Source: Cyanidioschyzon merolae (Eukaryota). Taken from it: a DNA stretch of 64,000 nt. Below the pieces are notes generated by a model that was not told the origin of the DNA, made no database searches, and worked only from the letters and a program-made list of their open reading frames with translations. Within the stretch, counting starts at the first letter, position 1. Every line of letters starts with the position of its first letter. Location of the stretch: assembly GCA_000091205.1 (NCBI GenBank), contig AP006492.2. One strand, 5' to 3'. The position numbers and the translations under genes were made by a program. Shown here piece by piece: positions 1-64,000 of the stretch.

Positions 1-172
1 CTGGCATGCGTCGCAGCGACAGGCCGCGCGAACCTTCACCGATGAATCGCCTGGACGTCCGCAGCAAGCAGCGGCCAGAGGCCTCGATTCGATACCCGAA
101 GTTGCTCCAGACCATGAGCATTACGCTGGATTTTTCCTAGACTGTACGTACCAAATCATCGAAAGCTTTCTT

Positions 173-2653
173 GTGAGCTTCTTGCCACGGTACGTTTCGG
201 CACTTGTTGCTCGCCAGTGTCCGCCAACATTGGACTGGTTCCCTGAGTCACAATGCAGCGCACGCCTTGCTGTAGTTGCATCATTGCTACGCTGGGCGAC
301 GCGGCCTCGCCTTGCTGCAGAAACTAGTAGCTCAGGTGCGCCGATCTTACCCCATGGCCTACAACTTGTTGGAATCCTGGAACGGTTGGTGAATCAGACA
401 CTCGCTCACTGGCAAGAAGCCGCGAATTCGACGAGCACCCCGGCCGGTGTATTGCTTGTGCTGCTTCTAACGCTTCTGGGCGAGTTGATAGGTGACGAAA
501 ATCTCCACGACATGGACGCTTCAGCTTCAATGCATGTGCCCGCCGCCGTAATGCTGCAGACGTGCGCATCGCTGGGGATCGAGCATTGGTGCCCGTGGCT
601 GGAGGCAGTGCTGCACCCGCCGGTTCGCATGCTGGCGGCAGTAGCGCAGCAGGCGCCGGCGCTGGCTACCTGTGCCTCCGGAACTCGCTCTGACGTCGAC
701 CTGGCTGTGATGGCAACGTTATTCGATACGCTGCGTCGCTGGAGTGTTATCACTGGTCCGGGCCCAGATCCGCAGGCCGCCGTGCATCGCCTCTGTGCGA
801 ACTGGCTGCTTCCCGCAGAAACCGCGGTGCATCTGAGGTCGCTCCTAGCGAGCAACCGTTTCGTTGAGCTGCTAGGATTCAGTGATGAAGCGCAAACATC
901 GTGGCGCTTTCTCTGGCTCGACCGAATACGCCAAACACTGGATACGGTGTGCGTTCTTCACGCAACGAATGGAGCAGCAGCAGCAGCAGCAGCGCTGAAT
1001 CTGTTACTGCAGGCCTCACGTTCGTGGCCGTCACCTGCTAGCCTTGCGGCGGAGACTGCCTGGTGGGAGCAACTTGTAGCTCTAGCTTTGCCGCCCCAGG
1101 AGGAGCCCTGGTGTGAGCGAGGGTATCCATGGCGGCCCTCAGAGCTGATCCGCCTGGGTGAGTGCCTAGGCTGGGCAGCCACGAAGCTCCTTGCAGTGGA
1201 TGAAGTGCACACCATGGGCCCGCTCTCGTTGTGGTCCGCATGCGTGACCTGGTGGCTGCAGTGGATCCACCCGCGTGTAGCGACCCTGTCCAACGGCAAT
1301 GCAATTGACCACGTTCGCTCGGGTATGGCGGGAGCGGTGTCGCTCAGCCCTAGGGATGTTTCTCAGGTCGAAGAACGCGCATTGCATACACTTTGCTTGC
1401 TACGTGGCCTAAGCCGAGTCCTCCAGCGAATATCCATGCCAGACATCGTCGATCCGATGGATATTCTCGCCATAGCTCAGCAGGCGTTGTGCACCTTCTT
1501 TGCGATTTCGAGAAGCTGTTCGGGCGTGCTTCGGGCTGTGTTCTACTGGCTGGCTGATCTGGTGCGCGCGCGCGTTCTTTCGTTGCAGCGCCTGCTGGAG
1601 GCGCTCGGCGAGCCGCTTTTCCAGACCGCGCTGGAGACCTGGCTTGAGCCCATGGCGCGCGCAGATCGGTGGTGCACGCCCTCGAGCGATTTCGCCGGAT
1701 CCGTCGTCGACCACACGACTGAGAATCTGATCAGCTGGCTGGCGTTCTGGCGAGCAATCTGCGATCGTTGTCCGGTGCCTGCCTCGCAGCGATATGTGAG
1801 ATCAGGATCGGCACCGCACGCTGCAGGTGCGTCATCAGGTGCGCTCGCGCCAGCGGTGTACCAGCGTCTCTGGCAGATGGGACTGGGGCAGTTTCTAACA
1901 CTCTTGCACCGTGCCGATGCTCTCTGGCAGATACTGCAGGTACCCTGTCTGCAGTCAGAACTCGCCGCTGCGATTGCAGCAGCTGCCTGGTTGAGTATCC
2001 CATACGATACGTGCCTCTCTGTACATGATCGAAATGAATTGCGGAACGTGCTCTATGTGCTTTTGACTCGGGCGCATTCAGCATCTGTGGTATCCTCTGC
2101 CGCCGAGGCCGTCGCGGATATCTGGACACACCGAGAGGCGAGCGCTTACCAGATTAGCGAGGCGGTCTTGAATCCGCCCGATGGCGTGCCGAAGTCGGCA
2201 GCGGACGATCTCGACAGCGAGCGCGACGCCTGGATACGATTTGTGCCAGTTGTGCTGCAGCTTCTATTGACTGCTTTCGGAAGTTTCAGGACGCAGGAAG
2301 CCCTGGAGGACGCGCTTTTCCATATGCTGCTTGGAATGCGCTGTCCACCAGCTGTGCTTCATGCCCAGTTCATGCTTGTGGACTGGTTTGCGGTCCGCGC
2401 CGCGCTACTCGAACCAATCGGCACAGATCAGCATCTCGAGTGCAGTGCTGGCGGTGCCGCCAACGCAGTAGCCACCGAGCCTGTCGCGCGCTGCTGTCGA
2501 CTGGCGAGCGAAGCGCTCTGTGCTGTTGGATGTCGAGATCCGCACGATGCTACCAATGGTACAAGTGTTCAGGCATGCTTCCGCCGAGAATGGCGTCGCT
2601 GGCTACAAGCACTTCGCGTCCAGGTATTTCTAGAACAAGTTGCAGAGACCTAA
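173..2653 (+). CDS. hypothetical Leu/Ala-rich protein (826 aa); no recognisable domain. Contains a poly-Ala tract encoded by a (GCA)n run near 963-988.
   Basis: Longest ORF in the region. Helical repeat-like composition (possibly HEAT/ARM-like) but no diagnostic motif. True start uncertain. Confidence 0.4.
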   Translation: MSFLPRYVSALVARQCPPTLDWFPESQCSARLAVVASLLRWATRPRLAAETSSSGAPILPHGLQLVGILERLVNQTLAHWQEAANSTSTPAGVLLVLLLTLLGELIGDENLHDMDASASMHVPAAVMLQTCASLGIEHWCPWLEAVLHPPVRMLAAVAQQAPALATCASGTRSDVDLAVMATLFDTLRRWSVITGPGPDPQAAVHRLCANWLLPAETAVHLRSLLASNRFVELLGFSDEAQTSWRFLWLDRIRQTLDTVCVLHATNGAAAAAAALNLLLQASRSWPSPASLAAETAWWEQLVALALPPQEEPWCERGYPWRPSELIRLGECLGWAATKLLAVDEVHTMGPLSLWSACVTWWLQWIHPRVATLSNGNAIDHVRSGMAGAVSLSPRDVSQVEERALHTLCLLRGLSRVLQRISMPDIVDPMDILAIAQQALCTFFAISRSCSGVLRAVFYWLADLVRARVLSLQRLLEALGEPLFQTALETWLEPMARADRWCTPSSDFAGSVVDHTTENLISWLAFWRAICDRCPVPASQRYVRSGSAPHAAGASSGALAPAVYQRLWQMGLGQFLTLLHRADALWQILQVPCLQSELAAAIAAAAWLSIPYDTCLSVHDRNELRNVLYVLLTRAHSASVVSSAAEAVADIWTHREASAYQISEAVLNPPDGVPKSAADDLDSERDAWIRFVPVVLQLLLTAFGSFRTQEALEDALFHMLLGMRCPPAVLHAQFMLVDWFAVRAALLEPIGTDQHLECSAGGAANAVATEPVARCCRLASEALCAVGCRDPHDATNGTSVQACFRREWRRWLQALRVQVFLEQVAET

Positions 2654-3799
2654 TGTTATAAATGCAAAGTCAGCGTAGCCGCGCTGGGTACCAGCTGCCG
2701 TTCACGTTGCAAGCGCTGCCGTCGGAGGCAGTATCAGGAACAGCAGCACGAGACGCTTCGCTGCCGGTGCCATCTCGGGGGTGCTCATTCGGCTCGCTCG
2801 GAACCGCTGGATATCGTGACGCAAACACGCCTGAGCGCAGAGGCACTGCACGTGACCCGGGCATCTATTCAATGCCGCAGTTGGCGCATTGCATGAAGAA
2901 AGCGCTTGTGACTTGCTGCTGCTTCGCGCTGGGCAATCTGCACTGGGTAAGCAAGGCATGCAATTCAAAGGCCCTGGGTTGTTCGCGAAATGCTTTCATC
3001 AGCGCGATGCGGCGTGTGCCTAAGACGTAAAGAACGCCGACCAGGCTGCGTCAACGGCATTTCAAGTTGTACAGCATCTGGTGGAGCGCGGCGAGTCGTT
3101 GTGGCCCATTGGGATGCGGTTGGCGGTTTCCGGCTCCAGGGTGCCGCCGATTCCCGCTGGATACGACGCAGGCGAACAGCTTCGGTTTGCCGCATCAAAG
3201 GCCGGCATACATGCAAACACCCGCGCGTTGTGCATTGAGTCTGTTTCCGAAAGGACATGCGTGCTATGGGGTGCGCGTGTCCATGTGCCACTGCTAGTGT
3301 TCCCGCCTCAGCGTTGCTGGTGTTGGCGAGAAAGGTAAAAGCGCCAAGCCCTCTGGCTGCGGATCCCGTTGATGCGCAGCCGCCCTGTGACAACTATGAG
3401 CACAAACCGCCATGCACGGCGGGCAGCTCTTCGTCGCATCGACGCCACATTCGTCAAGTCGGGGCACCGCAGCTTGCCCGCAGTGGACGGTACGGAATCC
3501 ATGCGGCACACACGAGGCCGTGCCAAAATTGTTCCTGGTGCGCACAGTCCAACATACGCTGCCAGTGTGCTGTGATCCCGTTTGGAGAAGTAGTCCAAGC
3601 TGAACGGTTCAGTGATCTCTGGCGCGAGAGGCAATCGTTCGGGGAGCAGCAGCGAGCTTCTATGCCGCCTCAGGTGCGACGCACGGAAGTCGTCATAAAC
3701 ACGAACGACGTCCAACGCGATCGCGTGTCACTCTAAAAGTCAGCAACACAAGTTCCTGTAGACGCCTCGGAACGCAAGGTCACCTCACCGCACGTAGTA

Positions 3800-3985
3800 G
3801 TTGCATGCATGCGCTTGCACACGTGTCCATGCATGCGTGACCATGCATGCGTGTGCATTCAATGCATGATCGCTGTACGCGTGTCCATGCATGCATGCGC
3901 TTGCACACGTGTCCATGCATGCGTGTGCATTCGATGCATGATCGCTGTATGCGTGCTTGCGTGCGTGCGCGTGCACGAAGGAATT
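3800..3985. repeat. tandem repeat, about two copies of an ~87-bp unit rich in CATGCATGCGTG motifs
   Basis: Direct reading: 'gcatgcgcttgcacacgtgtccatgcatgcgtg' occurs at ~3806 and again at ~3893, with similar following sequence (tgtgcattc[a/g]atgcatgatcgctgta). Confidence 0.7.
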
Positions 3986-4594
3986 CTTGGCCGAGAATCG
4001 ATGCATATAGTGTGCTCCGTGCATACTCTGACGCGCAGGAAAGGATAAAACACAATGCATACGAGCCGTAAGGTGGACCATTCATGATCCAGCATTTCCG
4101 AAACACCGTTCAGAGAGATTCCGCCGGAAACCCCATCGTGCGGGCACGCTACCGTTCGGCGCGCTCTGCGCATACGCGCCACTGATGCCCAGATATCATC
4201 CAGCTCTGGAAAAAGCGGTTTCGGGGACGCCTTGTGCGCTCCGCCGCCGACGTCGCACGGAGACGGTGCGGCTACGGTGCAGAGATCAGCGGCGAGTCGT
4301 GGCTCGGGATGCGCTGGCGCGCGGATGCGCTCGCGCGAATCGATGCTTATGGAAAGGATGGATATTCTGTACCTAAATATTCTATATTGTCACACGAAGT
4401 CCGGAATGCAGTGCCTCGCTCGATCGACTGTGGGGTGTTCGCGGGGCGCAGCGATCGCATCCGCAGATCGCAAGCCTTGCGGGCTCGCACATCGTGCGCT
4501 CGCAGCTGAGCTTTGCTCGTGAAGGCTCCGGGACCTGGGCGCACCACCGGACTCGGGCGGTGTATTTCCCGTTTCAGGGAAAATTGTTTCGCTT

Positions 4595-7072
4595 ATGCTG
4601 GAAGCGCACTGCTCGCTTCTGTTTGTGAACGCAAGTCGTCTAACTGCACCTGAAAGTCCGTTCGAATGGACCTCTTCAGTACAACGAGGTCGCAGGCTGT
4701 GCTCCTCTCGCGTTGCTGTTCAAGAGCGCTTTCAGCTGATTGCAGCAGCTGATGACAAAAGTGCGAACTCGAGCTCATCTCAGAAGCCTAAAAAGGAGGT
4801 TGGCCATGGCGGCTCTTCGTCGAGCGTAGGGCAGTCACCGGCGAACGGGGCAAGTGTCCCGCGGACGGAAGCAAAACCCAGCGGTTTCGCTGCCGCAGCG
4901 GACGGGGCGCGCGAAGCGCACAGCGCAGAGAAGCCTGATCAAAGCGCTGACGAAAGCGTGGAGCGCACTCCTGCCAGGAAGACCCCTGCTCGAGGGCAGC
5001 GACAGAGGCAGCTGACAGAGAACCTGGTACGTCTTGCCGATGCTGCCGGCAAGCCGATTGCTGCACTAGGCGGCGGAGCGAGGGCTCGTCTGGACGCCGC
5101 GATCGATGAAATTCTAAAAAACACCGATCCGCAGCAGGCGTCAAAACGACGAGCAGTAAGCGTACTGAAAGGCGCGGCGGACACGACCTGGACTTGGTGG
5201 CGGACGCAGGCGATTCCACGTTTCATTCGACCACGTCTACCGGAACCGCTCGCGTTGCGTAGCGACGAAGCCGTTGCAGCCGGGCTACATGCGTTATTTT
5301 TCGTCGTTTTCTTCGCGCTTCCAGGCCTCTTTCATGGCTCTCCTGGCACCGAGAAGGAAGCGCTAATCAAACGCCACGAACTCGAATCGCAGACGAGCCG
5401 CCTCGAGCAGCGACTCAGCCGTCCATCTGATGGTACCCAAGCACCAGAGAAGAAACCCAGAGACCAGGGAACGCAAATGAATGGCTCCAGGTCGGCACCG
5501 AAATCATTCGCCACGAAGGGTGGTGTTCCATCGGAGCTGTCGACTAGGGGTAGCGGGCGTGAGCCGTCCGCGGCAGTGCCGCCCAGAGCGCCTGCGCCCG
5601 AACCAAGTACACTGCCACCACGAGCGCTCGGAAATGTTGTCGCTGCACTGCGGGATGCACTCCCAGCAGAGCAGCGCGACTGGATCTCGGAGGCCTCTTA
5701 TGACAGCCTGTCTGCGGAGCCGCTCATTGTGGTTGAAGTTCGCCCGTCTACATTCTTCAAATCAACGCCCTCAGACCAAATCGCATTTACGACGAAGCTG
5801 CTCGATGCAGCGCAGAAACTGGGTGTCAATGCTCTACGCCTGGTGGACGGTGAGGGTAATACTGTTGCATCCGCCGGTGGACGTACAGTCGCCCTGTCTG
5901 GCACCGAGCGTCGTTTACAGACAGAAATCCGAGCGCTGCGCAAAGAGCTCGAGCGTGCTGGAGCGGAGACTGCAGCCGCGAGAAGTGAGACTGCCGCTGC
6001 GCGGGAAGAGCTTGCTATGGCAAAGGAAACGTACGCGAAGGAACGAGCCGAGCTGGAGCGAAACCTGCAAGCGATAAAGGCGGAGAATGTGCGCCTCGCT
6101 GCAGATCTGCAGGACGCACAGCGAGAACTTGAACAGCAGCCCGAACGAGAGGCGTTACTGGCTCGTGCAGAGCACGCCGAAGAGGAGCGCCAAAAATATG
6201 CAGTTGCTGTGGAATCCCTTGGTGAACAGGTTGCTGAAGCGCGCAGCGCTCAACAGAAAGCAGAGCAGGAAGCAGCGCAGGCTCGCTCCAAGGAGGCGGA
6301 GGCCAAAGAGCAACTGCGCTCAGCACTAAATGACATAGAGGCCAAGTTGGAAGGCCAACGAGCGCAGTTCGCGGCTGAACAGCAACAGCTGAAGGCCCAA
6401 CATGAAAAGGAACTGGCCGCGGCTCGTGAGGAAGCTCAGGCCGAGATACGGCGCCTTCGGGATGCGCTGGCTCACGCGGAGCAGAGCAAAGCCGAGGCCG
6501 TTTCGCAGGCACGCAGTGAAACTCAAGCCGAAATAGAGCAACTTAGGAAGCGACTTGCGGAAGCGGCCAAGGAGCGTGAAACGGCGGTAGCAGCGGCGAA
6601 GCAGGAAGCGGCCCAAAGCATGCAGGCGCTGGAAAAGAGGTTGCAGGAGGCAGCTGCCGAACAACAGCGACAGCTCGCGCAACTGGAAAAGCAATCACAA
6701 GAGCAAGTACGTGCACTCGAATCGCAGCTGGAAAAAGCAAAGTCGAATACCGAGACCGCAGTGCGAGAGGCCACGGCACGTCTCGAGAAAGAGACAGAGC
6801 GTTTGCTGCAGGCAAAGGAACAGGAGCTGGTAGCATCTCGCGCAGCTGTGGCCTCGCTCGAAGCAGATTCGGAGAAACAGATGAAGCGCCTACGGCAGGA
6901 GAGCGCCAGACAGATCGCCTCGCTTGAAAAGCAGATATCTAATGAAAGGAAAACGGCAGAGCAACTGCGCAAGCGCTTGCAGACTCTGGAGCAGCGGCTG
7001 CGTAGCCGACCAGGAGCGCCAGCAGAGTCAGAGACGCCAGCATCTTCGACGGCAACGCCAGCTACCAGTTGA
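4595..7072 (+). CDS. coiled-coil protein (825 aa). N-terminal ~250 aa are non-repetitive with one hydrophobic segment. C-terminal ~500 aa are a continuous A/E/Q/K/R-rich coiled coil.
   Basis: ORF translation. Heptad-like charged repeats (e.g. AEQEAAQARSKEAEAKEQLRSALNDIEAKLEGQRAQ...). Hydrophobic stretch LHALFFVVFFALPGLF. No enzyme motifs. Real start may be an internal Met. Confidence 0.5.
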   Translation: MLEAHCSLLFVNASRLTAPESPFEWTSSVQRGRRLCSSRVAVQERFQLIAAADDKSANSSSSQKPKKEVGHGGSSSSVGQSPANGASVPRTEAKPSGFAAAADGAREAHSAEKPDQSADESVERTPARKTPARGQRQRQLTENLVRLADAAGKPIAALGGGARARLDAAIDEILKNTDPQQASKRRAVSVLKGAADTTWTWWRTQAIPRFIRPRLPEPLALRSDEAVAAGLHALFFVVFFALPGLFHGSPGTEKEALIKRHELESQTSRLEQRLSRPSDGTQAPEKKPRDQGTQMNGSRSAPKSFATKGGVPSELSTRGSGREPSAAVPPRAPAPEPSTLPPRALGNVVAALRDALPAEQRDWISEASYDSLSAEPLIVVEVRPSTFFKSTPSDQIAFTTKLLDAAQKLGVNALRLVDGEGNTVASAGGRTVALSGTERRLQTEIRALRKELERAGAETAAARSETAAAREELAMAKETYAKERAELERNLQAIKAENVRLAADLQDAQRELEQQPEREALLARAEHAEEERQKYAVAVESLGEQVAEARSAQQKAEQEAAQARSKEAEAKEQLRSALNDIEAKLEGQRAQFAAEQQQLKAQHEKELAAAREEAQAEIRRLRDALAHAEQSKAEAVSQARSETQAEIEQLRKRLAEAAKERETAVAAAKQEAAQSMQALEKRLQEAAAEQQRQLAQLEKQSQEQVRALESQLEKAKSNTETAVREATARLEKETERLLQAKEQELVASRAAVASLEADSEKQMKRLRQESARQIASLEKQISNERKTAEQLRKRLQTLEQRLRSRPGAPAESETPASSTATPATS

Positions 7073-7314
7073 TGCTGTTTTGGTGTCGCCGACTAGTCTT
7101 TACGGACTGATTCGCAAGATGCACCATAGCGATGCCGCGGCTATATCATGACAAGCGCGCGGCCAAACAGCGCTGCTTGAGGCGCTGCGCATGTGCACGT
7201 TTCGTTCTGCCAGCAACAGCACTAGTGGTGTAGGCCATACGCCGACAGTTTCAGGTGAAACGCGAACCGACGCTCAGCATCTGAACGCGCAGACGCCTCA
7301 GCTGTGTTGCTTGT

Positions 7315-9132
7315 TCAGTTTGCGCCAGGCGTCGTAGCTGTCGGATCTCGAACTGATGCCACGGGTTCTGGACGACAATTACCGTCACGATCTACAGACT
7401 CCTGTCCCGCTTCTTGGTTGCTTTCCGATGCAAGCCAGTCACGAATAGCCTGAACCAGGGGCGGGCCCCGTTGCATCTGGATTTGCTCCTGCGTCGACAG
7501 CCTTTTGAGGCCGACCACGCCGGCTGCGAGTTCGTCTTCACCGAGAATGGCGAGCACCGGGATGCCGCGTTCCAATGCATACTGCAGCTGTCGAGCCATC
7601 TTGGGTCGTTCAGCGTACAAACATTCCGCCGCTAGATGAGCGCGCCATAGCTCATCACATAATTTCAGACGCTGCACGAGATCTACCTTGCCAATGCCCA
7701 CCACAAGCACCTGCGTCTTGCTTGCGCGAATGACGCGGCCAGTGGCTTGGGCAAGTTCACGTTCAGCCTCCTCCATTAGGGAAAAGATTCTCTCTATACC
7801 GATTGAAGTGCCTACGCAGGGTACGGGTTTCCCGGCAAAGTCCTCCACCAAACGATCATAGCGTCCACCGGCACCGATAGAGCCCAGCGGTGTTGAACCG
7901 TCCGTGAGCACGGCCTCGAAAATGAGACCCGTGTAGTAGTCTAGGCCGCGGGCGAGGGCAAGGTTCAGCGTACAACGTTCCAGGACATTGCCCATCGCCT
8001 CCAGGTACGAAAACAAGCGCTCGAGATCGGCCAGTGCTTCCTCGGCTCCAAACTTGCCGCAACAGAGGCTGTGGTCGGCCTGGAGCTCGCGGAGCAGCTC
8101 CCTGGGCTTGCCCGCTCGCGTCACAAACTGGCCAATCCGATCCGCACATGGTGCGGTTAGGCCTTTCACGTCGATCATTTCCTTTCGTACAACATCCCAA
8201 GGCTCCTTGTCGAGTTTGTCAATCGATGAGCAAATGGGTCGCAGAAGCTCCTTCGGCACGCCACATAGCTGCAGAATCGCATCCAGTAGACCTCGGTGGC
8301 TCAGTTTTACCTGATAGGATCCCAGTCTCTGGCGATGATACGGGCTCAAAGCCGCAAACTCGTCCAACACTTCAATGAGGACTCGAAGGACCTCAGCATC
8401 CGGTACCATCGGAGGATGCTGACCAGCAATATCGAAGTCGCACTGGTAAAACTCGCGAAAGCGACCACGAGCGATCGCCGGCTGGTCTCGTCGGTACACC
8501 CGACCCAGTTGGTATCGCTTGAGGCTCACAATGCCGTGCGTCGCAAGAAAGCGCGCGAAAGGCACCGTCAAATCGTAGCGGAGGGAAAGCAACTCGCCGC
8601 CCTGATCGGCAATGTCGTAGATGAGCTTGCTCTCCTCACCGTACTGACCCAGAAGCGTCTCTTTCAACTCGAAAACAGGCGTTTCGATAGTCACTGCGCC
8701 GTGGCGTTCAAAAACAGAGGTCACGAGCGCGAAAACGCGTTGACGTATGGCCATCTGCTCGGGTAGGAAGTCGCGGGTGCCCTTGGGCACCTTGCAGACT
8801 CGTCTCCCCGTCGACATCGCACACGTCCTCTCAAGCGCTCTCGTTCGTCGAGGTACTCGGGCACTGCACGAGCGAATGTGTGCAGTAGTTGACTGCGCCA
8901 GGAACGCACTACGAAACGACTTGCTCAAGGCGGCAGTCCGTAACGTTACTGCACAGAACATGAGTAATAAGCGTCGTCCCGAGGGTACGAAGTCGTCTGC
9001 GGCAGTCGACGACTGGCGGCGACGCGGCGATTGCGGCGCTTCTGGTTGACGATTTCTCTTTGTCTTGACAAAACGTTTACGTTGACCACGGATCACAGAC
9101 TGCGGGATGGATATCGGTTGTCGACAAAGCAT
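7315..9132 (-). CDS. HARS: histidyl-tRNA synthetase (class II aaRS) with ~105-aa N-terminal extension, likely an organellar targeting peptide
   Basis: Class II HisRS motifs in the translation: KGTRDFLP, RYDLTVPFARF, KRYQLGRVYRRDQP, GRFREFYQCDFDIAG, GLDYYTG, and anticodon-binding region. Alternative start at MSTGRRVCK (~8817). The N-terminus before it is Arg/Ser-rich. Confidence 0.85.
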   Translation of the reverse strand: MLCRQPISIPQSVIRGQRKRFVKTKRNRQPEAPQSPRRRQSSTAADDFVPSGRRLLLMFCAVTLRTAALSKSFRSAFLAQSTTAHIRSCSARVPRRTRALERTCAMSTGRRVCKVPKGTRDFLPEQMAIRQRVFALVTSVFERHGAVTIETPVFELKETLLGQYGEESKLIYDIADQGGELLSLRYDLTVPFARFLATHGIVSLKRYQLGRVYRRDQPAIARGRFREFYQCDFDIAGQHPPMVPDAEVLRVLIEVLDEFAALSPYHRQRLGSYQVKLSHRGLLDAILQLCGVPKELLRPICSSIDKLDKEPWDVVRKEMIDVKGLTAPCADRIGQFVTRAGKPRELLRELQADHSLCCGKFGAEEALADLERLFSYLEAMGNVLERCTLNLALARGLDYYTGLIFEAVLTDGSTPLGSIGAGGRYDRLVEDFAGKPVPCVGTSIGIERIFSLMEEAERELAQATGRVIRASKTQVLVVGIGKVDLVQRLKLCDELWRAHLAAECLYAERPKMARQLQYALERGIPVLAILGEDELAAGVVGLKRLSTQEQIQMQRGPPLVQAIRDWLASESNQEAGQESVDRDGNCRPEPVASVRDPTATTPGAN

Positions 9133-9351
9133 CTGTCATACTGCGCCCTACCTCCAAACTCCATTTCGCATATCTCCTTTCGGATATACTGGCTGTTTCG
9201 CACGTTCCATCGTGCGGCGGTTTCTGGCTTTGAGCACCCGCCGCCGCGCCCCAACCATTTACACGGATGCATCACGGAGGCAGACTGACATTGCCATACC
9301 GTATGAGGCATCGGCTCGAGGCGCCGTTCCTTCAACACAGACTCCACGTGC

Positions 9352-12157
9352 ATAGTCATTCTGGGAGCCTGCAAGTTCCGCACCCAGACGTACTGTCTGC
9401 TGCAGCGCGAAGCGAAATACCAGGAGTCTACTGCTACCAGGGCGACGCCCAAACACAGCCTAACTGCCCCTAATCCCAGAATGATTTGCGTTTCGGACGA
9501 GCTGCTCAGACCTCACTACAGCACCAGCTACTGGGTAGCGTACGGAGCGCCTGACCCGCGGACTCGTCCGGCTCGCAGGACCTTCCGCCGAAAAAGTAAA
9601 CGTTCCGCAGTATGGAAAACTTTTCCTCCTTTTATCGTTCATCGTAGAGAGGGAATGAAATATATATTTGCTGGTAAATCGAGAGTCTCTGTACAATTTT
9701 TTCATATAGCGCGTTCCATACGCGCACCCGGGAGATCAGGCCGTCACATGACACGACGGGCATGACGCCGCTGAAGAGAAACGTAATATGGACTTGTTGA
9801 CCTGTTCCTCGAACGTATGCGTTGTAACGGTGTTGAAGTCAGAGCAAAATACAGTGTTTGATCTCAATACTATTTCAACCCTCAATTGGTTGTTCCCAAA
9901 AGCTTTTTCGCGGTTTACAGCACAAGCGTTCAAAGTGCGTTCGTTTTCGAGAATAAAAAAGGAAAGTTATGGACAAGAGAGTCGAGGCCTGCGGAGGCCA
10001 CGTGTCACCAGGTTCGACAAAACACTGGAAAACAGTGCGGGGCCCAGAGCGACAGGAGAAGGGGAAAGAGCAAAACTGGGAGCTCGCACATCAACTGCAA
10101 CTCGAAAGACGATACAATGACGAGAACGTAGAGAGAGCCTGTCTTCCAGGCCATCTCAGGGCTCCTTACAGAGAAAAGATGCAGGAGGGCATCAGAAACC
10201 GCGTCCTATCGTAATCCAGGAGTATTTGAAAAGCTTCTCTTTGATTGATGCATTTGGTGAGGGACCTTTACCATGACGTTACGGACATCAAAACAGTCGA
10301 GGTTCCGGAGGAGTTTTTCAGTGTGACCTTCATCCGCCAACTGATGCTTGGCCCAGAGCGAACCTCGACGATAGACGATCGAGTGCGAGCCCTACACCAA
10401 ACATATGCCTTCTACCGCTTCAACGGTTCTCGATACAAGGGTGACTTGGGCATTGACACCTACAGGGCGATGAAGTATCTCGAAGACTTGAAGAGCCACC
10501 TGATCGAAAACCTCGAAAGCTTCATGAACTGCTCCGTCTTCGCGCTCTACGATGGCCTCTCTGTCCGCGGGAGATGGGCGATCATCAATGGCATCACGAA
10601 CGATCACCAGGATGAAGCGGAGATAGAATGCTTCGGTGCGAAAACATCGTACAGGTGTACGTATGAGAATTCTGTGATCTGTGCAGCCATTCAGGAGCAC
10701 CTTGCGGTACCGGGGCTTGTCAACCCTGCAGAAAAGGTATCAGAGATGAAAAGAGATACGAAAAGATTCATCCCCTCATTCTGCGCTATTTCGTGTACCT
10801 GAACCGAGAGCTCGAACGCAAGGCGGAGATGCAGCTGGGTGAAAAACGAAATGGAGCGCCGGAAAAACGGAAGGCTGCGCTTCTGAAGAAGCGCTTTCAC
10901 GTCGTTCCGATACGCAACACCATGTTGCACTTCGTGACCATCGACTCCAGCGTCCTTTACGGCATGATGCAGGAGATCAGTCCGAAGTTCGACGTCAGCT
11001 CGGAGGAGTTCACGGGGATAGACTGGGAGACTCATTGGAAAAATGTCTTCGATTTCAAAGGTATCAGGAAGAGCAACACAGAAGCATTCGCAGGCAAGAT
11101 CGAAACCGATGGGGTATGCATATGTGTACACTCCAGGCGCTTGAGCAGGCATCGTCATATCCTGTCATCGTTTTCGCCCTGGACGAAGCATCAAAAGAGA
11201 GAGGCGATCCATATGCTGTACGAGCCGCAGAAGAGCGACTTTGTCGTCGGCGTGGACCCTGGAAAGAAGGATATCATGGCCGTCGCTGTGCCATAGTATG
11301 CAAAAGACGGTATCAATGCCAACTTACGCCAAATGGACATGCGTATGTTGAGGTTCTCGACGGCTAGATTCAACAGAGAGTCGGGGATGATAGGTGCCTT
11401 GAGGCAAACCGAGGCTTGGAACTCAAGATTGAAGGAGCACCTGGAAGCGGTCAGCAAAGTGACGAGCTGCGGAGCGGACTTTCGGACCTATCTGGAATTC
11501 ATGGAAACGCACGCTGCGCATGATGGGGACCTGTGGAAGGAGTACATAAAGCCCCGATGGGTTCGTCTGCCTATGGACCTGTACGGAGGGGAGCAGCGTG
11601 CATTCGCCAATTTCTTCAATGAGTTCTGCGCCCTCAAAGAAGGCAAGAGTCAAAGGCTCGTAATAGCGTACGGAGCAGGGAGCTCGTTGCCCGAAAACGG
11701 GAGCACACCGGCACCGTCGACACAAGCGTTCATCGAGTGCGCAAAGCGTTTTGTCACTGTCGTAATAGTCGAGTTCCGAACGACCTGCGTGCACCATGAG
11801 CTGGGCTGTACACTCCAGAAGGTCAGGATGGGGACACAGCCGCCGAGCTCTTCGGGGAAAGAAAATCACGGGGAGCGAACAGAGCGGCCGATGCCACAGA
11901 GGGCGCTAGTTCGAGGACGCCTTCTGTTGGACACTACAGTCAGCGCCATGAAACGCAGGGAGTTCGTGAACCGAGACTTCAACGCCGCCATGAACATCAG
12001 GCGATGTGCTCTGCTGAAGACGAGACCCCCGGAGCTTACGCGAGCGAACTTCGAGGGTAGCTTCCCGGGCTCGACGTGTGCTGGGGGAAACTGAATCCGA
12101 CAGCAGTCGACCGGTCAGAAAAGGATGGGAAGCGTCTGCGAGTGGGGAGATATATAT
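9352..12157 (+). mobile_element. TnpB/Fanzor-like element, copy 1 (~2.8 kb). 5' GC-rich leader ~9352-9600, AT-rich spacer, short upstream ORF 9969-10214, then a degenerate RuvC-nuclease ORF and a conserved 3' tail.
   Basis: Homologous along its length to 56374-59150 (copy 2) at nucleotide and protein level. Internal RuvC-I and RuvC-III motifs (see pseudogene feature). Confidence 0.7.
10245..12094 (+). pseudogene. TnpB/Fanzor-like RuvC nuclease. ~616 codons in three ORF pieces (10245-10802, 10793-11296, 11333-12094), with one frameshift near 10795 and one in-frame TAG at 11297 inside conserved sequence.
   Basis: RuvC-I motif 'SDFVVGVDPGKKDIMAVAV'. Cys/His cluster 'EFRTTCVHHELGC' following a 'TS' as in TnpB zinc-finger regions. 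RuvC-III signature 'EFVNRDFNAAMNIRRCA' (D-x-NAA-x-NI). N-terminus 'DIKTVEVPEEFF' shared with copy 2. Confidence 0.65.
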
Positions 12158-13199
12158 TAACCCTCCACTGTTGTGAGACATTTTTCGTTTTTTTTACGGT
12201 ACGGAAAGAATGAGCATAAAACAGACTGGAAGCTGCGCGATTCGGTTTAGCGGCAGGAAGTGCTGCGCAGATGACTCGCCATTGCCCATGCAGTGGCAAT
12301 ATTCTTGCTACCAATGACCATTTTGCGTGTTCAGGTGGTGTCCATCGAGGAAGGACCCCAATATTCCGTTTTGGTGTCGTGCCTTTGGTGGCACCCATCG
12401 CCTCCTTCGCAACATCCTCTTTAAACTCAACATACAAGCCCGGATAACCGGCAGCGTGCACACATCCGGGAAGGCTTGCTAGGTCCATCGTCCATGCACC
12501 AACAAAATTGTGCCTGGAGACACCCTCTGCCAAGAAGTCGCTGCGCAACTCGCGCCAACAATTCTACGCAGGAGTCTGAGCAGTCTCCGAGCAGTCACCA
12601 GCCGTAGCTGCAGCCACGGATTTTCGCGACACACGCTCAAATGCTTTCCTGGCGCCTGGAAGTTTACTCAATCAGCGCAATGCGGTACATGCCTCTGGTA
12701 TTTCGCAGCACGCATTGTCGTCGTGCATGGACGCTGAAACGCTGTCTATCAAAGAATCCTCTACTCGTATTGTGACGCTGAACACAGCCGCGACTTCACC
12801 GAAATGCGTGCCCCAGTGTGTGGACGATGCGTAGCGCCGTACGACATCAACGCTTCTCCAGTGCCTATGCGAGGTTCATACGGAGCTCTGAACTGCGGGC
12901 TCTGTTCCGGACTTGCGCATTTTCCCGGACTTGGTTTCAGAAATGTAGTCTAGACGTTTGAAGTGCAGCAGTAGGGTCTTGGAGATTCATGCGTTGCTTT
13001 AGGATTCTTGGTCGTCTTTTCGATCTGGCGCTTTCGATTCGCTGCCGACGGAGCTCGTAACTTTACGGGAATCAGGATGATTCGCGGCAGCTTCGAACGA
13101 TGGTTCATAAACTAACCGATACCAATATGCAATGCAGACCCACAAGCCTTCAGGGTTCTTGTTTCCTAGCGTGCAGCATGCGCACACCGTGCATACTTC

Positions 13200-13828
13200 A
13201 AGTTTTCGATTTTTCAGGCACTGGGAAAACAGTGAGTGCAGTGATTCGCGCCAGCGGACTGAGGTGGAAAAGTAGTCGACACCGTTTCTTGATGGCATTC
13301 GCACAAGCTCATTCCATAAGCTTACTGAACCTGGTCAAGCCCAGTAATCAGTTCCGCTCGAAAAACAAGTCATCCCCTATTTGGGGCCATCATCCCCAAG
13401 AGAAACCCGTCATCGTAGTGGGCGTTCACGAACGCGGAAACCGGGGTCGTCATCGAGGATGGCCCCAGGTACCCCCCAGACGACGTGTACTGAGCGTTGC
13501 AACAATCGTGTACGCAATGCAAAGTAGCCTTCGGACGAGCGTGTATGCTGGACGTACGGGAAGACCTGTCCAGTGTCAAGTGTGACCGCTGCGAAGCGGA
13601 CACCGACGCTGTATACGAATGAGCTGACTGTAGCGAGCGACGTGTAGGTGGCAACTCGCGCTTGTGCATGAAATGCGTCAACAGCGGCTGCGGGTGGCGA
13701 AACCGACACTTTCTACATTGCCATGAACGTCCATTGATTGCCAACAAGGGAGCTGGAGAGACAGATGAGACCGACATTGTTACAGCCGCGGATACGAGAC
13801 AGGAATGGAAGCAGTCGGAGAAAAAGCC
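13200..13828 (+). repeat. interspersed repeat family B, copy 1 (truncated, ~630 bp)
   Basis: Near-identical to 37693-38300 of copy B3 and, in reverse complement, to part of 27117-28160. Shared spurious ORF text (AVIRASGLRWKSSRHRFLMAFAQAHSISLLNLVKPSNQFRSK). Confidence 0.8.
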
Positions 13829-13948
13829 TGTATAGGCTGCTACTCAGGACAATGGAGTAAATCACACTTTAGGGCGTATGCCCGATGTAGCTCTGTGAAC
13901 CCGTTCCGTTTCGTACTGACACGAGCGTGTCGCGGCCGCCTTTGCTTT

Positions 13949-16291
13949 TCAACACATGACCCGTTCATCTTCATCCGCGCTATCTGATGGTGACTGCTCG
14001 GAGCTCGGAAACTCTGACCGCTCCTCCCCGTGAGGCTGTCTCTTGTCCAGTGAATCCGAAATCCTGAGGTATTCGTCAGACTTGTGTAAAACTTCCGCAC
14101 TGTGGCTCCGCCGCGGAGGCGATCTGCAGGTCATGGACGAGGAGGCCGGCTTCCAATGTAAAGCGCGAATGTCGGGACTCGCTCGTCGGACGTGAAAGGA
14201 CTCGTCGCAGGCGCTTTCCTCACCTGCCTCCGTGTCGGGAATGGTCTCCAGCGTGGCATCAGTTGCGTGTCGCTGACCGTGCCCTAGCGATATGCGGTGT
14301 ACACGGCGTTCACCGCGAGTTTTCGGACTCGCCGGCGGTGACCGATTAGCAGAACCGCCACCGAAGCTGCCAAAATCAGCCCAGAGCCAGCTTGGCACTC
14401 GGGGAAACAAACGGCTGGTGCTGGATGTCTCTGCGGATGATCTGGGCGTAACCACTGCAGTGGCAGCATCCTGGAAACGGCGTCCGATGTACTCAATACA
14501 ATCATCGATAGTGAACTCTATCAAGCAGTTGTGATGGATTTCGTCCAGCTTCGTATAGGCGAGCCGCTGCCCGCGGGCAACCGCGGCCCGAATGTCTTGA
14601 AGCGTGGGATTCCGAAAGAGTTTGCGGAGATCTGCCAGACTGAGATCCCGCAGAACAGTGACGTCGCCTTCGAAAGGCTGCGTCAGAATCGAAATCGTCA
14701 TGCGAAAAATTCGAGGCACAAGCCCAAGGCCCTCCAGCTGGCTGTATCGAAACTTTAACTCCGCTTTGATGGCCTGCATGAGGCGAGCCTTCATCAGCAT
14801 ACTCCCTCTCGGAATGAAATGCGGGTTTGCCTGGCTGACGATAAAATGATTCACGTTAAACATTTCGCCAATGCGCTGTAACGGTATATCTGCGCTGATA
14901 CTTCCATCCGACCACTGGAATCCCTCCGGGTGATACGGAATAATGCTGCCCCTTTCATCTTTCGCGAAAAGCTCCACCGGAGCGAATATCAACGGCAACG
15001 CCGCCGAAGCACAAGCAGCACTCCATACGAGAACGTTTGGCGCCGTCAAGTAGTTCAGTAGCACTGGTGGACCGTACGCCGGCGTCACGGTCATATTGAT
15101 GATACGTTTGGTGCGATTGTACGCTTCCTGGAAAGTAAGATCACCCAGATTCTCACGCATGCACCCTTGAAGACGCCGGATGTCGAAGAGTACGCCTCGT
15201 TTGGCAAATCGCCGCATGGCTCGGTACCAAGACAGCGACGGATCAAATATTTCGAAGCGCAATGGTCGACCAGTCCACGGGTTTCGGAAGCTCTCCAAGC
15301 ACTCGATGAGCTCCTCGTCCGAGAATACACCAGCGAACGCGACGACCAAAGCTCCAGCGCTCGCACCTGAGAGAATTCGTGGCAAAAGCCGAAGCTCCTG
15401 GAGCGCCTTCAGGACGCCAAAATGGCTCAGACCCATGGTGCTTCCACCCGAAAGCAACAGTGCCGACTTGCCGTACGCATGACGAACCTGGTTGAAGAAT
15501 TCCAGTCGTTCCCGCCAGGAAACTGTTGGATCTTCGGTGGTCGCGATATACTCCAACAGCCAACTAACAACGTACACAAAGTCTTCCACTTCACGTTTCG
15601 TTCCAACTCGACATCTCCTGTGAAGCTCCGCCCGGTGAATACCACAAAAATCTCGAGTCAAGCAGCCTCGCAAGTTGAACATGAGTCGCTGGATGTCGCC
15701 CTGTCGATATAGTGCACTTAGTTGGGATAATTGCCGCATGAGACCCTTCCGATCGTACAACTGGAATGCATCGGTAAGCGATGTTTTCCACCTGCTGCGA
15801 CCTTCGAGCCAGTCAAGTTGAGCCGCTGTTTCATAGTATGAGGAGTACGAATCTGCCTGACCAAGGCGTTCCAGTAGACGCTGCCGCTCAAGCCTTGTTT
15901 GCCTCCTGCGCAACGCCGCTTGCGCTGCCGTGCTGGTTGAGGACACGAGACGCGCACCAAGCAGGACACGTAGCAAGATCGCATCTGCTATCCAGATTAC
16001 ACCAGCAGAAAGAGCGACGAAAATATCCCATACGACGCTGGTTACTCGACACAGAAAAGAAACTCGCGGAGGCGGCTCTTCCAGTGTCCGCCACGGCTCT
16101 TTGAAAACGGCGTTCAATGTGTTCTGCAAGCTACTGTGACTTGGTGCTGGCGGCTCAGAGAGCCAACGTTCCAGTGCGAGCCGCCTCCTACCCTCGTAGA
16201 TGCCGATACGTGGCTCAGCAACGAGGTTTCGTGCCTCCGCTCTCGCCTCGGGTGTCGCCTCCGATCGCTGACCTGCACGTTTTGTGGACAT
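13949..16291 (-). CDS. patatin-like phospholipase domain protein, SDP1/TGL4-type triacylglycerol lipase-like (780 aa)
   Basis: Patatin signatures: Gly-rich 'LLSGGSTMGLSHFGVLKAL', nucleophile elbow 'SGASAGAL' (GxSxG), catalytic Asp 'DGSISADIP'. Long N-terminal region as in SDP1/TGL3-5 family lipases. Confidence 0.75.
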   Translation of the reverse strand: MSTKRAGQRSEATPEARAEARNLVAEPRIGIYEGRRRLALERWLSEPPAPSHSSLQNTLNAVFKEPWRTLEEPPPRVSFLCRVTSVVWDIFVALSAGVIWIADAILLRVLLGARLVSSTSTAAQAALRRRQTRLERQRLLERLGQADSYSSYYETAAQLDWLEGRSRWKTSLTDAFQLYDRKGLMRQLSQLSALYRQGDIQRLMFNLRGCLTRDFCGIHRAELHRRCRVGTKREVEDFVYVVSWLLEYIATTEDPTVSWRERLEFFNQVRHAYGKSALLLSGGSTMGLSHFGVLKALQELRLLPRILSGASAGALVVAFAGVFSDEELIECLESFRNPWTGRPLRFEIFDPSLSWYRAMRRFAKRGVLFDIRRLQGCMRENLGDLTFQEAYNRTKRIINMTVTPAYGPPVLLNYLTAPNVLVWSAACASAALPLIFAPVELFAKDERGSIIPYHPEGFQWSDGSISADIPLQRIGEMFNVNHFIVSQANPHFIPRGSMLMKARLMQAIKAELKFRYSQLEGLGLVPRIFRMTISILTQPFEGDVTVLRDLSLADLRKLFRNPTLQDIRAAVARGQRLAYTKLDEIHHNCLIEFTIDDCIEYIGRRFQDAATAVVTPRSSAETSSTSRLFPRVPSWLWADFGSFGGGSANRSPPASPKTRGERRVHRISLGHGQRHATDATLETIPDTEAGEESACDESFHVRRASPDIRALHWKPASSSMTCRSPPRRSHSAEVLHKSDEYLRISDSLDKRQPHGEERSEFPSSEQSPSDSADEDERVMC

Positions 16292-17060
16292 GGCCTCTTA
16301 AGCAGCTACGGTTCGCCTTGTTTTCGCGAGAACTGAGGGTGCCACCTATAGACGCCTTAACGAACAGCAGTGGTCACAACTTTGACACGTCTAGCGTCTC
16401 TCAGTCCCTGAGGTACGGTTCGGCCCCATGCGCTGACAAAGAGCAGTCGGCGACGCCGTCGAGAGCAGCAATGACTTGCTCGCGTCCCACAGCGCACCAG
16501 CTCTTGGAGCAATCTATGGACTCGAGCGAAAACCAGGAACACAAAACCGGTCAGTCGGAACCGCAGTGAAGGCACTTTCGCAGCACTACTACGAAAACAG
16601 GCGGGCCGGAGCCGTGTGAAGCTGCGTTTCCAAGTCGGTAGCAGCCTCCGTGCTATTGCCAATAACCAGTAAAGTCAGCGTAACCCTCTCGTCGTACGAG
16701 AAAGGGAAAATCCTCACAAACGTTCCGTGCTTTCGTCGAGACTCCAAAGCGTGCAGATTTCCAGCAACGACCTAATACGCGACCTGCGGCGTCTCTTTCA
16801 AGCGACTGCGCTGGGCAAGTCGCCTCTACCACCAGAAGGCGTGCTGGAACTTGCGTTCTGAGTCTCTATTGGCGTAGAACATGGGTTTTCTTATTGGTTG
16901 TGGAACTCGTTAGCTAGCTTTCAGAAGGTTCCGAGTAGAACTGCGAGTCGGCAACGGCACCGCACGGGTAACGCTTTCCAGACGCCGGAGCAGCTCAGAG
17001 CGCTGAGGGCACGAAGAGGGTCTACGAACTGTTTATGTAGGTTTCATTATTCGGGCAGGC

Positions 17061-18632
17061 TTGGAAGCGCAGGCTCTGATCACGAGGACCAGCATGAGTG
17101 CACCAGCGCTGTCTCGAGTAACTCCGAGTCAACTGGACGGTGCCTGTAACTGGAGTGCAGGAACAGCGTGTGCAGCACTACTGGCACACGGACGCAGCCA
17201 ACGGAGACCGCTTCCTCAGCACCGTGCTTGGGTGCGCAGAATTCGTGGGGAAAGACGATTTCTGAGCACATTAAAGCGTCCCAGTACCCAAGAGTCCCTC
17301 GAGGCCGTATACTTGGACTACGTGAAGCTCCACGGTCTCCAGAGGGACTTGGAACAGCTCAGGGCTGTCCAGGTTCTGCAAAAAGTTCGCGACGACCTTG
17401 TCGCCTACTCGCAGGTGTCAGTTGCCCAGCAGGGAGCGGCGAGACAGCCTCCAAAAGGAGCGTATCTCTGGTCAACATTGCCTGGAACTGGCAAGACGAT
17501 GCTTATGGAACTCTTCTACAACAATGTACCGCTGTCAAATAAGAAACGGGTCCACTTTAGCGCGTTCATGTTGGAGATCCACGATCGTCTCCATAACTTT
17601 CGAAAGCGTGTGCATAATTGGGATAATGAACCCCGAACTAAGCACCAAAGTAACTATGGTCTTTTCCGAATAGTTTTGAGAGCGCTTCTGGGAAGACCAG
17701 AAGAAGCAGCACGGGCAGAGCAGCACGACCTATCAACGAACCCAATCGATATAGTGGCGGGCGATATGGCAAACGTCTGTCAACTCCTGTGCCTCGATGA
17801 AATGCAGGTCACTGACATTGCGGATGCCATGGTACTGCGTCGCTTCTACGATGTGTTTCGATCACGGGGTGGTACGCTGGTGGCAACTTCGAATCGTGCG
17901 CCAGCAAACCTGTATGAAAACGGCCTTCAGCGGGATCTTTTCATTCCTTTTATTGATGCTGTACAGCGGGATTGCCATGTCGTGAAACTCGATTCCCGAG
18001 TAGACTACCGCCTACAAGCGCTTTTAGAAGAGAGTGCGGACACCTCCCAACTTCCTCTGTTCATCTACCCGCAAACACCCGCAAATCGCGAACGCTTTGA
18101 ACAGCTCCTGGATAAGCTCGCCAAGCGCTCGGAAGGCTCGGTGCGAGGCAGCGTCTCCCCAGTTAGGTATGAAACAGTCGTGGTGCGAACGCTTGGCCGA
18201 GCGCTACGAGTAGAGCGCGCTTTTCCGCGGGCCTCGATCGCACGATTCTATTTCGACGAACTCTGTGATCGACCGCTTGCCGCTGTGGATTACATTGCGC
18301 TTGCGGAACGCTTCCAAACTTTCTTTCTAGAGAATATCCCGAGCCAAATTGAAGATCGCAATATAGCTCGTCGCTTTATTACGCTAGTGGATATCCTTTA
18401 CGATCGCCGTGCACGACTCATCTGTTTGGCAGGGGGTTCACCTGAGCAGATCTTTCATCTTCCAGATGAAAAGAGTGACGAGGCTTTTGCGGCTCAACGG
18501 TGCATCTCTCGCCTCTTAGATATGCAGACTAAGACCTACATCAAAGCAACATCCGATCCTACTGAGCATTTGCGCGAGTCAGAGAAACCACGTGTTGCTA
18601 CGATAGAAGCAACTTCGTCGCTGATCTACTGA
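17061..18632 (+). CDS. AFG1-like ATPase (LACE1 family), probable mitochondrial
   Basis: 'GAYLWSTLPGTGKTMLMELFYNNVP...KKRVHFSAFMLEIHDRLH' matches the AFG1 P-loop region. 'LCLDEMQVTDIADAM' is a Walker B-like motif. N-terminus has presequence-like character. Confidence 0.8.
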   Translation: MEAQALITRTSMSAPALSRVTPSQLDGACNWSAGTACAALLAHGRSQRRPLPQHRAWVRRIRGERRFLSTLKRPSTQESLEAVYLDYVKLHGLQRDLEQLRAVQVLQKVRDDLVAYSQVSVAQQGAARQPPKGAYLWSTLPGTGKTMLMELFYNNVPLSNKKRVHFSAFMLEIHDRLHNFRKRVHNWDNEPRTKHQSNYGLFRIVLRALLGRPEEAARAEQHDLSTNPIDIVAGDMANVCQLLCLDEMQVTDIADAMVLRRFYDVFRSRGGTLVATSNRAPANLYENGLQRDLFIPFIDAVQRDCHVVKLDSRVDYRLQALLEESADTSQLPLFIYPQTPANRERFEQLLDKLAKRSEGSVRGSVSPVRYETVVVRTLGRALRVERAFPRASIARFYFDELCDRPLAAVDYIALAERFQTFFLENIPSQIEDRNIARRFITLVDILYDRRARLICLAGGSPEQIFHLPDEKSDEAFAAQRCISRLLDMQTKTYIKATSDPTEHLRESEKPRVATIEATSSLIY

Positions 18633-18651
18633 GGTGCCCTGGTTGTATACT

Positions 18652-21147
18652 CAGATAAATAAATACTTGAACACCTGTACCAGCACGGCTTTCTTTGCTA
18701 TACCTTTCTTACCTCGCGAATATTCAACAAAAGGTTGTATCCCGTAGGTGGGAGAACGGTCGCGGGAACACTTCCTGCCGTCTGTGCTAGCTTGCCAAGA
18801 AAACGGTCTTTATTGTCCATGTCAGGTATTCTCTGGTCGGCAGGTAGATCAGCCGCTGTTCTCGTGGTCCTTTTGCTGCAAGTCGTACTCACCAGACAGA
18901 GCACATTTGGCTCTGTCTGCACTGCATTCCCGACATGAATGCGTTCCACTCCACATATATTATCTGCGAAATAGCATCTAAGAGACACAAGGTGTGCAAT
19001 CTCCGCACAGTTGAAACGGACGGTGATAAAGGGACGCACACGGACACAGGAAAAAACGCGCCTCTGTGCGAGAACGTTCCGCGCTGAGCTCCGTGCTGCC
19101 AGTTTCGCGGGGGCATGCGAACGCTTATCGTGCAGATGGCAGATGTTCGTCACACTCGATGAGACCTCGTTCGGGAGAAACGGGAGACATGTGTACGGGC
19201 ACCCAGAGCGGGAGCAACAAGTGTTCACAGAGAAGCGACACACGCGCATTCCGAGAGTATCTGCCCAGACGGCGACTGAGTCGTATGTTTTGCTTTGCGT
19301 CGGAAAACGGGTCGAAGTCTTGAACGCCTCATGCTTGTTCTTCGCAGCATTCCACGGCGTCTCGTTCTTACACGGCTCCGTGCGGCTCTGCGTCAACGTC
19401 GCTTTCCATCACCCTGAAGAGGTCAACGAGCACGCAGGTGACATTGGCGCTGCGCTGTTCCTCGTACCAGCCTATTCGCCCCGGTCGAGTTCAGTCGAAC
19501 GCATCTGCTCTGTTGGCGAACGCCATTTCCATGGGCACCAATGCGCAGGCGAGTCTTTTACATCCGCGACTCGGTTCGATGGCGAATCGTTCTTCGACAA
19601 TGCGTTGTCTGCTATTGGTGCACAGGAACTGCTGTGTTGCTGCTCGGCTCGTGGGCGGAAACGAGCGGAAACGAGCTCTCCGGTCGGTTGGGGCTCCCAG
19701 TTCGAGAAAGGTGAGGAATGGATCCTCAAGTAGAACGAGACGTATATATAGGAGGGAGCGAGTTTCTGTATCAACGCCTGTCCATCGCGTCTGTATTTCG
19801 AGAGAAAACCGGGCATGGAGTGTTGCCACCGCATCCATGCCACCTCGCATAGTTAAGGGGCACAAGAAGAAGGAACTGGTATATATAAGCATCAACGTTG
19901 CGTTCGAACTACTTTGCAAAGCGCGGTGGCGGCGCTCGGACAAGGTTTCTCGATAACAGGAAAGAAATACCGGAAACGTTTATCCGGACGATGGAGACCG
20001 ACGGGATGCCAACCAGCATGCACCTTGCAGCACGTATGCCAGAGTCGAGCAGCCAGACTCATTTCCAACCGTTCAAGGTTGATGAACAAACAGAGACTTT
20101 GTGGTCGGGGTCGATCCGTGTCACTCGGCATCATAGCCGTCTCCGTACCCCTGCATCAAGAGGGCAGTGCTAAAGACCTACAAGGAGAGCAGATAAAGCA
20201 GCTCGAATTTTCCAGTGCTCGATATGATCGGCAGTCGGGCATGGTAGACGCCAGGCGGCATACCGTCCAGAGGAATGGTTGCTCGAGAGCCCATCTCGAC
20301 GCCCTGAGGACGGTGGCGCGCAGAGGGTAACGCTTTGTGCGCCTCATGCAGAGGGGGAGCTCATGAGCGTCAAACTGGCTCCAGCGGACGATCTTTGACA
20401 AGAACGCGTGGTGCCGAGCAGGGCACGCACATGGTGCTGGCTCCGCAGAGGCGAGAAGCTCGTGTTCGCAGACTTTGTGGTTGATGTGGGAAACGAAGTG
20501 ACCGCCCAGTCGGGTCGATTGACGGTAGCCTATAGCGCTGGACCTACTCCAGCTCACAAAGTCTGCAGTGATGCTCGCTCCCGTCGAGAGCTTGCTACAA
20601 GTTCAGGGATTGATTCTGCACGATTTCGACCGACGCATTCACACCGTCATGCACGCAGCACGATCTCGGGTACAGGCTGAAACTTGTCGAGAAGAGGCGA
20701 TTGAATTAGAGACCGTTGCACGAGATGGTGTGCGATACGCTGCTTGAACGCCCGACGGCGAGGCAATCGGAGATGCAGAGACTGCTGTGGTGTGCTTTCA
20801 CCAGCCACAATGTGCTCAGGTTCTTTCTGCATCGCGAGTTGATCGCCTCGATACACATCTGGCAATGTCTCGTGGTTCCGAAGCGCACAGCGGCTGTGTC
20901 GAGCGAACTTTCGGGAAAATCGTCTAGTTCTGCTTGTTGGCATTGCACTGACTGCCTGCAAGCTGTCGGTAAAAGCGCATCGGTGTTCAAGAACTGTCCG
21001 ACTGAATGCCCGCTCGGAGCATAGCGCTGGTACGGTATGGGTGAGCAATCGAGCGAGGCTGAAGCGGCCTGCTCATACAACGGGATCGGTTTCTCGGGGC
21101 AGAGGATGATTGGTAATGGTGTTCGAGTATTCGATCCTATTGGGCAT
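18652..21147 (+). repeat. interspersed repeat family A, copy 1 (full length, ~2.5 kb), apparently non-coding
   Basis: About 97-99% identical to 45524-48003 and, in reverse complement, its first ~1.2 kb to 42982-44176. Begins '...cagataaataaatacttgaacacctgtaccagcacgg', ends '...ggtaatggtgttcgagtattcgatc'. Only overlapping antisense ORFs of arbitrary composition. Confidence 0.8.
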
Positions 21148-22008
21148 AGGTTGTTGAGAAAATCCATGGGTCGCCCTAATGATCGACGGCAGTTCATGTG
21201 TCTACCTGAAGAAATATTCTGTTAACGCCAAATCTCAGGTGTTCGGTGAACGAAAACTGTTAGCTCTAGCGTGCCCTATAAAAAATGCAGTTTCGAAGTT
21301 TGGCTGAAAGGTTTTGATGCTCCCCCAATTTTCAGGCGTTTGGTGAACCAGAGCTTGTAACTCTTGACATACCCATAGAAAGCAGTGTCTACGGCAGCGT
21401 TATGAGGCAGCGCTTCGGGGACGCATGCGAACGTGCTGTCCCCAGTAGTTACGTAACAAAACGCTCCTGATCGACGTCTACGCGTCAGCACTCGTGCTGA
21501 CGCGACTACCGTCTGCGGCAAGTTTCGGACGACATGCGCATCCTGGATGCCAGCTTGCGAAATCGTTTATCTGCAAGACGTTTAGTTTTCTGAAAGCATC
21601 AGACCGTTTAGGAAGAAAGTGCTGTCACCGAAAGGCGGCGATCATCATGCCTTGCTTTTCGAGCGCGAAAGACTCGGCTCGTTTCGCTCGCCGGACGCGG
21701 GCGACCGTGAGAGGCTCCTCAAACGCATTAAAGCCGCATCACGAAACGTACGTGCGCTTTCGTGCAGGCTCCATGTCTTGGTATTCCAATCAATGCAGCA
21801 CCAACTACACCATCGCTGTCCTTTAAAGTGTAGGGTCGGGGTGAGCGTGACATTCAGCGCAGTATATTCGAATCCCCGACGGATCACCCAGCTTTGAATG
21901 GGGTATCCCGCTGGTGTCAGTTTTCCATAGGTCGCCCTCATCTAGACCCCTGCGAGCGCACGCAAGTAAACCTGCTCTACAAAGAACGTCTACATAGAGT
22001 CGTGAGCC

Positions 22009-23889
22009 CTAGTAAGCAGGATCGTACTGGAGTGCATACGCGTCCGCTGGCGTAAACTGCCCCTGGGACCCAGAGCCCCGCCTGGTGGCCACTCCGGTAC
22101 GCGCTGCCTCATTGGCGATCGCCACCGCAATGTGGGCACTTACGTCGCGTATTTTGCTTAGCGGCGGAAATACGCAACCCTGACGCAGGTCGCTCTCATC
22201 CACAAGTGCAGCCACTGCACTGGCAGCCTCGATAAACATTTCATCTGTGAATCGCGTCGCACCCGCCAGATGGATACCGAATCCGCAGCCAGGAAAGCAA
22301 TAAACGTTATTCGCCTGTCCCGGGACGAAACAGCGCTCCTGAGCATCCCCTCCAGTCTGGATTTTTACCGGGTCAAAGGGCGACCCCGAAGCGAATACAG
22401 CCCGTCCGCCGGTGAACTCGTAGGCCTCACGCGCAGTACATTCACTTTTCGACGTTGGATTTGAGAGCGCAAACACGATCGGCCTTTCATGATTGGCAGC
22501 CATCTGAGCGAGAATATCGGCATCGAAGGCTTTCGGAATGGTGCTCACACCAATCAGCGCAGTTGGTTTCAGCAGTCGAACCGCATCCGCAAGGCCGATC
22601 CGCCGCTGCGGCACCTGCTGCGAAGCCGCTGCGTCAGCGTCTGGCTTGGATGCAGTGGCATCAGAGACACCTTCCATGGCCTCGCCTAACGTCGCCAGCG
22701 TCTCCGTGGCAATGTCCTGCGCATAGCGTTGTTTTTCTTTCGTCACCAGAGCTCGCCCACGGTAGAGTAGACCTTTCGAATCGATGAACCAGCAGCGTTT
22801 CCGCGCTTCCTCCACGGTACCGACAAGGCCCTGTTTCACCATATATAGCGAGATGAGGTCTGCGATTCCGATCCCGGCAGATCCAGCCCCCAGGAAGAGG
22901 AAAACATGTTCAGAAAGGTTGCTCTTGACACCGGGCATCTTCAATGCACCGAGGAGGCCGGCCAAGGCTACTGCAGCAGTGCCCTGGATATCATCGTTGA
23001 AGGAGCAATGGCGGCCACGCCATCGTTCTAGAATTCGAAAAGCATTAGCATTACCAAAGTCCTCCCACTGGATAAGGCAGTTTTCACCCCACTTGTTCTG
23101 CACAGCCTCTACGAATTCGTCGACGAAGGCGTCGTAGTCAGCACCGCGCACGCGTCGACGCAAGAGTCCCGGATACAGGGGATCCTGCAACAGTTCCAAA
23201 TTTTCAGTGCCCACATCAAGCACCACAGGAAGCGTGCGCTGGGGCTCAACGCCACCGCAGGCTACATAAAGGAGTAGTTTTCCGACAGGAATGCCCGCTC
23301 CCGAGGCCCCGAGGTCTCCCAGGCCCAGGATCCGTTCCCCGTCCGTGACAACAATAACCCGAACGTCTTTCTCGGGCCAGTTATCCAGAATCTTCCTAAT
23401 CTTTCCGCGATCCTCGAAGGAAATAAAAAGGCCGCGAGGCGTTTTGAAGATGTGCCCGAAACGTTGACACGCCTCGCCAACTGTTGGGGTGTACACGTAC
23501 GGCATCAGCTCGGTCACGTGATCGATCAACAGACGGAAAAAAAGCGTTTCGTTCCGCTGTAACAGCCAAATGAGTTGCAGGTATCGATCAAGATCAGTCG
23601 CGCAGCGCCCCAGGCTTTCCATGATGCGCTTTTTCTGCGTCTCGATGGTGAGCACGCGAGGCGGTAGGAGACCCTGGAGACCCAGCTCCTCCCGTTCCTG
23701 CAAAGTAAACGCCATACCCCGGTTGTAACGTGGATTCCGAAGCAAATCCAACCCTCTGAGGTGTGTCTGCTCCGCTATTGATGGTGACTTTTTCATCTGT
23801 TGCGTGAACGTGCGTACAAGGTGGCGTATCCTGAAACCAACCATACGCAGATCCTCAACGAAGGAATGCCCGGCGCGGTTAGTCTGCAC
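22009..23889 (-). CDS. NAD(P)-dependent malic enzyme
   Basis: Translation carries malic-enzyme motifs: 'LRNPRYNRGMAFTLQERE', 'FNDDIQGTAAVALAGLL', 'FLGAGSAGIGIADL' (Rossmann), 'IFALSNPTSKSECT'. N-terminal ~40 aa may be a targeting sequence. Confidence 0.85.
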   Translation of the reverse strand: MQTNRAGHSFVEDLRMVGFRIRHLVRTFTQQMKKSPSIAEQTHLRGLDLLRNPRYNRGMAFTLQEREELGLQGLLPPRVLTIETQKKRIMESLGRCATDLDRYLQLIWLLQRNETLFFRLLIDHVTELMPYVYTPTVGEACQRFGHIFKTPRGLFISFEDRGKIRKILDNWPEKDVRVIVVTDGERILGLGDLGASGAGIPVGKLLLYVACGGVEPQRTLPVVLDVGTENLELLQDPLYPGLLRRRVRGADYDAFVDEFVEAVQNKWGENCLIQWEDFGNANAFRILERWRGRHCSFNDDIQGTAAVALAGLLGALKMPGVKSNLSEHVFLFLGAGSAGIGIADLISLYMVKQGLVGTVEEARKRCWFIDSKGLLYRGRALVTKEKQRYAQDIATETLATLGEAMEGVSDATASKPDADAAASQQVPQRRIGLADAVRLLKPTALIGVSTIPKAFDADILAQMAANHERPIVFALSNPTSKSECTAREAYEFTGGRAVFASGSPFDPVKIQTGGDAQERCFVPGQANNVYCFPGCGFGIHLAGATRFTDEMFIEAASAVAALVDESDLRQGCVFPPLSKIRDVSAHIAVAIANEAARTGVATRRGSGSQGQFTPADAYALQYDPAY

Positions 23890-24725
23890 CAGCTTACCTA
23901 CGGCAGCCGCTGCAGTAGCTTAGAGAGACGTTGCGTTCTTAACTTGAACGAGGTTCTGCTTCTGTTGCCTGGCAACTTGTCAACCGAATATTCTAGCGAG
24001 GCGCTTGAATTGTTGTTGAGCACTGCACGGAGAGTGGCGGCTTCTTACTGGTGGCGAAGCAGCGCACTTACCTGGACGCTCTTTTGGGACGGTGTCCTAG
24101 ATCAATGCTGAAGCAAGTACCTTGAGTGGGCTGGACTCGCGCACTTGTTGAACGGTACAGTTCGTGACGAGCCTGCTCATTTGGTTGCTACGCTCTGCTG
24201 ACGCCAACGTGCAGCAGGGCTTCGGTCGAGTGCTGCTGGGAAACAAGTGCCTCATTTCGCGGTCTTTTGAGCTGGGTGCTTCGGAAAAAGAACTTGATTC
24301 CGAATACCGTCGACTGCTGGAGAGAAGTTGCTGCTTCGTTTTGCTGTCGTTTGGGAATAGGGCCTAGGAAAGGCGCTTGTTTTCGAAGCCGGTCGACTGC
24401 CTTAAGCAGCGACTGGGCTAGCCCCTGGTTCGAGGCGTGCTTCACTTGGTATACAGGGGCAGCGCCTCAGTGCAGTGCCGTTTTACAAGGTTGGCTGCGT
24501 GTTGCCACGGGCTCGCCCGTACGCAGGACGAGCGCCCTCGTGAGCTCGGCGTGTAGCAAAGTGCTGCGAGTTCGAACAGCAGAGGGGCTGCACCAGCGGG
24601 AGACTCCCGGTAACCAGCTCTAGCGTCGTTTCATTTCTCGAATCTTCTGCCTTCGCACTTGATACTTTTCGATGGGTATAGAAAACGCAAAAGTCAAGCC
24701 AGTGTGAATATTTGAATCGTATTTC

Positions 24726-27008
24726 GTGGAGTTTTCCTGTCACAGTTCACAGTTTTACGCAGCCCACAAGGCCACGAGGTCGATCGCCTGGCGGCACATC
24801 GCCCTGAGTTTTATGGCTGACATAAGAACGGCATTCCAGCGGGCAAAGCAGGCAGCGGAACTGCAAAATGACAGAGGAGAGCAGCGACAGCTGCTGGTAG
24901 AACAACAACAATGGCGAAACTATAACGGTGCACCGAATACAGTTGTCGCTTGTCCTGTGTGCTCAGAGTTACGCTTTGCCTCATCGATCGAGTCACATCT
25001 AACAGTATGTCTGGAAAGAGCTGTCTCACCTGGGGATGATGCATTGCAGGTCACGCTCGATCGATGCACTCGTCGCCTAAATTGCTCCACAGAGCCGCAT
25101 ATGAGCCAGGTGACAAACACTGTAACGAACCGAGCACTGGAGCACTCAGTGCTGAGAACACTAACAAAGGGACCCTACACGTATCGTCTACTTGCGCTCA
25201 GTGTGCACTGGTGTCTCCAGTTCGAGCGACATCTCTTTTCCGCGGCGGAGTTAGATTACTTATCAGCATTCGTTTCGCTTGCAACTGCTTCACAATGGCT
25301 CTATTCGTGGTTGTTTTTTCGCAAAGGTTTCTCGACGGGCCGCTGGTTTCGAGCCTGCTCACTGCAGACTCGCTACCGAGAGGTTGACGTTGCGAAGGCC
25401 AGCCGAGAACTCATCCAGCATGGCTTCTTGAAGGATAGGCCAGCGTGTACCGATGATTACTTCAGGCTGCTAAAGTCGCTCACGCAAGCAGAGGTCACCA
25501 CTTTGTGCCGAGATCTCGGCCTGCAAAGTGCCTGTATGCTCAAGACGTGCGTCGCTGGGGCCTTGTTTCAAACGAATAAGCAGAAAATTACGCCAGCAAG
25601 GCGGAAGCTAGAAGAAACGATCCTACCTGCAGTTTGCAGTTGCCCCGAGGCCTTGCAGGCGTTGTTGGCCGCGTGGGCAGCGCTGGCACCATTAGGTCTT
25701 GAAAACATGCTGCGCGACGGCCTTGAACTCAAGGATCCATTGCCGCCATGCCTCGTTGAACGGCCGCTCTTTTCATCACGAAGCGCACTCGAGGCTTTTC
25801 AAAGCGCTCGGGAGCTAGAACAATCTTTCGAGCAGATGCTCGGCACCTCGGAGCCGGCTGCACTCGAAATATCCATGACTGCCGAACAGCGGCTTCGTGA
25901 AGCACTGAAAACCAGCGATGAGGCGCTTATCGCGACGCGCGTGACCCGGTATGATCAACTGTGCGACCTACAGCGTCTCTACAGGGAGCCCTACACCACT
26001 GTAGGCGTCTTGGCGAATATTTTGTGGCATTCAGTTTCGGTTGCAGAGTCGCATGGACACTACTTGGATTCAGTTCGCCGCCTCGAACTTCTTCTCAACG
26101 CCAATCTCTGCCTGCGACGTCGCGGCAAGTTCTATGATCGCCTCTCGCTGATCCTCGCGCAGCGCTTAGCTGACCGAGCAGGTGCGTTCCGCGTGTGTCT
26201 TGATTCGCTCTCGGATGCCTTTGTCCGGGATGCGGAGCGCAGCGTTCTCTGGAAACGCGCATCACGCCTTTGTAGGGAACTAGGAGTTGACGTGAGACTT
26301 CCCAACGATCCCGCCTTGTCCATACCTATCCCAGAGCGAGTCCTCCGGGGGCGAGCGCTGCCTGGATCGGGTCGTCGTGGTGGTAGCGTCAAGTTCGCCG
26401 GTTTGGATAACACGCTAGCCATTACTGTGGAGAACCTTGCTTTGCAGTTCTATGAAGCAGAACTCGGCTACACTGGTGCGCACCTCGAAGGTCGCACATT
26501 CGAGGCCTTATTCTTCATCTTCTTCGAAGATATGCTGCGCCTACCGGTTGTCGATGCTTTTCACGTTCCTTGTCAGGCACAGCCTCTTGACTTTGGCACG
26601 GAGATGTTCTACGTGAATCGAGCTGATAACATCCGCAAACGTCTTTTGGAACTGAGTATGCTTTCTGAAAGCGAACTCTCGCAATGGACACGCGAGCAGC
26701 TTCAGCGCAGCGCTATCGAGTCTCGTCGTTGGACGCCAACACAAGCACCGGTTCCCTGGGATGTGATCGTTGCGGGTCTTGGTGCTCAGGGGCTAGTGCA
26801 AATTCTCACACGTCTTGTGACAGACTTGTATTACTGGCGCTCAGGGGCGCCAGACTTGCTATTATGGCGTTCTAGTGGCAAAAGCAGCTGCAAACTTGTC
26901 GAAGTGAAGAGCACCAACGATACGCTTGCACCCAAACAACGCCGCTGGCTACAGGAACTGATTGCTGCCGGCATAGATGTAGAGCTTTGCTTGGTACGTA
27001 ACCACTAA
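24726..27008 (+). CDS. FAN1-like structure-specific nuclease: N-terminal UBZ-type zinc finger and C-terminal VRR-NUC (PD-(D/E)xK) domain
   Basis: UBZ-like 'VVACPVCSELRFASSIESHLTVCLER' (C-x2-C...H...C). C-terminal 'DLLLWRSSGKSSCKLVEVKSTNDTLAPKQRRWLQELIAAGIDVELCLV' matches the VRR-NUC core. Overall size and architecture as in FAN1/KIAA1018. Start may be the Met at ~24813. Confidence 0.7.
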   Translation: MEFSCHSSQFYAAHKATRSIAWRHIALSFMADIRTAFQRAKQAAELQNDRGEQRQLLVEQQQWRNYNGAPNTVVACPVCSELRFASSIESHLTVCLERAVSPGDDALQVTLDRCTRRLNCSTEPHMSQVTNTVTNRALEHSVLRTLTKGPYTYRLLALSVHWCLQFERHLFSAAELDYLSAFVSLATASQWLYSWLFFRKGFSTGRWFRACSLQTRYREVDVAKASRELIQHGFLKDRPACTDDYFRLLKSLTQAEVTTLCRDLGLQSACMLKTCVAGALFQTNKQKITPARRKLEETILPAVCSCPEALQALLAAWAALAPLGLENMLRDGLELKDPLPPCLVERPLFSSRSALEAFQSARELEQSFEQMLGTSEPAALEISMTAEQRLREALKTSDEALIATRVTRYDQLCDLQRLYREPYTTVGVLANILWHSVSVAESHGHYLDSVRRLELLLNANLCLRRRGKFYDRLSLILAQRLADRAGAFRVCLDSLSDAFVRDAERSVLWKRASRLCRELGVDVRLPNDPALSIPIPERVLRGRALPGSGRRGGSVKFAGLDNTLAITVENLALQFYEAELGYTGAHLEGRTFEALFFIFFEDMLRLPVVDAFHVPCQAQPLDFGTEMFYVNRADNIRKRLLELSMLSESELSQWTREQLQRSAIESRRWTPTQAPVPWDVIVAGLGAQGLVQILTRLVTDLYYWRSGAPDLLLWRSSGKSSCKLVEVKSTNDTLAPKQRRWLQELIAAGIDVELCLVRNH

Positions 27009-27116
27009 AAGCACCATCCATACGCCCAACTGACGCTGCCAATGACAACGATCAAGTTTGCAACGAGGAGAAACGACGACGTAGTGAGCGGATTTTTCGA
27101 CATGTTTGGGAACCTT

Positions 27117-28160
27117 CACCAATGTCAGCATAAAAAGGCACGGTTCTTCGAACTCGGGCGGGTACACAGATCTTCAGATCTCGCCCTAAATTACATAAAA
27201 AACATCCCTTGTCTGCCCTGGAACGACTGCTTCCATTCCTGTCTCGTATCCGCGGCTGTAACAATGTCGGTCTCATCTGTCTCTCCAGCTCCCTTGTTGG
27301 CAATCAATGGACGTTCATGGCAATGTAGAAAGTGTCGGTTTCGCCACTCGCAGCCGCTGTTGACGCATTTCATGCACAAGCGCGAGTTGCCACCTACACG
27401 TCGCTCGCTACAGTCAGCTCATTCGTATACAGCGTCGGTGTGCGCTTTGCAGCGGTCACACTTGACACTGGACAGGTCTTCCCTTACGTCCAGCATACAC
27501 GCTCGTCCGAAGGCTACTTTGCAGTGCGTACACGATTGTTGCAACGCTCAGTACACGTCGTCCGGGGGTACCTGGGGCCATCCTCGATGACGACCCCGGT
27601 TTCCGTGTTCGTGAACGCCCACTACGATGACGGGTTTCTCTTGGGGATGATGGCCCCAAATAGGGGATGACTTTTTTTTTCGAGCGGAACTGATTACTGG
27701 GCTTGACCAGGTTCAGTAAGCTTATGGAATGAGCTTGTGCGAATGCCATCAAGAAACGGTGTCGACTACTTTTCCACCTCAGTCCGCTGGCGCGAATCAC
27801 TGCACCCACGGGTGCCTTGAAACAGAAACATCGAAAACATGCAAGACGCGTGATGCGAGCATGCACTATGTGACAAAACAAAAATAATGCATTCTTTTGC
27901 GTATGAATTCGATGGTCGCGGCTGTTATTTCATGAACCTTGCCCTAGAGCGCAGCGAACCATATCGATTTCGATTACGTACCGAGTTCCTGTAACAAAGC
28001 GTCAAAGGAGTGACTCCGAAAAGGCAACTCAGCACCAGGAAACTACGTATGAATCCTGAAGCGCTTCTTGCCATCGTTCGAGTGCCGGGGCTGCACATCT
28101 AGAAAACGGTCGGAAAAGCATGCAAAGTACGATCACAGCAGGAAGGTCAGAGTTTCATTT
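27117..28160 (-). repeat. interspersed repeat family B, copy 2 (~1.05 kb, inverted)
   Basis: Reverse-complement identity to 37372-38415 (B3). Contains a T10 run at ~27668. Starts ~110 bp after the FAN1-like stop. Confidence 0.8.
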
Positions 28161-28570
28161 CAATCAAACATGGTTGCAGCTCGAAAGTCCAGGTGCTTCG
28201 CCGAACCCAGCTCGGCTCTTTGGCACAGACTGCTGGGGAGAGAGCTTCGCTTAACGACACCTGGTCAGGCTCTGGATCGAGGATATTGTTGTCTTCAGCG
28301 ATCCCATGTTTCTAGACAACTTCCCGTTTACGTCTGTTCTTTGCGATCCTCTCATGTACCTTTATAATCGAAAATCATCATGTTTAGGATGTGTGCCTTG
28401 CCGCAAGCGAGCCTACAGCATCAATGCCAACATCGGGTGCGTGTCAACGCGTTCGCTGCTTTTGTATGCGGCGCCGAGTCAACTTCGACAAAGCCTTAGC
28501 GTTCTGTGATCGCTAGATAGACACCCGTCCCCAAATGTTCTTGGCCTGCTTGTTCGTTCGCGACAAAATA

Positions 28571-31039
28571 TCACGCGGTCTCTCCATTGGCGTGCATGGT
28601 CTCTGGGGTGGAGCTCTGGTCAGAACTCGTCGTCAGCAGCAGTGGCTGTGGTGGTAACGGTGGCTTTCCATAGGGTGACGCGCGAAGATCCGCAACCTCA
28701 GCTCGGGCATTCCCAAGTGGACGACCAGCGTGCATCATGAGGAGACCCTCGATGCAGTCATGCTCATCCGGTAAAGAATGCGCCATAGAACTATAGTCTG
28801 CTTGTCCTGCAGCGACGGCGCATCGGCTCCCTGGTAGACGATCACTTCTCGTGCGTATCTCCGCCAGAGCGGTTTCAAAGCCGCTGACTGAGGCTGGAAA
28901 CGGACTTGAGGAACAAGGAATGCCCAGTTCACGAGCTCGCTTGTGTTTCGATCGTCTAGAGGCGCTCAGTTCATCTTCAGGTTTGACACACCAGCCCGGA
29001 TGCTCTTTCATCCAAATTTCAAGGTTTCGCCAACATGGAGCCGCGTTGCCGGAGATGGTTTTCCCAGTCGTAGGGTCCCAGACCGTGACCCGCACATCAC
29101 GGAACATACTACGCGGTGTTCCATTGCTCTCCGTCGGAGCGCTGCAGCTCAGCCCTGTCGCTGGTGACACTGAAGGCGAGTGCGCATGGAGCCCCAGGCT
29201 TGCAAAGCCAGCGAGCTGCTCGGCACCGTACGATGAATCGTGACTCGATGAAAGCGCACGGTTCAAGTGCTCGAGATGCGTTCTCCCCAAGCTTGTGGAA
29301 CTTGTCGGTGACGGGCTCTGTATAAGATTGGTCAGCGTACCGCGATGTGCAGCTGCTAGGAGCACCTGCGAAAACAAAATATGGGTGCGAAGAATCACGG
29401 AGCTCGGGTGTTTTGAGGGCAGCGCCTCAAAAATTTTTCTCCAAGCCGAATTTGTATCAGTCGAATGGGGATGAATTTCGCACGGCGTCTCGTTACGTAC
29501 AGGTGAAGGCACGAACTGTATATCATCCATGTCAAGCGGGACAAGCTGGCCACCGCCGCTGCCGCTGCCGCCGCCAACTCCACCACCACTTCCAGGGGCA
29601 ACTTCTCTTTGTGCGGCACACGTGCGTAGAGGCATCGCAACTGAGCACGGACCTCGCGAACGATGCTTTCGACAATTCAGAAAACTTTCTGTAATGTTCG
29701 CCTCGATCGAGCCGTGCTCCGCCAGCTCAGCAAGATCACAGCATTCGTCGTCTGAATCGACTCCATGCCCCAAATGGGCCAGCTCTTCACTGCAGCGCAC
29801 GATCAATTCCACCAGGCGAACGACTTCATCTGATGTCCAGTCTTTCAACACATAATTCATAACAGTCGTGGTGAACGAGTCTTGGAATGAGGCCTCAGAG
29901 GCGATGGGTACTGTTTCAGCAACCATCATCGCTTCCTCTGGAGTGCCTGTGCGTCTTCTCTCCCGAAGTGCTTCACGCACTTTCTGGTCTACCTCTTTGA
30001 GGATATCGCGAACGTGGTCGTTGGCAGTAGATAAGGATGAAAATGCCGCCATCGCCGCTCGCGAGCGCCGGGACGCTCGTCGGCGCTTGGAGCTCTTCTC
30101 CTCAAACGATTTTTCGACCCATCCGGGATTCTTCTCTAGCCAGGCATCCAGATTGCGACGATACGGTGCGGCATTTCCGGCTACCGTTCGGCCTGTGGCT
30201 GGATGCCATACCGTAACATGCTCGTCTTCAGGTGACTGCTCCAGCAGCGATTCCAACTGCCCGGAAGCTATCAGTTTTCCAGTCAATTGAATCGCTACTC
30301 GATTTCGATCATAATAATCAGTTAGGCAACCAGGCTCTATACTTTCCTGCTTCAAAGGCGAGGCGGTGTGTCCCAGTTTTTGCACCCCATGAATGGGTAT
30401 GGCGTTCGAGTGCCCAGGCGACAGTCCTCGGCCCAAGCTACGAGAAAAATAACGGCCATCGGCACTATTGGCCCATGCGGCCGGATTGCGATGTGGATAG
30501 GTATAAACTGCTCCTGCTACCGTCTGCGCTGGTGCTGCTGTCCATGTGCGTGCGCACGGTGCCCACTCCGGAGCGAACGCACCCGGCGGCCCTTGCTGGT
30601 TCGAATTTCGAGAACTCGGAATAAAGATACCAGATGGATGGAACTCAAATGCGACACCGTCGTTCGCATGCGAAGCCGTAACTAGTGGTCCAAAATTGCC
30701 TCCATTCAGCTGGCTGATGCCGTTTTGCACTGGTGGCGACCCCACATGGATATGCTCGTCAAAAGCATGTGCCGTCGAACGCCCGTGGACCTGATTTTGG
30801 ACAAGAGGCGTTGCCTGTGCGACCTTCCTGTTCGCGCTGAGGTACCCATTCAATTCAGTCTCTTCTACTGGACCGCCTATCTCGCCTGGTGTTGTTGCTT
30901 CTGCGATATGTGAAGCACCAGGATAAGCGGAGCTGGGTCTCCCTATGGTGCTACCGTTCAACATGGAACGGAAACTCACGAAAAAAGCTTCTATTGCACA
31001 GACACCTACTCGCACACAGCAGGGACAAGTACCCCACAC
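28571..31039 (-). CDS. hypothetical protein (822 aa) with two copies of a ~35-aa motif W-x-P-x-TG-[RK]-T-x-x-GNAAP-x-x-RNL-x-x-W-x-x-x-x-PGW, plus Gly-rich and Ser-rich low-complexity tracts
   Basis: Repeats 'VTVWHPATGRTVAGNAAPYRRNLDAWLEKNPGWVEKS' and 'VRVTVWDPTTGKTISGNAAPCWRNLEIWMKEHPGWCVKPED'. Each is followed by a basic KR-rich stretch. 'GGGVGGGSGSGGGQ' linker. No assignable known domain. Confidence 0.5.
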   Translation of the reverse strand: MWGTCPCCVRVGVCAIEAFFVSFRSMLNGSTIGRPSSAYPGASHIAEATTPGEIGGPVEETELNGYLSANRKVAQATPLVQNQVHGRSTAHAFDEHIHVGSPPVQNGISQLNGGNFGPLVTASHANDGVAFEFHPSGIFIPSSRNSNQQGPPGAFAPEWAPCARTWTAAPAQTVAGAVYTYPHRNPAAWANSADGRYFSRSLGRGLSPGHSNAIPIHGVQKLGHTASPLKQESIEPGCLTDYYDRNRVAIQLTGKLIASGQLESLLEQSPEDEHVTVWHPATGRTVAGNAAPYRRNLDAWLEKNPGWVEKSFEEKSSKRRRASRRSRAAMAAFSSLSTANDHVRDILKEVDQKVREALRERRRTGTPEEAMMVAETVPIASEASFQDSFTTTVMNYVLKDWTSDEVVRLVELIVRCSEELAHLGHGVDSDDECCDLAELAEHGSIEANITESFLNCRKHRSRGPCSVAMPLRTCAAQREVAPGSGGGVGGGSGSGGGQLVPLDMDDIQFVPSPVRNETPCEIHPHSTDTNSAWRKIFEALPSKHPSSVILRTHILFSQVLLAAAHRGTLTNLIQSPSPTSSTSLGRTHLEHLNRALSSSHDSSYGAEQLAGFASLGLHAHSPSVSPATGLSCSAPTESNGTPRSMFRDVRVTVWDPTTGKTISGNAAPCWRNLEIWMKEHPGWCVKPEDELSASRRSKHKRARELGIPCSSSPFPASVSGFETALAEIRTRSDRLPGSRCAVAAGQADYSSMAHSLPDEHDCIEGLLMMHAGRPLGNARAEVADLRASPYGKPPLPPQPLLLTTSSDQSSTPETMHANGETA

Positions 31040-31963
31040 CTAGGCCCTCTAAGTCACAGCGGGCGCCCTAGTTGCTCCAGGAACACGGCCCGAGTTTCGC
31101 GCGCTCGCCAGCGCTTGACGACACCGACGGTTGCCGGCGTAACGACGGTACGCCGCTCGACCTTTCACACGCGGCAAGACGGCGTCAGCCCGCACCACAA
31201 TCCAGACACACCGTGCTGAGCCGAACAAGTTGCCGATAGGCACAGCAACTTAGCCTTGATCAAACTAAAGGCGCAATTTCCGACACCCCCTGTACCAACC
31301 AAAACTCCCTGATGGACGCACTGGCACACAAACCAATTCTAGACCTACTCCTTGCTGGGCAATGCTGCAGCATTACCGCGCCGCATGACGATGCACCCGC
31401 GGCGTGTTCGCGCGCTGGACACCCGTTGCGTCGCACCTGACGACGCCGGTGTCCCCGAGCCGCGCGCATCATGCCGTGCTCCCAAAACTGGAGGCTAGCA
31501 GACAGCGCATCGCGGGCGATTCCGAGAAGGACGCTCTCCAGAGATTCGACGGCAGCGCGGGATGCGCGGCAGCGCCCGGGAGCGCATCGGGTCGATGGCA
31601 GCGAGGCGCGCAAGATTCGGGGCTGCGGTACGCTGTGCACTGCGGTGTACGAAATGTCCAGGTAATGGAGCGCACCCGAATGAGGCCGCGAGGTACCGCA
31701 GCGCATCAAGAGGCCGGCGCGCTCGCGCTCGGCGTCGAGCGCAGCGTCTGTTGGTAGGTTTCGTGCTGTACGCTCAGGTGTGTCTGAGAAGCTATTTGCG
31801 CTTCGCGGAGCACTTGTGCAGGCCGAAGGCCTCTTCGAGGCAGCGCGGGCAGACTCTTGGTATATAAGAGGTGCGTGTTCTGTCGTCGTATCTTTACGCT
31901 GTGTGGACGCAGGACGCCGAAACTGGTTCAATAGGGAAGGTTTTTTAGCTTCACCTTCTAGGC

Positions 31964-33562
31964 ATGGAGGGGTTGACTGCGTTTGTAGCGTGTGCTGGGG
32001 TTCGGAGGGCCGTGCTTTCCTGTTCGGCTCGTTTCTGTAGCCAGAGTAAGGTTCCGAACGCGTACAACGCTGGCACGAAGCTCCTAGTAACAGCCTGCCG
32101 AGGCGGCGCTCGGCTCCTTGTGGCAGACGCTGCTTCAGAAGTAGCTGCTAAAGCAGAAGAGCCGCCCGCCAGGGGCAGTCTCGAGAGTCGCCAGAAGCAA
32201 AACGGTTCGAGAACGGCAGACGACCGCATTGTCGTGATCGGGTTGTCGCACCACACTGCGAGCGTTGACCTGCGTGAGCGGCTCGCAGTTCCTGAGTCAG
32301 AATGGAAGGAGGCTGCAGCTCTCGTTGTCGAGGCCTGCCCAAGCGTGAACGAGGTTGCTTTGCTGTCCACCTGCAACCGCTTCGAAGTGTACTTTGCATG
32401 TGCTGACACGAAGCGCGGTATTCTAGAGGTAACAAAGTTCCTCAGCCAGCGGAGCGGTATCGAAATACCAGAACTGCGAAGCCATCTCTTTATGCTCGTC
32501 GAAGAGGATGCCATTTGGCACTTGTTACGCGTCTCCGCTGGTTTGGACTCGCTCGTTGTTGGTGAAGGTCAGATCTTGGCACAGGTGAAACGATGCTACG
32601 AACGAGCGACGGAGCCGGGCGGCATGGCTGGAAAACTGCTCACAAGGCTGCTCAACGCAGCAGTGTCAGCGGGGAAACGTGTTCGGACTGAAACAGGTAT
32701 ATCGAAAGGAGCTGTTTCCATTAGCTCGGCTGCTGTAGAACTGATGGTTGCACGGTACGCAGACGACATCCTGGGGGGCCTACATGCAGCTCCAGTTGAG
32801 GATATGAACAACGTTTCAGCCGCTTTGACGAGTACGCAGGTCTGCATTGTTGGAGCTGGTGCCATGTCACGGCTTCTAGTGACGCACTTGCTCTCACGAG
32901 GTGTGACCCGCATAACGATCGTGAACCGGAGCTTGCAGCGGGCACGTGACCTGCTTAAGCAGTTTCCAGATGTAGATATTGTTATCCGGCCTATGAGTGA
33001 ATTGTTTGATGCGGTGATCGAAGCAGATGTCGTCTTTACATCCACATCATCTCGTGAACCTCTTCTTACCGCGGATAACCTTGAAGAACACTTCTCCAGA
33101 GCTGAAGCCGCTCTGCACTCTCGAATCTTCATTGACATATCGGTTCCTCGGAATATTGCGGAGGACGTGAATAGAATCGACGGTGTTCACGCGTACAACG
33201 TTGACGACCTTAAGGCGGTGGTGGCACGTAATCAGCTACGTCGCCGCCGCCTGATGATCGAAGCGGAAAATCTGTTGCGGGATGAGCTGCGCCAGTTTCG
33301 AAACTGGCAGTCGAGTCTGGGTTGCATTCCGGCGATAACGAAGTTGCAGGATCGAGCGGAGGATATCCGGCTCGAGGAGCTGGCGAAGGTTACGGGGAAA
33401 CTCGCCGACTTGACGGACAAGGAACGCGATGCTGTTGAGCGTCTCACCAAAGGAATCGTGAACAAGCTTCTACATGGCCCGCTAAGTCATCTTCGGGGGT
33501 TACAAGACATCGACGAGCGGCGAGAAACAATTAAGAACTTGGAGAGCATGTTTCGCCTATAG
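31964..33562 (+). CDS. hemA: glutamyl-tRNA reductase (C5 tetrapyrrole pathway) with ~85-aa N-terminal transit-like extension
   Basis: GluTR motifs: 'IVVIGLSHHTASVDLRERLAV', 'LLSTCNRFEVYFA', 'GEGQILAQVKRCYE', NADPH-binding 'VCIVGAGAMSRLLVTHLLSRGV', C-terminal dimerisation helix. N-terminus Ala/Arg/Ser-rich. Confidence 0.85.
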   Translation: MEGLTAFVACAGVRRAVLSCSARFCSQSKVPNAYNAGTKLLVTACRGGARLLVADAASEVAAKAEEPPARGSLESRQKQNGSRTADDRIVVIGLSHHTASVDLRERLAVPESEWKEAAALVVEACPSVNEVALLSTCNRFEVYFACADTKRGILEVTKFLSQRSGIEIPELRSHLFMLVEEDAIWHLLRVSAGLDSLVVGEGQILAQVKRCYERATEPGGMAGKLLTRLLNAAVSAGKRVRTETGISKGAVSISSAAVELMVARYADDILGGLHAAPVEDMNNVSAALTSTQVCIVGAGAMSRLLVTHLLSRGVTRITIVNRSLQRARDLLKQFPDVDIVIRPMSELFDAVIEADVVFTSTSSREPLLTADNLEEHFSRAEAALHSRIFIDISVPRNIAEDVNRIDGVHAYNVDDLKAVVARNQLRRRRLMIEAENLLRDELRQFRNWQSSLGCIPAITKLQDRAEDIRLEELAKVTGKLADLTDKERDAVERLTKGIVNKLLHGPLSHLRGLQDIDERRETIKNLESMFRL

Positions 33563-34026
33563 ATTCGCGATAGCAGCCCAGAGAGAAGCTCGCCTGGCTT
33601 TGCCTTGAAAGGGCATTGCCGGGATGCGGGAGACCTGCATAGCTGCGTGTGATCGCTACGGTAGCTACATCAGTCAAGAGCTCGCGACTGAAGTGTACCT
33701 TTGCCGAAAATGCGTGGCACATGTCTCATACGATCCTAACGTAGCCTAGATGACTTCGTGAACTAGTCTGGACATTTGTAGCCTTATGTTCTCTGATGCT
33801 TCAGTCTGTATATGAGGCGACCGCAGATAACGGGTTTATACCTACCGACTTTTCACGCGACACATAAAAAAGTTATGGGCGCCTTGGACTTGCTCGTTGC
33901 GAGCCCGACACTATCGAAGAACGTCGCAATCCCAGAAAATTGCTACTGTTGTAGTCTTTGAACTCAACTTGGTCTCACCCTCGATGCTTGTGATCAAATG
34001 CATTCTCGCAGTGTATCGTAGGTTAC

Positions 34027-34900
34027 CGAAACCAGTATGAAATGTACCACACAGATCTGATACCGATTGCCTTCAGGATAATTCCTACTAAACAGTGCAA
34101 CGAGGACTGCATTCCTCCTTCAGGCCAGTGATACCACAGTACTCAGATGGTTGAGGAACACTGACAGAACCACGAATATGCGCTCAGCGCCAAAAAACCG
34201 ATATTTTCAAAGCCTGCTTGCGGTCAATGGTGTAAAACGCCCCGTTGATGACTCTAAACAAAGCAAAAGCCACGATAGTAGCCACCACTGGCGCCTGTGA
34301 GGCTCAACATCTTGTTCGTGTGGTTCTGGAAACAAAACACTGGGATACAGTCGCAAAAACAGAGTCCTAGATCAGGAACGGCCATCTTCCACCGAAACCG
34401 CATCGACAGCATTCCTGGAATGTTGCAATCCGCATAATGCAGCGGGACGTCGGTCTGTTGCTTTCAGTCGATGAGACTTCCTTCTGGCGAAGCAGTCCGA
34501 GCGTATATGGGTATTCGCTGCGAGGGAGCCCGTTCTAAGTACAATCGAACGCGAAGAGAAACGGGATACCATCATCTGTTCGAACCGCAGTGGATTCATT
34601 TTGCGACCTCAGTTTGGACTCCCAGTCAAGGCTCATACACAGCATCAACCACTTTATGGAATTATTGAAGACTGTCCCCTGACGCCTAGCGATGTCCTTG
34701 TATTGGACAAGGTGATCATTCACCTTTCCCTTTGCGTTCGAAGTTTTGCCGATTCTATCGGGGTAGGGCTGCTTTCTGTTCCTCAGTAGGCTTCGTATTT
34801 TAACGGCATCAAAGGAGCGTTTCGTATCGTGGAACGTAATCATCGCACCACTGGCCGAGTCGCTGAAGCGTTCAGCACACAGTGACTCCGAGGCACATTT
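34027..34900 (+). repeat. repeat family C, copy 1 (874 bp). 5' part of a composite 1.35-kb unit together with the adjacent TnpB-like fragment.
   Basis: Reverse-complement identity (>95%) to 48936-49809. Shares spurious ORFs (MNPLRFEQMMVSRF..., MKKCASESLCAERF...). Confidence 0.8.
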
Positions 34901-35099
34901 CTTCATTCTTGCGAAAGTCACTCTCCGTCGGAGAAGTTCCCCAACTTAGGGCGTAAACAAGCGCATTCATTTGAAGAAATGAAAAGCCAGGGGACCTAAA
35001 GGACATGGAAGCCGAGGAGGCTGAAGGGCCGGTGTCGCCGGCTCCCGCAAAATAAACGAGCGGAATCCTGTTCTCGCTGACCATCGAGCGAAGAAGAGA

Positions 35100-35410
35100 G
35101 GAGATGGGCGAAACAAGGCATTTGTCCTACGGGGCGATGAAAAGACTAATGTGGCACAGAGGGCACAAATTCTGATAATCATGGCATTAATGAGTTCCAT
35201 CAGAGGCACCAAACGCATGGAGTTTGTGAAACGAGAAATTAACACTGCAATCAGTATCAGCGGATGTGCGGTTCTGAGGAAGAGGCCTCCGGAGTTGAGA
35301 TAATCCAAATTTGTGGGGGAATTTCTCAAGGTGGAATTCCACGGCGACAAGTTGAAGCCAGTAGTAAGGGGCCGGCCGAGAACGACTGAGAGGCGTCTGC
35401 ACATCGGTGG
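35100..35410 (+). pseudogene. TnpB/Fanzor-like C-terminal remnant (ends '...RMEFVKREINTAISISGCAVLRKRPPELR*', stop at 35303) plus conserved 3' tail (to ~35410)
   Basis: Aligns to copy-2 C-terminus 'KQRMEFVNRGFNAAISIRRCAVLKTRSAELTRA'. Tail 'gactgagaggcgtctgcacatcggtgg' matches tails of the other copies. RuvC-III Asp replaced by Glu. Confidence 0.6.
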
Positions 35411-36969
35411 CGGACGTTTTGTCTAGGGCGGGCGGTGCGCCGCTCACCATCAAACTGCACCGCCTATACAACGTTTGTCGCTCGCAAAGCATTCATTGTT
35501 TTCGGTGTGTAGAGCGTGGGTATATGATTCCCCACGTTCGTTCAGTTCTGGGCCGTCTGGGGCGCCAGGTACGTGCACCTCTGGGACTCAGTGCTCGACC
35601 CGTGAGAGTCTGGCACCGCGATCCGAGGATTCCCAGCTGGTCGCACCGCTATATTTGCTGGGTAGGTGCGCTAGCATGTTCGGAGCAGCGTCTGCAGCGT
35701 CCACTCGGGAGCCTTCTGCAGAAGATGTGTAAGAGAGGGCTTAGTATGCCCTCAGCAACTCGTTCTAGTCCTTTGGAGACGGTTCCCGTTCCTACGATGG
35801 GAGAGTCTATCACAGAAGGTACACTTGTGGCGCTGTTAAAACACGTTGGCGACGCGGTGAAAGAGGACGAGGTTGTGGCACAAATCGAGACGGATAAAGT
35901 CACGGTTGATGTTCGATCTCCTGTATCTGGAGTAATACGGGAGATCATGGCAGCCGAGGGTGACAACGTTACCGTTGGTAAGGACTTGTTCCGAGTTGAG
36001 GTGGGCGCACAAGGCGAAACAGTCGCGGCACAGCAGCGCCAGGCAGAAAAGCTTTCTCAGAGTGAACCTGAGCCCAATCACATCGAGCCGCAAGAAGAGC
36101 GATCAGGAGGGCCAGCAGGGTCGCCACCGCCACCACCGGCAGACGTTGAGCACGGTGAAGAGCACGCAGAGGCAGCGGCTGCGCAACTCACGGGGCGCTC
36201 TGTTGTCCAGCGTGGAGCAGCGGCAGCTGCAGCTGCAGGCGCGCTCCTGCAACAGGACGAAGCCGGCGAGCGTCGTGTTCCCATGAGCCGCATGCGGCGT
36301 CGTATTGCAGAGCGGCTTAAGCATGCTCAGAATACTGCTGCTATGCTAACGACATTCAACGAATGTGACCTGACGAGCCTTTCGGAAATGCGCGCAAGCT
36401 TTAAGGATGGTTTCGAGAAACGCTATGGGTCAAAACTGGGATATATGAGTGCCTTTGTGAAAGCCTCAGCGATTGCACTCGAGGAGCAACCTGAGGTGAA
36501 TGCTGTAATCGATGGCGATGAAATTCTCTATCGAGACTACGTGGATATATCTGTCGCAGTAAGCACGCCTACCGGACTTGTGACCCCGGTGCTGCGTGGA
36601 GTGGAGAAGATGAGCTTTGCGGATATTGAACTGCAGCTGGCCGATTTTGCAAAAAGAGCTCGAGAAGGTCAGATTCAGTTGGAGGAGCTCCAAGGCGGTA
36701 CGTTCACGATCTCGAACGGAGGCGTATTCGGCAGTCTTCTCAGTACCCCCATCATTAACATGCCACAATCGGCAATTCTGGGCATGCACGCGATTCAGAG
36801 ACGGCCAGTCGTTGTCGGAGACGAGATCGCTATCCGGCCTATGATGTATTTGGCCCTGACGTACGACCATCGCTTAATAGACGGTAGGGAGGCAGTGACG
36901 TTTCTACGTAGAATCAAAGCGCTCATTGAGGATCCGAGAAGAATGCTAGTTGGCGTTTATGGCTTTTGA
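35407..36969 (+). CDS. DLST: dihydrolipoamide succinyltransferase, E2 component of 2-oxoglutarate dehydrogenase (mitochondrial)
   Basis: Single lipoyl domain '[42 protein letters not shown]'. Catalytic '[24 protein letters not shown]'. SucB-like '[30 protein letters not shown]'. The Met at 35524 is a plausible true start. The first 40 codons overlap the TnpB-remnant tail. Confidence 0.85.
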
Positions 36970-37371
36970 AAGTTCCTACAGATAGATATCTGTTGCAGAT
37001 CTCTTAACCTTCGCCTCTGGTAAATCCTGCTCATGCTATTCGGAGCACTCGGTACGCTTTGCATCGTGCTGGGCGATCGCGCATGCTGCTCCCAGAAGAC
37101 GACGCAAACCAAAGCATTCCAGAATAATCCGCATATAGCACGTGTTGGTGCCCAAAGCACACCGTCTCAGCAAGCGCAATGTCGCTGAAAAGATGAGCCT
37201 ACATACGCTCACCAATCGCAAACTCGAATTAGAGCCCGTCTAGGCACCGCAAAGCTTTTCTGTAACCGCTGGTGACCACGGAAGTGGATCCGACGCCGCG
37301 GCACGCGTCTGCGGTAGGCTCGGGACCCAGACGGCTACAGCCGTCCGACCCGTCTAGTGAAGAATCAAACT

Positions 37372-38415
37372 GAAATGAAACTCTGACCTTCCTGCTGTGA
37401 TCGTACTTTGCATGCTTTTCCGACCGTTTTCTAGATGTGCAGCCCCGGCACTCGAACGATGGCAAGAAGCGCTTCAGGATTCATACGTAGTTTCCTGGTG
37501 CTGAGTTGCCGTTTCGGAGTCACTGCTTTGACGCTTTGTCACAGGAACTCGGTACGTAATCGAAATCGATATGGTTCGCTGCGCTCTAGGGCAAGGTTCA
37601 TGAAATAACAGCCGCGACCATCGAATTCATACGCAAAAGAATGCATTATTTTTGTTTTGTCACATAGTGCATGCTCGCATCACGCGTCTTGCATGTTTTC
37701 GATGTTTCTGTTTCAAGGCACCCGTGGGTGCAGTGATTCGCGCCAGCGGACTGAGGTGGAAAAGTAGTCGACACCGTTTCTCGATGGCATGCGCACAAGC
37801 TCATTCCATAAGCTTACTGAACCTGGTCAAGCCCAGTAATCAGTTCCGCTCGAAAAACAAGTCATCCCCTATTTGGGGCCATCATCCCCAAGAGAAACCC
37901 GGCATCGTAGTGGGCGTTCACGAACGCGGAAACCGGGGTCGTCATCGAGGATGGCCCCAGGTACCCCCGGATGACGTGTACTGAGCGTTGCAACAATCGT
38001 GTACGCAATGGAAAGTAGCCTTCGGACGAGCGTGTATGCTGGACGTACGGGAAGACCTGTCCAGTGTCAAGTGTGACCGCTGCGAAGCGGACACCGACGC
38101 TGTATACGAATGAGCTGACTGTAGCGAGCGACGTGTAGGTGGCAACTCGCGCTTGTGCATGAAATGCGTCAACAGCGGCTGCGAGTGGCGAAACCGACAC
38201 TTTCTACATTGCCATGAACGTCCATTGATTGCCAACAAGGGAGCTGGAGAGACAGATGAGACCGACATTGTTACAGCCGCGGATACGAGACAGGAATGGA
38301 AGCAGTCGTTCCAGGGCAGACAAGGGATGTTTTTATGTAATTTAGGGCGAGATCTGAAGATCTGTGTACCCGCCCGAGTTCGAAGAACCGTGCCTTTTTA
38401 TGCTGACATTGGTGT
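37372..38415 (+). repeat. interspersed repeat family B, copy 3 (~1.05 kb)
   Basis: Identity to B2 (inverted) and partially to B1. Internal imperfect palindrome around 'ggggccatcatcccc...gaggatggcccc'. Confidence 0.8.
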
Positions 38416-39331
38416 AGTTCTCTTTTAACTGATCGCAAACAACGCACCTATGCCGACATTTCACATGCTGTGATGTCGTGCCTGTGGTACAAGCTCAGCG
38501 CTGACACCTGGTAACCCTGCATTGCAAAAAGTTCTGCTATCCAGGATGCACAATTGTCAAGATTCCGCTCGTGATGCCAGGCACCGAAGCGCGAACCAGG
38601 ATGATGCTCCGCATAAAGATTTACTAGATATCTCTCTCGCGGGGAAGACCCTGCCAGTATGTATGAGTAATGGACAACTCTTGACTGCCTTAAGCTTCCC
38701 CGAAAGGACAAAGGCTCTTCACTATTTGTGCGGGTGCTTTACTTGCGTGTTTGAACTGTCGCAGACTTTGGTGCACTGCCAATACCTAAAGGGAACTTCG
38801 GGAATGAGCCACCAGGCCAAACGCACCGCCGCTCTGCGCTGAGAGCTCTCAGAATATTTTTGAGTACTAGCATGCTGGAGTTCGCAGACTCGTACTGCTC
38901 CGGTGCTGTGCATCGCGAAGCGTAGAGCCGAACTTCTCACATTAGCGGTATGTTAGGGGTTTCCGACAGAGACGAGAGTTCGCGCTTTGAGCTGTACCAG
39001 CGCTAGACGTTCTAGAAAATCAGGTATCTATACGTAGTTTGATCATCTACGCTGAAAGCTCTGCAAGTATTGAACGAAGAAAAAAAGCGAAGTTGGGAAT
39101 CTTCCATGTTACCACTACACCAGCAGCGCAGCAGGATGCGCTGCCCGGGAATCGTGCGGGATTACATAACCCGGGGCAGAAGAAGATTCCATATATCAAC
39201 GCAACTTAATCTCCAATTCAGTATATAAAGGTCGAGCTATTGTGACATTTAATCGGAACCCGGCCGCCGTACTGCTGGCTGCTCGAACCTACATATTTCA
39301 CGATCCGTAGTTGTGAAGTCGCTCTTGGGCG

Positions 39332-40075
39332 ATGCCTCAAGTCTCTGGCGACCTGCGTCGTTACGAACTTGAGCTGTCGCATGTTATAGAATCAGCAAAT
39401 GCAGATATTAGCAGCCTCGCCTCCGAAGCTGGTGCTGAAGCTCGGCGACACGTCGTGTCCAGAATAACGCACTGGCTGCGGACGGCGAACGACTTGCTCG
39501 CCCGGATGGAGTTGGAGGCCAAATCCACCGAGGGTGATGACCTCGACAGGGCGGCCGCGGAATCCGTAGTCTCCGACGGAAGGCAACGAGTCGTGCGCTT
39601 GAGGCGAAGTCTGCGGGGTGTGGAGCAGGCACTGCAGCGAGAAGAACTAATTTCGCGCTCTCAGCAATCCTCGGGTCCGCGGGTCGCCCGCGAGGTGGAC
39701 GCAACCGACGCGCCCTTGCTGGACACCACGAAGGAGCACCGCGCTGGTGTAGCTGGTGTAACGGACACACTCGTGAAAGCTTCTCTCCACATCCAGGATT
39801 CAAAGCGCGTGCTTGCTGAAACAGAGTCCGTTGGTGCGAATGTTCTGGCGGACCTTGAAGCTCAGGGCCGCACGCTTGAGCGTTCGTATAGCCGCTTGCA
39901 GAGTATGGGTTCTCGTCTGCTCTCCAGCAGTGGGATCATCTCTACGATGCGTGGCACAGAGCGAATGCGACGACTGCTTATCCTTGGATTGGTAGGTGCC
40001 GTTCTTCTGTCTATTGGTGCGTTGATGACGATCAAAGTTTGGCCGCACAAAGGCGGCGTTGTTGACGGGAATTGA
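39332..40075 (+). CDS. Vti1-like Qb-SNARE (tail-anchored)
   Basis: C-terminal SNARE heptads 'VLAETESVGANVLADLEAQGRTLERSYSRLQSMGSRLLSSSGIISTMRGTERMRR' followed by TM anchor 'LLILGLVGAVLLSIGALMTIKVW'. N-terminal three-helix region resembles the Vti1 N-domain. Confidence 0.6.
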   Translation: MPQVSGDLRRYELELSHVIESANADISSLASEAGAEARRHVVSRITHWLRTANDLLARMELEAKSTEGDDLDRAAAESVVSDGRQRVVRLRRSLRGVEQALQREELISRSQQSSGPRVAREVDATDAPLLDTTKEHRAGVAGVTDTLVKASLHIQDSKRVLAETESVGANVLADLEAQGRTLERSYSRLQSMGSRLLSSSGIISTMRGTERMRRLLILGLVGAVLLSIGALMTIKVWPHKGGVVDGN

Positions 40076-42981
40076 TGTGTGCATGCTGCACTGTACTCAA
40101 TCCAGACTGGCATCTGGGGTTCTTGAGACGAATTACTTGGACATGAAGCGTGAGTATGCTCGAGCTACCAGCAGCAACAAACTTTTCGACGTGTGCACGC
40201 GGATGTTCGGTATGTTGCTGAGCAAAGGCCCTAATGTCAAAGCTCACCGGCCATGCCGTGACTGTGGTACTCCAATGTTCTTGGCGCGAGGAACAGAGTT
40301 TGGCCAGCTCACGGATAGACCATTTTTCTCCTGTCAGCAGCAATGCGCGCTTGCTCTAATGCAGATATTTTTCTTGTAAAGAAAGATCAAACGTATACAA
40401 TTTCAGCTTCCAGGTGCTACTATCTACAGGAAAACTGTAGAAGGGAGCCTTTCCCAAGAATCCAGCTAAGCTTCGCTAGAATGCGTCAGAAATTTCACCC
40501 CGCTAAAATGAATATCGTTGAACATGAACGATCGCTCCAACGTGGATCGCCGTTTCCAGGGTTTCGCTGACCCATGATCGCTAAACATACCCAAACGGTT
40601 GCATCGCTCTGGATATAATGTTTAGAGTTGTCTATGTGCTGCACTCGATTAAATGTCAAGCTCCCTTACTATTGTTCGATCGCTCGAAAAACACCCTGTG
40701 ATGACGAAACGCTCTGGGACCGTGACTAAAACGGACTTTCTGTCAGGCACCCCTGCGTTTTTGCGTGATATTGCCGACTTGTACCAAATAATAAAGCACC
40801 ATTATCGTACTCCAAATGCCCAAGGGAACCGTTCCCCGTGTATATATACGGCGTTCCTGCCTTACCGTGTTGCTGACTGCAAAAAATTGGGAACTTTTCT
40901 CGAGGCGGTGAACAACTGCCCCTTCGCCCAGCCACTGAGTTTCTTTCATCGGAATTGCTCGGCGTTTTAGCAGATTGCGCGCATTGGAGACTAAGCGATT
41001 TCCTCGTTATTTTTTTTGAAATAAAGCTGCTGGGCGCACTGGAAGCACAGAACATTTCCTGATGTTCGTCGGGCGGTTCAAGTCTCGGTAAAGAGAGTGC
41101 ACGCGCACATTTGTTGCGGAAGAAATTCCATCTCAGCAAGCCACGCACCTTCTATCGCCTCCCAACCTGACGTTCGACCAGCTTACTGTGCACCTTTCTG
41201 TGCGTCCAGGTCTGTTTATCTCTCCTCTCATCTGGCGGTTTCCGGGTCACCCATGATTTTGCATTTCTTTATGTCGTACTAAATTTCTCAATAGGAATCG
41301 CAGAGAATCGATTCCTGCACAGGCTGTACCATTCGTCGAAAGTGCAGCAGCGTAGCTCTCGTGCTTTACAGCACGTCAAGCGAATATGCTCCTTTCAGCA
41401 AAGGACTCGTCTTGTCTTACATTTCGTTTTCAAGGTCATTAAAAAATAGTCCGAATGTATGCCTCTCGTTCCGGTACAATGAGAACGGTTAGCGACTCAG
41501 AGCGGCATCAGCCACTCGAGCCAAAGATTATCGGCTTGAGTCATTGTGACATTCTTAGACACTCTGGCTGTAGTGAACTTAGCATCAGCCTCTGCTCGAT
41601 GCGAAGTTCAGAGCATCGACATGGGTCCTGATGCCGTCATTCCACTTGTTGGTATGCATCCTGGCTCCTTCCATGCCTGATTCACGTAATTAGTCAGCTC
41701 TGAGAAAACTGAGCAGCTTCATCTGCCTGTTTTCAAGCCCTCGGCTCCAGTCTATTGATTTAGAGGTACTGCCACGGCCTATATGCTCTGCAACCGGGGT
41801 TCCACGCGCACCGCAAAGTCGTTTCCTGCATCTACATTAAACGGCAGAGAATTCATCTAGTTCTTCGACGCACTCCGCGCCCTCACAAAAGACATGCGGA
41901 TGGATTTGCACTCGGTCGCTGCCCACCCCGCAGACTTCTTTCAAGTTATTCCATTAAAATGAAAGTCTCTGTTCGATTTTTGCCACTGTTCCCTCCAAAG
42001 TCCCTCGAATCCCTCATAATAGCTCGAAGAGGCCAGCCTTTGCTCACTGAGAAGTCCATGCAATACGGTACACCGGTTTCTGCCGTAATATGCTGACCCT
42101 CGATGTAAGATATATGGACCAAATCGAGTAGACGCTATAAGAGACAATGCCACTCGAATTTGGGGAGGGAGCGTACTCAGATCTGGAAGGTTTCGTCCAG
42201 GAAAACCTTGCAGCACAAGATGGAAGGAACACGTGCAGAAAGTTTCAACCATCCTCATGATATGACTTCTGTCGGCCGAATGCCGAGAGCAAGACGAAGA
42301 ATAGGTATGATAGAAACTGGCTCTCGCTATCGTTGCGGCATCCCATCTGCCACCACCGGCTCGCAATTTGCTTCCATCGATGTCGCAAGAGCCCTCTCCG
42401 TCAAAGATCGCTTAATTCCGCCCGACGCGGGTAGGCACAACGGGTACTGGGCCAAGAGTATGCGCTTCATACAGCGCTCGAGATTTAGCGGGTGCATGGT
42501 TTTGTTTTGTGGGTTAGCTTGATACTTTTCGGCACCAGCGATGAAGGTACTTTCATTATCGATGTGGCATGAGCAGACGACAACGTATTCTGGGAAGCAC
42601 GTGTTCTGATTTCTGATTCTGCGATGACGGCGCTTTACATATTCCACCCTAAGCATCAGTCGTGTTAACTCACGAAAGGTCGATTGAAACATTTCAATGG
42701 AATGCGGACAGCTGGCGTTCTGCATCGAGAGTTCGTACACAGAGTTGTGAGACGGGGAGCTTCAGTTCAAGGCGAGCGGAGCGACATTCCTCGAATGAGG
42801 AGGTACACGGTGCCTAATGGCATCCTGCTCCCTAGTTTTGGAAGATTCTCCCGGGTGAAGTGTTTTAGCAGGGAGTCTTTGATTGCGTTTCCAGAATAGT
42901 CTTTTCGCTTGGAAACTTTTCCTCTTCTGTGTATCCTCTTCGACAGTTCAGGGGAAATTTCCATGTTTTTCTTTTACTGTG

Positions 42982-44176
42982 CGAGGTGGCATGGATGCGG
43001 TGGCAACACTCCATGCCCGGTTTTCTCTCGAAATACAGACGCGATGGACAGGCGTTGATACAGAAACTCGCTCCCTCCTATGTATACGTCTCGTTCTACT
43101 TGAGGATCCATTCCTCACCTTTCTCGAACTGGGAGCCCCAACCGACCGGAGAGCTCGTTTCCGCTCGTTTCCGCCCACGAGCCGAGCAGCAACACAGCAG
43201 TTCCTGTGCACCAATAGCAGACAACGCATTGTCGAAGAACGATTCGCCATCGAACCGAGTCGCGGATGTAAAAGACTCGCCTGCGCATTGGTGCCCATGG
43301 AAATGGCGTTCGCCAACAGAGCAGATGCGTTCGACTGAACTCGACCGGGGCGAATAGGCTGGTACGAGGAGCAGCGCAGCGCCAATGTCACCTGCGTGCT
43401 CGTTGACCTCTTCAGGGTGATGGAAAGCGACGTTGACGCAGAGTCGCACGGAGCCGTGTAAGAACGAGACGCCGTGGAATGCTGCGAAGAACAAGCATGA
43501 GGCGTTCAAGACTTCGACCCGTTTTCCGACGCAAAGCAAAACACACGACTCAGTCGCCGTCTGGGCAGATACTCTCGGAATGCGCGTGTGTCGCTTCTCT
43601 GTGAACACTTGTTGCTCCCGCTCTGGGTGCCCGTACACATGTCCCCCGTTTCTCCCGAACGAGGTCTCATCGAGTGTGACGAACATCTGCCATCTGCATG
43701 ATAAGCGTTCGCATGCCCCCGCGAAACTGGCAGCACGGAGCTCAGCGCGGAACGTTCTCGCACAGAGGCGCGTTTTTTCCTGTGTCCATGTGCGTCCCTT
43801 TATCACCGTCCGTTTCAACTGTGCGGAGATTGCACACCTTGTGTCTCTTAGATGCTATTTCGCAGATAATATATGTGGAGTGGAACGCATTCATGTCGGG
43901 AATGCAGTGCAGACAGAGCCAAATGTGCTCTGTCTGGTGAGTACGACTTGCAGCAAAAGGACCACGAGAACAGCGGCTGATCTACCTGCCGACCAGAGAA
44001 TACCTGACATGGACAATAAAGACCGTTTTCTTGGCAAGCTAGCACAGACGGCAGGAAGTGTTCCCGCGACCGTTCTCCCACCTACGGGATACAACCTTTT
44101 GTTGAATATTCGCGAGGTAAGAAAGGTATAGCAAAGAAAGCCGTGCTGGTACAGGTGTTCAAGTATTTATTTATCT
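42982..44176 (-). repeat. interspersed repeat family A, copy 2 (truncated to the first ~1.2 kb, inverted)
   Basis: Reverse-complement identity to 18652-19846 and 45524-46715. The 'cagataaataaatacttgaac' terminus is at 44176, facing RPL19. Confidence 0.8.
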
Positions 44177-44606
44177 GTGGGAAATAGAAAAAGATCAAAG
44201 TAGACCGCCTCTATAGAAGAGCAACTGTGTACGAAGGCCTCTGCCTGAACTATATGCAGCACCTAGATCCAATCATTGAGAATACCGTTGCACGTTCGAC
44301 ATGTTTCTAAAGACACATTCTAGATACGCACACGTTCGCAGATGTTTCAGGTATTTGGATGCTCGTCGCGTGTCCGCCAGCAGCCTCATTGAGGAACAGC
44401 TCATTATCCGCTTGACCAATTCTTTCCAAAAGCAACCGATTCGATGTGCGCCTACGATGCGCTGGGGGTCGCCCACGGCATGTTCTAAATTTGGTTCCAA
44501 GTTTGTCCTTGTTATTACAGAATTGATCGGATTGGGTGCAGCGGCGTCCGGCGCCACCGCAGTGCCGAAACGAATGAAGAGTCGTCTTCGTCTAAGAGTA
44601 ACAACC

Positions 44607-45266
44607 ATGGTTACGACGTCGATCAAGCTGCAAAAGCGTCTCGCGGCAGCTGTTGCCGGGGTTGGTAAGAAGAAAATATGGGCTGACCCGGCAGAGATCG
44701 AGAAAATCGCTCTTGCGAACTCACGCCAGTCCGTGAGGAAGCTGCTACGGGATGGCGTCCTTGTCCGCAAGCCGCCAGCAATGCACTCGCGTGCGCGTGT
44801 ACGTGAGCGCCTTGAGGCGAAGCGCAAAGGTCGCCACACAGGACCAGGTAAGCGGAAGGGTACAAGGGACGCACGCTTGCCCCAGCGCGTCGTTTGGATG
44901 CGGCGGCAGCGCGTTCTACGACGTTTGCTGCGCAAATATCGCGCGCAGGGTAAAATCGATAAACACCTCTACCATGAGCTTTATCTCAGGTGCAAAGGCA
45001 ACGTCTTCAAAAACAAGCGAGTGCTTATGGAGCACATACACCGGGCTAAAGCAGAGAAAGCACGTGAGAAGGCCATTTCTGAGCAGCTGGAAGCGCGCCG
45101 TATGAAGAACAAACTCCTTCGCGAACGTCGAGCAAATCGCGCGGAGGAACGCCGGTTGAAGGAAGCAGGCATTTCAATGGAAACTACTGAGCGAGAGGGT
45201 GAGACTGCGAGCAGGTCTCGGCGCCGACGTGGCCGCCGCGACGAAGCACTTGCCGCTGATAGCTGA
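44607..45266 (+). CDS. RPL19: 60S ribosomal protein L19e (eL19)
   Basis: Translation from the ATG at 44607 (aacaaccATGG context): '[56 protein letters not shown]...[41 protein letters not shown]...[35 protein letters not shown]', a strong match to eukaryotic eL19. The upstream in-frame extension from 44301 is not L19-like. Confidence 0.9.
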
Positions 45267-45523
45267 ATGCGCTTAAGCACAATGCGGACGGCTTCGTTCC
45301 CGGTAGCCTGTTACGCAGCATCTGGAATCCTCGTCGAATGACATACCAAACTGAGGCACCTAAGAACTTGCATCCCTGATACTGAAACGCAAGTCTATCG
45401 AGTTCATCGGTCCGCTTCCGCGCTACATTGTACTCCGGCGGTCAGCAGCAGCTCGATTGGACAGCGCACAAGAAGGCACTTTCACTCTACCAGGGACGCT
45501 TTAAGCGTCTTGTTCTACTCAGA

Positions 45524-48003
45524 TCAGTAAATACTTGAACACCTGTACCAGCACGGCGTTCTTTGCTATACCTTTTCTATCTCGCGAATATTCAACAAAA
45601 GGTTGTATCCCGTAGGTGGGAGAACGGTCGCGGGAACACTTTCTGCCGTCTGTGCTAGCTTGCCAAGAAAACGGTCTTTATTGTCCATGTCAGGTATTCT
45701 CCGGTCGGCAGGCAGATCAGCCGCTGTTCTCGTGTTCCTTTTGCTGCAAGTCGTACTCACCAGACAGAACACATTTGGCTCTGTCTGCACTGCATTCCCG
45801 ACATGAATGCGTTCCACTCCACATATATTATCTGCGAAATAGCATCTAAGAGACACAAGGTGTGCAATCTCCGCACAGTTGAAACGGACGGTGATAAAGG
45901 GACGCACATGGACACAGGAAAAAACGCGCCTCTGTGCGAGAACGTTCCGCGCTGAGCTCCGTGCTGCCAGTTTCGCGGGGGCATGCGAACGCTTATCATG
46001 CAGATGGCAGATGTTCGTCACACTCGATGAGACCTCGTTCGGGAGAAACGGGGGACATGTGTACGGGCACCCAGAGCGGGAGCAACAAGTGTTCACAGAG
46101 AAGCGACACACGCGCATTCCGAGAGTATCTGCCCAGACGGCGACTGAGTCGTGTGTTTTGCTTTGCGTCGGAAAACGGGTCGAAGTCTTGAACGCCTCAT
46201 GCTTGTTCTTCGCAGCATTCCACGGCGTCTCGTTCTTACACGGCTCCGTGCGACTCTGCGTCAACGTCGCTTTCCATCACCCTGAAGAGGTCAACGAGCA
46301 CGCAGGTGACATTGGCGCTGCGCTGCTCCTCGTACCAGCCTATTCGCCCCGGTCGAGTTCAGTCGAACGCATCTGCTCTGTTGGCGAACGCCATTTCCAT
46401 GGGCACCAATGCGCAGGCGAGTCTTTTACATCCGCGACTCGGTTCGATGGCGAATCGTTCTTCGACAATGCGTTGTCTGCTATTGGTGCACAGGAACTGC
46501 TGTGTTGCTGCTCGGCTCGTGGGCGGAAACGAGCGGAAACGAGCTCTCCGGTCGGTTGGGGCTCCCAGTTCGAGAAAGGTGAGGAATGGATCCTCAAGTA
46601 GAACGAGACGTATATATAGGAGGGAGCGAGTTTCTGTATCAACGCCTGTCCATCGCGTCTGTATTTCGATAGAAAACCGGGCATGGAGTGTTGCCACCGC
46701 ATCCATGCCACCTCGCATAGTTAAGGGGCACAAGAAGAAGGAAGCGGTATATATAAGCATCAACGTTGCGTTCGAACTACTTTGCAAAGCGCGGTGGCGG
46801 CGCTTGGACAAGGTTTCTCGATAACAGGAAAGAAATACCGGAAACGTTTATCCGGACGATGGAGACCGACGGGATGCCAACCAGCATGCACCTTGCGGCA
46901 CGTATGCCAGAGTCGAGCAGTCAGACTCATTTCCAACCGTTCAAGGTTGATGAACAAACAGAGACTTTGTGGTCGGGGTCGATCCGTGACACTCGGCATC
47001 ATAGCCGTCTCCGTACCCCTGAATCAAGAGGGCGGTGCTAAAGACCTACAAGGAGAGCAGATAAAGCAGCTCGAATTTTCCAGTGCTCGATATGATCGGC
47101 AATCGGGCATGGTAGACGCCAGGCGGCATACCATCCAGAGGAATGGTTGCTCGAGAGCCCATCTCGACGCCCTGAGGACGGTAGCGCGCAGAGGGTAACG
47201 CTTTGTGCGCCTCACTCAGAGGGGGAGCTCATGAGCGTCAAACTGGCTCCAGCGGACGATCTTTGACAAGAACGCGTGGTGCCGAGCAGGGAACGCACAT
47301 GGTGCCGGCTCCGCAGAGGCGAGAAGCTCGTGTTCGCAGACTTTGTGGATGATGTGGGAAACGAAGTGACCGCCCAGTAGGGTCGATTGACGGTAGCCTA
47401 TAGCGCTGGACCTACTCCAGCTCACAAAGTCTGCAGTGATGCTCGCTCCCGTCGAGAGCTTGCTACAAGTTCAGGGATTGATTCTGCACGATTTCGACCG
47501 ACGCATTCACACCGTCATGCACGCAGCACGATCTCGGGAACAGGCTGAAACTTGTCGAGAAGAGGCGATTGAATTAGAGACCGTTGCACGAGATGGTGTG
47601 CGATACGCTGCTTGAACGCCCGATGGCGAGGCAATCGGAGATGCAGAGACTGCTGTGGTGTGCTTTCACCAGCCACAATGTGCTCAGGTTCTTTCTGCAT
47701 CGCGAGTTGATCGCCTCGATACACATCTGGCAATGTCTCGTGGTTCCGAAGCGCACAGCGGCTGTGTCGAGCGAACTTTCGGGAAAATCGTCTAGTTCTG
47801 CTTGTTGGCATTGCACTGACTGCCTGCAAGCTGTCGGTAAAAGCGCATCAGTGTTCAAGAACTGCCCGACTGAATGCCCGCTCGGAGCATAGCGCTGGTA
47901 CGGTATGGGTGAGCAATCGAGCGAGGCTGAAGCGGCCTGCTCATACAACGGGATCGGTTTCTCGGGGCAGAGGATGATTGGTAATGGTGTTCGAGTATTC
48001 GAT
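45524..48003 (+). repeat. interspersed repeat family A, copy 3 (full length, ~2.48 kb)
   Basis: Near-identical to 18652-21147. Its 5' end lacks 'ataa' relative to copies 1 and 2 (cag-taaatac vs cagataaataaatac). Confidence 0.8.
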
Positions 48004-48481
48004 CTTACTGCGTTTGAAGCAACCTAGAGTCCTGTTCCAAATAATCTCTTTTGCCCGAGATAGAACCCATTTGCATTTGCGCCGATATGAGCAGGTCCGT
48101 GTGGCAACGTGGATGAGAGCGTTCTGGAACTCGAATCAGAAAGGTGCGTTCCCTCTCAGCATCCAGCTAAACGCAACTTCTGAAACACGAAACTCTATTC
48201 GATCCGTAGATTCGACCAGCGAATATTTCGTCTTCCCTTGCTCAGAGAATTTTGTACGGATAGAGATACGATGGAACCGCGGCCTCCGGGAGTTCCGCTC
48301 ATGCACATCAACTGTTGCAACGGGTGGTGCTTTTGGCAGTCCCCATCGCACTGCAAGAACCTGGTCCATCTGCGTTGCGTCAACGAGCACCACGACAGAA
48401 GAGCTACGAATTTTCACAGTAATTGTTCTCAGATGGCGTCGCAACATACATTTGTTCAATGGAACGAAAACGTTTCGCGAC

Positions 48482-48890
48482 CGGAGGATAAATTAAGCCC
48501 CACCCGCAGACGTCTCCCAGCCATTTTCGACTGGTCTCCTGCTATCGTTTCAGTTTTTATCCAGCCACATTTCGAGACTGGTAGGCCCTCCCACAAAGTT
48601 GGATCGCCTCTGCTCCGCGGGCCTCGTCTGCAGCACCGCACATCTTCTGATATTGAGAGCGGCGTTAATGTTTCTGTTTATGAACTCCATACGTTTCTTG
48701 TCGCCGCTTGTACTCTCCAGTGCAAGTGATACTCGAACTCGTGCCCTCTGTGCTATTTGCTGCTTTGCCAGCTCTCTGTACTTTTCTATTGCCGAAGCGC
48801 TTCGCTGGCTCTTCTCCATTGCGAACTTTTGAAGAGTAGACCCCAGCTCATCCCATAGATTTCTTGATTTTGAAAATGAATGCACTACTT
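48482..48890 (-). pseudogene. TnpB/Fanzor-like C-terminal remnant (ORF 48550-48885: '...KKRMEFINRNINAALNIRRCAVLQTRPAEQRR...') plus conserved 3' tail (48482-48549)
   Basis: Aligns to copy-2 C-terminus. RuvC-III Asp replaced by Asn (N-x-NAA-x-NI). Tail reverse-complement 'ggctgggagacgtctgcgggtggggcttaatttatcctcc' matches the copy-1 tail. Confidence 0.65.
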
Positions 48891-48935
48891 TCTGCTCGTA
48901 GGTGAGGGTCGTGCCGGAGGGATAAGGAATTGCAG

Positions 48936-49809
48936 AAGAATGAAGAAATGTGCCTCGGAGTCACTGTGTGCTGAACGCTTCAGCGACTCGGCCAGTGGTG
49001 CGATGATTACGTTCCACGATACGAAACGCTCCTTTGATGCCGTTGAAATACGGAGCCTACTGAGGAACAGAAAGCAGCCCTGCCCCGATAGAATCGGCAA
49101 AACTTCGAACGCAAAGGGAAAGGTGAATGATCACCTTGTCCAATAGAAGGACATCGCTAGACGTCAGGGGACAGTCTTCAATAATTCCATAAAGTGGTTG
49201 ATGCTATGTATGAGCCTTGACTAGGAGTCCAAACTGAGGTCGCAAAATGAATCCACTGCGGTTCGAACAGATGATGGTATCCCGTTTCTCTTCGCGTTCG
49301 ATTGTACTTAGAACGGGCTCCCTCGCAGCGAATACCCATATACGCTCGGACTGCTTCGCCAGAAGGAAGTCTCATCGACTGAAAGCAACAGACCGACGTC
49401 CCGCTGCGTTATGCGGATTGCAACATTCCAGGAATGCTGTCGATGCGGTTTCGGTGGAAGATGGCCGTTCCTGATCTAGGACTCTGTTTTTGCGACTGTA
49501 TCCCAGTGTTTTGTTTCCAGAACCACACGAACAAGATGTTGAGCCACACGGGCGCCAGTGGTGGCTACTATCGTGGCTTTTGCTTTGTTTAGAGTCATCA
49601 ACGGGGCGTTTTACACCATTGACCGCAAGCAGGCTTTGAAAATATCGGTTTTTTGGCGCTGAGCGCATATTCGTGGTTCTGTCAGTGTTCCTCAACCATC
49701 TGAGTACTGTGGTATCACTGGCCTGAAGGGGGAATGCAGTCCTCGTTGCACTGTTTAGTAAGAATTATCCTGAAGGCAATCGGTATCAGATCTGTGTGGT
49801 ACATTTCAT
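48936..49809 (-). repeat. repeat family C, copy 2 (874 bp, inverted), abutting the TnpB-like remnant
   Basis: Reverse complement of 34027-34900. Confidence 0.8.
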
Positions 49810-50660
49810 ACTGGTTTCGATCTCCTGCTATACACCACAGCGGGAGTGAAGCAAAATTGAGTCGAACGACTTTGAGCCTAAGTGCACTCTTTAAATTTGG
49901 TGAGCTGATATGATGCCTACCAGGAGTAGCAGTGCAATTTGCGTGTTTTTCACCAGACCACTAAAAAAGAGCGCATGTGCGGACCTGGAGCACGAACTAG
50001 CTCGAGAATACAGAAGTGATGTAAACCACCGATGTGTCGTGCACTGATGGTTCAGCGACATTGCAGGTCTGAGAAGCAGTATGAAAAATTTGGAGTCAGT
50101 AATCTTATCGCCTCAATAGGCCGGGAAGCGTCTTTCGGAAAGTACTCCAGTGCAAGTATTAGATACGGTGTGACAAATTTGAAGCCATTCATCAGGTCTC
50201 TTTGAGCGATGTGGATACATCTTTCAGAAACTCAGGCTAAAAGTGTTCATAATTATGGAATAAAATGGAGCTGTGCCTCTGCTCCATTCAGCGCCGGATT
50301 CGTTCATATTCTCAAAAAAAAGCTCCTTCCAGATGCTCCTCCCGTTCTGGAGAAAGTATTCGAGGAGATCGTTATGTACGCTGCATTCCGTTCACAAACA
50401 CAGCATTGCATGATGCGATAAAAACACTAGAACGCGTCCGGTGTACCGGGTTAGGCTGCTACCAAGGTTCTGCCGAACGTGGAAAACTCTAAAACAGCAC
50501 AAGACGCTGAATAGCGCGCACCGCTAGAAACAAGCCTATGCTGGTCACGTCGCGGCGCGTGGTGGAACAACGAATCCGTGTATTCCACATACACTGAAGT
50601 ACCGCATGAAAATTCCCAAAATTAAGCTGCGGTGAAATAAGTAGAACTGAAGTACTGCTT

Positions 50661-51017
50661 TCAACTTTCGACGTCAAAACGAAGCGCCTCCAGCTCCTCG
50701 AGTACGTCGTCTGGCAACTCGGCCAAGATACCAATGGCATAACAGCCCGGAACTTTTCGGCTTAGCCGCTGCCACTTTGCAACCCAGCTCACTTTCGGTC
50801 TATACAGGGCCACTAGACCGGAAAACTCTGCAGTGGTAAACGTCAGGACCCTCTCGCGGTCACCAGTTCCAGCTTCAAATAAGCCCGGACAGTTTTCGCA
50901 CCCGTAGGCTAGAAACTGCGCTACCGACTTGACCAAGCCACAGGATAGGCAGGCCCGAAGCTTGCTGGACTGGACTTCAGAGGGCACCACAACAATGTTC
51001 TCAGAGGCTTCAGTCAT
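50661..51017 (-). CDS. SPT4: transcription elongation factor SPT4 (DSIF small subunit)
   Basis: 'LRACLSCGLVKSVAQFLAYGCENCPGLFEAGTGDRERVLTFTTAEFSGLVALYRPKVSWVAKWQRL' matches the SPT4 zinc-ribbon (C-x2-C...C-x2-C) and NGN-binding region. The start is taken at the Met at 51017 (MTEASEN...), which gives the typical ~119 aa. The ORF continues in frame upstream to 51134. Confidence 0.8.
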   Translation of the reverse strand: MTEASENIVVVPSEVQSSKLRACLSCGLVKSVAQFLAYGCENCPGLFEAGTGDRERVLTFTTAEFSGLVALYRPKVSWVAKWQRLSRKVPGCYAIGILAELPDDVLEELEALRFDVES

Positions 51018-51020
51018 GTT

Positions 51021-54017
51021 GTGCGCAGCGGAACCCCCAAGCTGCCACAGAAAAGACCAAAACGATTTTACGCACTGCGAGCTTTCGCGTTTCCGATTGT
51101 AGGGTCGCTCCAGCAGTGCATGCAGCGCTCGCAAGCTTTATCCAAGAGAAACCTTCGGTTCCCTCGTGGACAAGGTCTGCTTAAAGTATTCGAAACCTTG
51201 GACAGCTGTGTGCTTGATGAGCAGCTTGCAACGTTCCTCGAGCCACCCTTAAAGTTCTGCCGCGGATGCTCAAACGTTGTGGTCAAGGTCGTTGACCAAC
51301 ACACAGGCAAGGCAGAGGCTTTATGGCTCAGACGGCCTTCTCCGTTCGAAGGTATTCAGGTGAAGTCTCGAAACGTTTTTGAGCTGGGCGTTAACGAGGT
51401 GAGTGTTTTCGAGCTGTGCCCGCTCAGGGGAAGTAGTGCTACCGGTACCGACTCCGACTTCTTTTACGCGGCCACGATTGGGAGGCCGGCACACAACGCC
51501 CGCAGCCGTGACCCAGTGCGAAGAGACTATGAGCTGCGCGTGCTGGAGGTGCGACTCGAACAAGAGCCCCGTCGGAGTGTCGGAACAGAATCTGTGACCA
51601 GTGCTACTGAAACAACAGCTGGCCTGCGAACCCGGCTCGTATCGTCGATATCTTTGTCCGCCTCAGCGGGTTACGGTGCTCCAGTGAGCATGACACTGCA
51701 TCACGGAATGCAGGGAGCATTGGTGAGCTTTGAGAGTGGGGATGTGCTCGTTATGATTGGTGAATTCCTCAACTCTAGTGAGCTGAACCAGGTCATGCTG
51801 CACGTCACAGATACGCCGCCTAGTTTTACGGCTTTCTTCGGCATGAGGCGCTTAGTGTTCGGCACCGAAAGTGCACTGCTGTGCGTGAGAACTTCCGAGC
51901 TGTTTGCCAGTGGCACTAGCGATACCCTTACAGACCAGAATCAAAATCATTCTTGGAAATGTTCTGCGAGCTCGCCTTTCCATGTCACGGAAGAACGACC
52001 CTGCTCGGCTCTCGTCACACCTGTTGATTGTAGTACAGCTCTGGATCGTGACACGACGTCGAATGCTCTCCCACCGTTTCTCGTATACCGGCGGGATCCG
52101 TCCGTGCAGTTGTACCATCTTGATTCTTGCTTCTACCTGAGCGCTGTGAGCGGACATGATCCGGTATCGATTGAAAGTCTGCCTGACGGATCGGTTGTAC
52201 AGCAGCTTGTCGTGAATCCGAGAGTTCCCGAGCATCCGACAGAGGGCGTCTCGAATAGAGCCTCCGATGCAGGCTGCGAACCTCGGCCAGCGGGAGGCGC
52301 ATCCGAAGAGAGCGCGTCAGAACCGACGTGGACAGTGCTCAGCCTTTTCAATGGTAGTGTCGTGATTGTTTCCGAGACGCTGCGGAATCAATTGTGTATT
52401 CTTCTGCGGCGACCGCTGTTTAACGTTGCGCGGGAAGCGCTGACGATCGGACGCTATTCGCTTGCCCTTCGACTATGTTACGATGCAGAAATCATGAAGT
52501 ATCCGGAGAGTCCGACGCTCATGGAACTCAGATCTCGTGCATTCAATGGCTTCCGCCATCAGATCGCTAAACAGTGCAAGGATGACCTTGTGTTTTGCGC
52601 GTACATGGAAGATCTTTGTGGAGTGCATCAGAACTGGATCACTCGGGTTCTCGCGAACTGTTCTGATCCAGGAATACCGAAGTTACTGATAGAACGATAC
52701 GAAAGCTTTCTGGACTATTCTGTGGATTTGATTGGCCCTGAAAAACGCGAGGCGTGTGCTGAAGGAGGCGTTCACTGTCCTGAGGAATTCGGGGATCTTG
52801 GTAGCCCAGAGCACACCATGCATTCCGCGGCAGAAACGCCTAGGAAAGAAACATTCTGCGGCCAGTTAGAGCATATGTCCAGGACTCCAGAAAGTTGTAG
52901 AAAAACGAAAGCCAAAGGCAAAGCTAACGATCTTGACACATTAGGGAAAGCGCATACTAGCCACGTACTCGATATGCATGAAAATACGCAAGCAGATCGC
53001 GCATCAGCGCATCAAGAAGCGCTGCAACCTGCCCTAGCGGGATGCGCACCAGAGAGCGTTTCTCATCTTCCTGGAAAGAGGGATCAAGTTTGGTGCTCTC
53101 TGGAGCTCACGAACATACCGAATGATATCCGCGATCCCGTGGGGAGCCTTCAGAACATATTTGACAGAGATCTACGCTTGGTGCTCTCAGATACTGCTGA
53201 TGCAACAGAGCGATCCAGGAAGCTCATAGACTACATCACATCGCAGAGGGTTGCGAGGATACTCGCGAAATGCCCAGAAGCTTTGACGCCGCTTCAGTGC
53301 GCTGCTATTCGCCATGTTGTCTTCAGTGGCGAGTACGCAGTATGTATCCTAGAAGCAGTGTTTCGCCTTTTGACCTTCTGCGGCAACGAGGTCCTCCGGA
53401 AAGATACCAGCCTCATTCAGGTGCTGCTCGAGCAGCTTCAGAACCCGCAAGACCTGGAACGGATCCTGGAATTTGCTGAGCTTTATGACTTGAGTTCGAT
53501 GACAGAGCGCCTCTATCGAAGACTGAAACGCTGGGATGAGCTCGCCATTTTCTTGCAGAATCGCGGAAGGTGTGAGGATCTCTTGCATTTATGTTCAGAA
53601 ATCGACATAGCTGAGAGTCATTTGTGGGAGCACGGCCTTGTATGCGCTCTTGGGGAATTCCTGAGCTCGTTACGCGAAGTTGAATTCCCAGTGGCACTTG
53701 GATATGCACAAGGAACGCGCGAACCCGCAGAAACGAGCCCGAAACGTTGGGCGCCTAGCTACTTGAAGCCAGGGGCGTCCCTTCACTCTGTGGTACAATG
53801 GTTGCGACGACACCGTATAGTATCGACAGCAGCACTCCCTATCATGTGCGAACGATTATGCTTGTTGGAGGCTGGACCCTGCGACGATAGACTCACTATA
53901 TCACGTCGTGTCACCCAAGCTATACGAGCTGAAATTCATGCGGAGGAGCGTCGATTCATACAAGAGTTGTACGAGAGCATTTTCTCCACGCCTCGACAGA
54001 TACCGTTATCGTTGTAA
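51021..54017 (+). CDS. hypothetical large protein (up to 998 aa). N-terminal region has OB-fold-like character; no assignable family.
   Basis: Long ORF. 'VVVKVVDQHTGKAEALWLRRPSPFEGIQV' resembles an OB-fold strand pattern. The listed start abuts the SPT4 start 3 bp away on the opposite strand, so the real initiator is probably a downstream Met (e.g. ~51120). Confidence 0.45.
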   Translation: MRSGTPKLPQKRPKRFYALRAFAFPIVGSLQQCMQRSQALSKRNLRFPRGQGLLKVFETLDSCVLDEQLATFLEPPLKFCRGCSNVVVKVVDQHTGKAEALWLRRPSPFEGIQVKSRNVFELGVNEVSVFELCPLRGSSATGTDSDFFYAATIGRPAHNARSRDPVRRDYELRVLEVRLEQEPRRSVGTESVTSATETTAGLRTRLVSSISLSASAGYGAPVSMTLHHGMQGALVSFESGDVLVMIGEFLNSSELNQVMLHVTDTPPSFTAFFGMRRLVFGTESALLCVRTSELFASGTSDTLTDQNQNHSWKCSASSPFHVTEERPCSALVTPVDCSTALDRDTTSNALPPFLVYRRDPSVQLYHLDSCFYLSAVSGHDPVSIESLPDGSVVQQLVVNPRVPEHPTEGVSNRASDAGCEPRPAGGASEESASEPTWTVLSLFNGSVVIVSETLRNQLCILLRRPLFNVAREALTIGRYSLALRLCYDAEIMKYPESPTLMELRSRAFNGFRHQIAKQCKDDLVFCAYMEDLCGVHQNWITRVLANCSDPGIPKLLIERYESFLDYSVDLIGPEKREACAEGGVHCPEEFGDLGSPEHTMHSAAETPRKETFCGQLEHMSRTPESCRKTKAKGKANDLDTLGKAHTSHVLDMHENTQADRASAHQEALQPALAGCAPESVSHLPGKRDQVWCSLELTNIPNDIRDPVGSLQNIFDRDLRLVLSDTADATERSRKLIDYITSQRVARILAKCPEALTPLQCAAIRHVVFSGEYAVCILEAVFRLLTFCGNEVLRKDTSLIQVLLEQLQNPQDLERILEFAELYDLSSMTERLYRRLKRWDELAIFLQNRGRCEDLLHLCSEIDIAESHLWEHGLVCALGEFLSSLREVEFPVALGYAQGTREPAETSPKRWAPSYLKPGASLHSVVQWLRRHRIVSTAALPIMCERLCLLEAGPCDDRLTISRRVTQAIRAEIHAEERRFIQELYESIFSTPRQIPLSL

Positions 54018-54682
54018 AATTTCAAAGACACGGCGAAAGCGAGCAGTGCATGGACATTGACTGCGCTTCTGGGATTTACCGAACCGCGGGCGGCGAGACG
54101 CGAACTTTTCGAGTGTACAGTCATCTATAAAGAAGAATACCCCTAGTTAGACTCATTCAGTTTTCACGACATAAAATGAGGAGTATCTGGTCCAAACTTG
54201 CTGTAGTATGCGAAACCATCGAAATACCAGCCTATCACGGTCACTCACAAAGGATAGAACTTGGCATCCAGATCCGGTTTCTGGAGCTTATGCTAATATT
54301 CCTCTGTAGTGGCACTAAAGGAAGATTATTAACCGAAGAAGGGATACCGCATCTACATGGCATGATTCGAATCGGTAGAGTCTGCATAAAATTCCTGAGG
54401 GCGCTCTTTTAACTAACGCAAGCATGCGAATCAGATGTAGCGAGGATGCGTGCATCCTTTAGAGCATGCGCAAAATTATCCCAAGCGATTCCATCGCTTA
54501 TGCACCATATCAAAGAGTTTTATCGACGGCGTTGCGGCAGCATATGATGCAAAGGATCCGGACGCTAGATGCCAGTGCAGATGAAGCGCCTTCTATCGAA
54601 GCTGTGCGTATCCGCGCTTTATGGGCTCAGTAAAGCGATCGATATCTGGGGAGCACACTCATACCTAGCCAGGTCTCTAGCT

Positions 54683-55612
54683 TTAGCAACATCGATCGAA
54701 CGGCGCTGTTCTTGCTCTTGTGGTTGTCATGCTTCCAGGCAACGCGTTCCTTTCTTGAAGTTCTTTCCACAGAATCTGGTAGACCGAGCCCCCGTCTGTA
54801 TCGGGGCAATGCGGGGCGCGTTCATAACCGCGGCGTTTGTACCAGATTAAAGACTCTGGATTATTTTTCAGGCAAGTGAGCGCAACACCAGCAACGTTCA
54901 ACTGGCTAGCTATACCTTCAACGAAATGAACAAGTTGCGTGCCGATCCCACAGCCGCGCCATGTATCTAGGCAATGCAACTCGTAAACATACAGAAGAGA
55001 ATGCTTCTCACATACAACACGCCCACTTTGAGTGCCCCGAGGCACCCACTCATTGACTATTCTATAACACGCAAATGCCACTGGTACCAGCAATTCGCTG
55101 TTGCATTCACTGCAGGACACCTGGGAGAGCACATGTTGGGTCGGAACATTTTGTGTTGTAGACGACCGGGTTCGTGAACGAACCTCCTTTTCGGACGAGT
55201 ACATGTTAACTATCTCGACAATAGAAGATTCTGTAACGCTTTGCTGCGCTGCTGGATCTCCTAGAGCGGCGGGATTTCTTTGCCAAAAGGCGATAACGAA
55301 CATGCTCGCCAGCGCAAATAGCTCTCGACGCTTCGCCTTTGTACTCCAACGTCGCCAGGCGCCTATTCTTGGCCCTTTGGAACCTGGAGGGACCGCGCGT
55401 GTATGTGCAAGGGAAGCAGCCTCGTTGTATATGGCTCGCATATGCCGTTCCGTCAGGTTCAAAATAAAGTTTTTCAGTTCAGAAGACAAGTCACGAGTGT
55501 TGAAGCTTCGAAATACGAGTCCCTGCATTCCATCACGAAGGTCTTGCCCTTTGATCATTGGCTTGAACTCACAGAGGAAATTCTCGTGCGCGCAACAAAA
55601 AGGTGATGTCAC
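54683..55612 (-). CDS. GNAT-family N-acetyltransferase, NAA40 (NatD)-like
   Basis: GNAT motif A 'LLYVYELHCLDTWRGCGIGTQLVHFVEGIASQ' and motif B 'LTCLKNNPESLIWYKRRGYE'. N-terminal region 'LKNFILNLTERHMRAIYNEAA...GAWRRWSTKAKRRELF' resembles the NAA40-specific segment. Start may be an internal Met. Confidence 0.55.
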   Translation of the reverse strand: MTSPFCCAHENFLCEFKPMIKGQDLRDGMQGLVFRSFNTRDLSSELKNFILNLTERHMRAIYNEAASLAHTRAVPPGSKGPRIGAWRRWSTKAKRRELFALASMFVIAFWQRNPAALGDPAAQQSVTESSIVEIVNMYSSEKEVRSRTRSSTTQNVPTQHVLSQVSCSECNSELLVPVAFACYRIVNEWVPRGTQSGRVVCEKHSLLYVYELHCLDTWRGCGIGTQLVHFVEGIASQLNVAGVALTCLKNNPESLIWYKRRGYERAPHCPDTDGGSVYQILWKELQERNALPGSMTTTRARTAPFDRCC

Positions 55613-56373
55613 TCAAAACCAAGAAGGACCAGAGCGGAGGGCTCCATCGGACCACAGCGCTAACATCGCTGCTGCAGGGCGATCCTGCCTTTGTTTCTGG
55701 AACTCTTTGTTCACCCCAAAGATCGAAATTTACTCTAGGTGTTCGACAGTTATCGTCTCGCGTGCAGCAAACAGAAGCGATTGCTCCGGCTGAGCGAGAT
55801 AGCGACAGTCGGTTTCTCTCGCCACCTTGGGTATGGGCTAAGCTGCTTACTGGCTCAGAAAATCAACTGAGCAAACAGTGCCCGACCAATATAGGTGGCT
55901 TTACGCGCAGCGCTGCACACTGAAGCGTCGAAGTCGAACGAGAAGTTCATTCATTGATTGACTGCAGCGCTTTGAGGCAAGCCTATCCTCCGGCGCGCCT
56001 TTCATGATGGAGTGGGACGACGAAGCGACGTGACCGCTGGCATTCGCGCGATGCAGCTGCGGCAATTCTTATTTCCGACGACAAAACGTTCACAATTACC
56101 GATGGATACCATATCGTGGGATGGGTATTGGCTTTAGGGAAAGCGTCCATCATGCTGCTGCACCCTACCTGCAAGTTCCATTAATTATATTTCCGTTCGG
56201 ATACCCTGGTCGTTTCGCACGTCCTGCGGTGCGCCCGGTGTATCCTGTATGCACCCGCCTTTGAGTTTGTACCGCTAGACAAGATGCATCACAGAGAAAG
56301 AACGGTTTTGTCACACCACAGAGCGCGTTGGCCCGAGGCATCGTTCATCTGAAACGGGGTCGGGGTTCATATC

Positions 56374-59150
56374 ATTCTGGGAGGCTGCAAGCTGTGCAGA
56401 CAGACCTACTGCCTGCGACAGCGCGAAGCGATTTAGTAGGAGTTCGCCGCTGCAAGGGGGACGCCCAGACGCTGCATGCCCCATAATTGTCACAGGATGA
56501 ACTGTGTAGCGGACGGGCTGCTCAGATCTCACTACGGTACCAGCCACTGCAGAGTTGCACAGAGCAGCTGCCCGGCAGGCTCATCGGGCTCCGGTGACCT
56601 TTCGCCTGAACGAGAAACTTTCGATGATCCGTAAAGCTTCCCTCCTTCTAACGTTTTCTGTGGAGGGGGAACGAAATTGTTATCGATCTGCTAGTTAGTG
56701 TTTAGTATTTGTTCTTTGCTCTCTACAGTGAGCTCCATAAGCGCACCTCCATATCCGGCATGCATGATACAAGACGTGCATCTTGCTGTTTAAGGGAAAC
56801 TCGATCCTGAAAAGTCGTCCTCCTTTTGTGCTAATGTAGAAGGTGTATTTACGTTCAAGTCATAGCAAAATTACAGTCATTCATTTCAATTGTGTTTCAA
56901 CCCTCAAGTTAGTATATTCAAGTGATTTTTCGCGGTTTGTAGCTGAGGCGCTCAAAGTGCGTTCGTTTCCTCAAATAAAAAAATAAAGTTATGGAAAATG
57001 AAGTGGAGGATCCTGAAGGGCCCGTGTTGCCCGCTGCCGGAAAAAAGTAAAAACAGTGCCGAGGATAGAGGAACAGGAGAAGACAAAGAAGCAGGGGGGA
57101 GACGTCAAAACGAACTCGAAAGACAGCACTACGACGAGAATGTAGTGCAAGCCTTTCTGCTATGGCATGTCAAGGATCCCTACAAATAAAAGTTGCGGGA
57201 GGCCGTCAGAAACCGTGTCGAGTCGTACTCCACGAGTATTCTTGAGGCTTCTTCAGGATTAAGGCATCTGGCGTAGCACAAGTATCGCGAAGTGACGGAC
57301 CTTAAAACAGTTGAGGTTCCGGAAGAATTTTTCGACGAAACCTTTATTCGTCACCAGAGGCTTGTCACAGAGAAATGTGGAAGAGAAATGAGCGAGCCTG
57401 TGTCCTCCACGAAAACTTCGCCGAACATCGCTTCAACAGAACTCGATACAGGGGAACTCGAATATTTAGAGATACGGTACAATGAATCATCTCACGAACC
57501 TGAAGAACCATGTGACCATGAACCTCAAAAGCTTCATGATACGCGCCGTGTTTGCGCTTTACCAGGGCCTCTCTCACAGAGCGAGATGAGCGATTATCGA
57601 TGGCATCACGAGCGATAATAAGAATGAACAGGAGATAGAATTCGTCGACAAGAAGAGATCACACAGGAGAAAGAAAGAAGTCTCTGCAATCTGTGTGGTA
57701 CTGGAGCTGGCCAATCCGGTAGAAAAGGTATCAGAGATGGAAAACGATGGAAAAGATGTTATTCCATCATTCTGTGTTAAATCGTGATCCTGAATCGAGA
57801 GCTCGAACGCAAAGCGGAGGTGGAGCCGGCTGTGAAAAAATGAAGAGTCGGAGAAAAGGAAGGCTTTTCTGATAGAAAAGCGCTTCAATATCGTTCCTTA
57901 ATGCAACATCGAGTGGCGCTTGATGACCATCGACTACATAGCCCTCCATGGCATCATTAGCGATATCAGTCCGGAGTTTGATGTAACCAGGAGAATTTTT
58001 ATGGTGAAAGCCAGGATACTGTTTGGAAGAATATATTCGATTTCAAAACTTTCAACACAAGCAAGAAAAGGTATCCACGGGAATCATCGAAAGCGATGGG
58101 GCATCCATATGCGTACCCTATCGGCGCTTGAAGGCGGATCGGTCTTTTCTGTTTTCGTTGTTGCCCCTAGCGAAGCATGAATAAAAGAAGGAGGCAGGTC
58201 CTATCACGCATGGGATGCAGGAGGACGTCATTGTCGTCAGCGTTGACCCTGGGAACAAGTATATCATGGCAATCGCAGTATCCAAGTCTGGAAAAGACGG
58301 CATTGACTGTAACTTACGTCAAAAAGACATGCAGCTTTTGAAGCTCTCAATAGCGAAATATTACCGAGAGTCCGGAATAATGCATGCAAGGAAGAAAAGC
58401 GAGACGTGGAATTGAGGAGTGAAGGAGCACCTGGAAGCGATCAGCCAGATGACGAGCCGAGGAGCGGACTTTCAAGCTTTTCTGGAATTGATGAAAATTC
58501 GCGCTGCTCATTACGAGGCGCTGTGGAAAGAGTACACAGAGACCTCGTGGGCTCGTCAGCGTACGAGCCTGTGCGGAGAAAAGAAGCGTGCATTCACCAA
58601 CTTCTTCAATCAGTTGGGTGCCCTCAAGGTAGTCAAGAGTCAAAGGCTCGTAGCAGCGTGCGGAACAGGGCGCTGGGCGTCCAAAAAGGGAACATTCCAG
58701 CTCCATCTACAAGAGCGTACAAAGAGTACGCACATCGTTTTCTCACAGTACCTATGGATGAGTTCCGAACGTCATGCATACACCATGAGCTGGGGTGTAC
58801 GCTCCGGAGGGTCGTGACGGGAAAGTGTCGGTTGGGCTCTGATGATATCGAAAATTACGGAGAGCTAATGGAACAGAAAATTGAAAGGAGAGCGAAAGTT
58901 CGAGGACTACATGCATTAGTGAGTACAAGCAGCTGCAAGCAACGTATGGAGTTCGTGAATCGAGGCTTTAACGCTGCGATCAGTATCAGGAGATGTGCGG
59001 TGCTGAAAACAAGATCCGCGGAGTTGACAAGAGCCAAGTCTCTGGGGCAATCTTTCAGACTCGAAATGTGCAAGAAGAAGCTGAAGCCGATAGCAGGCGG
59101 CTGGTCGAAAAAGACTGGGAGGCGTCTGCACGTCGGTGTATAGACATAAA
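56374..59150 (+). mobile_element. TnpB/Fanzor-like element, copy 2 (~2.8 kb), more degenerate than copy 1
   Basis: Collinear homology to 9352-12157: leader 56374-56620, upstream ORF 56998-57189, N-term 'DLKTVEVPEEFF' (57292), RuvC-I 'VIVVSVDPGNKYIMAIAVS' (58215-58415), Cys/His cluster 'EFRTSCIHHELGC', RuvC-III 'EFVNRGFNAAISIRRCA', conserved tail 'gactgggaggcgtctgcacgtcggtg'. Confidence 0.7.
57292..59143 (+). pseudogene. TnpB/Fanzor-like RuvC nuclease, multiple frameshifts
   Basis: ORF pieces 57292-57618, 58215-58415, 58419-58817, 58406-59143 in different frames carry the conserved motifs listed for the parent element. Confidence 0.6.
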
Positions 59151-60847
59151 CTCTATGGTTGTAAAGGATTCGCCGTTTCTTTCATCCTCGGGGAGATTAT
59201 TCAACGCCCTTGTCGGATGGAAATGATGCACAGAACCGCTTGCTCTCTTAAAGCCTTTGATTCTATTCCAAACTTTTCACTAGGTTATAGCCTCGGCATT
59301 CCAGGCTTAGCTAGGAAGACTTACGGATTTCAACGTAGTTTAAGCACCCGAGATCGTCTACTCGGATTGGCTCCATTGAAGCTTTTTGTGGCTGGAATTC
59401 GTTACGTGAGCAGAATTAGCATTATTCGAGACCCACTAAGACAAGGTTTCATAAAATAACCCATATTATTCTCCGACTTATACATACAATCTTCCGCTCT
59501 TATCTTTTCCTAACATTTGGTAAGGTAAATCATGCATTCCACAAGTCTTCGAGTTTTGTGTTTTGAGACAGCTCGGGTGCGCAACAATGTGCGCCTCTGA
59601 ATTGACGGAAGAAATATTCCACGTCATCGCTTGACGACTTTTTACCAAGAGCATCCCGGAAGTTTACATAATCTGTCATTTCAAAAACTTAACTCCCTTC
59701 GGAACAGAAATCCTCTTTTCTCGAGGGCCGCTGACGAATCGTAATTCCACTACAGACGCCTTTCACGTGCTATGCTCTCGGAGGCTCCACTTTCTTCTGT
59801 TTGCATGGGAAAGTTCATTCGACTCGGACGTAGCTCGTTGTGACGATCCCTTTCAGTGGAGCGTGCGTCAATGCTACGCGAGATTAGAGCAGAGATGAAT
59901 CGAAATTTCACGGCTTGCTCTCAGTCTGGGATTTTCGTTCCGGTGCTTGTGTGACCGGGTTTAGCATCGCTTTTACGAATCTTTTTTAATGGGAGAGTGT
60001 GCGCTTCCATGTGCAGCGGATAGAGTACATGCTGATCGGATCTCCTGGAAGAAATCCGTGATCGCATTGTGAGGCACCTGGTGGGTAAACAGAGGAGCGC
60101 ATCCAAAGCAGCCTCCTATATCCCTCAAGTGCATGTACATAGCGATAAAGCAAGCGATCGCGCGCTGCAGGGCAGCGATCTAAGGAGAAGGAGGAGATGT
60201 GGTGGACGTATGCGAATACCTGACCACAGGCAAATGCCACCTCTGCGAAGGGCGCATATGGGTTGTACGCAAAGAAAATGAAAATCAGAAGCGAAACGTA
60301 GATCCTAACTGCCGCCTATGCATAGAACGCGTCTACAATAGCCAGAAAGTGCGAAATGGAGAGTTAAGCACTGAGATCAACATCCTTCGACTGCTGGCAA
60401 CAGAGCTGGAGAGACTGGAGATACTAGCTTCATTAAAGCTTGAGATAAGGGAGAGGAAAAAGAAGCAGTCGAACAAAAGGACCACATTTGCTGATATTGG
60501 TATCCATGACGAGAGACCCAAAATTTGGTGTGTATGCCTTGGTTCGTAAAGTGAATCCGCTCCGTTTTATTTTGACCTGGGTGAAGATGCAAACGAAAGA
60601 CGCAAACTGAAAAGACACTTTTGTACTAAAACATTCAGAATCTGCGCTGTGCGTCTACACTTGGTTCCATACAATTTGCGCATTGTTATAATACGCGCAA
60701 TACGCGCTTACAGCTGAGAGCGAGTTCGGAAGCAAAAGATCTGAAATAGCAGGAATCCAGCACAGTCGCTTACCGGGAGAAAATAAACCGCGTCGGCCTA
60801 GAAGTCAGAACCGAGCACGGCATTGTTTCCTGCAATAAAACGGAAAC

Positions 60848-63550
60848 ATGCCAGACAGGGACTCGGGTCGCAGCCCGAGCGACGCTTCAGGCAGAAACGT
60901 CGGCGCAGTTGACGACCACTCAGGTCCCGGTGGAGTCCATGCGTGGCTATTTAAGCTGAAACAAGGAGGTGTTCTTGCACCCGGTGACCAGATTACGGCG
61001 AACTATAAGCGTGACGTTTTCATTGCTGAGGTAGATTCTGCAGGTTTTCTCGTTGTTCTCGGTGCGCGGGAGGCTTCTACGGGTACAGATAATAGCACCG
61101 AATACCAAGATCTGATAGGCGTCCGCTTTGGATCTCCAGACAGTTTTATGGAAGCCATGACGAATATCTACCTGTCGCGTCGAAGAGGAAGACGTGGTCG
61201 CGAAGGGTTAGACGGTTGGGAAAGCTGCGTTGCACAGCGCCAGCAGAAGTCTCTGGGAGAACTCTATCGCGAGCTCGAACAACTAGTCAACGCGAGTTCA
61301 GATCAGAGTCTTGAAGGAGGAAGAGGCAAACTTGAGGGTTCTTCTGTGAAACGTATGACGCCTGGGTCCCGGGGAAGCTCCCGAAAACGGATACAAAGAA
61401 AATCGAATGAGCCCTCGACTAGTTCGGATGAGGCCAGCGCTGTTCACCAATCCCTGTCCTTCGCCAAGCGAAAAAGCCAGGTGTCACGAGCTTCCGAGGA
61501 ATCCCCTTCCCAAAGCGAAAGCAGCCAGGAGCAGCAAACGAACGAGTTGCGACTAGAGCGGCGTTCTACACGCGCTGGTTCTCATGATGATGCTACCGTC
61601 AGCACCTCTTCTGGGCCAAGACATGATGGAAAATCGAGTGAACTGCACATCGAAGCGCATCCTCGCAAATACCAAGCTCAGCAGGGAGGCGTAGAAAAGA
61701 AGTTCCCCGAAAAATTGCCCCGTCGCTCTTCGGGAGTGGCCGCGCATCGAAAGGATACGGCTGAGCCTCATCCAAGGGGTTCCAGCGATTCAAGTCCTGA
61801 AGAATTGACTGAATCTGAACGTACTCAGAAAGCGATTCGTGACCAGCACAAAGTTCATCCCGCTGAAGCAAACAACAGCAGCTTTTCAACAGCTCAGTGG
61901 GAATCACTGAATTTGGAACAAATAGCCCGAAGAATGTTGGAAATGTTAACTTTGAAGCCCAAAGCTTTATTTGATGACGCGGATCCCGAATCGCTCATGC
62001 GGCTGCAAGAGCTTTCAGAGCACGTGAAGGCTAAGTTACAAAGTCTTTCGGCACATGCTCGAGCTGAAGAGCCCATTCTAGCGTCGTTCGCTGCGGGATA
62101 CTTAAAGGGGATTGGCGAGGGCAGAAGCGCCATTGCACATGTTGCGACGAAAGCAGTTACATCTGGTTCTTTTGAGGCTGATGGGGAATCGGAGAATTTG
62201 AGCCGGATTAAGGGTCCTCAGGGCACTGCACTGGCTCCCTCTGCGAGGTCTACCGAAGCTGACACTACGATCGAATCCGACGACACAGAGCGTCCCACTG
62301 AGGCTCGAACTTCCGAGTCAGAGAAAGGTTCAAAGCGTCGAAAGGTGGAGTGGGATGGGCTACGTACTAAGCTTGAGGCAGAAATGATGGCTAGGCAGGA
62401 GCTAGAACTCGAGCGACGAAATCTTCTCGTGAGTCTGTCGGATTCTCAAAAGTTTCTCGTCCGCGAAGCCAAAAGGCGCCGATTGCTTGAGTCGGAGCTC
62501 TCAGCAGAGCGCATGCAGAGTAGCGAACTGCGGGGTAGAATCGATCGAATCCATCTTCGATTAAGCCATCTACTCGGCATCGACAATGAAAATTTCTTGC
62601 GCATCGATGGAGACGAACGCGTTGATCATAGCGTTCAGAGTGCAGAAAATGCGGAGAAACTCAGCGAAAATCATCCGCAAACTGTGGATGAGGAAGAGCA
62701 GATCGTCAGTGAAAGAGGTTCCCAATTCACAACTCCCGGTGAATTCTCCAGGAGGGCTGAAGACCAGCCTTCACATCCGACCGGAAGCCAGTTTTCATTA
62801 TCTGAGAACCAAGTTTTGAAGGCGCGTCTGCGAAGAATTGAACGCGAACTCAGAGAATGGAAAGCCATGCTCGTATCCGAGCGGTGCGTGCGTGCGATCT
62901 TGGTCGATGCAAAGTCGCGACTGGAATCTGATATTGGCGACTTACGCATCATATCGGAAAAGGTTCAGGAACGAAAGCGACCGCACAAAGAGTCGTCTCA
63001 GAAAAAGTCGAAAAAGAAGGCGAGTTCGAAAGGACATGCGCAAACTCTGGCTCCATCGCAGCATATGGGACAATCTCTGTCAATGTTGCCAAACGTTCCT
63101 GTAATCTACGGGAACGAGATATCCGCCTATGATCGAATGGCCGGATTTGTTCCGCCTTCGATGCCGGAGACTGTCCCAGGATTTAGCGCCTACTCACCAG
63201 TCTATTACTATCCATCTTTGCCGCAAAGAAACGGTCTTCCTGGAGAAATGCCATTAATTATGTCAGCGCAGAACATGTGGCCTCCGCAGGAAGTGGTTCA
63301 ACATCAGTACGGAATTGCTCAACCTTTCGTGCACCTGGACGCGGCCCAGCTACCTGGACATGGCGTGGAGGCGAATTTCCCGTCTGGTGTTGAGCAGGAG
63401 ACACGCTATGGATATATGACGGAGAATTACCCGAACTTTGACGGTACGTTTAGAGGGGGGGTACCCGGTACGATACCATCTATGGTCAACCAAGTGTTCG
63501 CCCGTGATCCGCCGCCCTTCGATTACAGGAATGCGCAGGGCTCACGATGA
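60848..63550 (+). CDS. hypothetical protein (900 aa): Ser/acidic low-complexity middle, central coiled coil, Pro/Tyr-rich C-terminus
   Basis: Long ORF. Coiled-coil segment 'MARQELELERRNLLVSLSDSQKFLVREAKRRRLLESELSAERMQSSELRGRIDRIHLRL'. No enzymatic motifs recognised. Confidence 0.45.
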   Translation: MPDRDSGRSPSDASGRNVGAVDDHSGPGGVHAWLFKLKQGGVLAPGDQITANYKRDVFIAEVDSAGFLVVLGAREASTGTDNSTEYQDLIGVRFGSPDSFMEAMTNIYLSRRRGRRGREGLDGWESCVAQRQQKSLGELYRELEQLVNASSDQSLEGGRGKLEGSSVKRMTPGSRGSSRKRIQRKSNEPSTSSDEASAVHQSLSFAKRKSQVSRASEESPSQSESSQEQQTNELRLERRSTRAGSHDDATVSTSSGPRHDGKSSELHIEAHPRKYQAQQGGVEKKFPEKLPRRSSGVAAHRKDTAEPHPRGSSDSSPEELTESERTQKAIRDQHKVHPAEANNSSFSTAQWESLNLEQIARRMLEMLTLKPKALFDDADPESLMRLQELSEHVKAKLQSLSAHARAEEPILASFAAGYLKGIGEGRSAIAHVATKAVTSGSFEADGESENLSRIKGPQGTALAPSARSTEADTTIESDDTERPTEARTSESEKGSKRRKVEWDGLRTKLEAEMMARQELELERRNLLVSLSDSQKFLVREAKRRRLLESELSAERMQSSELRGRIDRIHLRLSHLLGIDNENFLRIDGDERVDHSVQSAENAEKLSENHPQTVDEEEQIVSERGSQFTTPGEFSRRAEDQPSHPTGSQFSLSENQVLKARLRRIERELREWKAMLVSERCVRAILVDAKSRLESDIGDLRIISEKVQERKRPHKESSQKKSKKKASSKGHAQTLAPSQHMGQSLSMLPNVPVIYGNEISAYDRMAGFVPPSMPETVPGFSAYSPVYYYPSLPQRNGLPGEMPLIMSAQNMWPPQEVVQHQYGIAQPFVHLDAAQLPGHGVEANFPSGVEQETRYGYMTENYPNFDGTFRGGVPGTIPSMVNQVFARDPPPFDYRNAQGSR

Positions 63551-64000
63551 CACGTTTCACGGAATCGCTGCGTTTGCAGCGCGTGCATCTGGATCCTCTG
63601 TGGCACTTGGCAGTACAATGCATGCCATCTATACGAATTTTTCGGACACCGCGAAGCGGACTCAGAATCGACTGGCTTTCGTCAGATGCCGATCATTGTT
63701 CGGAGAGGCAATATATTTGTGAAAGATAAGCGGCAGAGGGGGAAGAATCATTTGATGTGCTTCTCAGACAGTTCCTGAAGTACTCTACCTTGCAAACTTT
63801 ACCTGTTGCTCCTCGAGATGCCAGAGGAGAACGTATCCGCAAATCCTTCGGCGCTGCTACAACAGTCTGAGGATAACTTGGTACACGTCTTTTAACCTGG
63901 GTACACACTCTAAAGTTTGCGTCACAGCCCATTGCCATCTACGAATCCAGTCCTTGCAGTCCTTTTCTCTACCTGCTTCATTTTTCCCGCTCGTGTCTCA

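Follow-up and report, generated by a model that had tools for sequence, protein, structure and literature searches.

The four loci examined here lie in a 64,000-nucleotide stretch of DNA, referred to as the window, and almost certainly represent decayed members of CMe-1A, a family of Fanzor1 mobile elements in Cyanidioschyzon merolae. The window is part of chromosome 10 of C. merolae 10D; six of its ORFs match exactly proteins in the series BAM80189 to BAM80203. According to Bao & Jurka (2013, Mobile DNA 4:12, PMC3627910), CMe-1A is a Fanzor1-encoding element of approximately 3.2 kb with a published consensus of 3,169 bp. These authors reported about 150 dispersed copies in C. merolae, which are about 80% identical to the consensus and some of which are intact; the element possesses no terminal inverted repeats, and its target-site duplication was left undefined (PMC3627910). 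We used the consensus given in Additional file 2 of that paper. A blastn comparison with the window detected copy A at 9066-12051 (75.7% identity, E = 0), copy B at 56076-59137 (78.9% identity, E = 0), remnant C at 35001-35059 and 35184-35430 (E = 1.7e-39), and, on the minus strand, remnant D at 48506-48851 (E = 2.5e-56); for C and D, the match is to the 3' part of the consensus. All four loci are thus homologous to one element family, as had been claimed. Global alignment to consensus positions 1-3169 gave 75.2% identity for copy A (9063-12204), and copy B (56076-59228) reached 79.6%; the window copies have diverged by 20-25% from the consensus. Copies A and B can be aligned with each other over about 3.1 kb, with a nucleotide identity of 69%.

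The direct alignment to a published Fanzor1 element of the same organism bears out the original prediction of TnpB/Fanzor-like RuvC-nuclease relics. Since CMe-1A was described and named in 2013, this call is right but without novelty: the family has been catalogued for the C. merolae genome since then, and the idea that it was newly found has to be dropped. Consensus and copies A and B come from one organism, represent one element, and align end to end at 75-80% identity. They agree in the length of about 3.2 kb, in the single ORF, in the lack of terminal inverted repeats, and in the TE-N2_CMe-like 635 bp at the 5' end; there is no difference in kind, except that these copies are dead. Nor is the family lineage-specific, as had been supposed: at the protein level, a threshold of E <= 1e-3 yields 5,626 cluster representatives, which carry the precomputed Pfam tag DUF8286 and include copies on contigs of giant-virus MAGs.

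The layout of the copies is summarized in the table. The first 635 positions of the consensus are 95% identical to a separate element, TE-N2_CMe (PMC3627910). The boundaries proposed initially were too narrow at both sides: the elements begin about 290 bp further upstream (A at about 9063, B at about 56076) and run about 50-80 bp further downstream (A to about 12204, B to about 59228). Likewise, the "upstream small ORF" at 9969-10214 is not a separate gene; it consists of the N-terminal 81 Fanzor codons, which were severed by nonsense mutations. The pseudogene of copy A was recovered by the consensus protein with 58-62% identity (tblastn, E = 1e-91 and 1.8e-165) and by the family profile (hmmsearch, E = 1e-34, 2.3e-39, and 1.2e-74).

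Table. Parts of the four CMe-1A copies, in window coordinates
Feature	Position	Strand	Remark
Copy A, 5' leader module	9063..9696	+	consensus 1-635, global alignment to CMe-1A
Copy A, core untranslated leader	9697..9968	+	consensus 636-905; contains the 5' core-boundary hairpin region
Copy A, Fanzor1 pseudogene	9969..12156	+	consensus ORF 906-3110, 734 codons
Copy A, 3' non-coding tail	12157..12215	+	divergent family 3' stem-loop region; right boundary approximate
Copy B, 5' leader	56076..56990	+	consensus 1-905, including the TE-N2_CMe-like module
Copy B, Fanzor1 pseudogene	56991..59158	+	at least 10 frameshifting indels, 21-nt deletion
Copy B, decayed 3' tail	59159..59235	+	fold no better than shuffled sequence
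Copy C, internally deleted element	34011..35470	+	subfamily with a different 5' leader
Copy C, alternative leader	34011-34972	+	
Copy C, start codon and about 18 codons	35005-35059	+	
Copy C, last ~85 codons	35151-35405	+	followed by the 3' stem-loop region
Copy D, 5'-truncated or internally deleted element	48440..49835	-	same subfamily as C
Copy D, alternative leader	48874-49835	-	
Copy D, C-terminal codons ~582-711	48556-48921	-	
Copy D, 3' tail	to ~48440	-	

Assignment of the protein to Fanzor1 is supported by the family profile, by a predicted structure, and by the alignment to CMe-1A. Profile and fold comparisons were performed with the profile of the family and with the intact homologue P0015, not with the broken ORFs of the window. 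With Pfam, the seven longest window ORFs remained without a match at E <= 1; consequently, a literal search with TnpB HMMs would seem negative if the family profile were not available. The HMM search that had been proposed for the frameshift-corrected translation came out in favor of the prediction once it was based on the recovered family: the profile matched the solved structures of Parasitella Fz1 (9cf0, E = 2.8e-17), Spizellomyces Fz1 (8gkh, E = 3.7e-9), and Guillardia Fz1 (9cer, E = 0.028) in an hmmsearch of the PDB, with its DPG, DEFRT, and NRD aligned to the equivalent motifs of these proteins. In addition, the distant homologue P0034 passed PF07282 (Cas12f1-like_TNB, formerly OrfB_Zn_ribbon) with 26.6 bits at a cut-off of 26.3. 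Among the metagenome homologues P0001-P0025, identity to the published CMe-1 protein is 73-90%, with the exception of P0015 (42%). For P0015, the AlphaFold2 model has a pLDDT of 77 and a pTM of 0.73, and the structural comparison that had also been suggested singled out Fanzor1: the top seven PDB matches found by Foldseek are all Fanzor1 structures (E = 7e-14 to 2e-12, TM up to 0.69), whereas Cas12 and Fanzor2 appeared only at E >= 3e-3.

The motifs on which the original prediction was based, i.e. RuvC-I, the Cys/His cluster after TS, and RuvC-III, are present in the copies. RuvC-I reads VVGVDPGKK in copy A (11243-11269), which includes the aspartate, and VVSVDPGNK in copy B (58233-58259). The RuvC-I aspartate in a conserved DPG is a Fanzor1 signature (preprint 10.1101/2023.08.09.552727); D, P, and G vary little or not at all in the family alignment, and the profile match to the PDB aligns them with DPG of PpFz1 and DP of SpuFz1. 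The Cys/His cluster following TT or TS was found as IVEFRTTCVHHELGC in copy A (11765-11809), with the RuvC-II glutamate within it, and as MDEFRTSCIHHELGC in copy B (58754-58798), again with RuvC-II inside. Both copies have the shifted glutamate in front of [TS][TS] (VEFRTT in A, DEFRTS in B); this residue is invariant in the family alignment, and the profile match pairs it with DEFRTS in PpFz1 and DEYKTS in SpuFz1.

One feature of Fanzor1 and TnpB is missing. The CCCC zinc finger, which is conserved in SpuFz1 and ISDra2 TnpB (PMC10432273), belongs to the motif of Bao & Jurka, who classified CMe-1 as Fanzor1 nevertheless (PMC3627910). In the CMe-1 clade, the canonical CCCC finger between RuvC-II and RuvC-III was not found: both Cys pairs occur in only nine of the 119 clade representatives, and CMe-1 reads T-S-Y-T-H-H-E-L-G-C...C with no second Cys pair. 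Compared with the CCCC finger of the solved Fanzor1 NUC domain, most clade members retain at most one conserved cysteine (RGLLWC.ST), and CMe-1 has HH..C...C instead. This loss across the clade may be new. Because the finger is not conserved in the clade, RNA-guided cleavage should not be assumed for the CMe-1 lineage.

Relatives are encoded by 344 metagenome stretches, and the 80 best metagenome loci were surveyed for leaders, 3' ends, and ORFs. The survey provided potentially useful side results, none of which comes from the dead copies of the window alone. Almost no ORF among these 80 loci is fully intact; there are only near-intact ones, the longest of which has 752 aa (locus L002), and living copies may be few, if any exist. 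The homology common to all subfamilies starts at about consensus position 647 with a GCGC..GCGC hairpin, as judged from the metagenome copies, and at loci L063 and L064 the leader module of copy C is located directly upstream of consensus position 869. The 5' leader is modular, with several alternative upstream sequences among the 80 metagenome copies; this, too, is possibly new. Modular leaders such as TE-N2_CMe and others might mark an unrecognised transposition mechanism. Lining up the 5' and 3' flanks revealed no definable terminal inverted repeats, target-site duplication, or target motif. Only two features emerged: some 12 nt of conserved T-rich sequence immediately ahead of consensus position 1 (copy A and metagenome copies), which add to the length of the element, and, beyond the published end, a semi-conserved GTTnGnTGGTG. 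The latter constitutes the 3' half of the terminal stem; in the metagenome copies, the right end seems to lie about 15 nt beyond the published consensus, which completes a long terminal stem-loop.

In its intact form, the element has four components. It starts with about 900 nt of non-coding leader, in which the first 635 nt or so form the module that also occurs as the independent repeat TE-N2_CMe. Next comes a single ORF of about 734 codons, which has no introns and encodes a basic N-terminus. The ORF contains a split RuvC domain with the Fanzor signatures DPG (RuvC-I), the C-terminally shifted glutamate in DEFRTS (RuvC-II), and NRDxNAAxNI (RuvC-III). The 3' region is structured over about 100-120 nt, overlaps the end of the ORF, and reaches the right end of the element.

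In this 3' region, the positions of three stem-loops are conserved among 28 non-redundant copies despite changes in their sequences, and compensatory changes are seen. The mean folding energy is -21.1 kcal/mol for the sense and -14.4 kcal/mol for the antisense strand, the sense strand being more stable in 26 of the 28 copies (Wilcoxon p = 5e-6), an asymmetry that is inflated since the sequences are mutually related and G+T-rich on the sense strand. G-U pairs make up 21% of the predicted pairs. When RNAalifold was applied to the MAFFT alignment of these 3' ends, the consensus structure was weak (-6.2 kcal/mol, 13 pairs) owing to misalignment of the variable interiors of the hairpins; this is why the hairpins were assessed sequence by sequence. 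Within the window, positions 12080-12215 of copy A fold with z = -2.49 on the plus strand and z = 0.12 on the minus strand, and the 3' tail of copy B gave z = 0.78. Rfam searches of the whole window at gathering thresholds gave no match. The conserved, sense-biased stem-loops are a candidate omega-RNA, which is possibly new; we infer an omega-RNA at the CMe-1A 3' end from structure.

The Fanzor enzyme class was demonstrated to be RNA-guided in 2023. Judging by homology to SpuFz1, PpFz1, and GtFz1, the intact CMe-1A protein would most likely be an RNA-guided double-strand DNA endonuclease. It would carry an omega-RNA that arises by sense transcription of the element's 3' end and whose guide would correspond to the sequence just past the right end. 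By analogy to TnpB, the nuclease activity would help the element to persist. For the solved Fanzor1 enzymes, the mechanism has been described (PMC10432273).

Alternatively, the 3' stem-loops and the 5' core-boundary hairpin could be DNA transposition signals or a transcription terminator rather than an omega-RNA scaffold, the element being a non-autonomous single-strand transposon (HUH-type, IS200/IS605-like or Helitron-like) that was moved in trans. This reading is possible, if on the improbable side. No transposase was found in the CMe-1A element and no TnpA is present, in line with the published description of an element that has neither terminal inverted repeats nor a transposase (PMC3627910). 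Hairpins occupy subterminal positions on both sides of the core; subfamilies differ in their 5' modules but share a constant 3' end, and remnants C and D have both retained the 3' end. Bao & Jurka noted the same pattern of constant 3' and variable 5' ends in other unclassified Fanzor1 families, and the Fanzor1 elements CRe-1 to CRe-3 are Helitron-associated. However, the terminal stem is G-U-rich and has a far higher stability on the sense strand, as expected of an RNA or, at a minimum, of a strand-specific function; moreover, both roles overlap in TnpB systems and are not mutually exclusive. With respect to the omega-RNA reading, the wider proposal is that the large clade of Fanzor1-like proteins to which CMe-1 belongs has lost the CCCC finger, kept the RuvC triad, and is paired with a conserved 3' RNA that has three sense stem-loops, the last part being a long G-U-rich terminal hairpin at the boundary of the element. 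We regard this combination as unlikely and offer it tentatively.

As relatives with 25-31% identity are located on giant-virus MAG contigs, one of them on a gene-dense contig of 244 kb, the loci might also be fragments of an integrated giant-virus genome instead of copies of a cellular transposable element. This explanation is very improbable: the neighbours of the window copies are ordinary C. merolae genes, with no viral hallmark genes next to them, the neighbourhood of L002, the only one with inspected gene calls, looks cellular, and the dispersal of single-gene copies (about 150 reported, PMC3627910; 344 metagenome stretches with relatives) refutes it for these loci. An ancient virus-to-alga transfer of the family is possible.

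The window copies of the cellular element are pseudogenes and neutral relics. The damage by frameshifts and a nonsense codon that had been noted before is real. Copy A contains in-frame stops at 10212-10214, 10227-10229, and 10242-10244, a TAG at 11294-11296, and a deletion of 1 nt near 10770, and its C-terminal tail has frameshifts beyond 12053; copy B has at least 10 frameshifting indels. In RuvC-III, copy A retains the aspartate (VNRDFNAAMNIRRCA at 11966-12010; NRDFNAAMNI). The predicted exchange of this residue for N or E holds for C (D→E, VKREINTAISI at 35226-35270) and D (D→N, INRNINAALNI at 48637-48681, minus strand) but not for B, where it is D→G (VNRGFNAAISIRRCA at 58955-58999). The aspartate is thus gone in three of the four window copies and present in A, the consensus, and the intact homologues. 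Because all copies carry stops, frameshifts or large deletions, and three have lost this aspartate, they are incapable of acting as RNA-guided nucleases. That they are still expressed as a working gene by means of an intron or a programmed -1 frameshift is scarcely credible: A and B both undergo a -1 shift at sites no more than about 40 nt apart, between ...EKVSEM... and ...LRYFVYLNRELERKAE..., and a GT follows AAAAG at this spot, but a shared event at 10770 and 57749 was rejected, since the deletions are at different consensus positions (1707 in A, 1695 in B), the consensus and the intact homologues read straight through the region, A has four further in-frame stops, and B has at least nine other frameshifts and lacks the RuvC-III aspartate.

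Relative to the consensus, A and B each have a dN/dS of 0.47, and L002 has 0.38. The value of about 0.47 implies that part of the divergence of A and B arose while the lineage encoded a selected protein, before the copies died; values of about 0.4-0.5 indicate long-term selection on the ORF. The finding itself carries little weight, as a known Fanzor1 family was rediscovered from raw sequence, although the reading of motifs from bare sequence proved sound. The omega-RNA candidate, the corrected ends, the modular leaders, the loss of the finger, and the dN/dS values could serve as starting points for the reconstruction of a Fanzor of a thermoacidophilic alga. The same side results could help to explain how these elements without terminal inverted repeats move. 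If rare copies in Cyanidiales of acid hot springs are intact and active, they would be eukaryotic RNA-guided nucleases that lack the zinc finger and are adapted to heat and acid.

With the solved Fanzor1 proteins SpuFz1 (8GKH), PpFz1 (9CF0), and GtFz1 (9CER), the CMe-1 family shares the overall fold (Foldseek E about 1e-13), the DPG of RuvC-I, the shifted RuvC-II glutamate in D-E-[FY]-x-T-S, the RuvC-III aspartate where it is retained, the F-x-T-D-G beta-hairpin motif, and a structured non-coding region at the 3' end of the element, although sequence identity is only 13-15%. CMe-1A has in common with IS200/IS605 TnpB (e.g. ISDra2) the split RuvC triad and the C-terminal layout of TS followed by RD.NAA.NI. 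In TnpB systems, the guide (omega/reRNA) originates from the 3' end of the element, and the same would be expected for CMe-1A. In contrast to TnpB, CMe-1A is eukaryotic, is about 300 residues longer at the N-terminus, where it has a basic tract, possesses a shifted catalytic glutamate, and has no TnpA partner; its window ORFs give no Pfam TnpB match. Fanzor2 and IS607-like elements of giant viruses and amoebae (e.g. ApmFz2, 9B0L) are, like CMe-1A, descendants of TnpB that are carried by eukaryotes or viruses. Their structural match to the P0015 model is far weaker (E = 1.6e-2, TM 0.23-0.32), and the CMe-1A protein is longer than Fanzor2 and lacks a serine recombinase partner.

The four loci (two long copies, A and B, and two remnants, C and D) are a rediscovery of CMe-1A, a Fanzor1 element family already named for the C. 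merolae genome. According to Bao & Jurka 2013 (PMC3627910), it is the one Fanzor1 family of this species, with some 150 copies that each match a consensus of roughly 3 kb at about 80% identity. The element has no terminal inverted repeats, its target-site duplication was left undetermined, its 5' 635 bp are 95% identical to the separate repeat TE-N2_CMe, and some copies still contain intact ORFs (PMC3627910). For our alignments, the 3,169 bp consensus was taken from Additional file 2 of that paper. A and B share 69% identity across approximately 3.1 kb, and three-frame translation shows the motifs quoted by the original prediction; the observation is real, far beyond chance. The two short loci encode C-terminal portions of the protein seen in A and B, in which the RuvC-III Asp is exchanged. 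The alignment with the consensus moved the proposed element starts about 290 bp further upstream, and the presumed upstream small ORF (9969-10214) turned out to be no separate gene: its 81 codons are the beginning of the Fanzor ORF, which starts at consensus position 906 (9969 in copy A), and is cut from the remaining ORF by three in-frame stops (10212-10244).

Features of the window and of the CMe-1A 3' end
Feature	Position	Strand	Remark
Histidyl-tRNA synthetase (HisRS), cytoplasmic-type	7315-9132	-	mechanical ORF
Copy A, match to consensus	9063-12204	+	75.2% identity
Copy B, match to consensus	56076-59228	+	79.6% identity
Copy C, match to consensus	35001-35059, 35184-35430	+	
Copy D, match to consensus	48506-48851	-	
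RuvC-III, copy C	35226-35270	+	Asp to Glu
RuvC-III, copy D	48637-48681	-	Asp to Asn
Alternative leader, copy C	34011-34972	+	subfamily with a further, different leader
Alternative leader, copy D	48874-49835	-	same subfamily as C
2.5-kb repeat	18648-21142, 45516-48010	+, +	98.4% identity
First 1.2 kb of 2.5-kb repeat, third copy	42973-44177	-	inverted, 99% identity
RPL19 gene	44301-45266		
Second Fanzor1-like ORF	~20047-20898, ~46915-47766		one in each 2.5-kb copy
Third Fanzor1-like relic	41019-42710	-	profile matches 42456-42710, 41588-41686, 41019-41120
Repeat of ~640-1,050 bp	13176-13817, 27114-28162, 37371-38417	+, -, +	95-98% identity
3' stem-loop 1			AGAC-N5-GTCT
3' stem-loop 2			GGCG...CGCC hairpin, interior variable yet self-complementary
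3' stem-loop 3			long, terminal; two sequence versions

With its frameshifts corrected, copy A translates into 613 aa, a sequence with 36 homologues in a large protein collection, 25 at 39-56% and 11 at 24-31% identity. The close metagenome homologues share 73-90% identity with published CMe-1, except P0015 (42%). Pfam found nothing in the window ORFs themselves; one distant homologue passed PF07282 (Cas12f1-like_TNB) and several others came near. Among solved structures, the family profile matched Fz1 of Parasitella parasitica (E = 2.8e-17), Spizellomyces punctatus (E = 3.7e-9) and Guillardia theta (E = 0.028); all significant matches were Fanzor1, and the motifs DPG, DEFRT and NRD align to their equivalents in the solved proteins. 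P0015, an intact homologue, was modelled with AlphaFold2 (pLDDT 77, pTM 0.73) and the model compared with the PDB by Foldseek: the top seven hits were Fanzor1 (E = 7e-14 to 2e-12, TM up to 0.69), followed by Cas12 and Fanzor2 only at E >= 3e-3. Sequence, motifs and fold all show the homology of CMe-1 to Fanzor1. These profile and structure comparisons, put forward with the original prediction as its test, favour the Fanzor reading; what was observed is confirmed, and its interpretation is supported. By analogy with Fanzor1 and TnpB, the intact form of CMe-1 would enter the nucleus via its basic N-terminus, bind an omega-RNA made from the 3' end of the element, and cut guide-matching DNA beside a target-adjacent motif; such cutting would favour retention or spread of the element.

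The four copies in the window are pseudogenes. Copy A further carries a 1-nt deletion near 10770, a TAG just past RuvC-I (11294-11296) and several frameshifts in its C-terminal tail; copy B has at least 10 frameshifting indels and a 21-nt deletion. A and B switch frame at nearly one place; an intron or a programmed frameshift was rejected, because the deletions map to separate positions of the consensus (1707 in A, 1695 in B) and the frame of intact homologues is uninterrupted through this region. Relative to the consensus, dN/dS is 0.47 for both A and B and 0.33-0.55 for metagenome copies; therefore, some of the divergence dates from a time when the protein was under purifying selection, which agrees with the argument of Bao & Jurka that the ORF had long been functional (PMC3627910). 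Among the best 80 of 344 related metagenome stretches, nearly all copies are broken; the longest ORF (locus L002) has 752 aa and keeps all three catalytic residues. In many copies (L002, L004, L005, L038 and others), a unit of about 75-80 bp occurs two to four times in tandem in the linker just before RuvC-I (consensus 2117-2196); it encodes about 25 aa, KHEEKKEADPATQEVQDNDF-like, and its copy number differs among loci.

Metagenome copies revealed an anatomy of leader and 3' end that is, to our knowledge, absent from the 2013 description. All subfamilies share homology from about consensus 647 onwards, where a short GCGC...GCGC hairpin lies. Preceding it are at least four alternative leader modules, among them the TE-N2_CMe-like sequence, which occurs in either orientation. 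The leader type of C and D directly precedes consensus 869 in two metagenome loci (L063, L064). Between C and D themselves, the leaders are 98-99% identical over about 885 bp (34025-34910 versus 49810-48930, inverted); at a sharp boundary, identity falls abruptly to about 70%, a level that persists across the adjoining end of the leader and the Fanzor remnants. Recent gene conversion between these inverted repeats, which are separated by 14 kb, might account for this, as might a younger element targeting the 5' side of Fanzor cores. At four metagenome loci (L011, L049, L052, L060), CMe-1A copies are paired head-to-head, one starting at about consensus 660-740 and lying no more than about 25 nt from the position-1 end of the inverted other, a hint that insertion may favour the 5' ends of elements.

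At the 3' end, metagenome copies have three stem-loops downstream of a conserved GGGAGGCGTCTGCAC, whose positions are kept while the sequences vary. The terminal one reads CGTTCGA-CTT-TCGAACG or CGTTTTTC-TTTT-GAAAGGCG, and in its outer stem CTGTACACCGCTGGCG pairs with sequence about 15 nt past the published consensus end. The mean RNA folding energy is -21.1 kcal/mol for the sense and -14.4 kcal/mol for the antisense strand; sense is more stable in 26 of 28 copies (Wilcoxon p = 5e-6, for sequences that are related to each other and G+T-rich in sense), and G-U accounts for 21% of predicted pairs. RNAalifold on the plain alignment gave a weak signal. Within the window, the tail of copy A is the only one whose fold is still more stable than that of shuffled sequence (plus strand, z = -2.49; minus strand, z = 0.12), and Rfam at gathering thresholds matched no RNA family in the entire 64 kb. 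Across the family, the 3' end is conserved, structured and sense-biased, as would be expected of an omega-RNA scaffold that terminates at the right end; alternatively, the structure may act at the DNA level, as in IS200/IS605-like or Helitron-like ends.

Six long ORFs match annotated C. merolae 10D proteins exactly (BAM80189 to BAM80203, including CMJ064C) and place the window on chromosome 10 (839,707 bp); their uninterrupted length fits a gene-dense genome nearly without introns. As the matched genes flanking copy A are BAM80189 and BAM80191, a single accession is left for the HisRS gene between them, and an annotated gene under copy A is unlikely. The mechanical HisRS ORF (605 aa) extends upstream into the 5' end of copy A (9063-9132); its exact product was not found in the protein collection, and likeness to solved HisRS structures begins at about residue 110. 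Translation probably begins at an internal Met, which would make the N-terminal extension spurious.

The family is known by name for this genome and the window copies are relics; the additional observations offer modest leads. Each copy of the 2.5-kb repeat holds a heavily decayed, more divergent Fanzor1-like ORF (FIRTMETDG, VVGVDPC, SSARYDRQSG..., with HRE in place of NRD), which was long dead before the repeat was duplicated. Inverted 1.2-kb copies lie on both sides of RPL19. Directly beyond the inverted one is the third, very degraded relic (E = 2e-5 to 3e-4), so that a 5' block of 99% identity lies next to a Fanzor part whose DNA no longer aligns with that of the other copies. The repeat of 640-1,050 bp has no DNA-level relation to the CMe-1A consensus, TE-N2_CMe-like part included.

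At the protein level, the family is not lineage-specific as had been proposed: the wider clade has 5,626 cluster representatives at E <= 1e-3 (724 at E <= 1e-30), and its members include proteins encoded in giant-virus MAGs and on a gene-dense contig of 244 kb. For this clade, RNA-guided cleavage is presumed from homology. The Fanzor1 motif of Bao & Jurka includes a C4 zinc finger (PMC3627910), and a CCCC finger is common to SpuFz1 and ISDra2 TnpB (PMC10432273). This defining feature is missing from CMe-1; both Cys pairs occur in only 9 of 119 clade representatives, and most representatives keep one Cys within RGLLWC.ST. We file the family as Fanzor1 because of the fold, profile and catalytic-motif evidence and the existing literature assignment. 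Unlike SpuFz1 and ISDra2 TnpB, CMe-1 reads T-S-Y-T-H-H-E-L-G-C...C without a second Cys pair, and in A and B a Cys in place of the Tyr creates the C-x-H-H-x3-C arrangement that had been noticed as a Cys/His cluster.

Follow-up and report, generated by a model that had tools for sequence, protein, structure and literature searches.

The shared 3' tail of decayed Fanzor1-like elements in a red alga: C-terminal codons, an element end and a plausible ancestral ωRNA

Fanzor1-like element copies in the window

The window analysed here, a stretch of 64 kb of DNA, contains four loci that are pseudogene copies of a Fanzor1-like element of ~3.1 kb, two of them full-length and two 5'-truncated (Table 1). 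The left end of copy 1 starts at approximately GACGATTTCTCTTTGTCTTGACAAAACG and its right end closes at approximately ...GAGACATTTTTCGTTTTTTTTA; its reading frame is interrupted by an in-frame TAG at 11294-11296 and by frameshifts near 10790 and 12045. Copy 2, whose translation holds many stops, closes at approximately ...GGATTCGCCGTTTCTTTCA, and the translation of remnant 3 likewise includes an internal stop. Owing to stops, frameshifts or truncations none of the four copies retains an intact nuclease ORF. An additional scrap of the element, very decayed and located at ~41020-41150 on the minus strand, does not carry the tail shared by the others.

Table 1. Features of the Fanzor1-like element copies, in coordinates of the window
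Feature	Coordinates	Strand	Basis
Copy 1, full-length decayed Fanzor1-like element, subfamily B	9048..12196	+	Alignment to copy 2 over 3.1 kb; right end from 8-copy subfamily-B alignment
Copy 1, single-nucleotide deletion compared with copy 2 (near 12045) and resulting premature TGA (12092-12094)	12035..12094	+	Pairwise-alignment gap ...ACGCGAG-CGAAC...
Copy 1, tail core, codons GAT GGG AAG CGT CTG CGA GTG GGG = D-G-K-R-L-R-V-G	12124..12147	+	Translation in homologous frame
Copy 1, predicted hairpin that follows the RVG codons immediately in subfamily B, GTGGGG - AT-rich loop - CCCTCCAC	12142..12168	+	Part of predicted 12090-12210 fold
Copy 1, terminal right-end block GAGACATTTTTCGTTTTTTTTA, common to subfamily-B copies; similarity stops after it	12175..12196	+	Subfamily-B alignments
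Remnant 3, 5'-truncated, subfamily A	35154..35498	+	Subfamily-A right-end profile match 35388-35494; alignment A2
Remnant 4, 5'-truncated, subfamily B	48456..48851	-	Subfamily-B alignment, translation
Copy 2, full-length, heavily decayed, subfamily-B tail	56061..59184	+	Alignment to copy 1, translation

An earlier note on this DNA had described the loci as TnpB-like, and the encoded proteins bear this out. They possess a split RuvC domain with D...E...D catalytic motifs; copy 1 reads VGVDPGKKD, VVIVEFRTT and NRDFNAAMNI, and the family consensus is GADPGNTN, PVDEFRTS and NRDFNAAINI, with columns that are invariant or nearly so (alignment A1). A profile built from 18 family members matches SpuFz1 (8GKH and six other entries) with E = 1.2e-4 over ~360 residues, from RuvC-I to RuvC-III. 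A phmmer search of the PDB with a single 253-aa window ORF gave no match, nor did Pfam with the window ORFs and their close relatives; the latter carry the precomputed label DUF8286. The Zn-ribbon/TNB family PF07282 was detected only in distant homologues, at 26.6 bits in P0083 (cut-off 26.3) and 15.3 bits in P0066. The family is abundant: 86 homologues of the conceptual protein were found, together with at least 528 related loci in metagenome contigs. The host, whose HisRS is 72% identical to that of Cyanidium caldarium, is a cyanidiophycean, hot-spring red alga, and none of the papers listed by our literature search for Fanzors in the Cyanidiophyceae mentions them.

The tail as coding sequence

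Allowing for at most one mismatch, the motif GGGARRCGTCTGC occurs exactly four times in the 64-kb window, at 12127-12139, 35388-35400 and 59117-59129 on the plus strand and at 48506-48518 on the minus strand, compared to 0.44 expected occurrences and none of 100 shuffles reaching four. The motif is coding sequence for a conserved C-terminal peptide of the family, G-(K/R)-R-L-(R/H)-V-G. In the homologous frame the four tails read (G/E)(K/R)RL(R/H)(V/I)G: T-G-R-R-L-H-V-G in copy 2 (59114-59137; stop TAG at 59141-59143), T-E-R-R-L-H-I-G in remnant 3 (35385-35408; stop TAG at 35424-35426) and A-G-R-R-L-R-V-G in remnant 4 (48521-48498), in addition to the copy 1 codons listed in Table 1. Intact relatives terminate in ...GRRLHVSWRRFV and distant relatives (30-40% identity) in ...QRVGKxIKC, each directly before the stop codon.

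The tail of copy 1 follows a stop codon only because of the frameshifting single-nucleotide deletion near 12045, and ORF 11333..12094 ends at the resulting premature TGA. In the frame that corresponds to copy 2, no stop interrupts the tail up to 12216, and the sequence reads ...DRSEKDGKRLRVGRYILTLHCCETFFVFFTVRKE followed by a stop; the placement of this tail 'beyond the stop codon' in the earlier note is hence a deletion artefact.

The differences between the copies across seven tail codons comprise four synonymous, three conservative and one radical change. Classical dN/dS was given up because the last 300 codons are intact in just 10 of 93 related copies, and codon-position conservation relative to the consensus frame was used instead. 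The codons LEAVVGGRSKKTGRR, compared across 61 related copies, have mean pairwise identities of 0.81, 0.83 and 0.74 at positions 1, 2 and 3, respectively, which resembles the remaining ORF.

The tail is conserved no better than the element at large. Copies 1 and 2 are 66-69% identical over 3.1 kb, and 40-nt windows across their tails (62-78% identical) fall between the 24th and 81st percentile of all element windows; remnants 3 and 4 are ~72% identical to the other copies. The third positions of tail codons show the same relaxation as those of other codons, without nucleotide conservation beyond that of the protein, and in the related subfamily A the conservation of the right end past the stop is close to that of synonymous sites. 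The similarity of the tails among the copies reflects common descent and past selection at the protein level. The earlier note had argued for selection on RNA or DNA rather than on protein, an argument that is undercut by the identity of the flagged bases as peptide codons and by their unexceptional conservation, and further by the mostly synonymous or conservative differences, the normal codon-position pattern in relatives, the paucity of compensatory changes and the pseudogene status of all four copies.

Right and left ends of the element

Downstream of the peptide codons the element runs on to a defined right end. The earlier note had placed the end of the tail at 12157 (although the copy 1 string quoted for it reaches 12165), but the shared sequence continues for another ~40-50 nt and stops at a sharp boundary at ~12196 in copy 1, 59184 in copy 2 and 48456 in remnant 4; in remnant 3 the post-stop right end extends to ~35498. 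Among subfamily-A copies the 62 nt that follow the stop keep an identity of 0.64-0.78, which then drops to 0.26-0.33. The sequence at the boundary is ...GGCGTTTGTT in subfamily A and ...CGTTTCAYTGA in subfamily B. The frame of remnant 4 continues to ...GRETFSFH, and its TGA (48458-48456) lies just where subfamily-B homology ends. Because the frame may simply continue as far as a terminal TGA, the extra ~50 nt might belong to the protein and not to an RNA scaffold.

Read on the opposite strand, the left-end motif GACAAAACGT is identical to ACGTTTTGTC, which lies at the stop codon of subfamily A, and in direct orientation the left end is similar to the terminus of the right end (score 27; null 15.6±3.2, with 1 of 500 shuffles attaining this score); inside copy 1 alone the match between the two ends is not significant. 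A search for terminal inverted repeats and target-site duplications returned only short and ambiguous left-right similarities. An orthologous empty site for fixing the boundaries was not found, the only locus overlapping the window (L002) being the same filled locus. When the window was searched with subfamily-A profiles for solo copies of the right end, remnant 3 was the sole match. Characterised Fanzors encode their ωRNA in the interval that begins at the 3' end of the ORF and closes with the right end of the transposon (PMC10432273, PMC10530073), and the tail occupies this position, as the earlier note had proposed.

RNA folding and covariation

The predicted fold of copy 1 from 12090 to 12210 has a free energy of -35.8 kcal/mol, with z scores of -2.38 on the sense and +0.64 on the antisense strand, and in it the right-end block pairs back onto the GGGARRCGTCTGC motif (GGGAAGCGTCT with AGACATTTTTC). 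The copy 2 tail has a z score of -2.03, and both copies beat their shuffles on the sense strand only. The remnants have no unusual fold (z +0.65 for the whole tail of remnant 3 and -0.75 for remnant 4), and the terminal hairpin of remnant 3 is destroyed (-1.5 kcal/mol, z +1.0). In the related subfamily the terminal 130 nt have mean z scores of -1.85 (sense) and -0.97 (antisense), compared to ~0 in three ORF-interior windows; P values for these scores are inflated because the copies are not independent. We relied on such per-copy statistics and discounted a hand-built consensus fold (z -4.7), since the choice of variants was possibly biased; the majority consensus has z -1.5.

Most of the variation in the family is neutral decay, as most copies are pseudogenes. 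At least four sequence versions of the terminal hairpin exist, and two related loci (L013 and L042) carry analogous hairpins with different stems (GGGTA...TACCC). RNAalifold recovers consensus helices from 64 subfamily-A tails with marginal compensatory support. Column by column, ~77% of cells in the proposed helices are paired with few double-sided changes, and the covariation score is equalled by a slid control. For eight tails of subfamily B, to which three of the four window copies belong, the consensus reaches -2.29 kcal/mol with three compensated pairs. Rfam 15 at the gathering threshold gave no match in the whole 64-kb window. The checks by alignment, covariation and folding that the earlier note had suggested thus yield a divided result: the terminal 130 nt of subfamily A are more structured than the ORF interior, but covariation is marginal and the subfamily-B consensus fold negligible.

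Interpretation of the shared tails

The likely explanation of these observations is that each of the four tails forms the 3' terminus of a decayed paralogue from one Fanzor1-like transposon family, with the motif representing C-terminal codons and an ancestral ωRNA assigned by analogy; that such an ωRNA was once encoded at the tail is plausible. In an active ancestor the last ~20-25 codons and the right end would probably have been transcribed as the ωRNA scaffold, as in Fanzors and TnpB, and the first ~15-20 nt of flanking DNA would have served as the guide. The predicted fold would employ the GGGARRCGTCTGC motif as the 5' arm of an inner stem, in which GGGAGGCGTCT pairs with the AGACGTTTT located at the stop codon; this inner stem would sit within a rod of ~100 nt, and a terminal hairpin would come after the rod. 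The DNA concerned would double as the transposon end. The modules in the window are relics, with all four nuclease genes dead and the structures partly eroded.

Two other readings deserve consideration. Selection could act on the tail as RNA, whatever the fate of the protein, so that the loci are ωRNA-like modules that perhaps still work, for example as solo guides that intact Fanzor paralogues use in trans. The position of the tail agrees with known Fanzor ωRNAs, the sense-only folding of copies 1 and 2 points in the same direction, and some intact relatives are present in the same metagenomes, which makes a trans-acting protein conceivable; there is also a precedent in Spizellomyces punctatus, where solo 'ghost' ωRNA loci exist that are strongly conserved and expressed (PMC10432273). 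Against this, the motif codes for a peptide and varies as coding sequence does, the tail is no better preserved than the remaining dead element, remnants 3 and 4 lack unusual folds (the terminal hairpin of the former being lost), the subfamily-B consensus structure is negligible and the window holds no solo right ends, and we therefore deem selection on the RNA improbable. The part downstream of the codons could instead be purely a DNA signal, namely a right end (an inverted or subterminal repeat or a hairpin) that is recognised by a transposase and has no role as RNA. A sharp homology boundary is typical of transposon ends, the complementarity of GACAAAACGT and ACGTTTTGTC and the resemblance of the left end to the right-end terminus fit such a signal, and the terminal hairpin is kept in several sequence forms as in IS200/IS605-type ends. 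This reading is not exclusive of an ωRNA, because the right end doubles as the ωRNA template in every characterised Fanzor or TnpB (PMC10432273, PMC10530073). We saw no transposase gene within the 3.1 kb of the element, the left/right match of copy 1 itself is not significant, and the sense-strand bias, which depends on G·U pairs, fits RNA somewhat better; a role confined to DNA is unlikely, if slightly less so than RNA-level selection.

Chance or low-complexity similarity was rejected. Apart from the shortness of the motif nothing speaks for it; shuffled sequences do not produce four matches, and the matches occupy corresponding positions in homologous elements that can be aligned. Sharing of the motif among four loci, as the earlier note had reported, holds true and the quoted strings are present, but 'all four copies' is incomplete in view of the fifth, tailless scrap.

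For the window itself the outcome is mainly corrective: shared ancestry and a conserved C-terminal peptide explain the tail, and the loci are relics. If the ancestral ωRNA is real, the elements would represent an unannotated Fanzor1-like family whose proteins are labelled 'hypothetical' or DUF8286, and compact RNA-guided nucleases that tolerate heat could be sought among its intact members. The abundance of this family concerns thermoacidophilic red algae with very small genomes. More speculatively, and with little probability in our estimation, the ωRNA scaffold may lie largely within the last ~25 codons, with the RRLxVG codons as a stem arm, and dead copies like those in the window may still yield right-end transcripts, which the few intact paralogues would load in trans. 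Were this true, the streamlined genome of a red alga would hold a dispersed set of 'ghost' guides.

Comparison with known Fanzor and TnpB systems

SpuFz1 of Spizellomyces punctatus (Saito et al. 2023, PMC10432273) belongs to a related protein family and, like the red-alga elements, to multi-copy eukaryotic transposons with many degenerate copies. Its ωRNA consists of a 75-nt scaffold that spans the 3' inverted repeat and a guide of 14-15 nt (PMC10432273), whereas in the red-alga family the ωRNA is putative, the window copies are dead, the proposed scaffold partly overlaps the last codons and the element shows no clear terminal inverted repeats of 30 nt. The truncated remnants 3 and 4 retain the right end in a manner reminiscent of the S. 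punctatus 'ghost' loci, from which they differ by their divergence from the other copies and their eroded structure. In contrast to GtFz1 of Guillardia theta and ISDra2 TnpB, the overlap of scaffold and codons is deduced from folding only and the overlapped synonymous sites are under no extra constraint. The arrangement itself is nevertheless that of both these systems, whose ωRNAs overlap the 3' end of the nuclease ORF: the GtFz1 ωRNA overlaps 17 C-terminal codons (PMC10432273), the candidate scaffold described here would overlap ~20-25, and, as in bacterial TnpB, the subfamily-B frame appears to reach almost to the end of the element.

The loci and their protein family

By its sequence, the element behind the four loci that share the tail (copies 1 and 2, remnants 3 and 4) is a Fanzor1-like transposon. 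The conceptual copy-1 protein carries the RuvC motifs VDPG, VEFRTT and NRDFNAA and has 86 homologues, nearly all of them unannotated metagenome proteins. Searched singly against Pfam and PDB, the ORFs of the window gave no match; a profile of 18 family members matches Spizellomyces punctatus Fanzor1 (8GKH) over ~360 residues (E = 1.2e-4), and the Cas12f1-like TNB domain PF07282 is reached by distant family members only. The metagenomes hold at least 528 related loci, and an adjoining HisRS gene shares 72% identity with Cyanidium caldarium, which places the host among the cyanidiophycean red algae. In the intact proteins, acidic/lysine-rich tandem repeats of ~19 residues and variable number lie just before the RuvC-I DPG motif (...PATQEVQDNDFVV..KHEEKKEA... 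in the related loci L001/L004 and the consensus of tail subfamily A).

All copies in the window are pseudogenes. Copies 1 and 2 are 66-69% identical across 3.1 kb; the former is broken by a TAG in frame at 11294 and by two or more frameshifts, the latter by stops throughout. The metagenome contig L002 represents the same copy-1 locus (99.1% identity over window 9707-12572) and differs within the tail only in the lengths of the hairpin-loop TA repeat and of a T-run; from this match, the dead copy 1 is fixed across closely related strains. The fifth scrap reads VRGLLRW...PRDLNRPTNIRKCSVLPVRP and is without the GGGAGGCGTCTGC tail.

Features in the window, with tail peptides and fold z-scores
Feature	Position	Strand	GGGARRCGTCTGC match	Subfamily-B similarity end	Tail peptide	z sense	z antisense
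Copy 1, aligned with copy 2	about 9048-12196	+	12127	about 12196	DGKRLRVG	-2.38	+0.64
Copy 2, aligned with copy 1	about 56061-59184	+	59117	about 59184	TGRRLHVG	-2.03	+0.04
Remnant 3, last ~350-400 nt of element only	about 35154-35498	+	35388		TERRLHIG	+0.65	-0.69
Remnant 4, last ~350-400 nt of element only	48851-48456	-	48506	about 48456	AGRRLRVG	-0.75	+0.46
Fifth Fanzor-like scrap, far more decayed, different subfamily	about 41020-41150	-
Left ends (also in L021, L026, L037, L052 and others)	9048-9075, 56061-56088
962-bp repeat	34011-34972, 48874-49835 (reverse complement)
2.5-kb repeat pair (young)	18648-21142, 45516-48010
Other young repeats	13176-13817, 27114-28162, 37371-38417, 42973-44177

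For the streamlined genome of a red alga, this region holds unusually many repeats, among them further young ones of 95-99% identity that include inverted 1.2-kb copies. Remnants 3 and 4 are both truncated beside one unrelated 962-bp repeat (95.7% identical), which lies 5' of each, oriented alike relative to both, at distances of ~180 nt (remnant 3) and 23 nt (remnant 4) from the start of Fanzor homology; it could be another mobile element preferring Fanzor sequence or reflect a segmental duplication.

The tail as coding sequence

The four-fold repeat described in the earlier note is real: its coordinates are right and all quoted strings occur in the window, the copy-1 string running slightly past its proposed end to 12165. 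With up to one mismatch, GGGARRCGTCTGC matches exactly four times against a chance expectation of 0.44, and none of 100 shuffles reaches four, excluding a chance origin.

We translated the four tails in the frame homologous to intact relatives. Intact relatives terminate in ...GGRSKKTGRRLHVSWRRFV and those with only 30-40% identity in ...QRVGKxIKC; an R-V-G-centred C-terminal peptide is therefore conserved at the protein level family-wide. Across seven tail codons the four copies show four synonymous differences (AGG/AGA, CGA/CGG, GTG/GTC, GGG/GGT), three conservative ones (K/R, R/H, V/I) and one radical one (G/E). The argument that the tail is kept irrespective of reading frame therefore fails. 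In copy 1 the homologous frame is open through the tail, to 12216; alignment with copy 2 shows a gap near 12045, a 1-nt deletion that shifts the frame onto the TGA at 12092-12094, and this alone places the tail 'beyond the stop'.

Nor is any excess of nucleotide conservation seen. In 40-nt windows copies 1 and 2 are on average 68±9% identical element-wide, and the tail windows, at 62-78%, occupy the 24th-81st percentile. In an alignment of 61 related copies with a reconstructed intact consensus ORF, the codons LEAVVGGRSKKTGRR, equivalent to the tail, have mean pairwise identities of 0.81/0.83/0.74 at positions 1/2/3, a third-position relaxation like that along the ORF; periodicity is lost only in the last nine codons (0.71/0.76/0.75).

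Right ends

The tails fall into two subfamilies. Subfamily A, the majority, includes some intact copies as well as remnant 3; its stop (TAG or TAA) lies within ...GACGTTTTGTCTAGG and is followed by 62 nt more (GGCGGGTTTCTCGCC ACTACTGTACACCGC ... terminal hairpin ... GGCGTTTGTT), beyond which pairwise identity, on average 0.64-0.78 up to that point, drops to 0.26-0.33. Several independent subfamily-A copies (L016, L040, L049, L054, L075) carry GTTTGTTT(T/C)CAGGGG directly past this boundary, which marks either an element end extended by a few nt in that lineage or a preferred insertion/target motif.

Subfamily B comprises copies 1, 2 and 4 of the window and copies in L013, L026, L042 and L049. 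Its RVG codons lead into a hairpin (copy 1: GTGGGG...CCCTCCAC; L013 and L042: GGGTA...TACCC) and then a common block ...GTGAGACATTTTTCGTTTCAYTGA, after which similarity stops. Since it stops only there (see table), sharing runs ~40-50 nt further than first described. The frames of remnant 4 and L049 end ...FH*; the homologous frame may thus run on to the terminal TGA, making the extension partly coding. A search of the window with subfamily-A profiles found no solo right-end copies.

RNA structure

The covariation and folding analysis proposed earlier gave evidence both for and against structure. Folded copy by copy, the terminal 130 nt of subfamily A has a mean z of -1.85 sense (39% of copies below -2) and -0.97 antisense (P = 2e-5), against -0.36 to +0.12 in three ORF-interior windows (Mann-Whitney P 1e-9 to 1e-13); relatedness among the copies makes these P values optimistic. 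The predicted fold that recurs is a ~100-nt rod (helices at alignment columns 25-40:115-126, 44-47:97-100, 52-57:92-95 and 61-69:83-91), in which GGGAGGCGTCT, the motif noted earlier, has as its pairing partner AGACGTTTT at the stop codon; the rod is followed by a terminal hairpin of at least four sequence forms (mean -12.4 kcal/mol sense vs -7.7 antisense). Column-wise covariation is marginal (~77% of cells paired, a handful of double-sided changes), its score being equalled by one slid control. The majority-consensus terminal window reaches a z of only -1.5 and a hand-built consensus, its variants possibly chosen with bias, -4.7; the subfamily-B consensus fold is negligible (-2.29 kcal/mol, three compensated pairs, n = 8 sequences). 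An Rfam search of the window gave no match.

Interpretation

The best-supported reading takes the four tails for relics, the right ends left by copies of a Fanzor1-like transposon that are now dead. A present-day RNA-level function of the four tails is very improbable. Copies 1 and 2 do fold better than shuffles on the sense strand; remnants 3 and 4 show no unusual fold, and in remnant 3 the terminal hairpin is destroyed. The tail might instead be purely a DNA-level transposon-end signal. In direct orientation, the left end ...GATTTTTCTTTTCGATGACAAAACGTTTAC is similar to CGTTTTTCTTTTGAAAGACGTTT, the right-end terminus of subfamily A (score 27 vs null 15.6±3.2). At the left end, GACAAAACGT also matches exactly, as reverse complement, the ACGTTTTGTC found at the stop codon of subfamily A. 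The element may be bounded by short inverted repeats or by IS605/IS607-like direct subterminal repeats. Set beside the sense-biased folding, such a signal on its own seems unlikely, and it is compatible with a guide RNA (ωRNA). In an active ancestor, the last ~20-25 codons and the right end, doubling as transposon end, would probably have yielded an ωRNA; position and the sense-biased thermodynamic structure of the younger subfamily support this, as covariation does not yet.

Fanzors have been reported across eukaryotes, rhodophytes included (PMC10530073), and none of the 12 papers listed by our literature search connects them with Cyanidiophyceae; the family described here adds, at most, a new and unannotated member family from that group. 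Its significance is tempered by the death of the window copies and by the established location of Fanzor ωRNAs at element 3' ends, exactly where the earlier note had placed the guide RNA (PMC10432273; PMC10530073). In SpuFz1 a 75-nt scaffold spans the 3' inverted repeat and is followed by a 14-15-nt guide in the flank, and in GtFz1 the ωRNA overlaps 17 C-terminal codons (PMC10432273).

Follow-up and report, generated by a model that had tools for sequence, protein, structure and literature searches.

Inverted Fanzor1 remnants with a near-identical 885-bp core flank a gene block that is inverted in Cyanidioschyzon merolae 10D relative to two outgroup lineages

Inversion by recombination between inverted repeats is an event of a known kind, represented by the Ty-mediated inversions of yeast and the int22h-mediated inversion of human F8. 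The locus described here resembles these systems in that inverted repeats lie at both breakpoints and the enclosed block has been flipped between lineages, with the repeats kept and the genes unbroken. It differs in that the homology is an 885-bp island within remnants of 59–72% identity and in that the event is reconstructed by comparison. Like Y-chromosome palindromes and plastid inverted repeats, it shows a sharp step in identity at the tract edge and variants that are mosaic between the arms; unlike them, its tract is shorter than 1 kb, its flanks are old homologous sequence and not unique, and a single event may be involved in place of sustained concerted evolution. As in the Hin and Gin invertase systems and the yeast 2-micron FLP system, inverted repeats bracket a segment that may occur in both orientations. 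Here, unlike there, the repeats are debris of transposons, flipping the segment changes neither a promoter nor a gene fusion, and no recombinase was found among the ten repeat ORFs scanned. The closest described elements belong to the same genome: CMe-1A of C. merolae is a 3-kb Fanzor1 family whose copies are ~80% identical to their consensus, for which terminal inverted repeats are reported to be absent, and whose 5′ 635 bp matches another element, TE-N2_CMe, at 95% identity (Bao & Jurka 2013, PMC3627910). The elements studied here share with this family 3-kb copies of ~70% pairwise identity and a modular 5′ region, which a short, distinct element shares or replaces, and the tails of the arms represent the C-terminal and 3′ part of its protein family. 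Unlike CMe-1A as described, the arms have lost nearly all of the ORF, and the 885-bp core stands where the full-length copies of this window have their 5′ region.

The window, that is, the whole 64,000-nucleotide stretch that was analysed, comes from chromosome 10 of C. merolae 10D. The annotated genes of the block are DLST, 2-oxoglutarate dehydrogenase E2 (35524..36969, + strand; 481 aa, exact match to BAM80197.1), which stands first; a Vti1-like v-SNARE (39332..40075, +; exact match to BAM80198.1); and, last, ribosomal protein L19 (RPL19; 44607..45266, +; assigned from orthologue alignment, with the 219-aa BAM80199.1 in its cluster). The outer neighbour of the left arm is HemA, glutamyl-tRNA reductase (31964..33562, +; exact match to BAM80196.1 of C. 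merolae 10D), and that of the right arm is Spt4 (50661..51017, −; PF06093, with the exact product in 52 collection blocks). Two further inverted repeat pairs, A (27114–28162 and 37371–38417) and B (42973–44177 and 45520–46724), are 98.4–99% identical, like the core. Given this similar identity, the youth of the core may also reflect a wave of duplication or transposition that it shared with these repeats. The Pfam scan of ten ORFs from the A and B repeats and the inner flank of the right arm returned no site-specific recombinase; repeat B gave a sub-threshold DDE_3 match (E=0.009).

The initial annotation described two inverted arms with TnpB-like tails pointing inward, and realignment bore this out: the arms form a homologous inverted pair at ~34011–35435 (left, +) and ~48463–49835 (right, −), and both tails face inward. 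A 962-nt inverted pair (34011–34972 and 48874–49835) is 96% identical, a second inverted block (35154–35317 and 48590–48753) is 70–72% identical, and sensitive blastn merges both into 1394 columns at 83% (34011–35400 against 49835–48506). Several details required revision. The right arm ends at 49835, not 49809; the near-identical unit exists but measures 885 bp rather than 874; and the left tail, said to run into the start of DLST, loses homology by ~35435, ~90 nt upstream of the ATG at 35524. The arms had also been called the same composite unit, which holds for the core, 98.5% alike, but not for its flanks. The core copies (34025..34909, +, and 48937..49821, −) show 13 differences in 885 nt, and their edges are razor-sharp, with 108 and 59 identical nt reaching right to the boundaries. 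In MAFFT alignments, identity between the arms is 64.6% in the outer stub, 59% in the spacer and 62.5% in the Fanzor tail, the best local block of the tails reaching 72%; the contrast between the core and the spacer plus tail is marked (Fisher p = 5e-87). Judged by these identities, the remnants outside the core are shown to be old paralogues (59–72%), whereas the core is either young or homogenised.

Homology between the arms extends to both sides of the core. The left outer stub (33955..34024, +) is weakly homologous (~65% identity) to the right one (49822..49890, −), with a local alignment z=4.0 against shuffles, and has no relation to the 5′ ends of the full-length copies. The left spacer (34910..35150, +) and the right spacer (48852..48936, −) are ~59–66% identical (z=8.4), and positions 34959–35052 of the former are homologous (z=18) to 56955–57044, directly upstream of the Fanzor ORF in full-length copy 2. 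Both tails match the 3′ ends of both full-length copies. The left tail, a Fanzor1 C-terminal fragment plus element 3′ end (35151..35435, +), was recognised by tblastn of P0007 aa 418–503 (E=1.7e-16) and by a conserved CGTCTGC block in the 3′ end alignment. The corresponding right tail (48463..48851, −) aligns by blastn at 70% with 11796–12189 of copy 1 and 58785–59136 of copy 2, and by tblastn with P0007 aa 387–482 (E=6e-24). The sole RuvC motif left in the arms is RuvC-III, decayed to KREINTAISI on the left and NRNINAALNI on the right with its Asp replaced; RuvC-I and RuvC-II are absent, so the arms cannot encode an active nuclease. Compared with a full-length element, the 3′ end is kept and the 5′ 875 nt is replaced by the core, which occupies the position of the 5′ module but shows no similarity to the 5′ 875 nt of the full-length copies. 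The proposal that the unit arose by internal deletion and has an unrelated 5′ part is upheld by the match of the left spacer to copy 2 and by this lack of similarity in the core.

The core has no conserved ORF and no match in Pfam, the protein database or Rfam. An exact look-up of its 75-aa ORF returned 12 contigs, a 24-mer scan returned four stretches, and blastn across 408 kb of collected loci revealed no diverged copy; in the contigs searched, a set smaller than the whole 10D genome, the core was seen solely in the two arms of this locus. On this basis, the suggestion of a non-autonomous family goes too far. In the same sequences, neither of the features expected of a MITE-like non-autonomous element, both termini and multiple dispersed copies, was found.

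The Fanzor-like label given to the tails is correct. A profile of 71 family members matched Fanzor1 of Parasitella (9cf0, E=1.1e-23), Fanzor of Spizellomyces (8gkh, E=4.1e-18) and Fanzor1 of Guillardia (9cer, E=2e-12) in the PDB; single sequences and a shallow 12-sequence profile did not match the Fanzor1 structures. PF07282, the Cas12f/TnpB-type TNB zinc-ribbon, was detected in 18 of the 71 members (best E=2e-8) and not in the window's own ORF pieces or their closest homologues. The window contains at least seven Fanzor1 fragments. Its two full-length copies are 69% identical to each other: copy 1 (9067..12139, +; 3073 bp), a pseudogene with one frameshift and one in-frame stop, and copy 2 (56080..59129, +; 3050 bp), which is more decayed. 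Copy 1 retains VVGVDPGKKD (RuvC-I, GxDPG) and NRDFNAAMNI (RuvC-III), and the family alignment conserves RuvC-I GxDPG and RuvC-III NRDFNAAxNI. No intact ORF of ~600–700 aa occurs in the window, each copy being frameshifted, interrupted or truncated, while intact relatives occur in metagenomes. An AlphaFold2 model of P0014 from a 43-sequence alignment was of low confidence (mean pLDDT 50, pTM 0.32). With regard to a possible omega RNA, Rfam gave no match on the element 3′ ends, and RNAalifold, run on five 3′ ends only, gave a covariation term of +3.32 kcal/mol with compensated changes in 8 of 64 pairs. The full-length copies are consistent with CMe-1A in size and in encoding a Fanzor1 protein, the comparison being with its published description.

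The arms had been proposed as substrates for inversion, with a search for the opposite orientation in relatives as the check. That orientation was found: Cyanidiococcus yangmingshanensis (GCA_013995675.1, L032) has the order Spt4>DLST>Vti1>RPL19<HemA, and so does a third lineage represented by contigs L047–L050 from at least four samples, whose coding regions are mostly 74–79% identical to 10D and 76–82% identical to Cyanidiococcus. Given this opposite order, the comparison shows the DLST–Vti1–RPL19 block as inverted in 10D relative to the arrangement kept by two outgroup lineages. The breakpoints deduced from the outgroups fall in the same two intergenic regions as the arms of C. merolae, and no arm-like sequence was found in the intergenic regions of either outgroup. 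This absence fits the repeat expansion reported for C. merolae (12.7% versus 0.59% of the genome; PMC9812998).

We infer the recombination event from its end states. Since the event itself was not observed, and such remnants are abundant between C. merolae genes, as the fragments in this window illustrate, breakage independent of the arms might have inverted the block, with remnants at or near the breakpoints by coincidence. This would leave unexplained why each breakpoint region holds one arm, why the arms are inverted and share the only long near-identical stretch, and why contigs of ancestral order, if real, already have the core at both junctions; we consider it quite improbable. Alternatively, the inversion could itself have made the repeat, as staggered breaks and intramolecular replicative transposition both leave inverted duplications at inversion ends, and the core is equally old at both. 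However, a duplication made by the event should be uniformly young with non-homologous flanks, whereas the core is flanked on both sides by old homologous sequence (59–72%), which makes this origin very improbable.

Hot-spring metagenome contigs from short-read assemblies of nine samples, 98.5–99.7% identical to 10D, provide independent views of the junctions. The 10D-type junction HemA–core–left tail–DLST occurs in two contigs (L003, L004) and Spt4–core–right tail–B in one (L038, recorded in two samples), all at ~99.3% identity. The concern that, owing to the repeat, the block has been mis-oriented in the 10D assembly or in the window has some basis, as short-read assemblies break or are mis-joined at repeats this long and many metagenome contigs end exactly at the core edges. 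Nevertheless, recurrence of both 10D junctions in assemblies of other samples argues against an artefact, and a 1.4-kb arm is, by reasoning, within reach of Sanger clone pairs, so that this explanation is scarcely credible. Ancestral-type junctions with the core in place were found as well, namely Spt4–core–left tail–DLST in two contigs (L012, L031) and HemA–core–right tail–B repeat in three (L028, L029, L030). The presence of all four possible junctions hints at polymorphism within C. merolae, although short reads cannot phase the 885-bp repeat. Flank haplotypes and junction types do not correspond cleanly, and one haplotype group includes, in different samples, both HemA–core–DLST and Spt4–core–DLST; on such unphased contigs and unsorted haplotypes, the arms may, but need not, be older than the inversion within C. 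merolae. Core variants across these contigs are mosaic between the arms, the edge site 34026 being the only one linked to its flank.

In our preferred reading, the block flipped through homologous recombination inside the core, the core having been homogenised by gene conversion and the arms being Fanzor1 remnants; we give this a probability of roughly 0.7. Each arm would be what remains of a CMe-1A-like Fanzor1 transposon after internal deletion, comprising a short outer stub, the 885-bp 5′ module, ~90 nt of pre-ORF sequence, the last 95–150 codons and the 3′ end. In the C. merolae lineage, the two remnants lie in opposite orientation between Spt4 and DLST and between RPL19 and HemA. A tract of ectopic gene conversion or gap repair may then have transferred a copy of the core between the arms, producing near-identity over 885 bp, after which a crossover within the core would have flipped the 14-kb block. 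Such a crossover leaves each tail with its inner genes while the outer flanks are swapped. Gene conversion between flanks of 60–70% identity is normally inefficient, which counts against the conversion step. A different history would make the core a mobile element of recent origin, or an interchangeable 5′ module of Fanzor elements like TE-N2_CMe, inserted independently and site-specifically at the same position of two old remnants, with the inversion then arising by recombination between the two insertions. The razor-sharp core edges fit this history, as do the 5′ 635 bp that CMe-1A shares with TE-N2_CMe, the equally young A and B repeats, and L001, which is homologous to the full copies only from ~645 nt in and so shows that 5′ modules are exchangeable. 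However, neither a target-site duplication nor a terminal inverted repeat is seen at the core edges, the core lies at this locus alone in the sequences searched and has no ORF with homologues, and two insertions at the same site and in the same orientation need strong site specificity, yet no enzyme is encoded. We therefore regard such insertions as unlikely and retain recombination within a homogenised core.

As no gene is broken, the inversion is probably neutral, and natural populations may still carry it as a segregating or flipping variant. A stronger version, in which the 14-kb block is a live flip-flop with both orientations segregating or repeatedly interconverting in natural C. merolae populations, the core is kept identical, inside remnants otherwise decayed, by recurrent exchange confined to it and the A and B pairs could behave likewise, is possible but, on balance, doubtful; if true with the A and B pairs, it would make this a small multi-isomer region.

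The locus offers a small, clean case of C. merolae-specific repeat expansion reshaping gene order in a compact, stable genome, in which one can identify the ancestral state, the two breakpoints and the 885 bp that recombine. An inversion of three genes would escape the synteny comparisons published in PMC9812998 and PMC13353863, which worked with blocks of five genes or with dot plots of whole genomes. Around DLST, Vti1 and RPL19, the inversion could be a source of confusion in mapping or in targeted integration. Homologous recombination is in routine use in C. merolae 10D as a genetic model, and a sexual cycle has now been recognised in this alga. Strain 10D can now be crossed with Yellowstone strains (PMC13353863). 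A 14-kb inversion on chromosome 10 would suppress crossing-over locally. Dead Fanzor1 elements thus matter as recombination substrates even without their nuclease.

The gene block encoding DLST, a Vti1-like SNARE and RPL19 lies in one orientation in Cyanidioschyzon merolae 10D and in the other in two outgroup lineages. In Cyanidiococcus yangmingshanensis (GCA_013995675.1, locus L032), where the locus is compact and was reached via the RPL19 orthologue, the order is a 960-aa gene (-), Spt4 (+), DLST (+), Vti1, RPL19 (+), HemA (-), BRK (+), FAN1 (-) and malic enzyme (+). The 10D order runs malic enzyme (-), FAN1 (+), BRK (-), HemA (+), a repeat arm, DLST (+), Vti1 (+), RPL19 (+), a second arm, Spt4 (-) and a 998-aa gene (+), and the difference in orientation is confined to the DLST-Vti1-RPL19 block. 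A third lineage, represented by contigs L047-L050 from four or more samples, shares the Cyanidiococcus gene order; over most of its coding regions, identity is 74-79% to 10D and 76-82% to Cyanidiococcus. Both breakpoints map between genes, one in the Spt4-DLST interval and the other in the RPL19-HemA interval, and these same two intervals carry the arms in C. merolae. Arm-like sequence is absent from the corresponding regions of both outgroups, in agreement with a published expansion of repeats in C. merolae, where they constitute 12.7% of the genome versus 0.59% (PMC9812998). As two outgroup lineages share the opposite order, the 10D orientation is the derived state, with an arm on each side of the inverted block; the opposite orientation that the initial annotation had anticipated in relatives was thus seen in both. 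Placement of the arms at the breakpoints by pure coincidence is disfavored, since it does not fit this geometry.

Exact-sequence look-up identified six of ten long ORFs from the window as annotated 10D proteins with CMJ locus tags. HemA (31964-33562), the Vti1-like SNARE (39332-40075) and CMJ064C (60848-63550) are identical to annotated 10D proteins, and RPL19 (44607-45266) is present in its 219-aa form. DLST corresponds to BAM80197.1 (481 aa), which places its start codon at 35524. Exact look-ups of the 10D HemA, the 10D DLST product and a 145-aa ORF of the left tail matched no record.

The repeat finder, self-BLAST and blastn all recovered the inverted arm pair proposed earlier, with boundaries moved by 10-25 nt, and its tails do point inward. 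The repeat finder and self-BLAST agree on a 962-nt pair at 96% identity (34011-34972 and 48874-49835) and a weaker pair at 70-72% (35154-35317 and 48590-48753), which sensitive blastn merges into a single 1394-column alignment at 83%. The arms had been described as the same composite unit; instead, their similarity is uneven, with a 98.5% core and far more diverged flanks. The cores (34025-34909 and 48937-49821) show 13 differences over 885 bp. At the razor-sharp inner edge, the final 108 core nucleotides are identical and the following 76 nt are 59% identical. The outer edge has one difference followed by 59 identical nucleotides, and outside it identity is approximately 65% over about 50-70 nt (z=4), with unrelated sequence further out. 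The spacers between core and tail retain homology between arms (z=8.4), and the Fanzor1-derived part has 62.5% identity when aligned globally and reaches 72% in its best local block. This contrast between the core and the spacer plus tail (Fisher's test, p = 5e-87) indicates one young or homogenized island within two old paralogous remnants. An inversion that made its own repeats by inverted duplication is accordingly disfavored, because the core flanks are old yet homologous. Read on the same strand, 11 of the 13 core differences are C/T, with no G/A among them; over all contigs, core variants comprise 11 C/T and 5 A/G, a possible strand-asymmetric mutation pattern.

A crossover within the 885-bp core would invert the block, and the sequence comparisons make this the best-supported account of the inversion. 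The core is the sole stretch with enough identity for recombination, and the tails remain with the inner genes while the outer flanks are swapped. For the sharp-edged island of identity amid older homologous sequence, the best explanation is that a single tract of ectopic gene conversion or gap repair passed between the arms; tract and crossover could have come from the same repair event.

The main alternative derives the core from two insertions of a young, site-specific 5' module. The core occupies the position of the first ~875 nt of two full 3.07-kb Fanzor1 copies in the window, and it shows no significant similarity to them (z 1.5-3.1), as the initial annotation had held; the outer stub likewise has no match to their 5' ends. 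A single Fanzor1 family, CMe-1A, has been described in the C. merolae genome (Bao & Jurka, PMC3627910), with about 150 copies, each ~80% identical to a ~3-kb consensus and without terminal inverted repeats, and its 5' 635 bp are common to a separate short element, TE-N2_CMe. Homology between a related metagenome contig, L001, and the full copies starts only ~645 nt into the copies, which matches that 635-bp module and fits exchangeable 5' modules within the family. Such modularity, together with the equal youth of the neighboring repeats A and B (98.4-99%), fits double insertion. The account is weakened in that no target-site duplications, no enzyme and no further copy of the core were found. 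An exact-ORF look-up (12 contigs) and a 24-mer metagenome scan (four stretches) returned the arm locus only, and 408 kb of fetched loci contained no diverged copy. L001, aligned over 9675-12346 with window positions 9710-12051 and 56734-59137, carries an intact 752-aa Fanzor1 gene (P0001).

The core lacks a conserved ORF, its 128-aa ORF being interrupted in the right arm. Purifying selection was therefore rejected as the cause of the 98.5% identity, as was also warranted by the implausible 20-fold rate difference it would entail. Core ORFs had no Pfam match, and the core showed no similarity to outgroup intergenic regions. Concatenated antisense core ORFs had no homologue among 5.8 billion proteins, a weak negative given that the search missed a recorded exact 75-aa ORF. 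No Rfam families or tRNAs were found within the window, core included.

The 3' ends of the two 3.07-kb repeats (9067-12139 and 56080-59129, both +), which are 69% identical to each other, match both arm tails. Single-sequence searches of Pfam, NCBIfam and PDB (by phmmer) and a 12-sequence profile gave no TnpB/Fanzor match. With one frameshift and one stop repaired, the full-copy proteins match 43 JGI metagenome proteins, on which the sole domain is DUF8286, of unknown function. An exhaustive profile search yielded 2840 representatives, and the 71-sequence profile then built was the only one to reach solved Fanzor1 structures, namely those of Parasitella (9cf0, 1.1e-23), Spizellomyces (8gkh, 4.1e-18) and Guillardia (9cer, 2e-12). 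PF07282 (the Cas12f/TnpB TNB domain) is matched by 18 of the 71 members, and the RuvC-I (GxDPG) and RuvC-III (NRDFNAAxNI) motifs occur in copy 1 and family-wide; an AlphaFold2 model of a family protein (pLDDT 50) was too poor for use. The window's full copies fit CMe-1A as described in PMC3627910, a likeness of description rather than of consensus alignment. By tblastn (E=1.7e-16 and 6e-24) and 3' end alignment, the arm tails comprise the final 95-150 codons and the 3' end. The RuvC-III aspartate is substituted in both (KREINTAISI and NRNINAALNI), and the arms cannot encode a working nuclease. Within the left spacer, 34959-35052 matches copy 2 at 56955-57044 (z=18), just upstream of the start of Fanzor ORF homology; each arm is thus an internal-deletion derivative, as had been proposed.

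The window contains at least seven Fanzor1 remnants. More divergent pseudogene fragments, with 22-47% amino-acid identity to family members, lie at 40962-42866 (-), between Vti1 and repeat B, and at 20124-20898 (+) and 46992-47766 (+), one within each long B copy. A CGTCTGC block is invariant in all Fanzor 3' ends (35380-35440, 48470-48530, 12100-12160 and 59090-59150). The left arm and L001 have a small hairpin-like GACG-TTT-(C/T)GTC after this block, just before homology stops. It may mark where the element terminates or belong to a guide-RNA scaffold; an alignment of five 3' ends (covariation term +3.32 kcal/mol, compensated changes at 8 of 64 pairs) gave no clear support for a conserved RNA fold.

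Within C. merolae, HemA, Spt4, a core ORF, a right-tail ORF and DLST served as entry points to contigs that share 98.5-99.7% identity with the window. Many break off within the core or precisely at one of its edges (48936 or 34910), the usual outcome at a repeat, and eight cross the core. The 10D-type junctions are HemA-core-left tail-DLST (L003, L004) and Spt4-core-right tail-B (L038); the ancestral-type junctions are Spt4-core-left tail-DLST (L012, L031) and HemA-core-right tail-B (L028, L029, L030). No sample contained contradictory junctions. These are short-read assemblies, in which phasing across 885 bp is impossible, and core variants are mosaic among contigs, with only the edge site 34026 linked to the flanks. 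On the HemA side, the L003/L004 haplotype pairs with the 10D junction and other haplotypes with the ancestral one; the Spt4 side conflicts, in that the L003/L004 lineage marker occurs with Spt4-core-DLST in other samples. For these reasons, the junctions are taken to suggest, and only to suggest, that block orientation is polymorphic within C. merolae. The independent recurrence of 10D junctions argues against a reference assembly error.

Two further inverted pairs lie nearby. Repeat B (42973-44177 and 45520-46724; 1205 nt, 99%) is nested within the block and flanks RPL19 with a gap of 1342 nt, and is a further candidate flip-flop; RPL19 itself is oriented as DLST and Vti1 are, in 10D and both outgroups. 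Its 240-aa ORF (43096-43818 (-); equivalents at 19011-19733 and 45879-46601) has a weak match to DDE_3 transposase that falls short of the threshold (E=0.009; 16 bits, cut-off 28.6) and hints at a Tc1/mariner-like element with a Fanzor1 fragment aboard. The paired copies of repeat A (27114-28162 and 37371-38417; 1049 nt, 98.4%) lie on either side of the block boundary, the first outside the 13 kb and the second inside, and a third copy (13176-13817) is ~95% identical to these. One contig, L051 (JGI 3300005573), joins DLST-A-FAN1-malic enzyme, the junction expected from inversion across A, and represents a genuine isomer or else a chimeric assembly; unlike it, L053 and L002 are collinear with 10D at repeat A. 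The 98.4-99% identity between copies of A, B and the core (18648-21142, 27114-28162, 37371-38417, 45516-48010) suggests that this 40-kb region underwent a single recent wave of duplication, transposition or conversion on a local scale. A programmed invertible switch is disfavored: no recombinase was recognized in the repeat ORFs scanned, the DDE_3 match being sub-threshold and in repeat B only, and orientation alters no gene or promoter fusion.

We found no mention of this inversion in the literature. A telomere-to-telomere comparison of 10D with the Yellowstone strain MS1 Ha3, at the scale of a whole-genome dot plot, highlighted structural rearrangements on chromosomes 3 and 19 only (PMC13353863), and a study of synteny across Cyanidiales worked with blocks of five or more genes (PMC9812998); these scales would not resolve a three-gene, 14-kb inversion. 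The inversion is of the standard repeat-mediated kind and involves a known transposon family; what is new is the instance and not the mechanism. The block, and perhaps the neighboring A and B pairs, might also flip in living populations.
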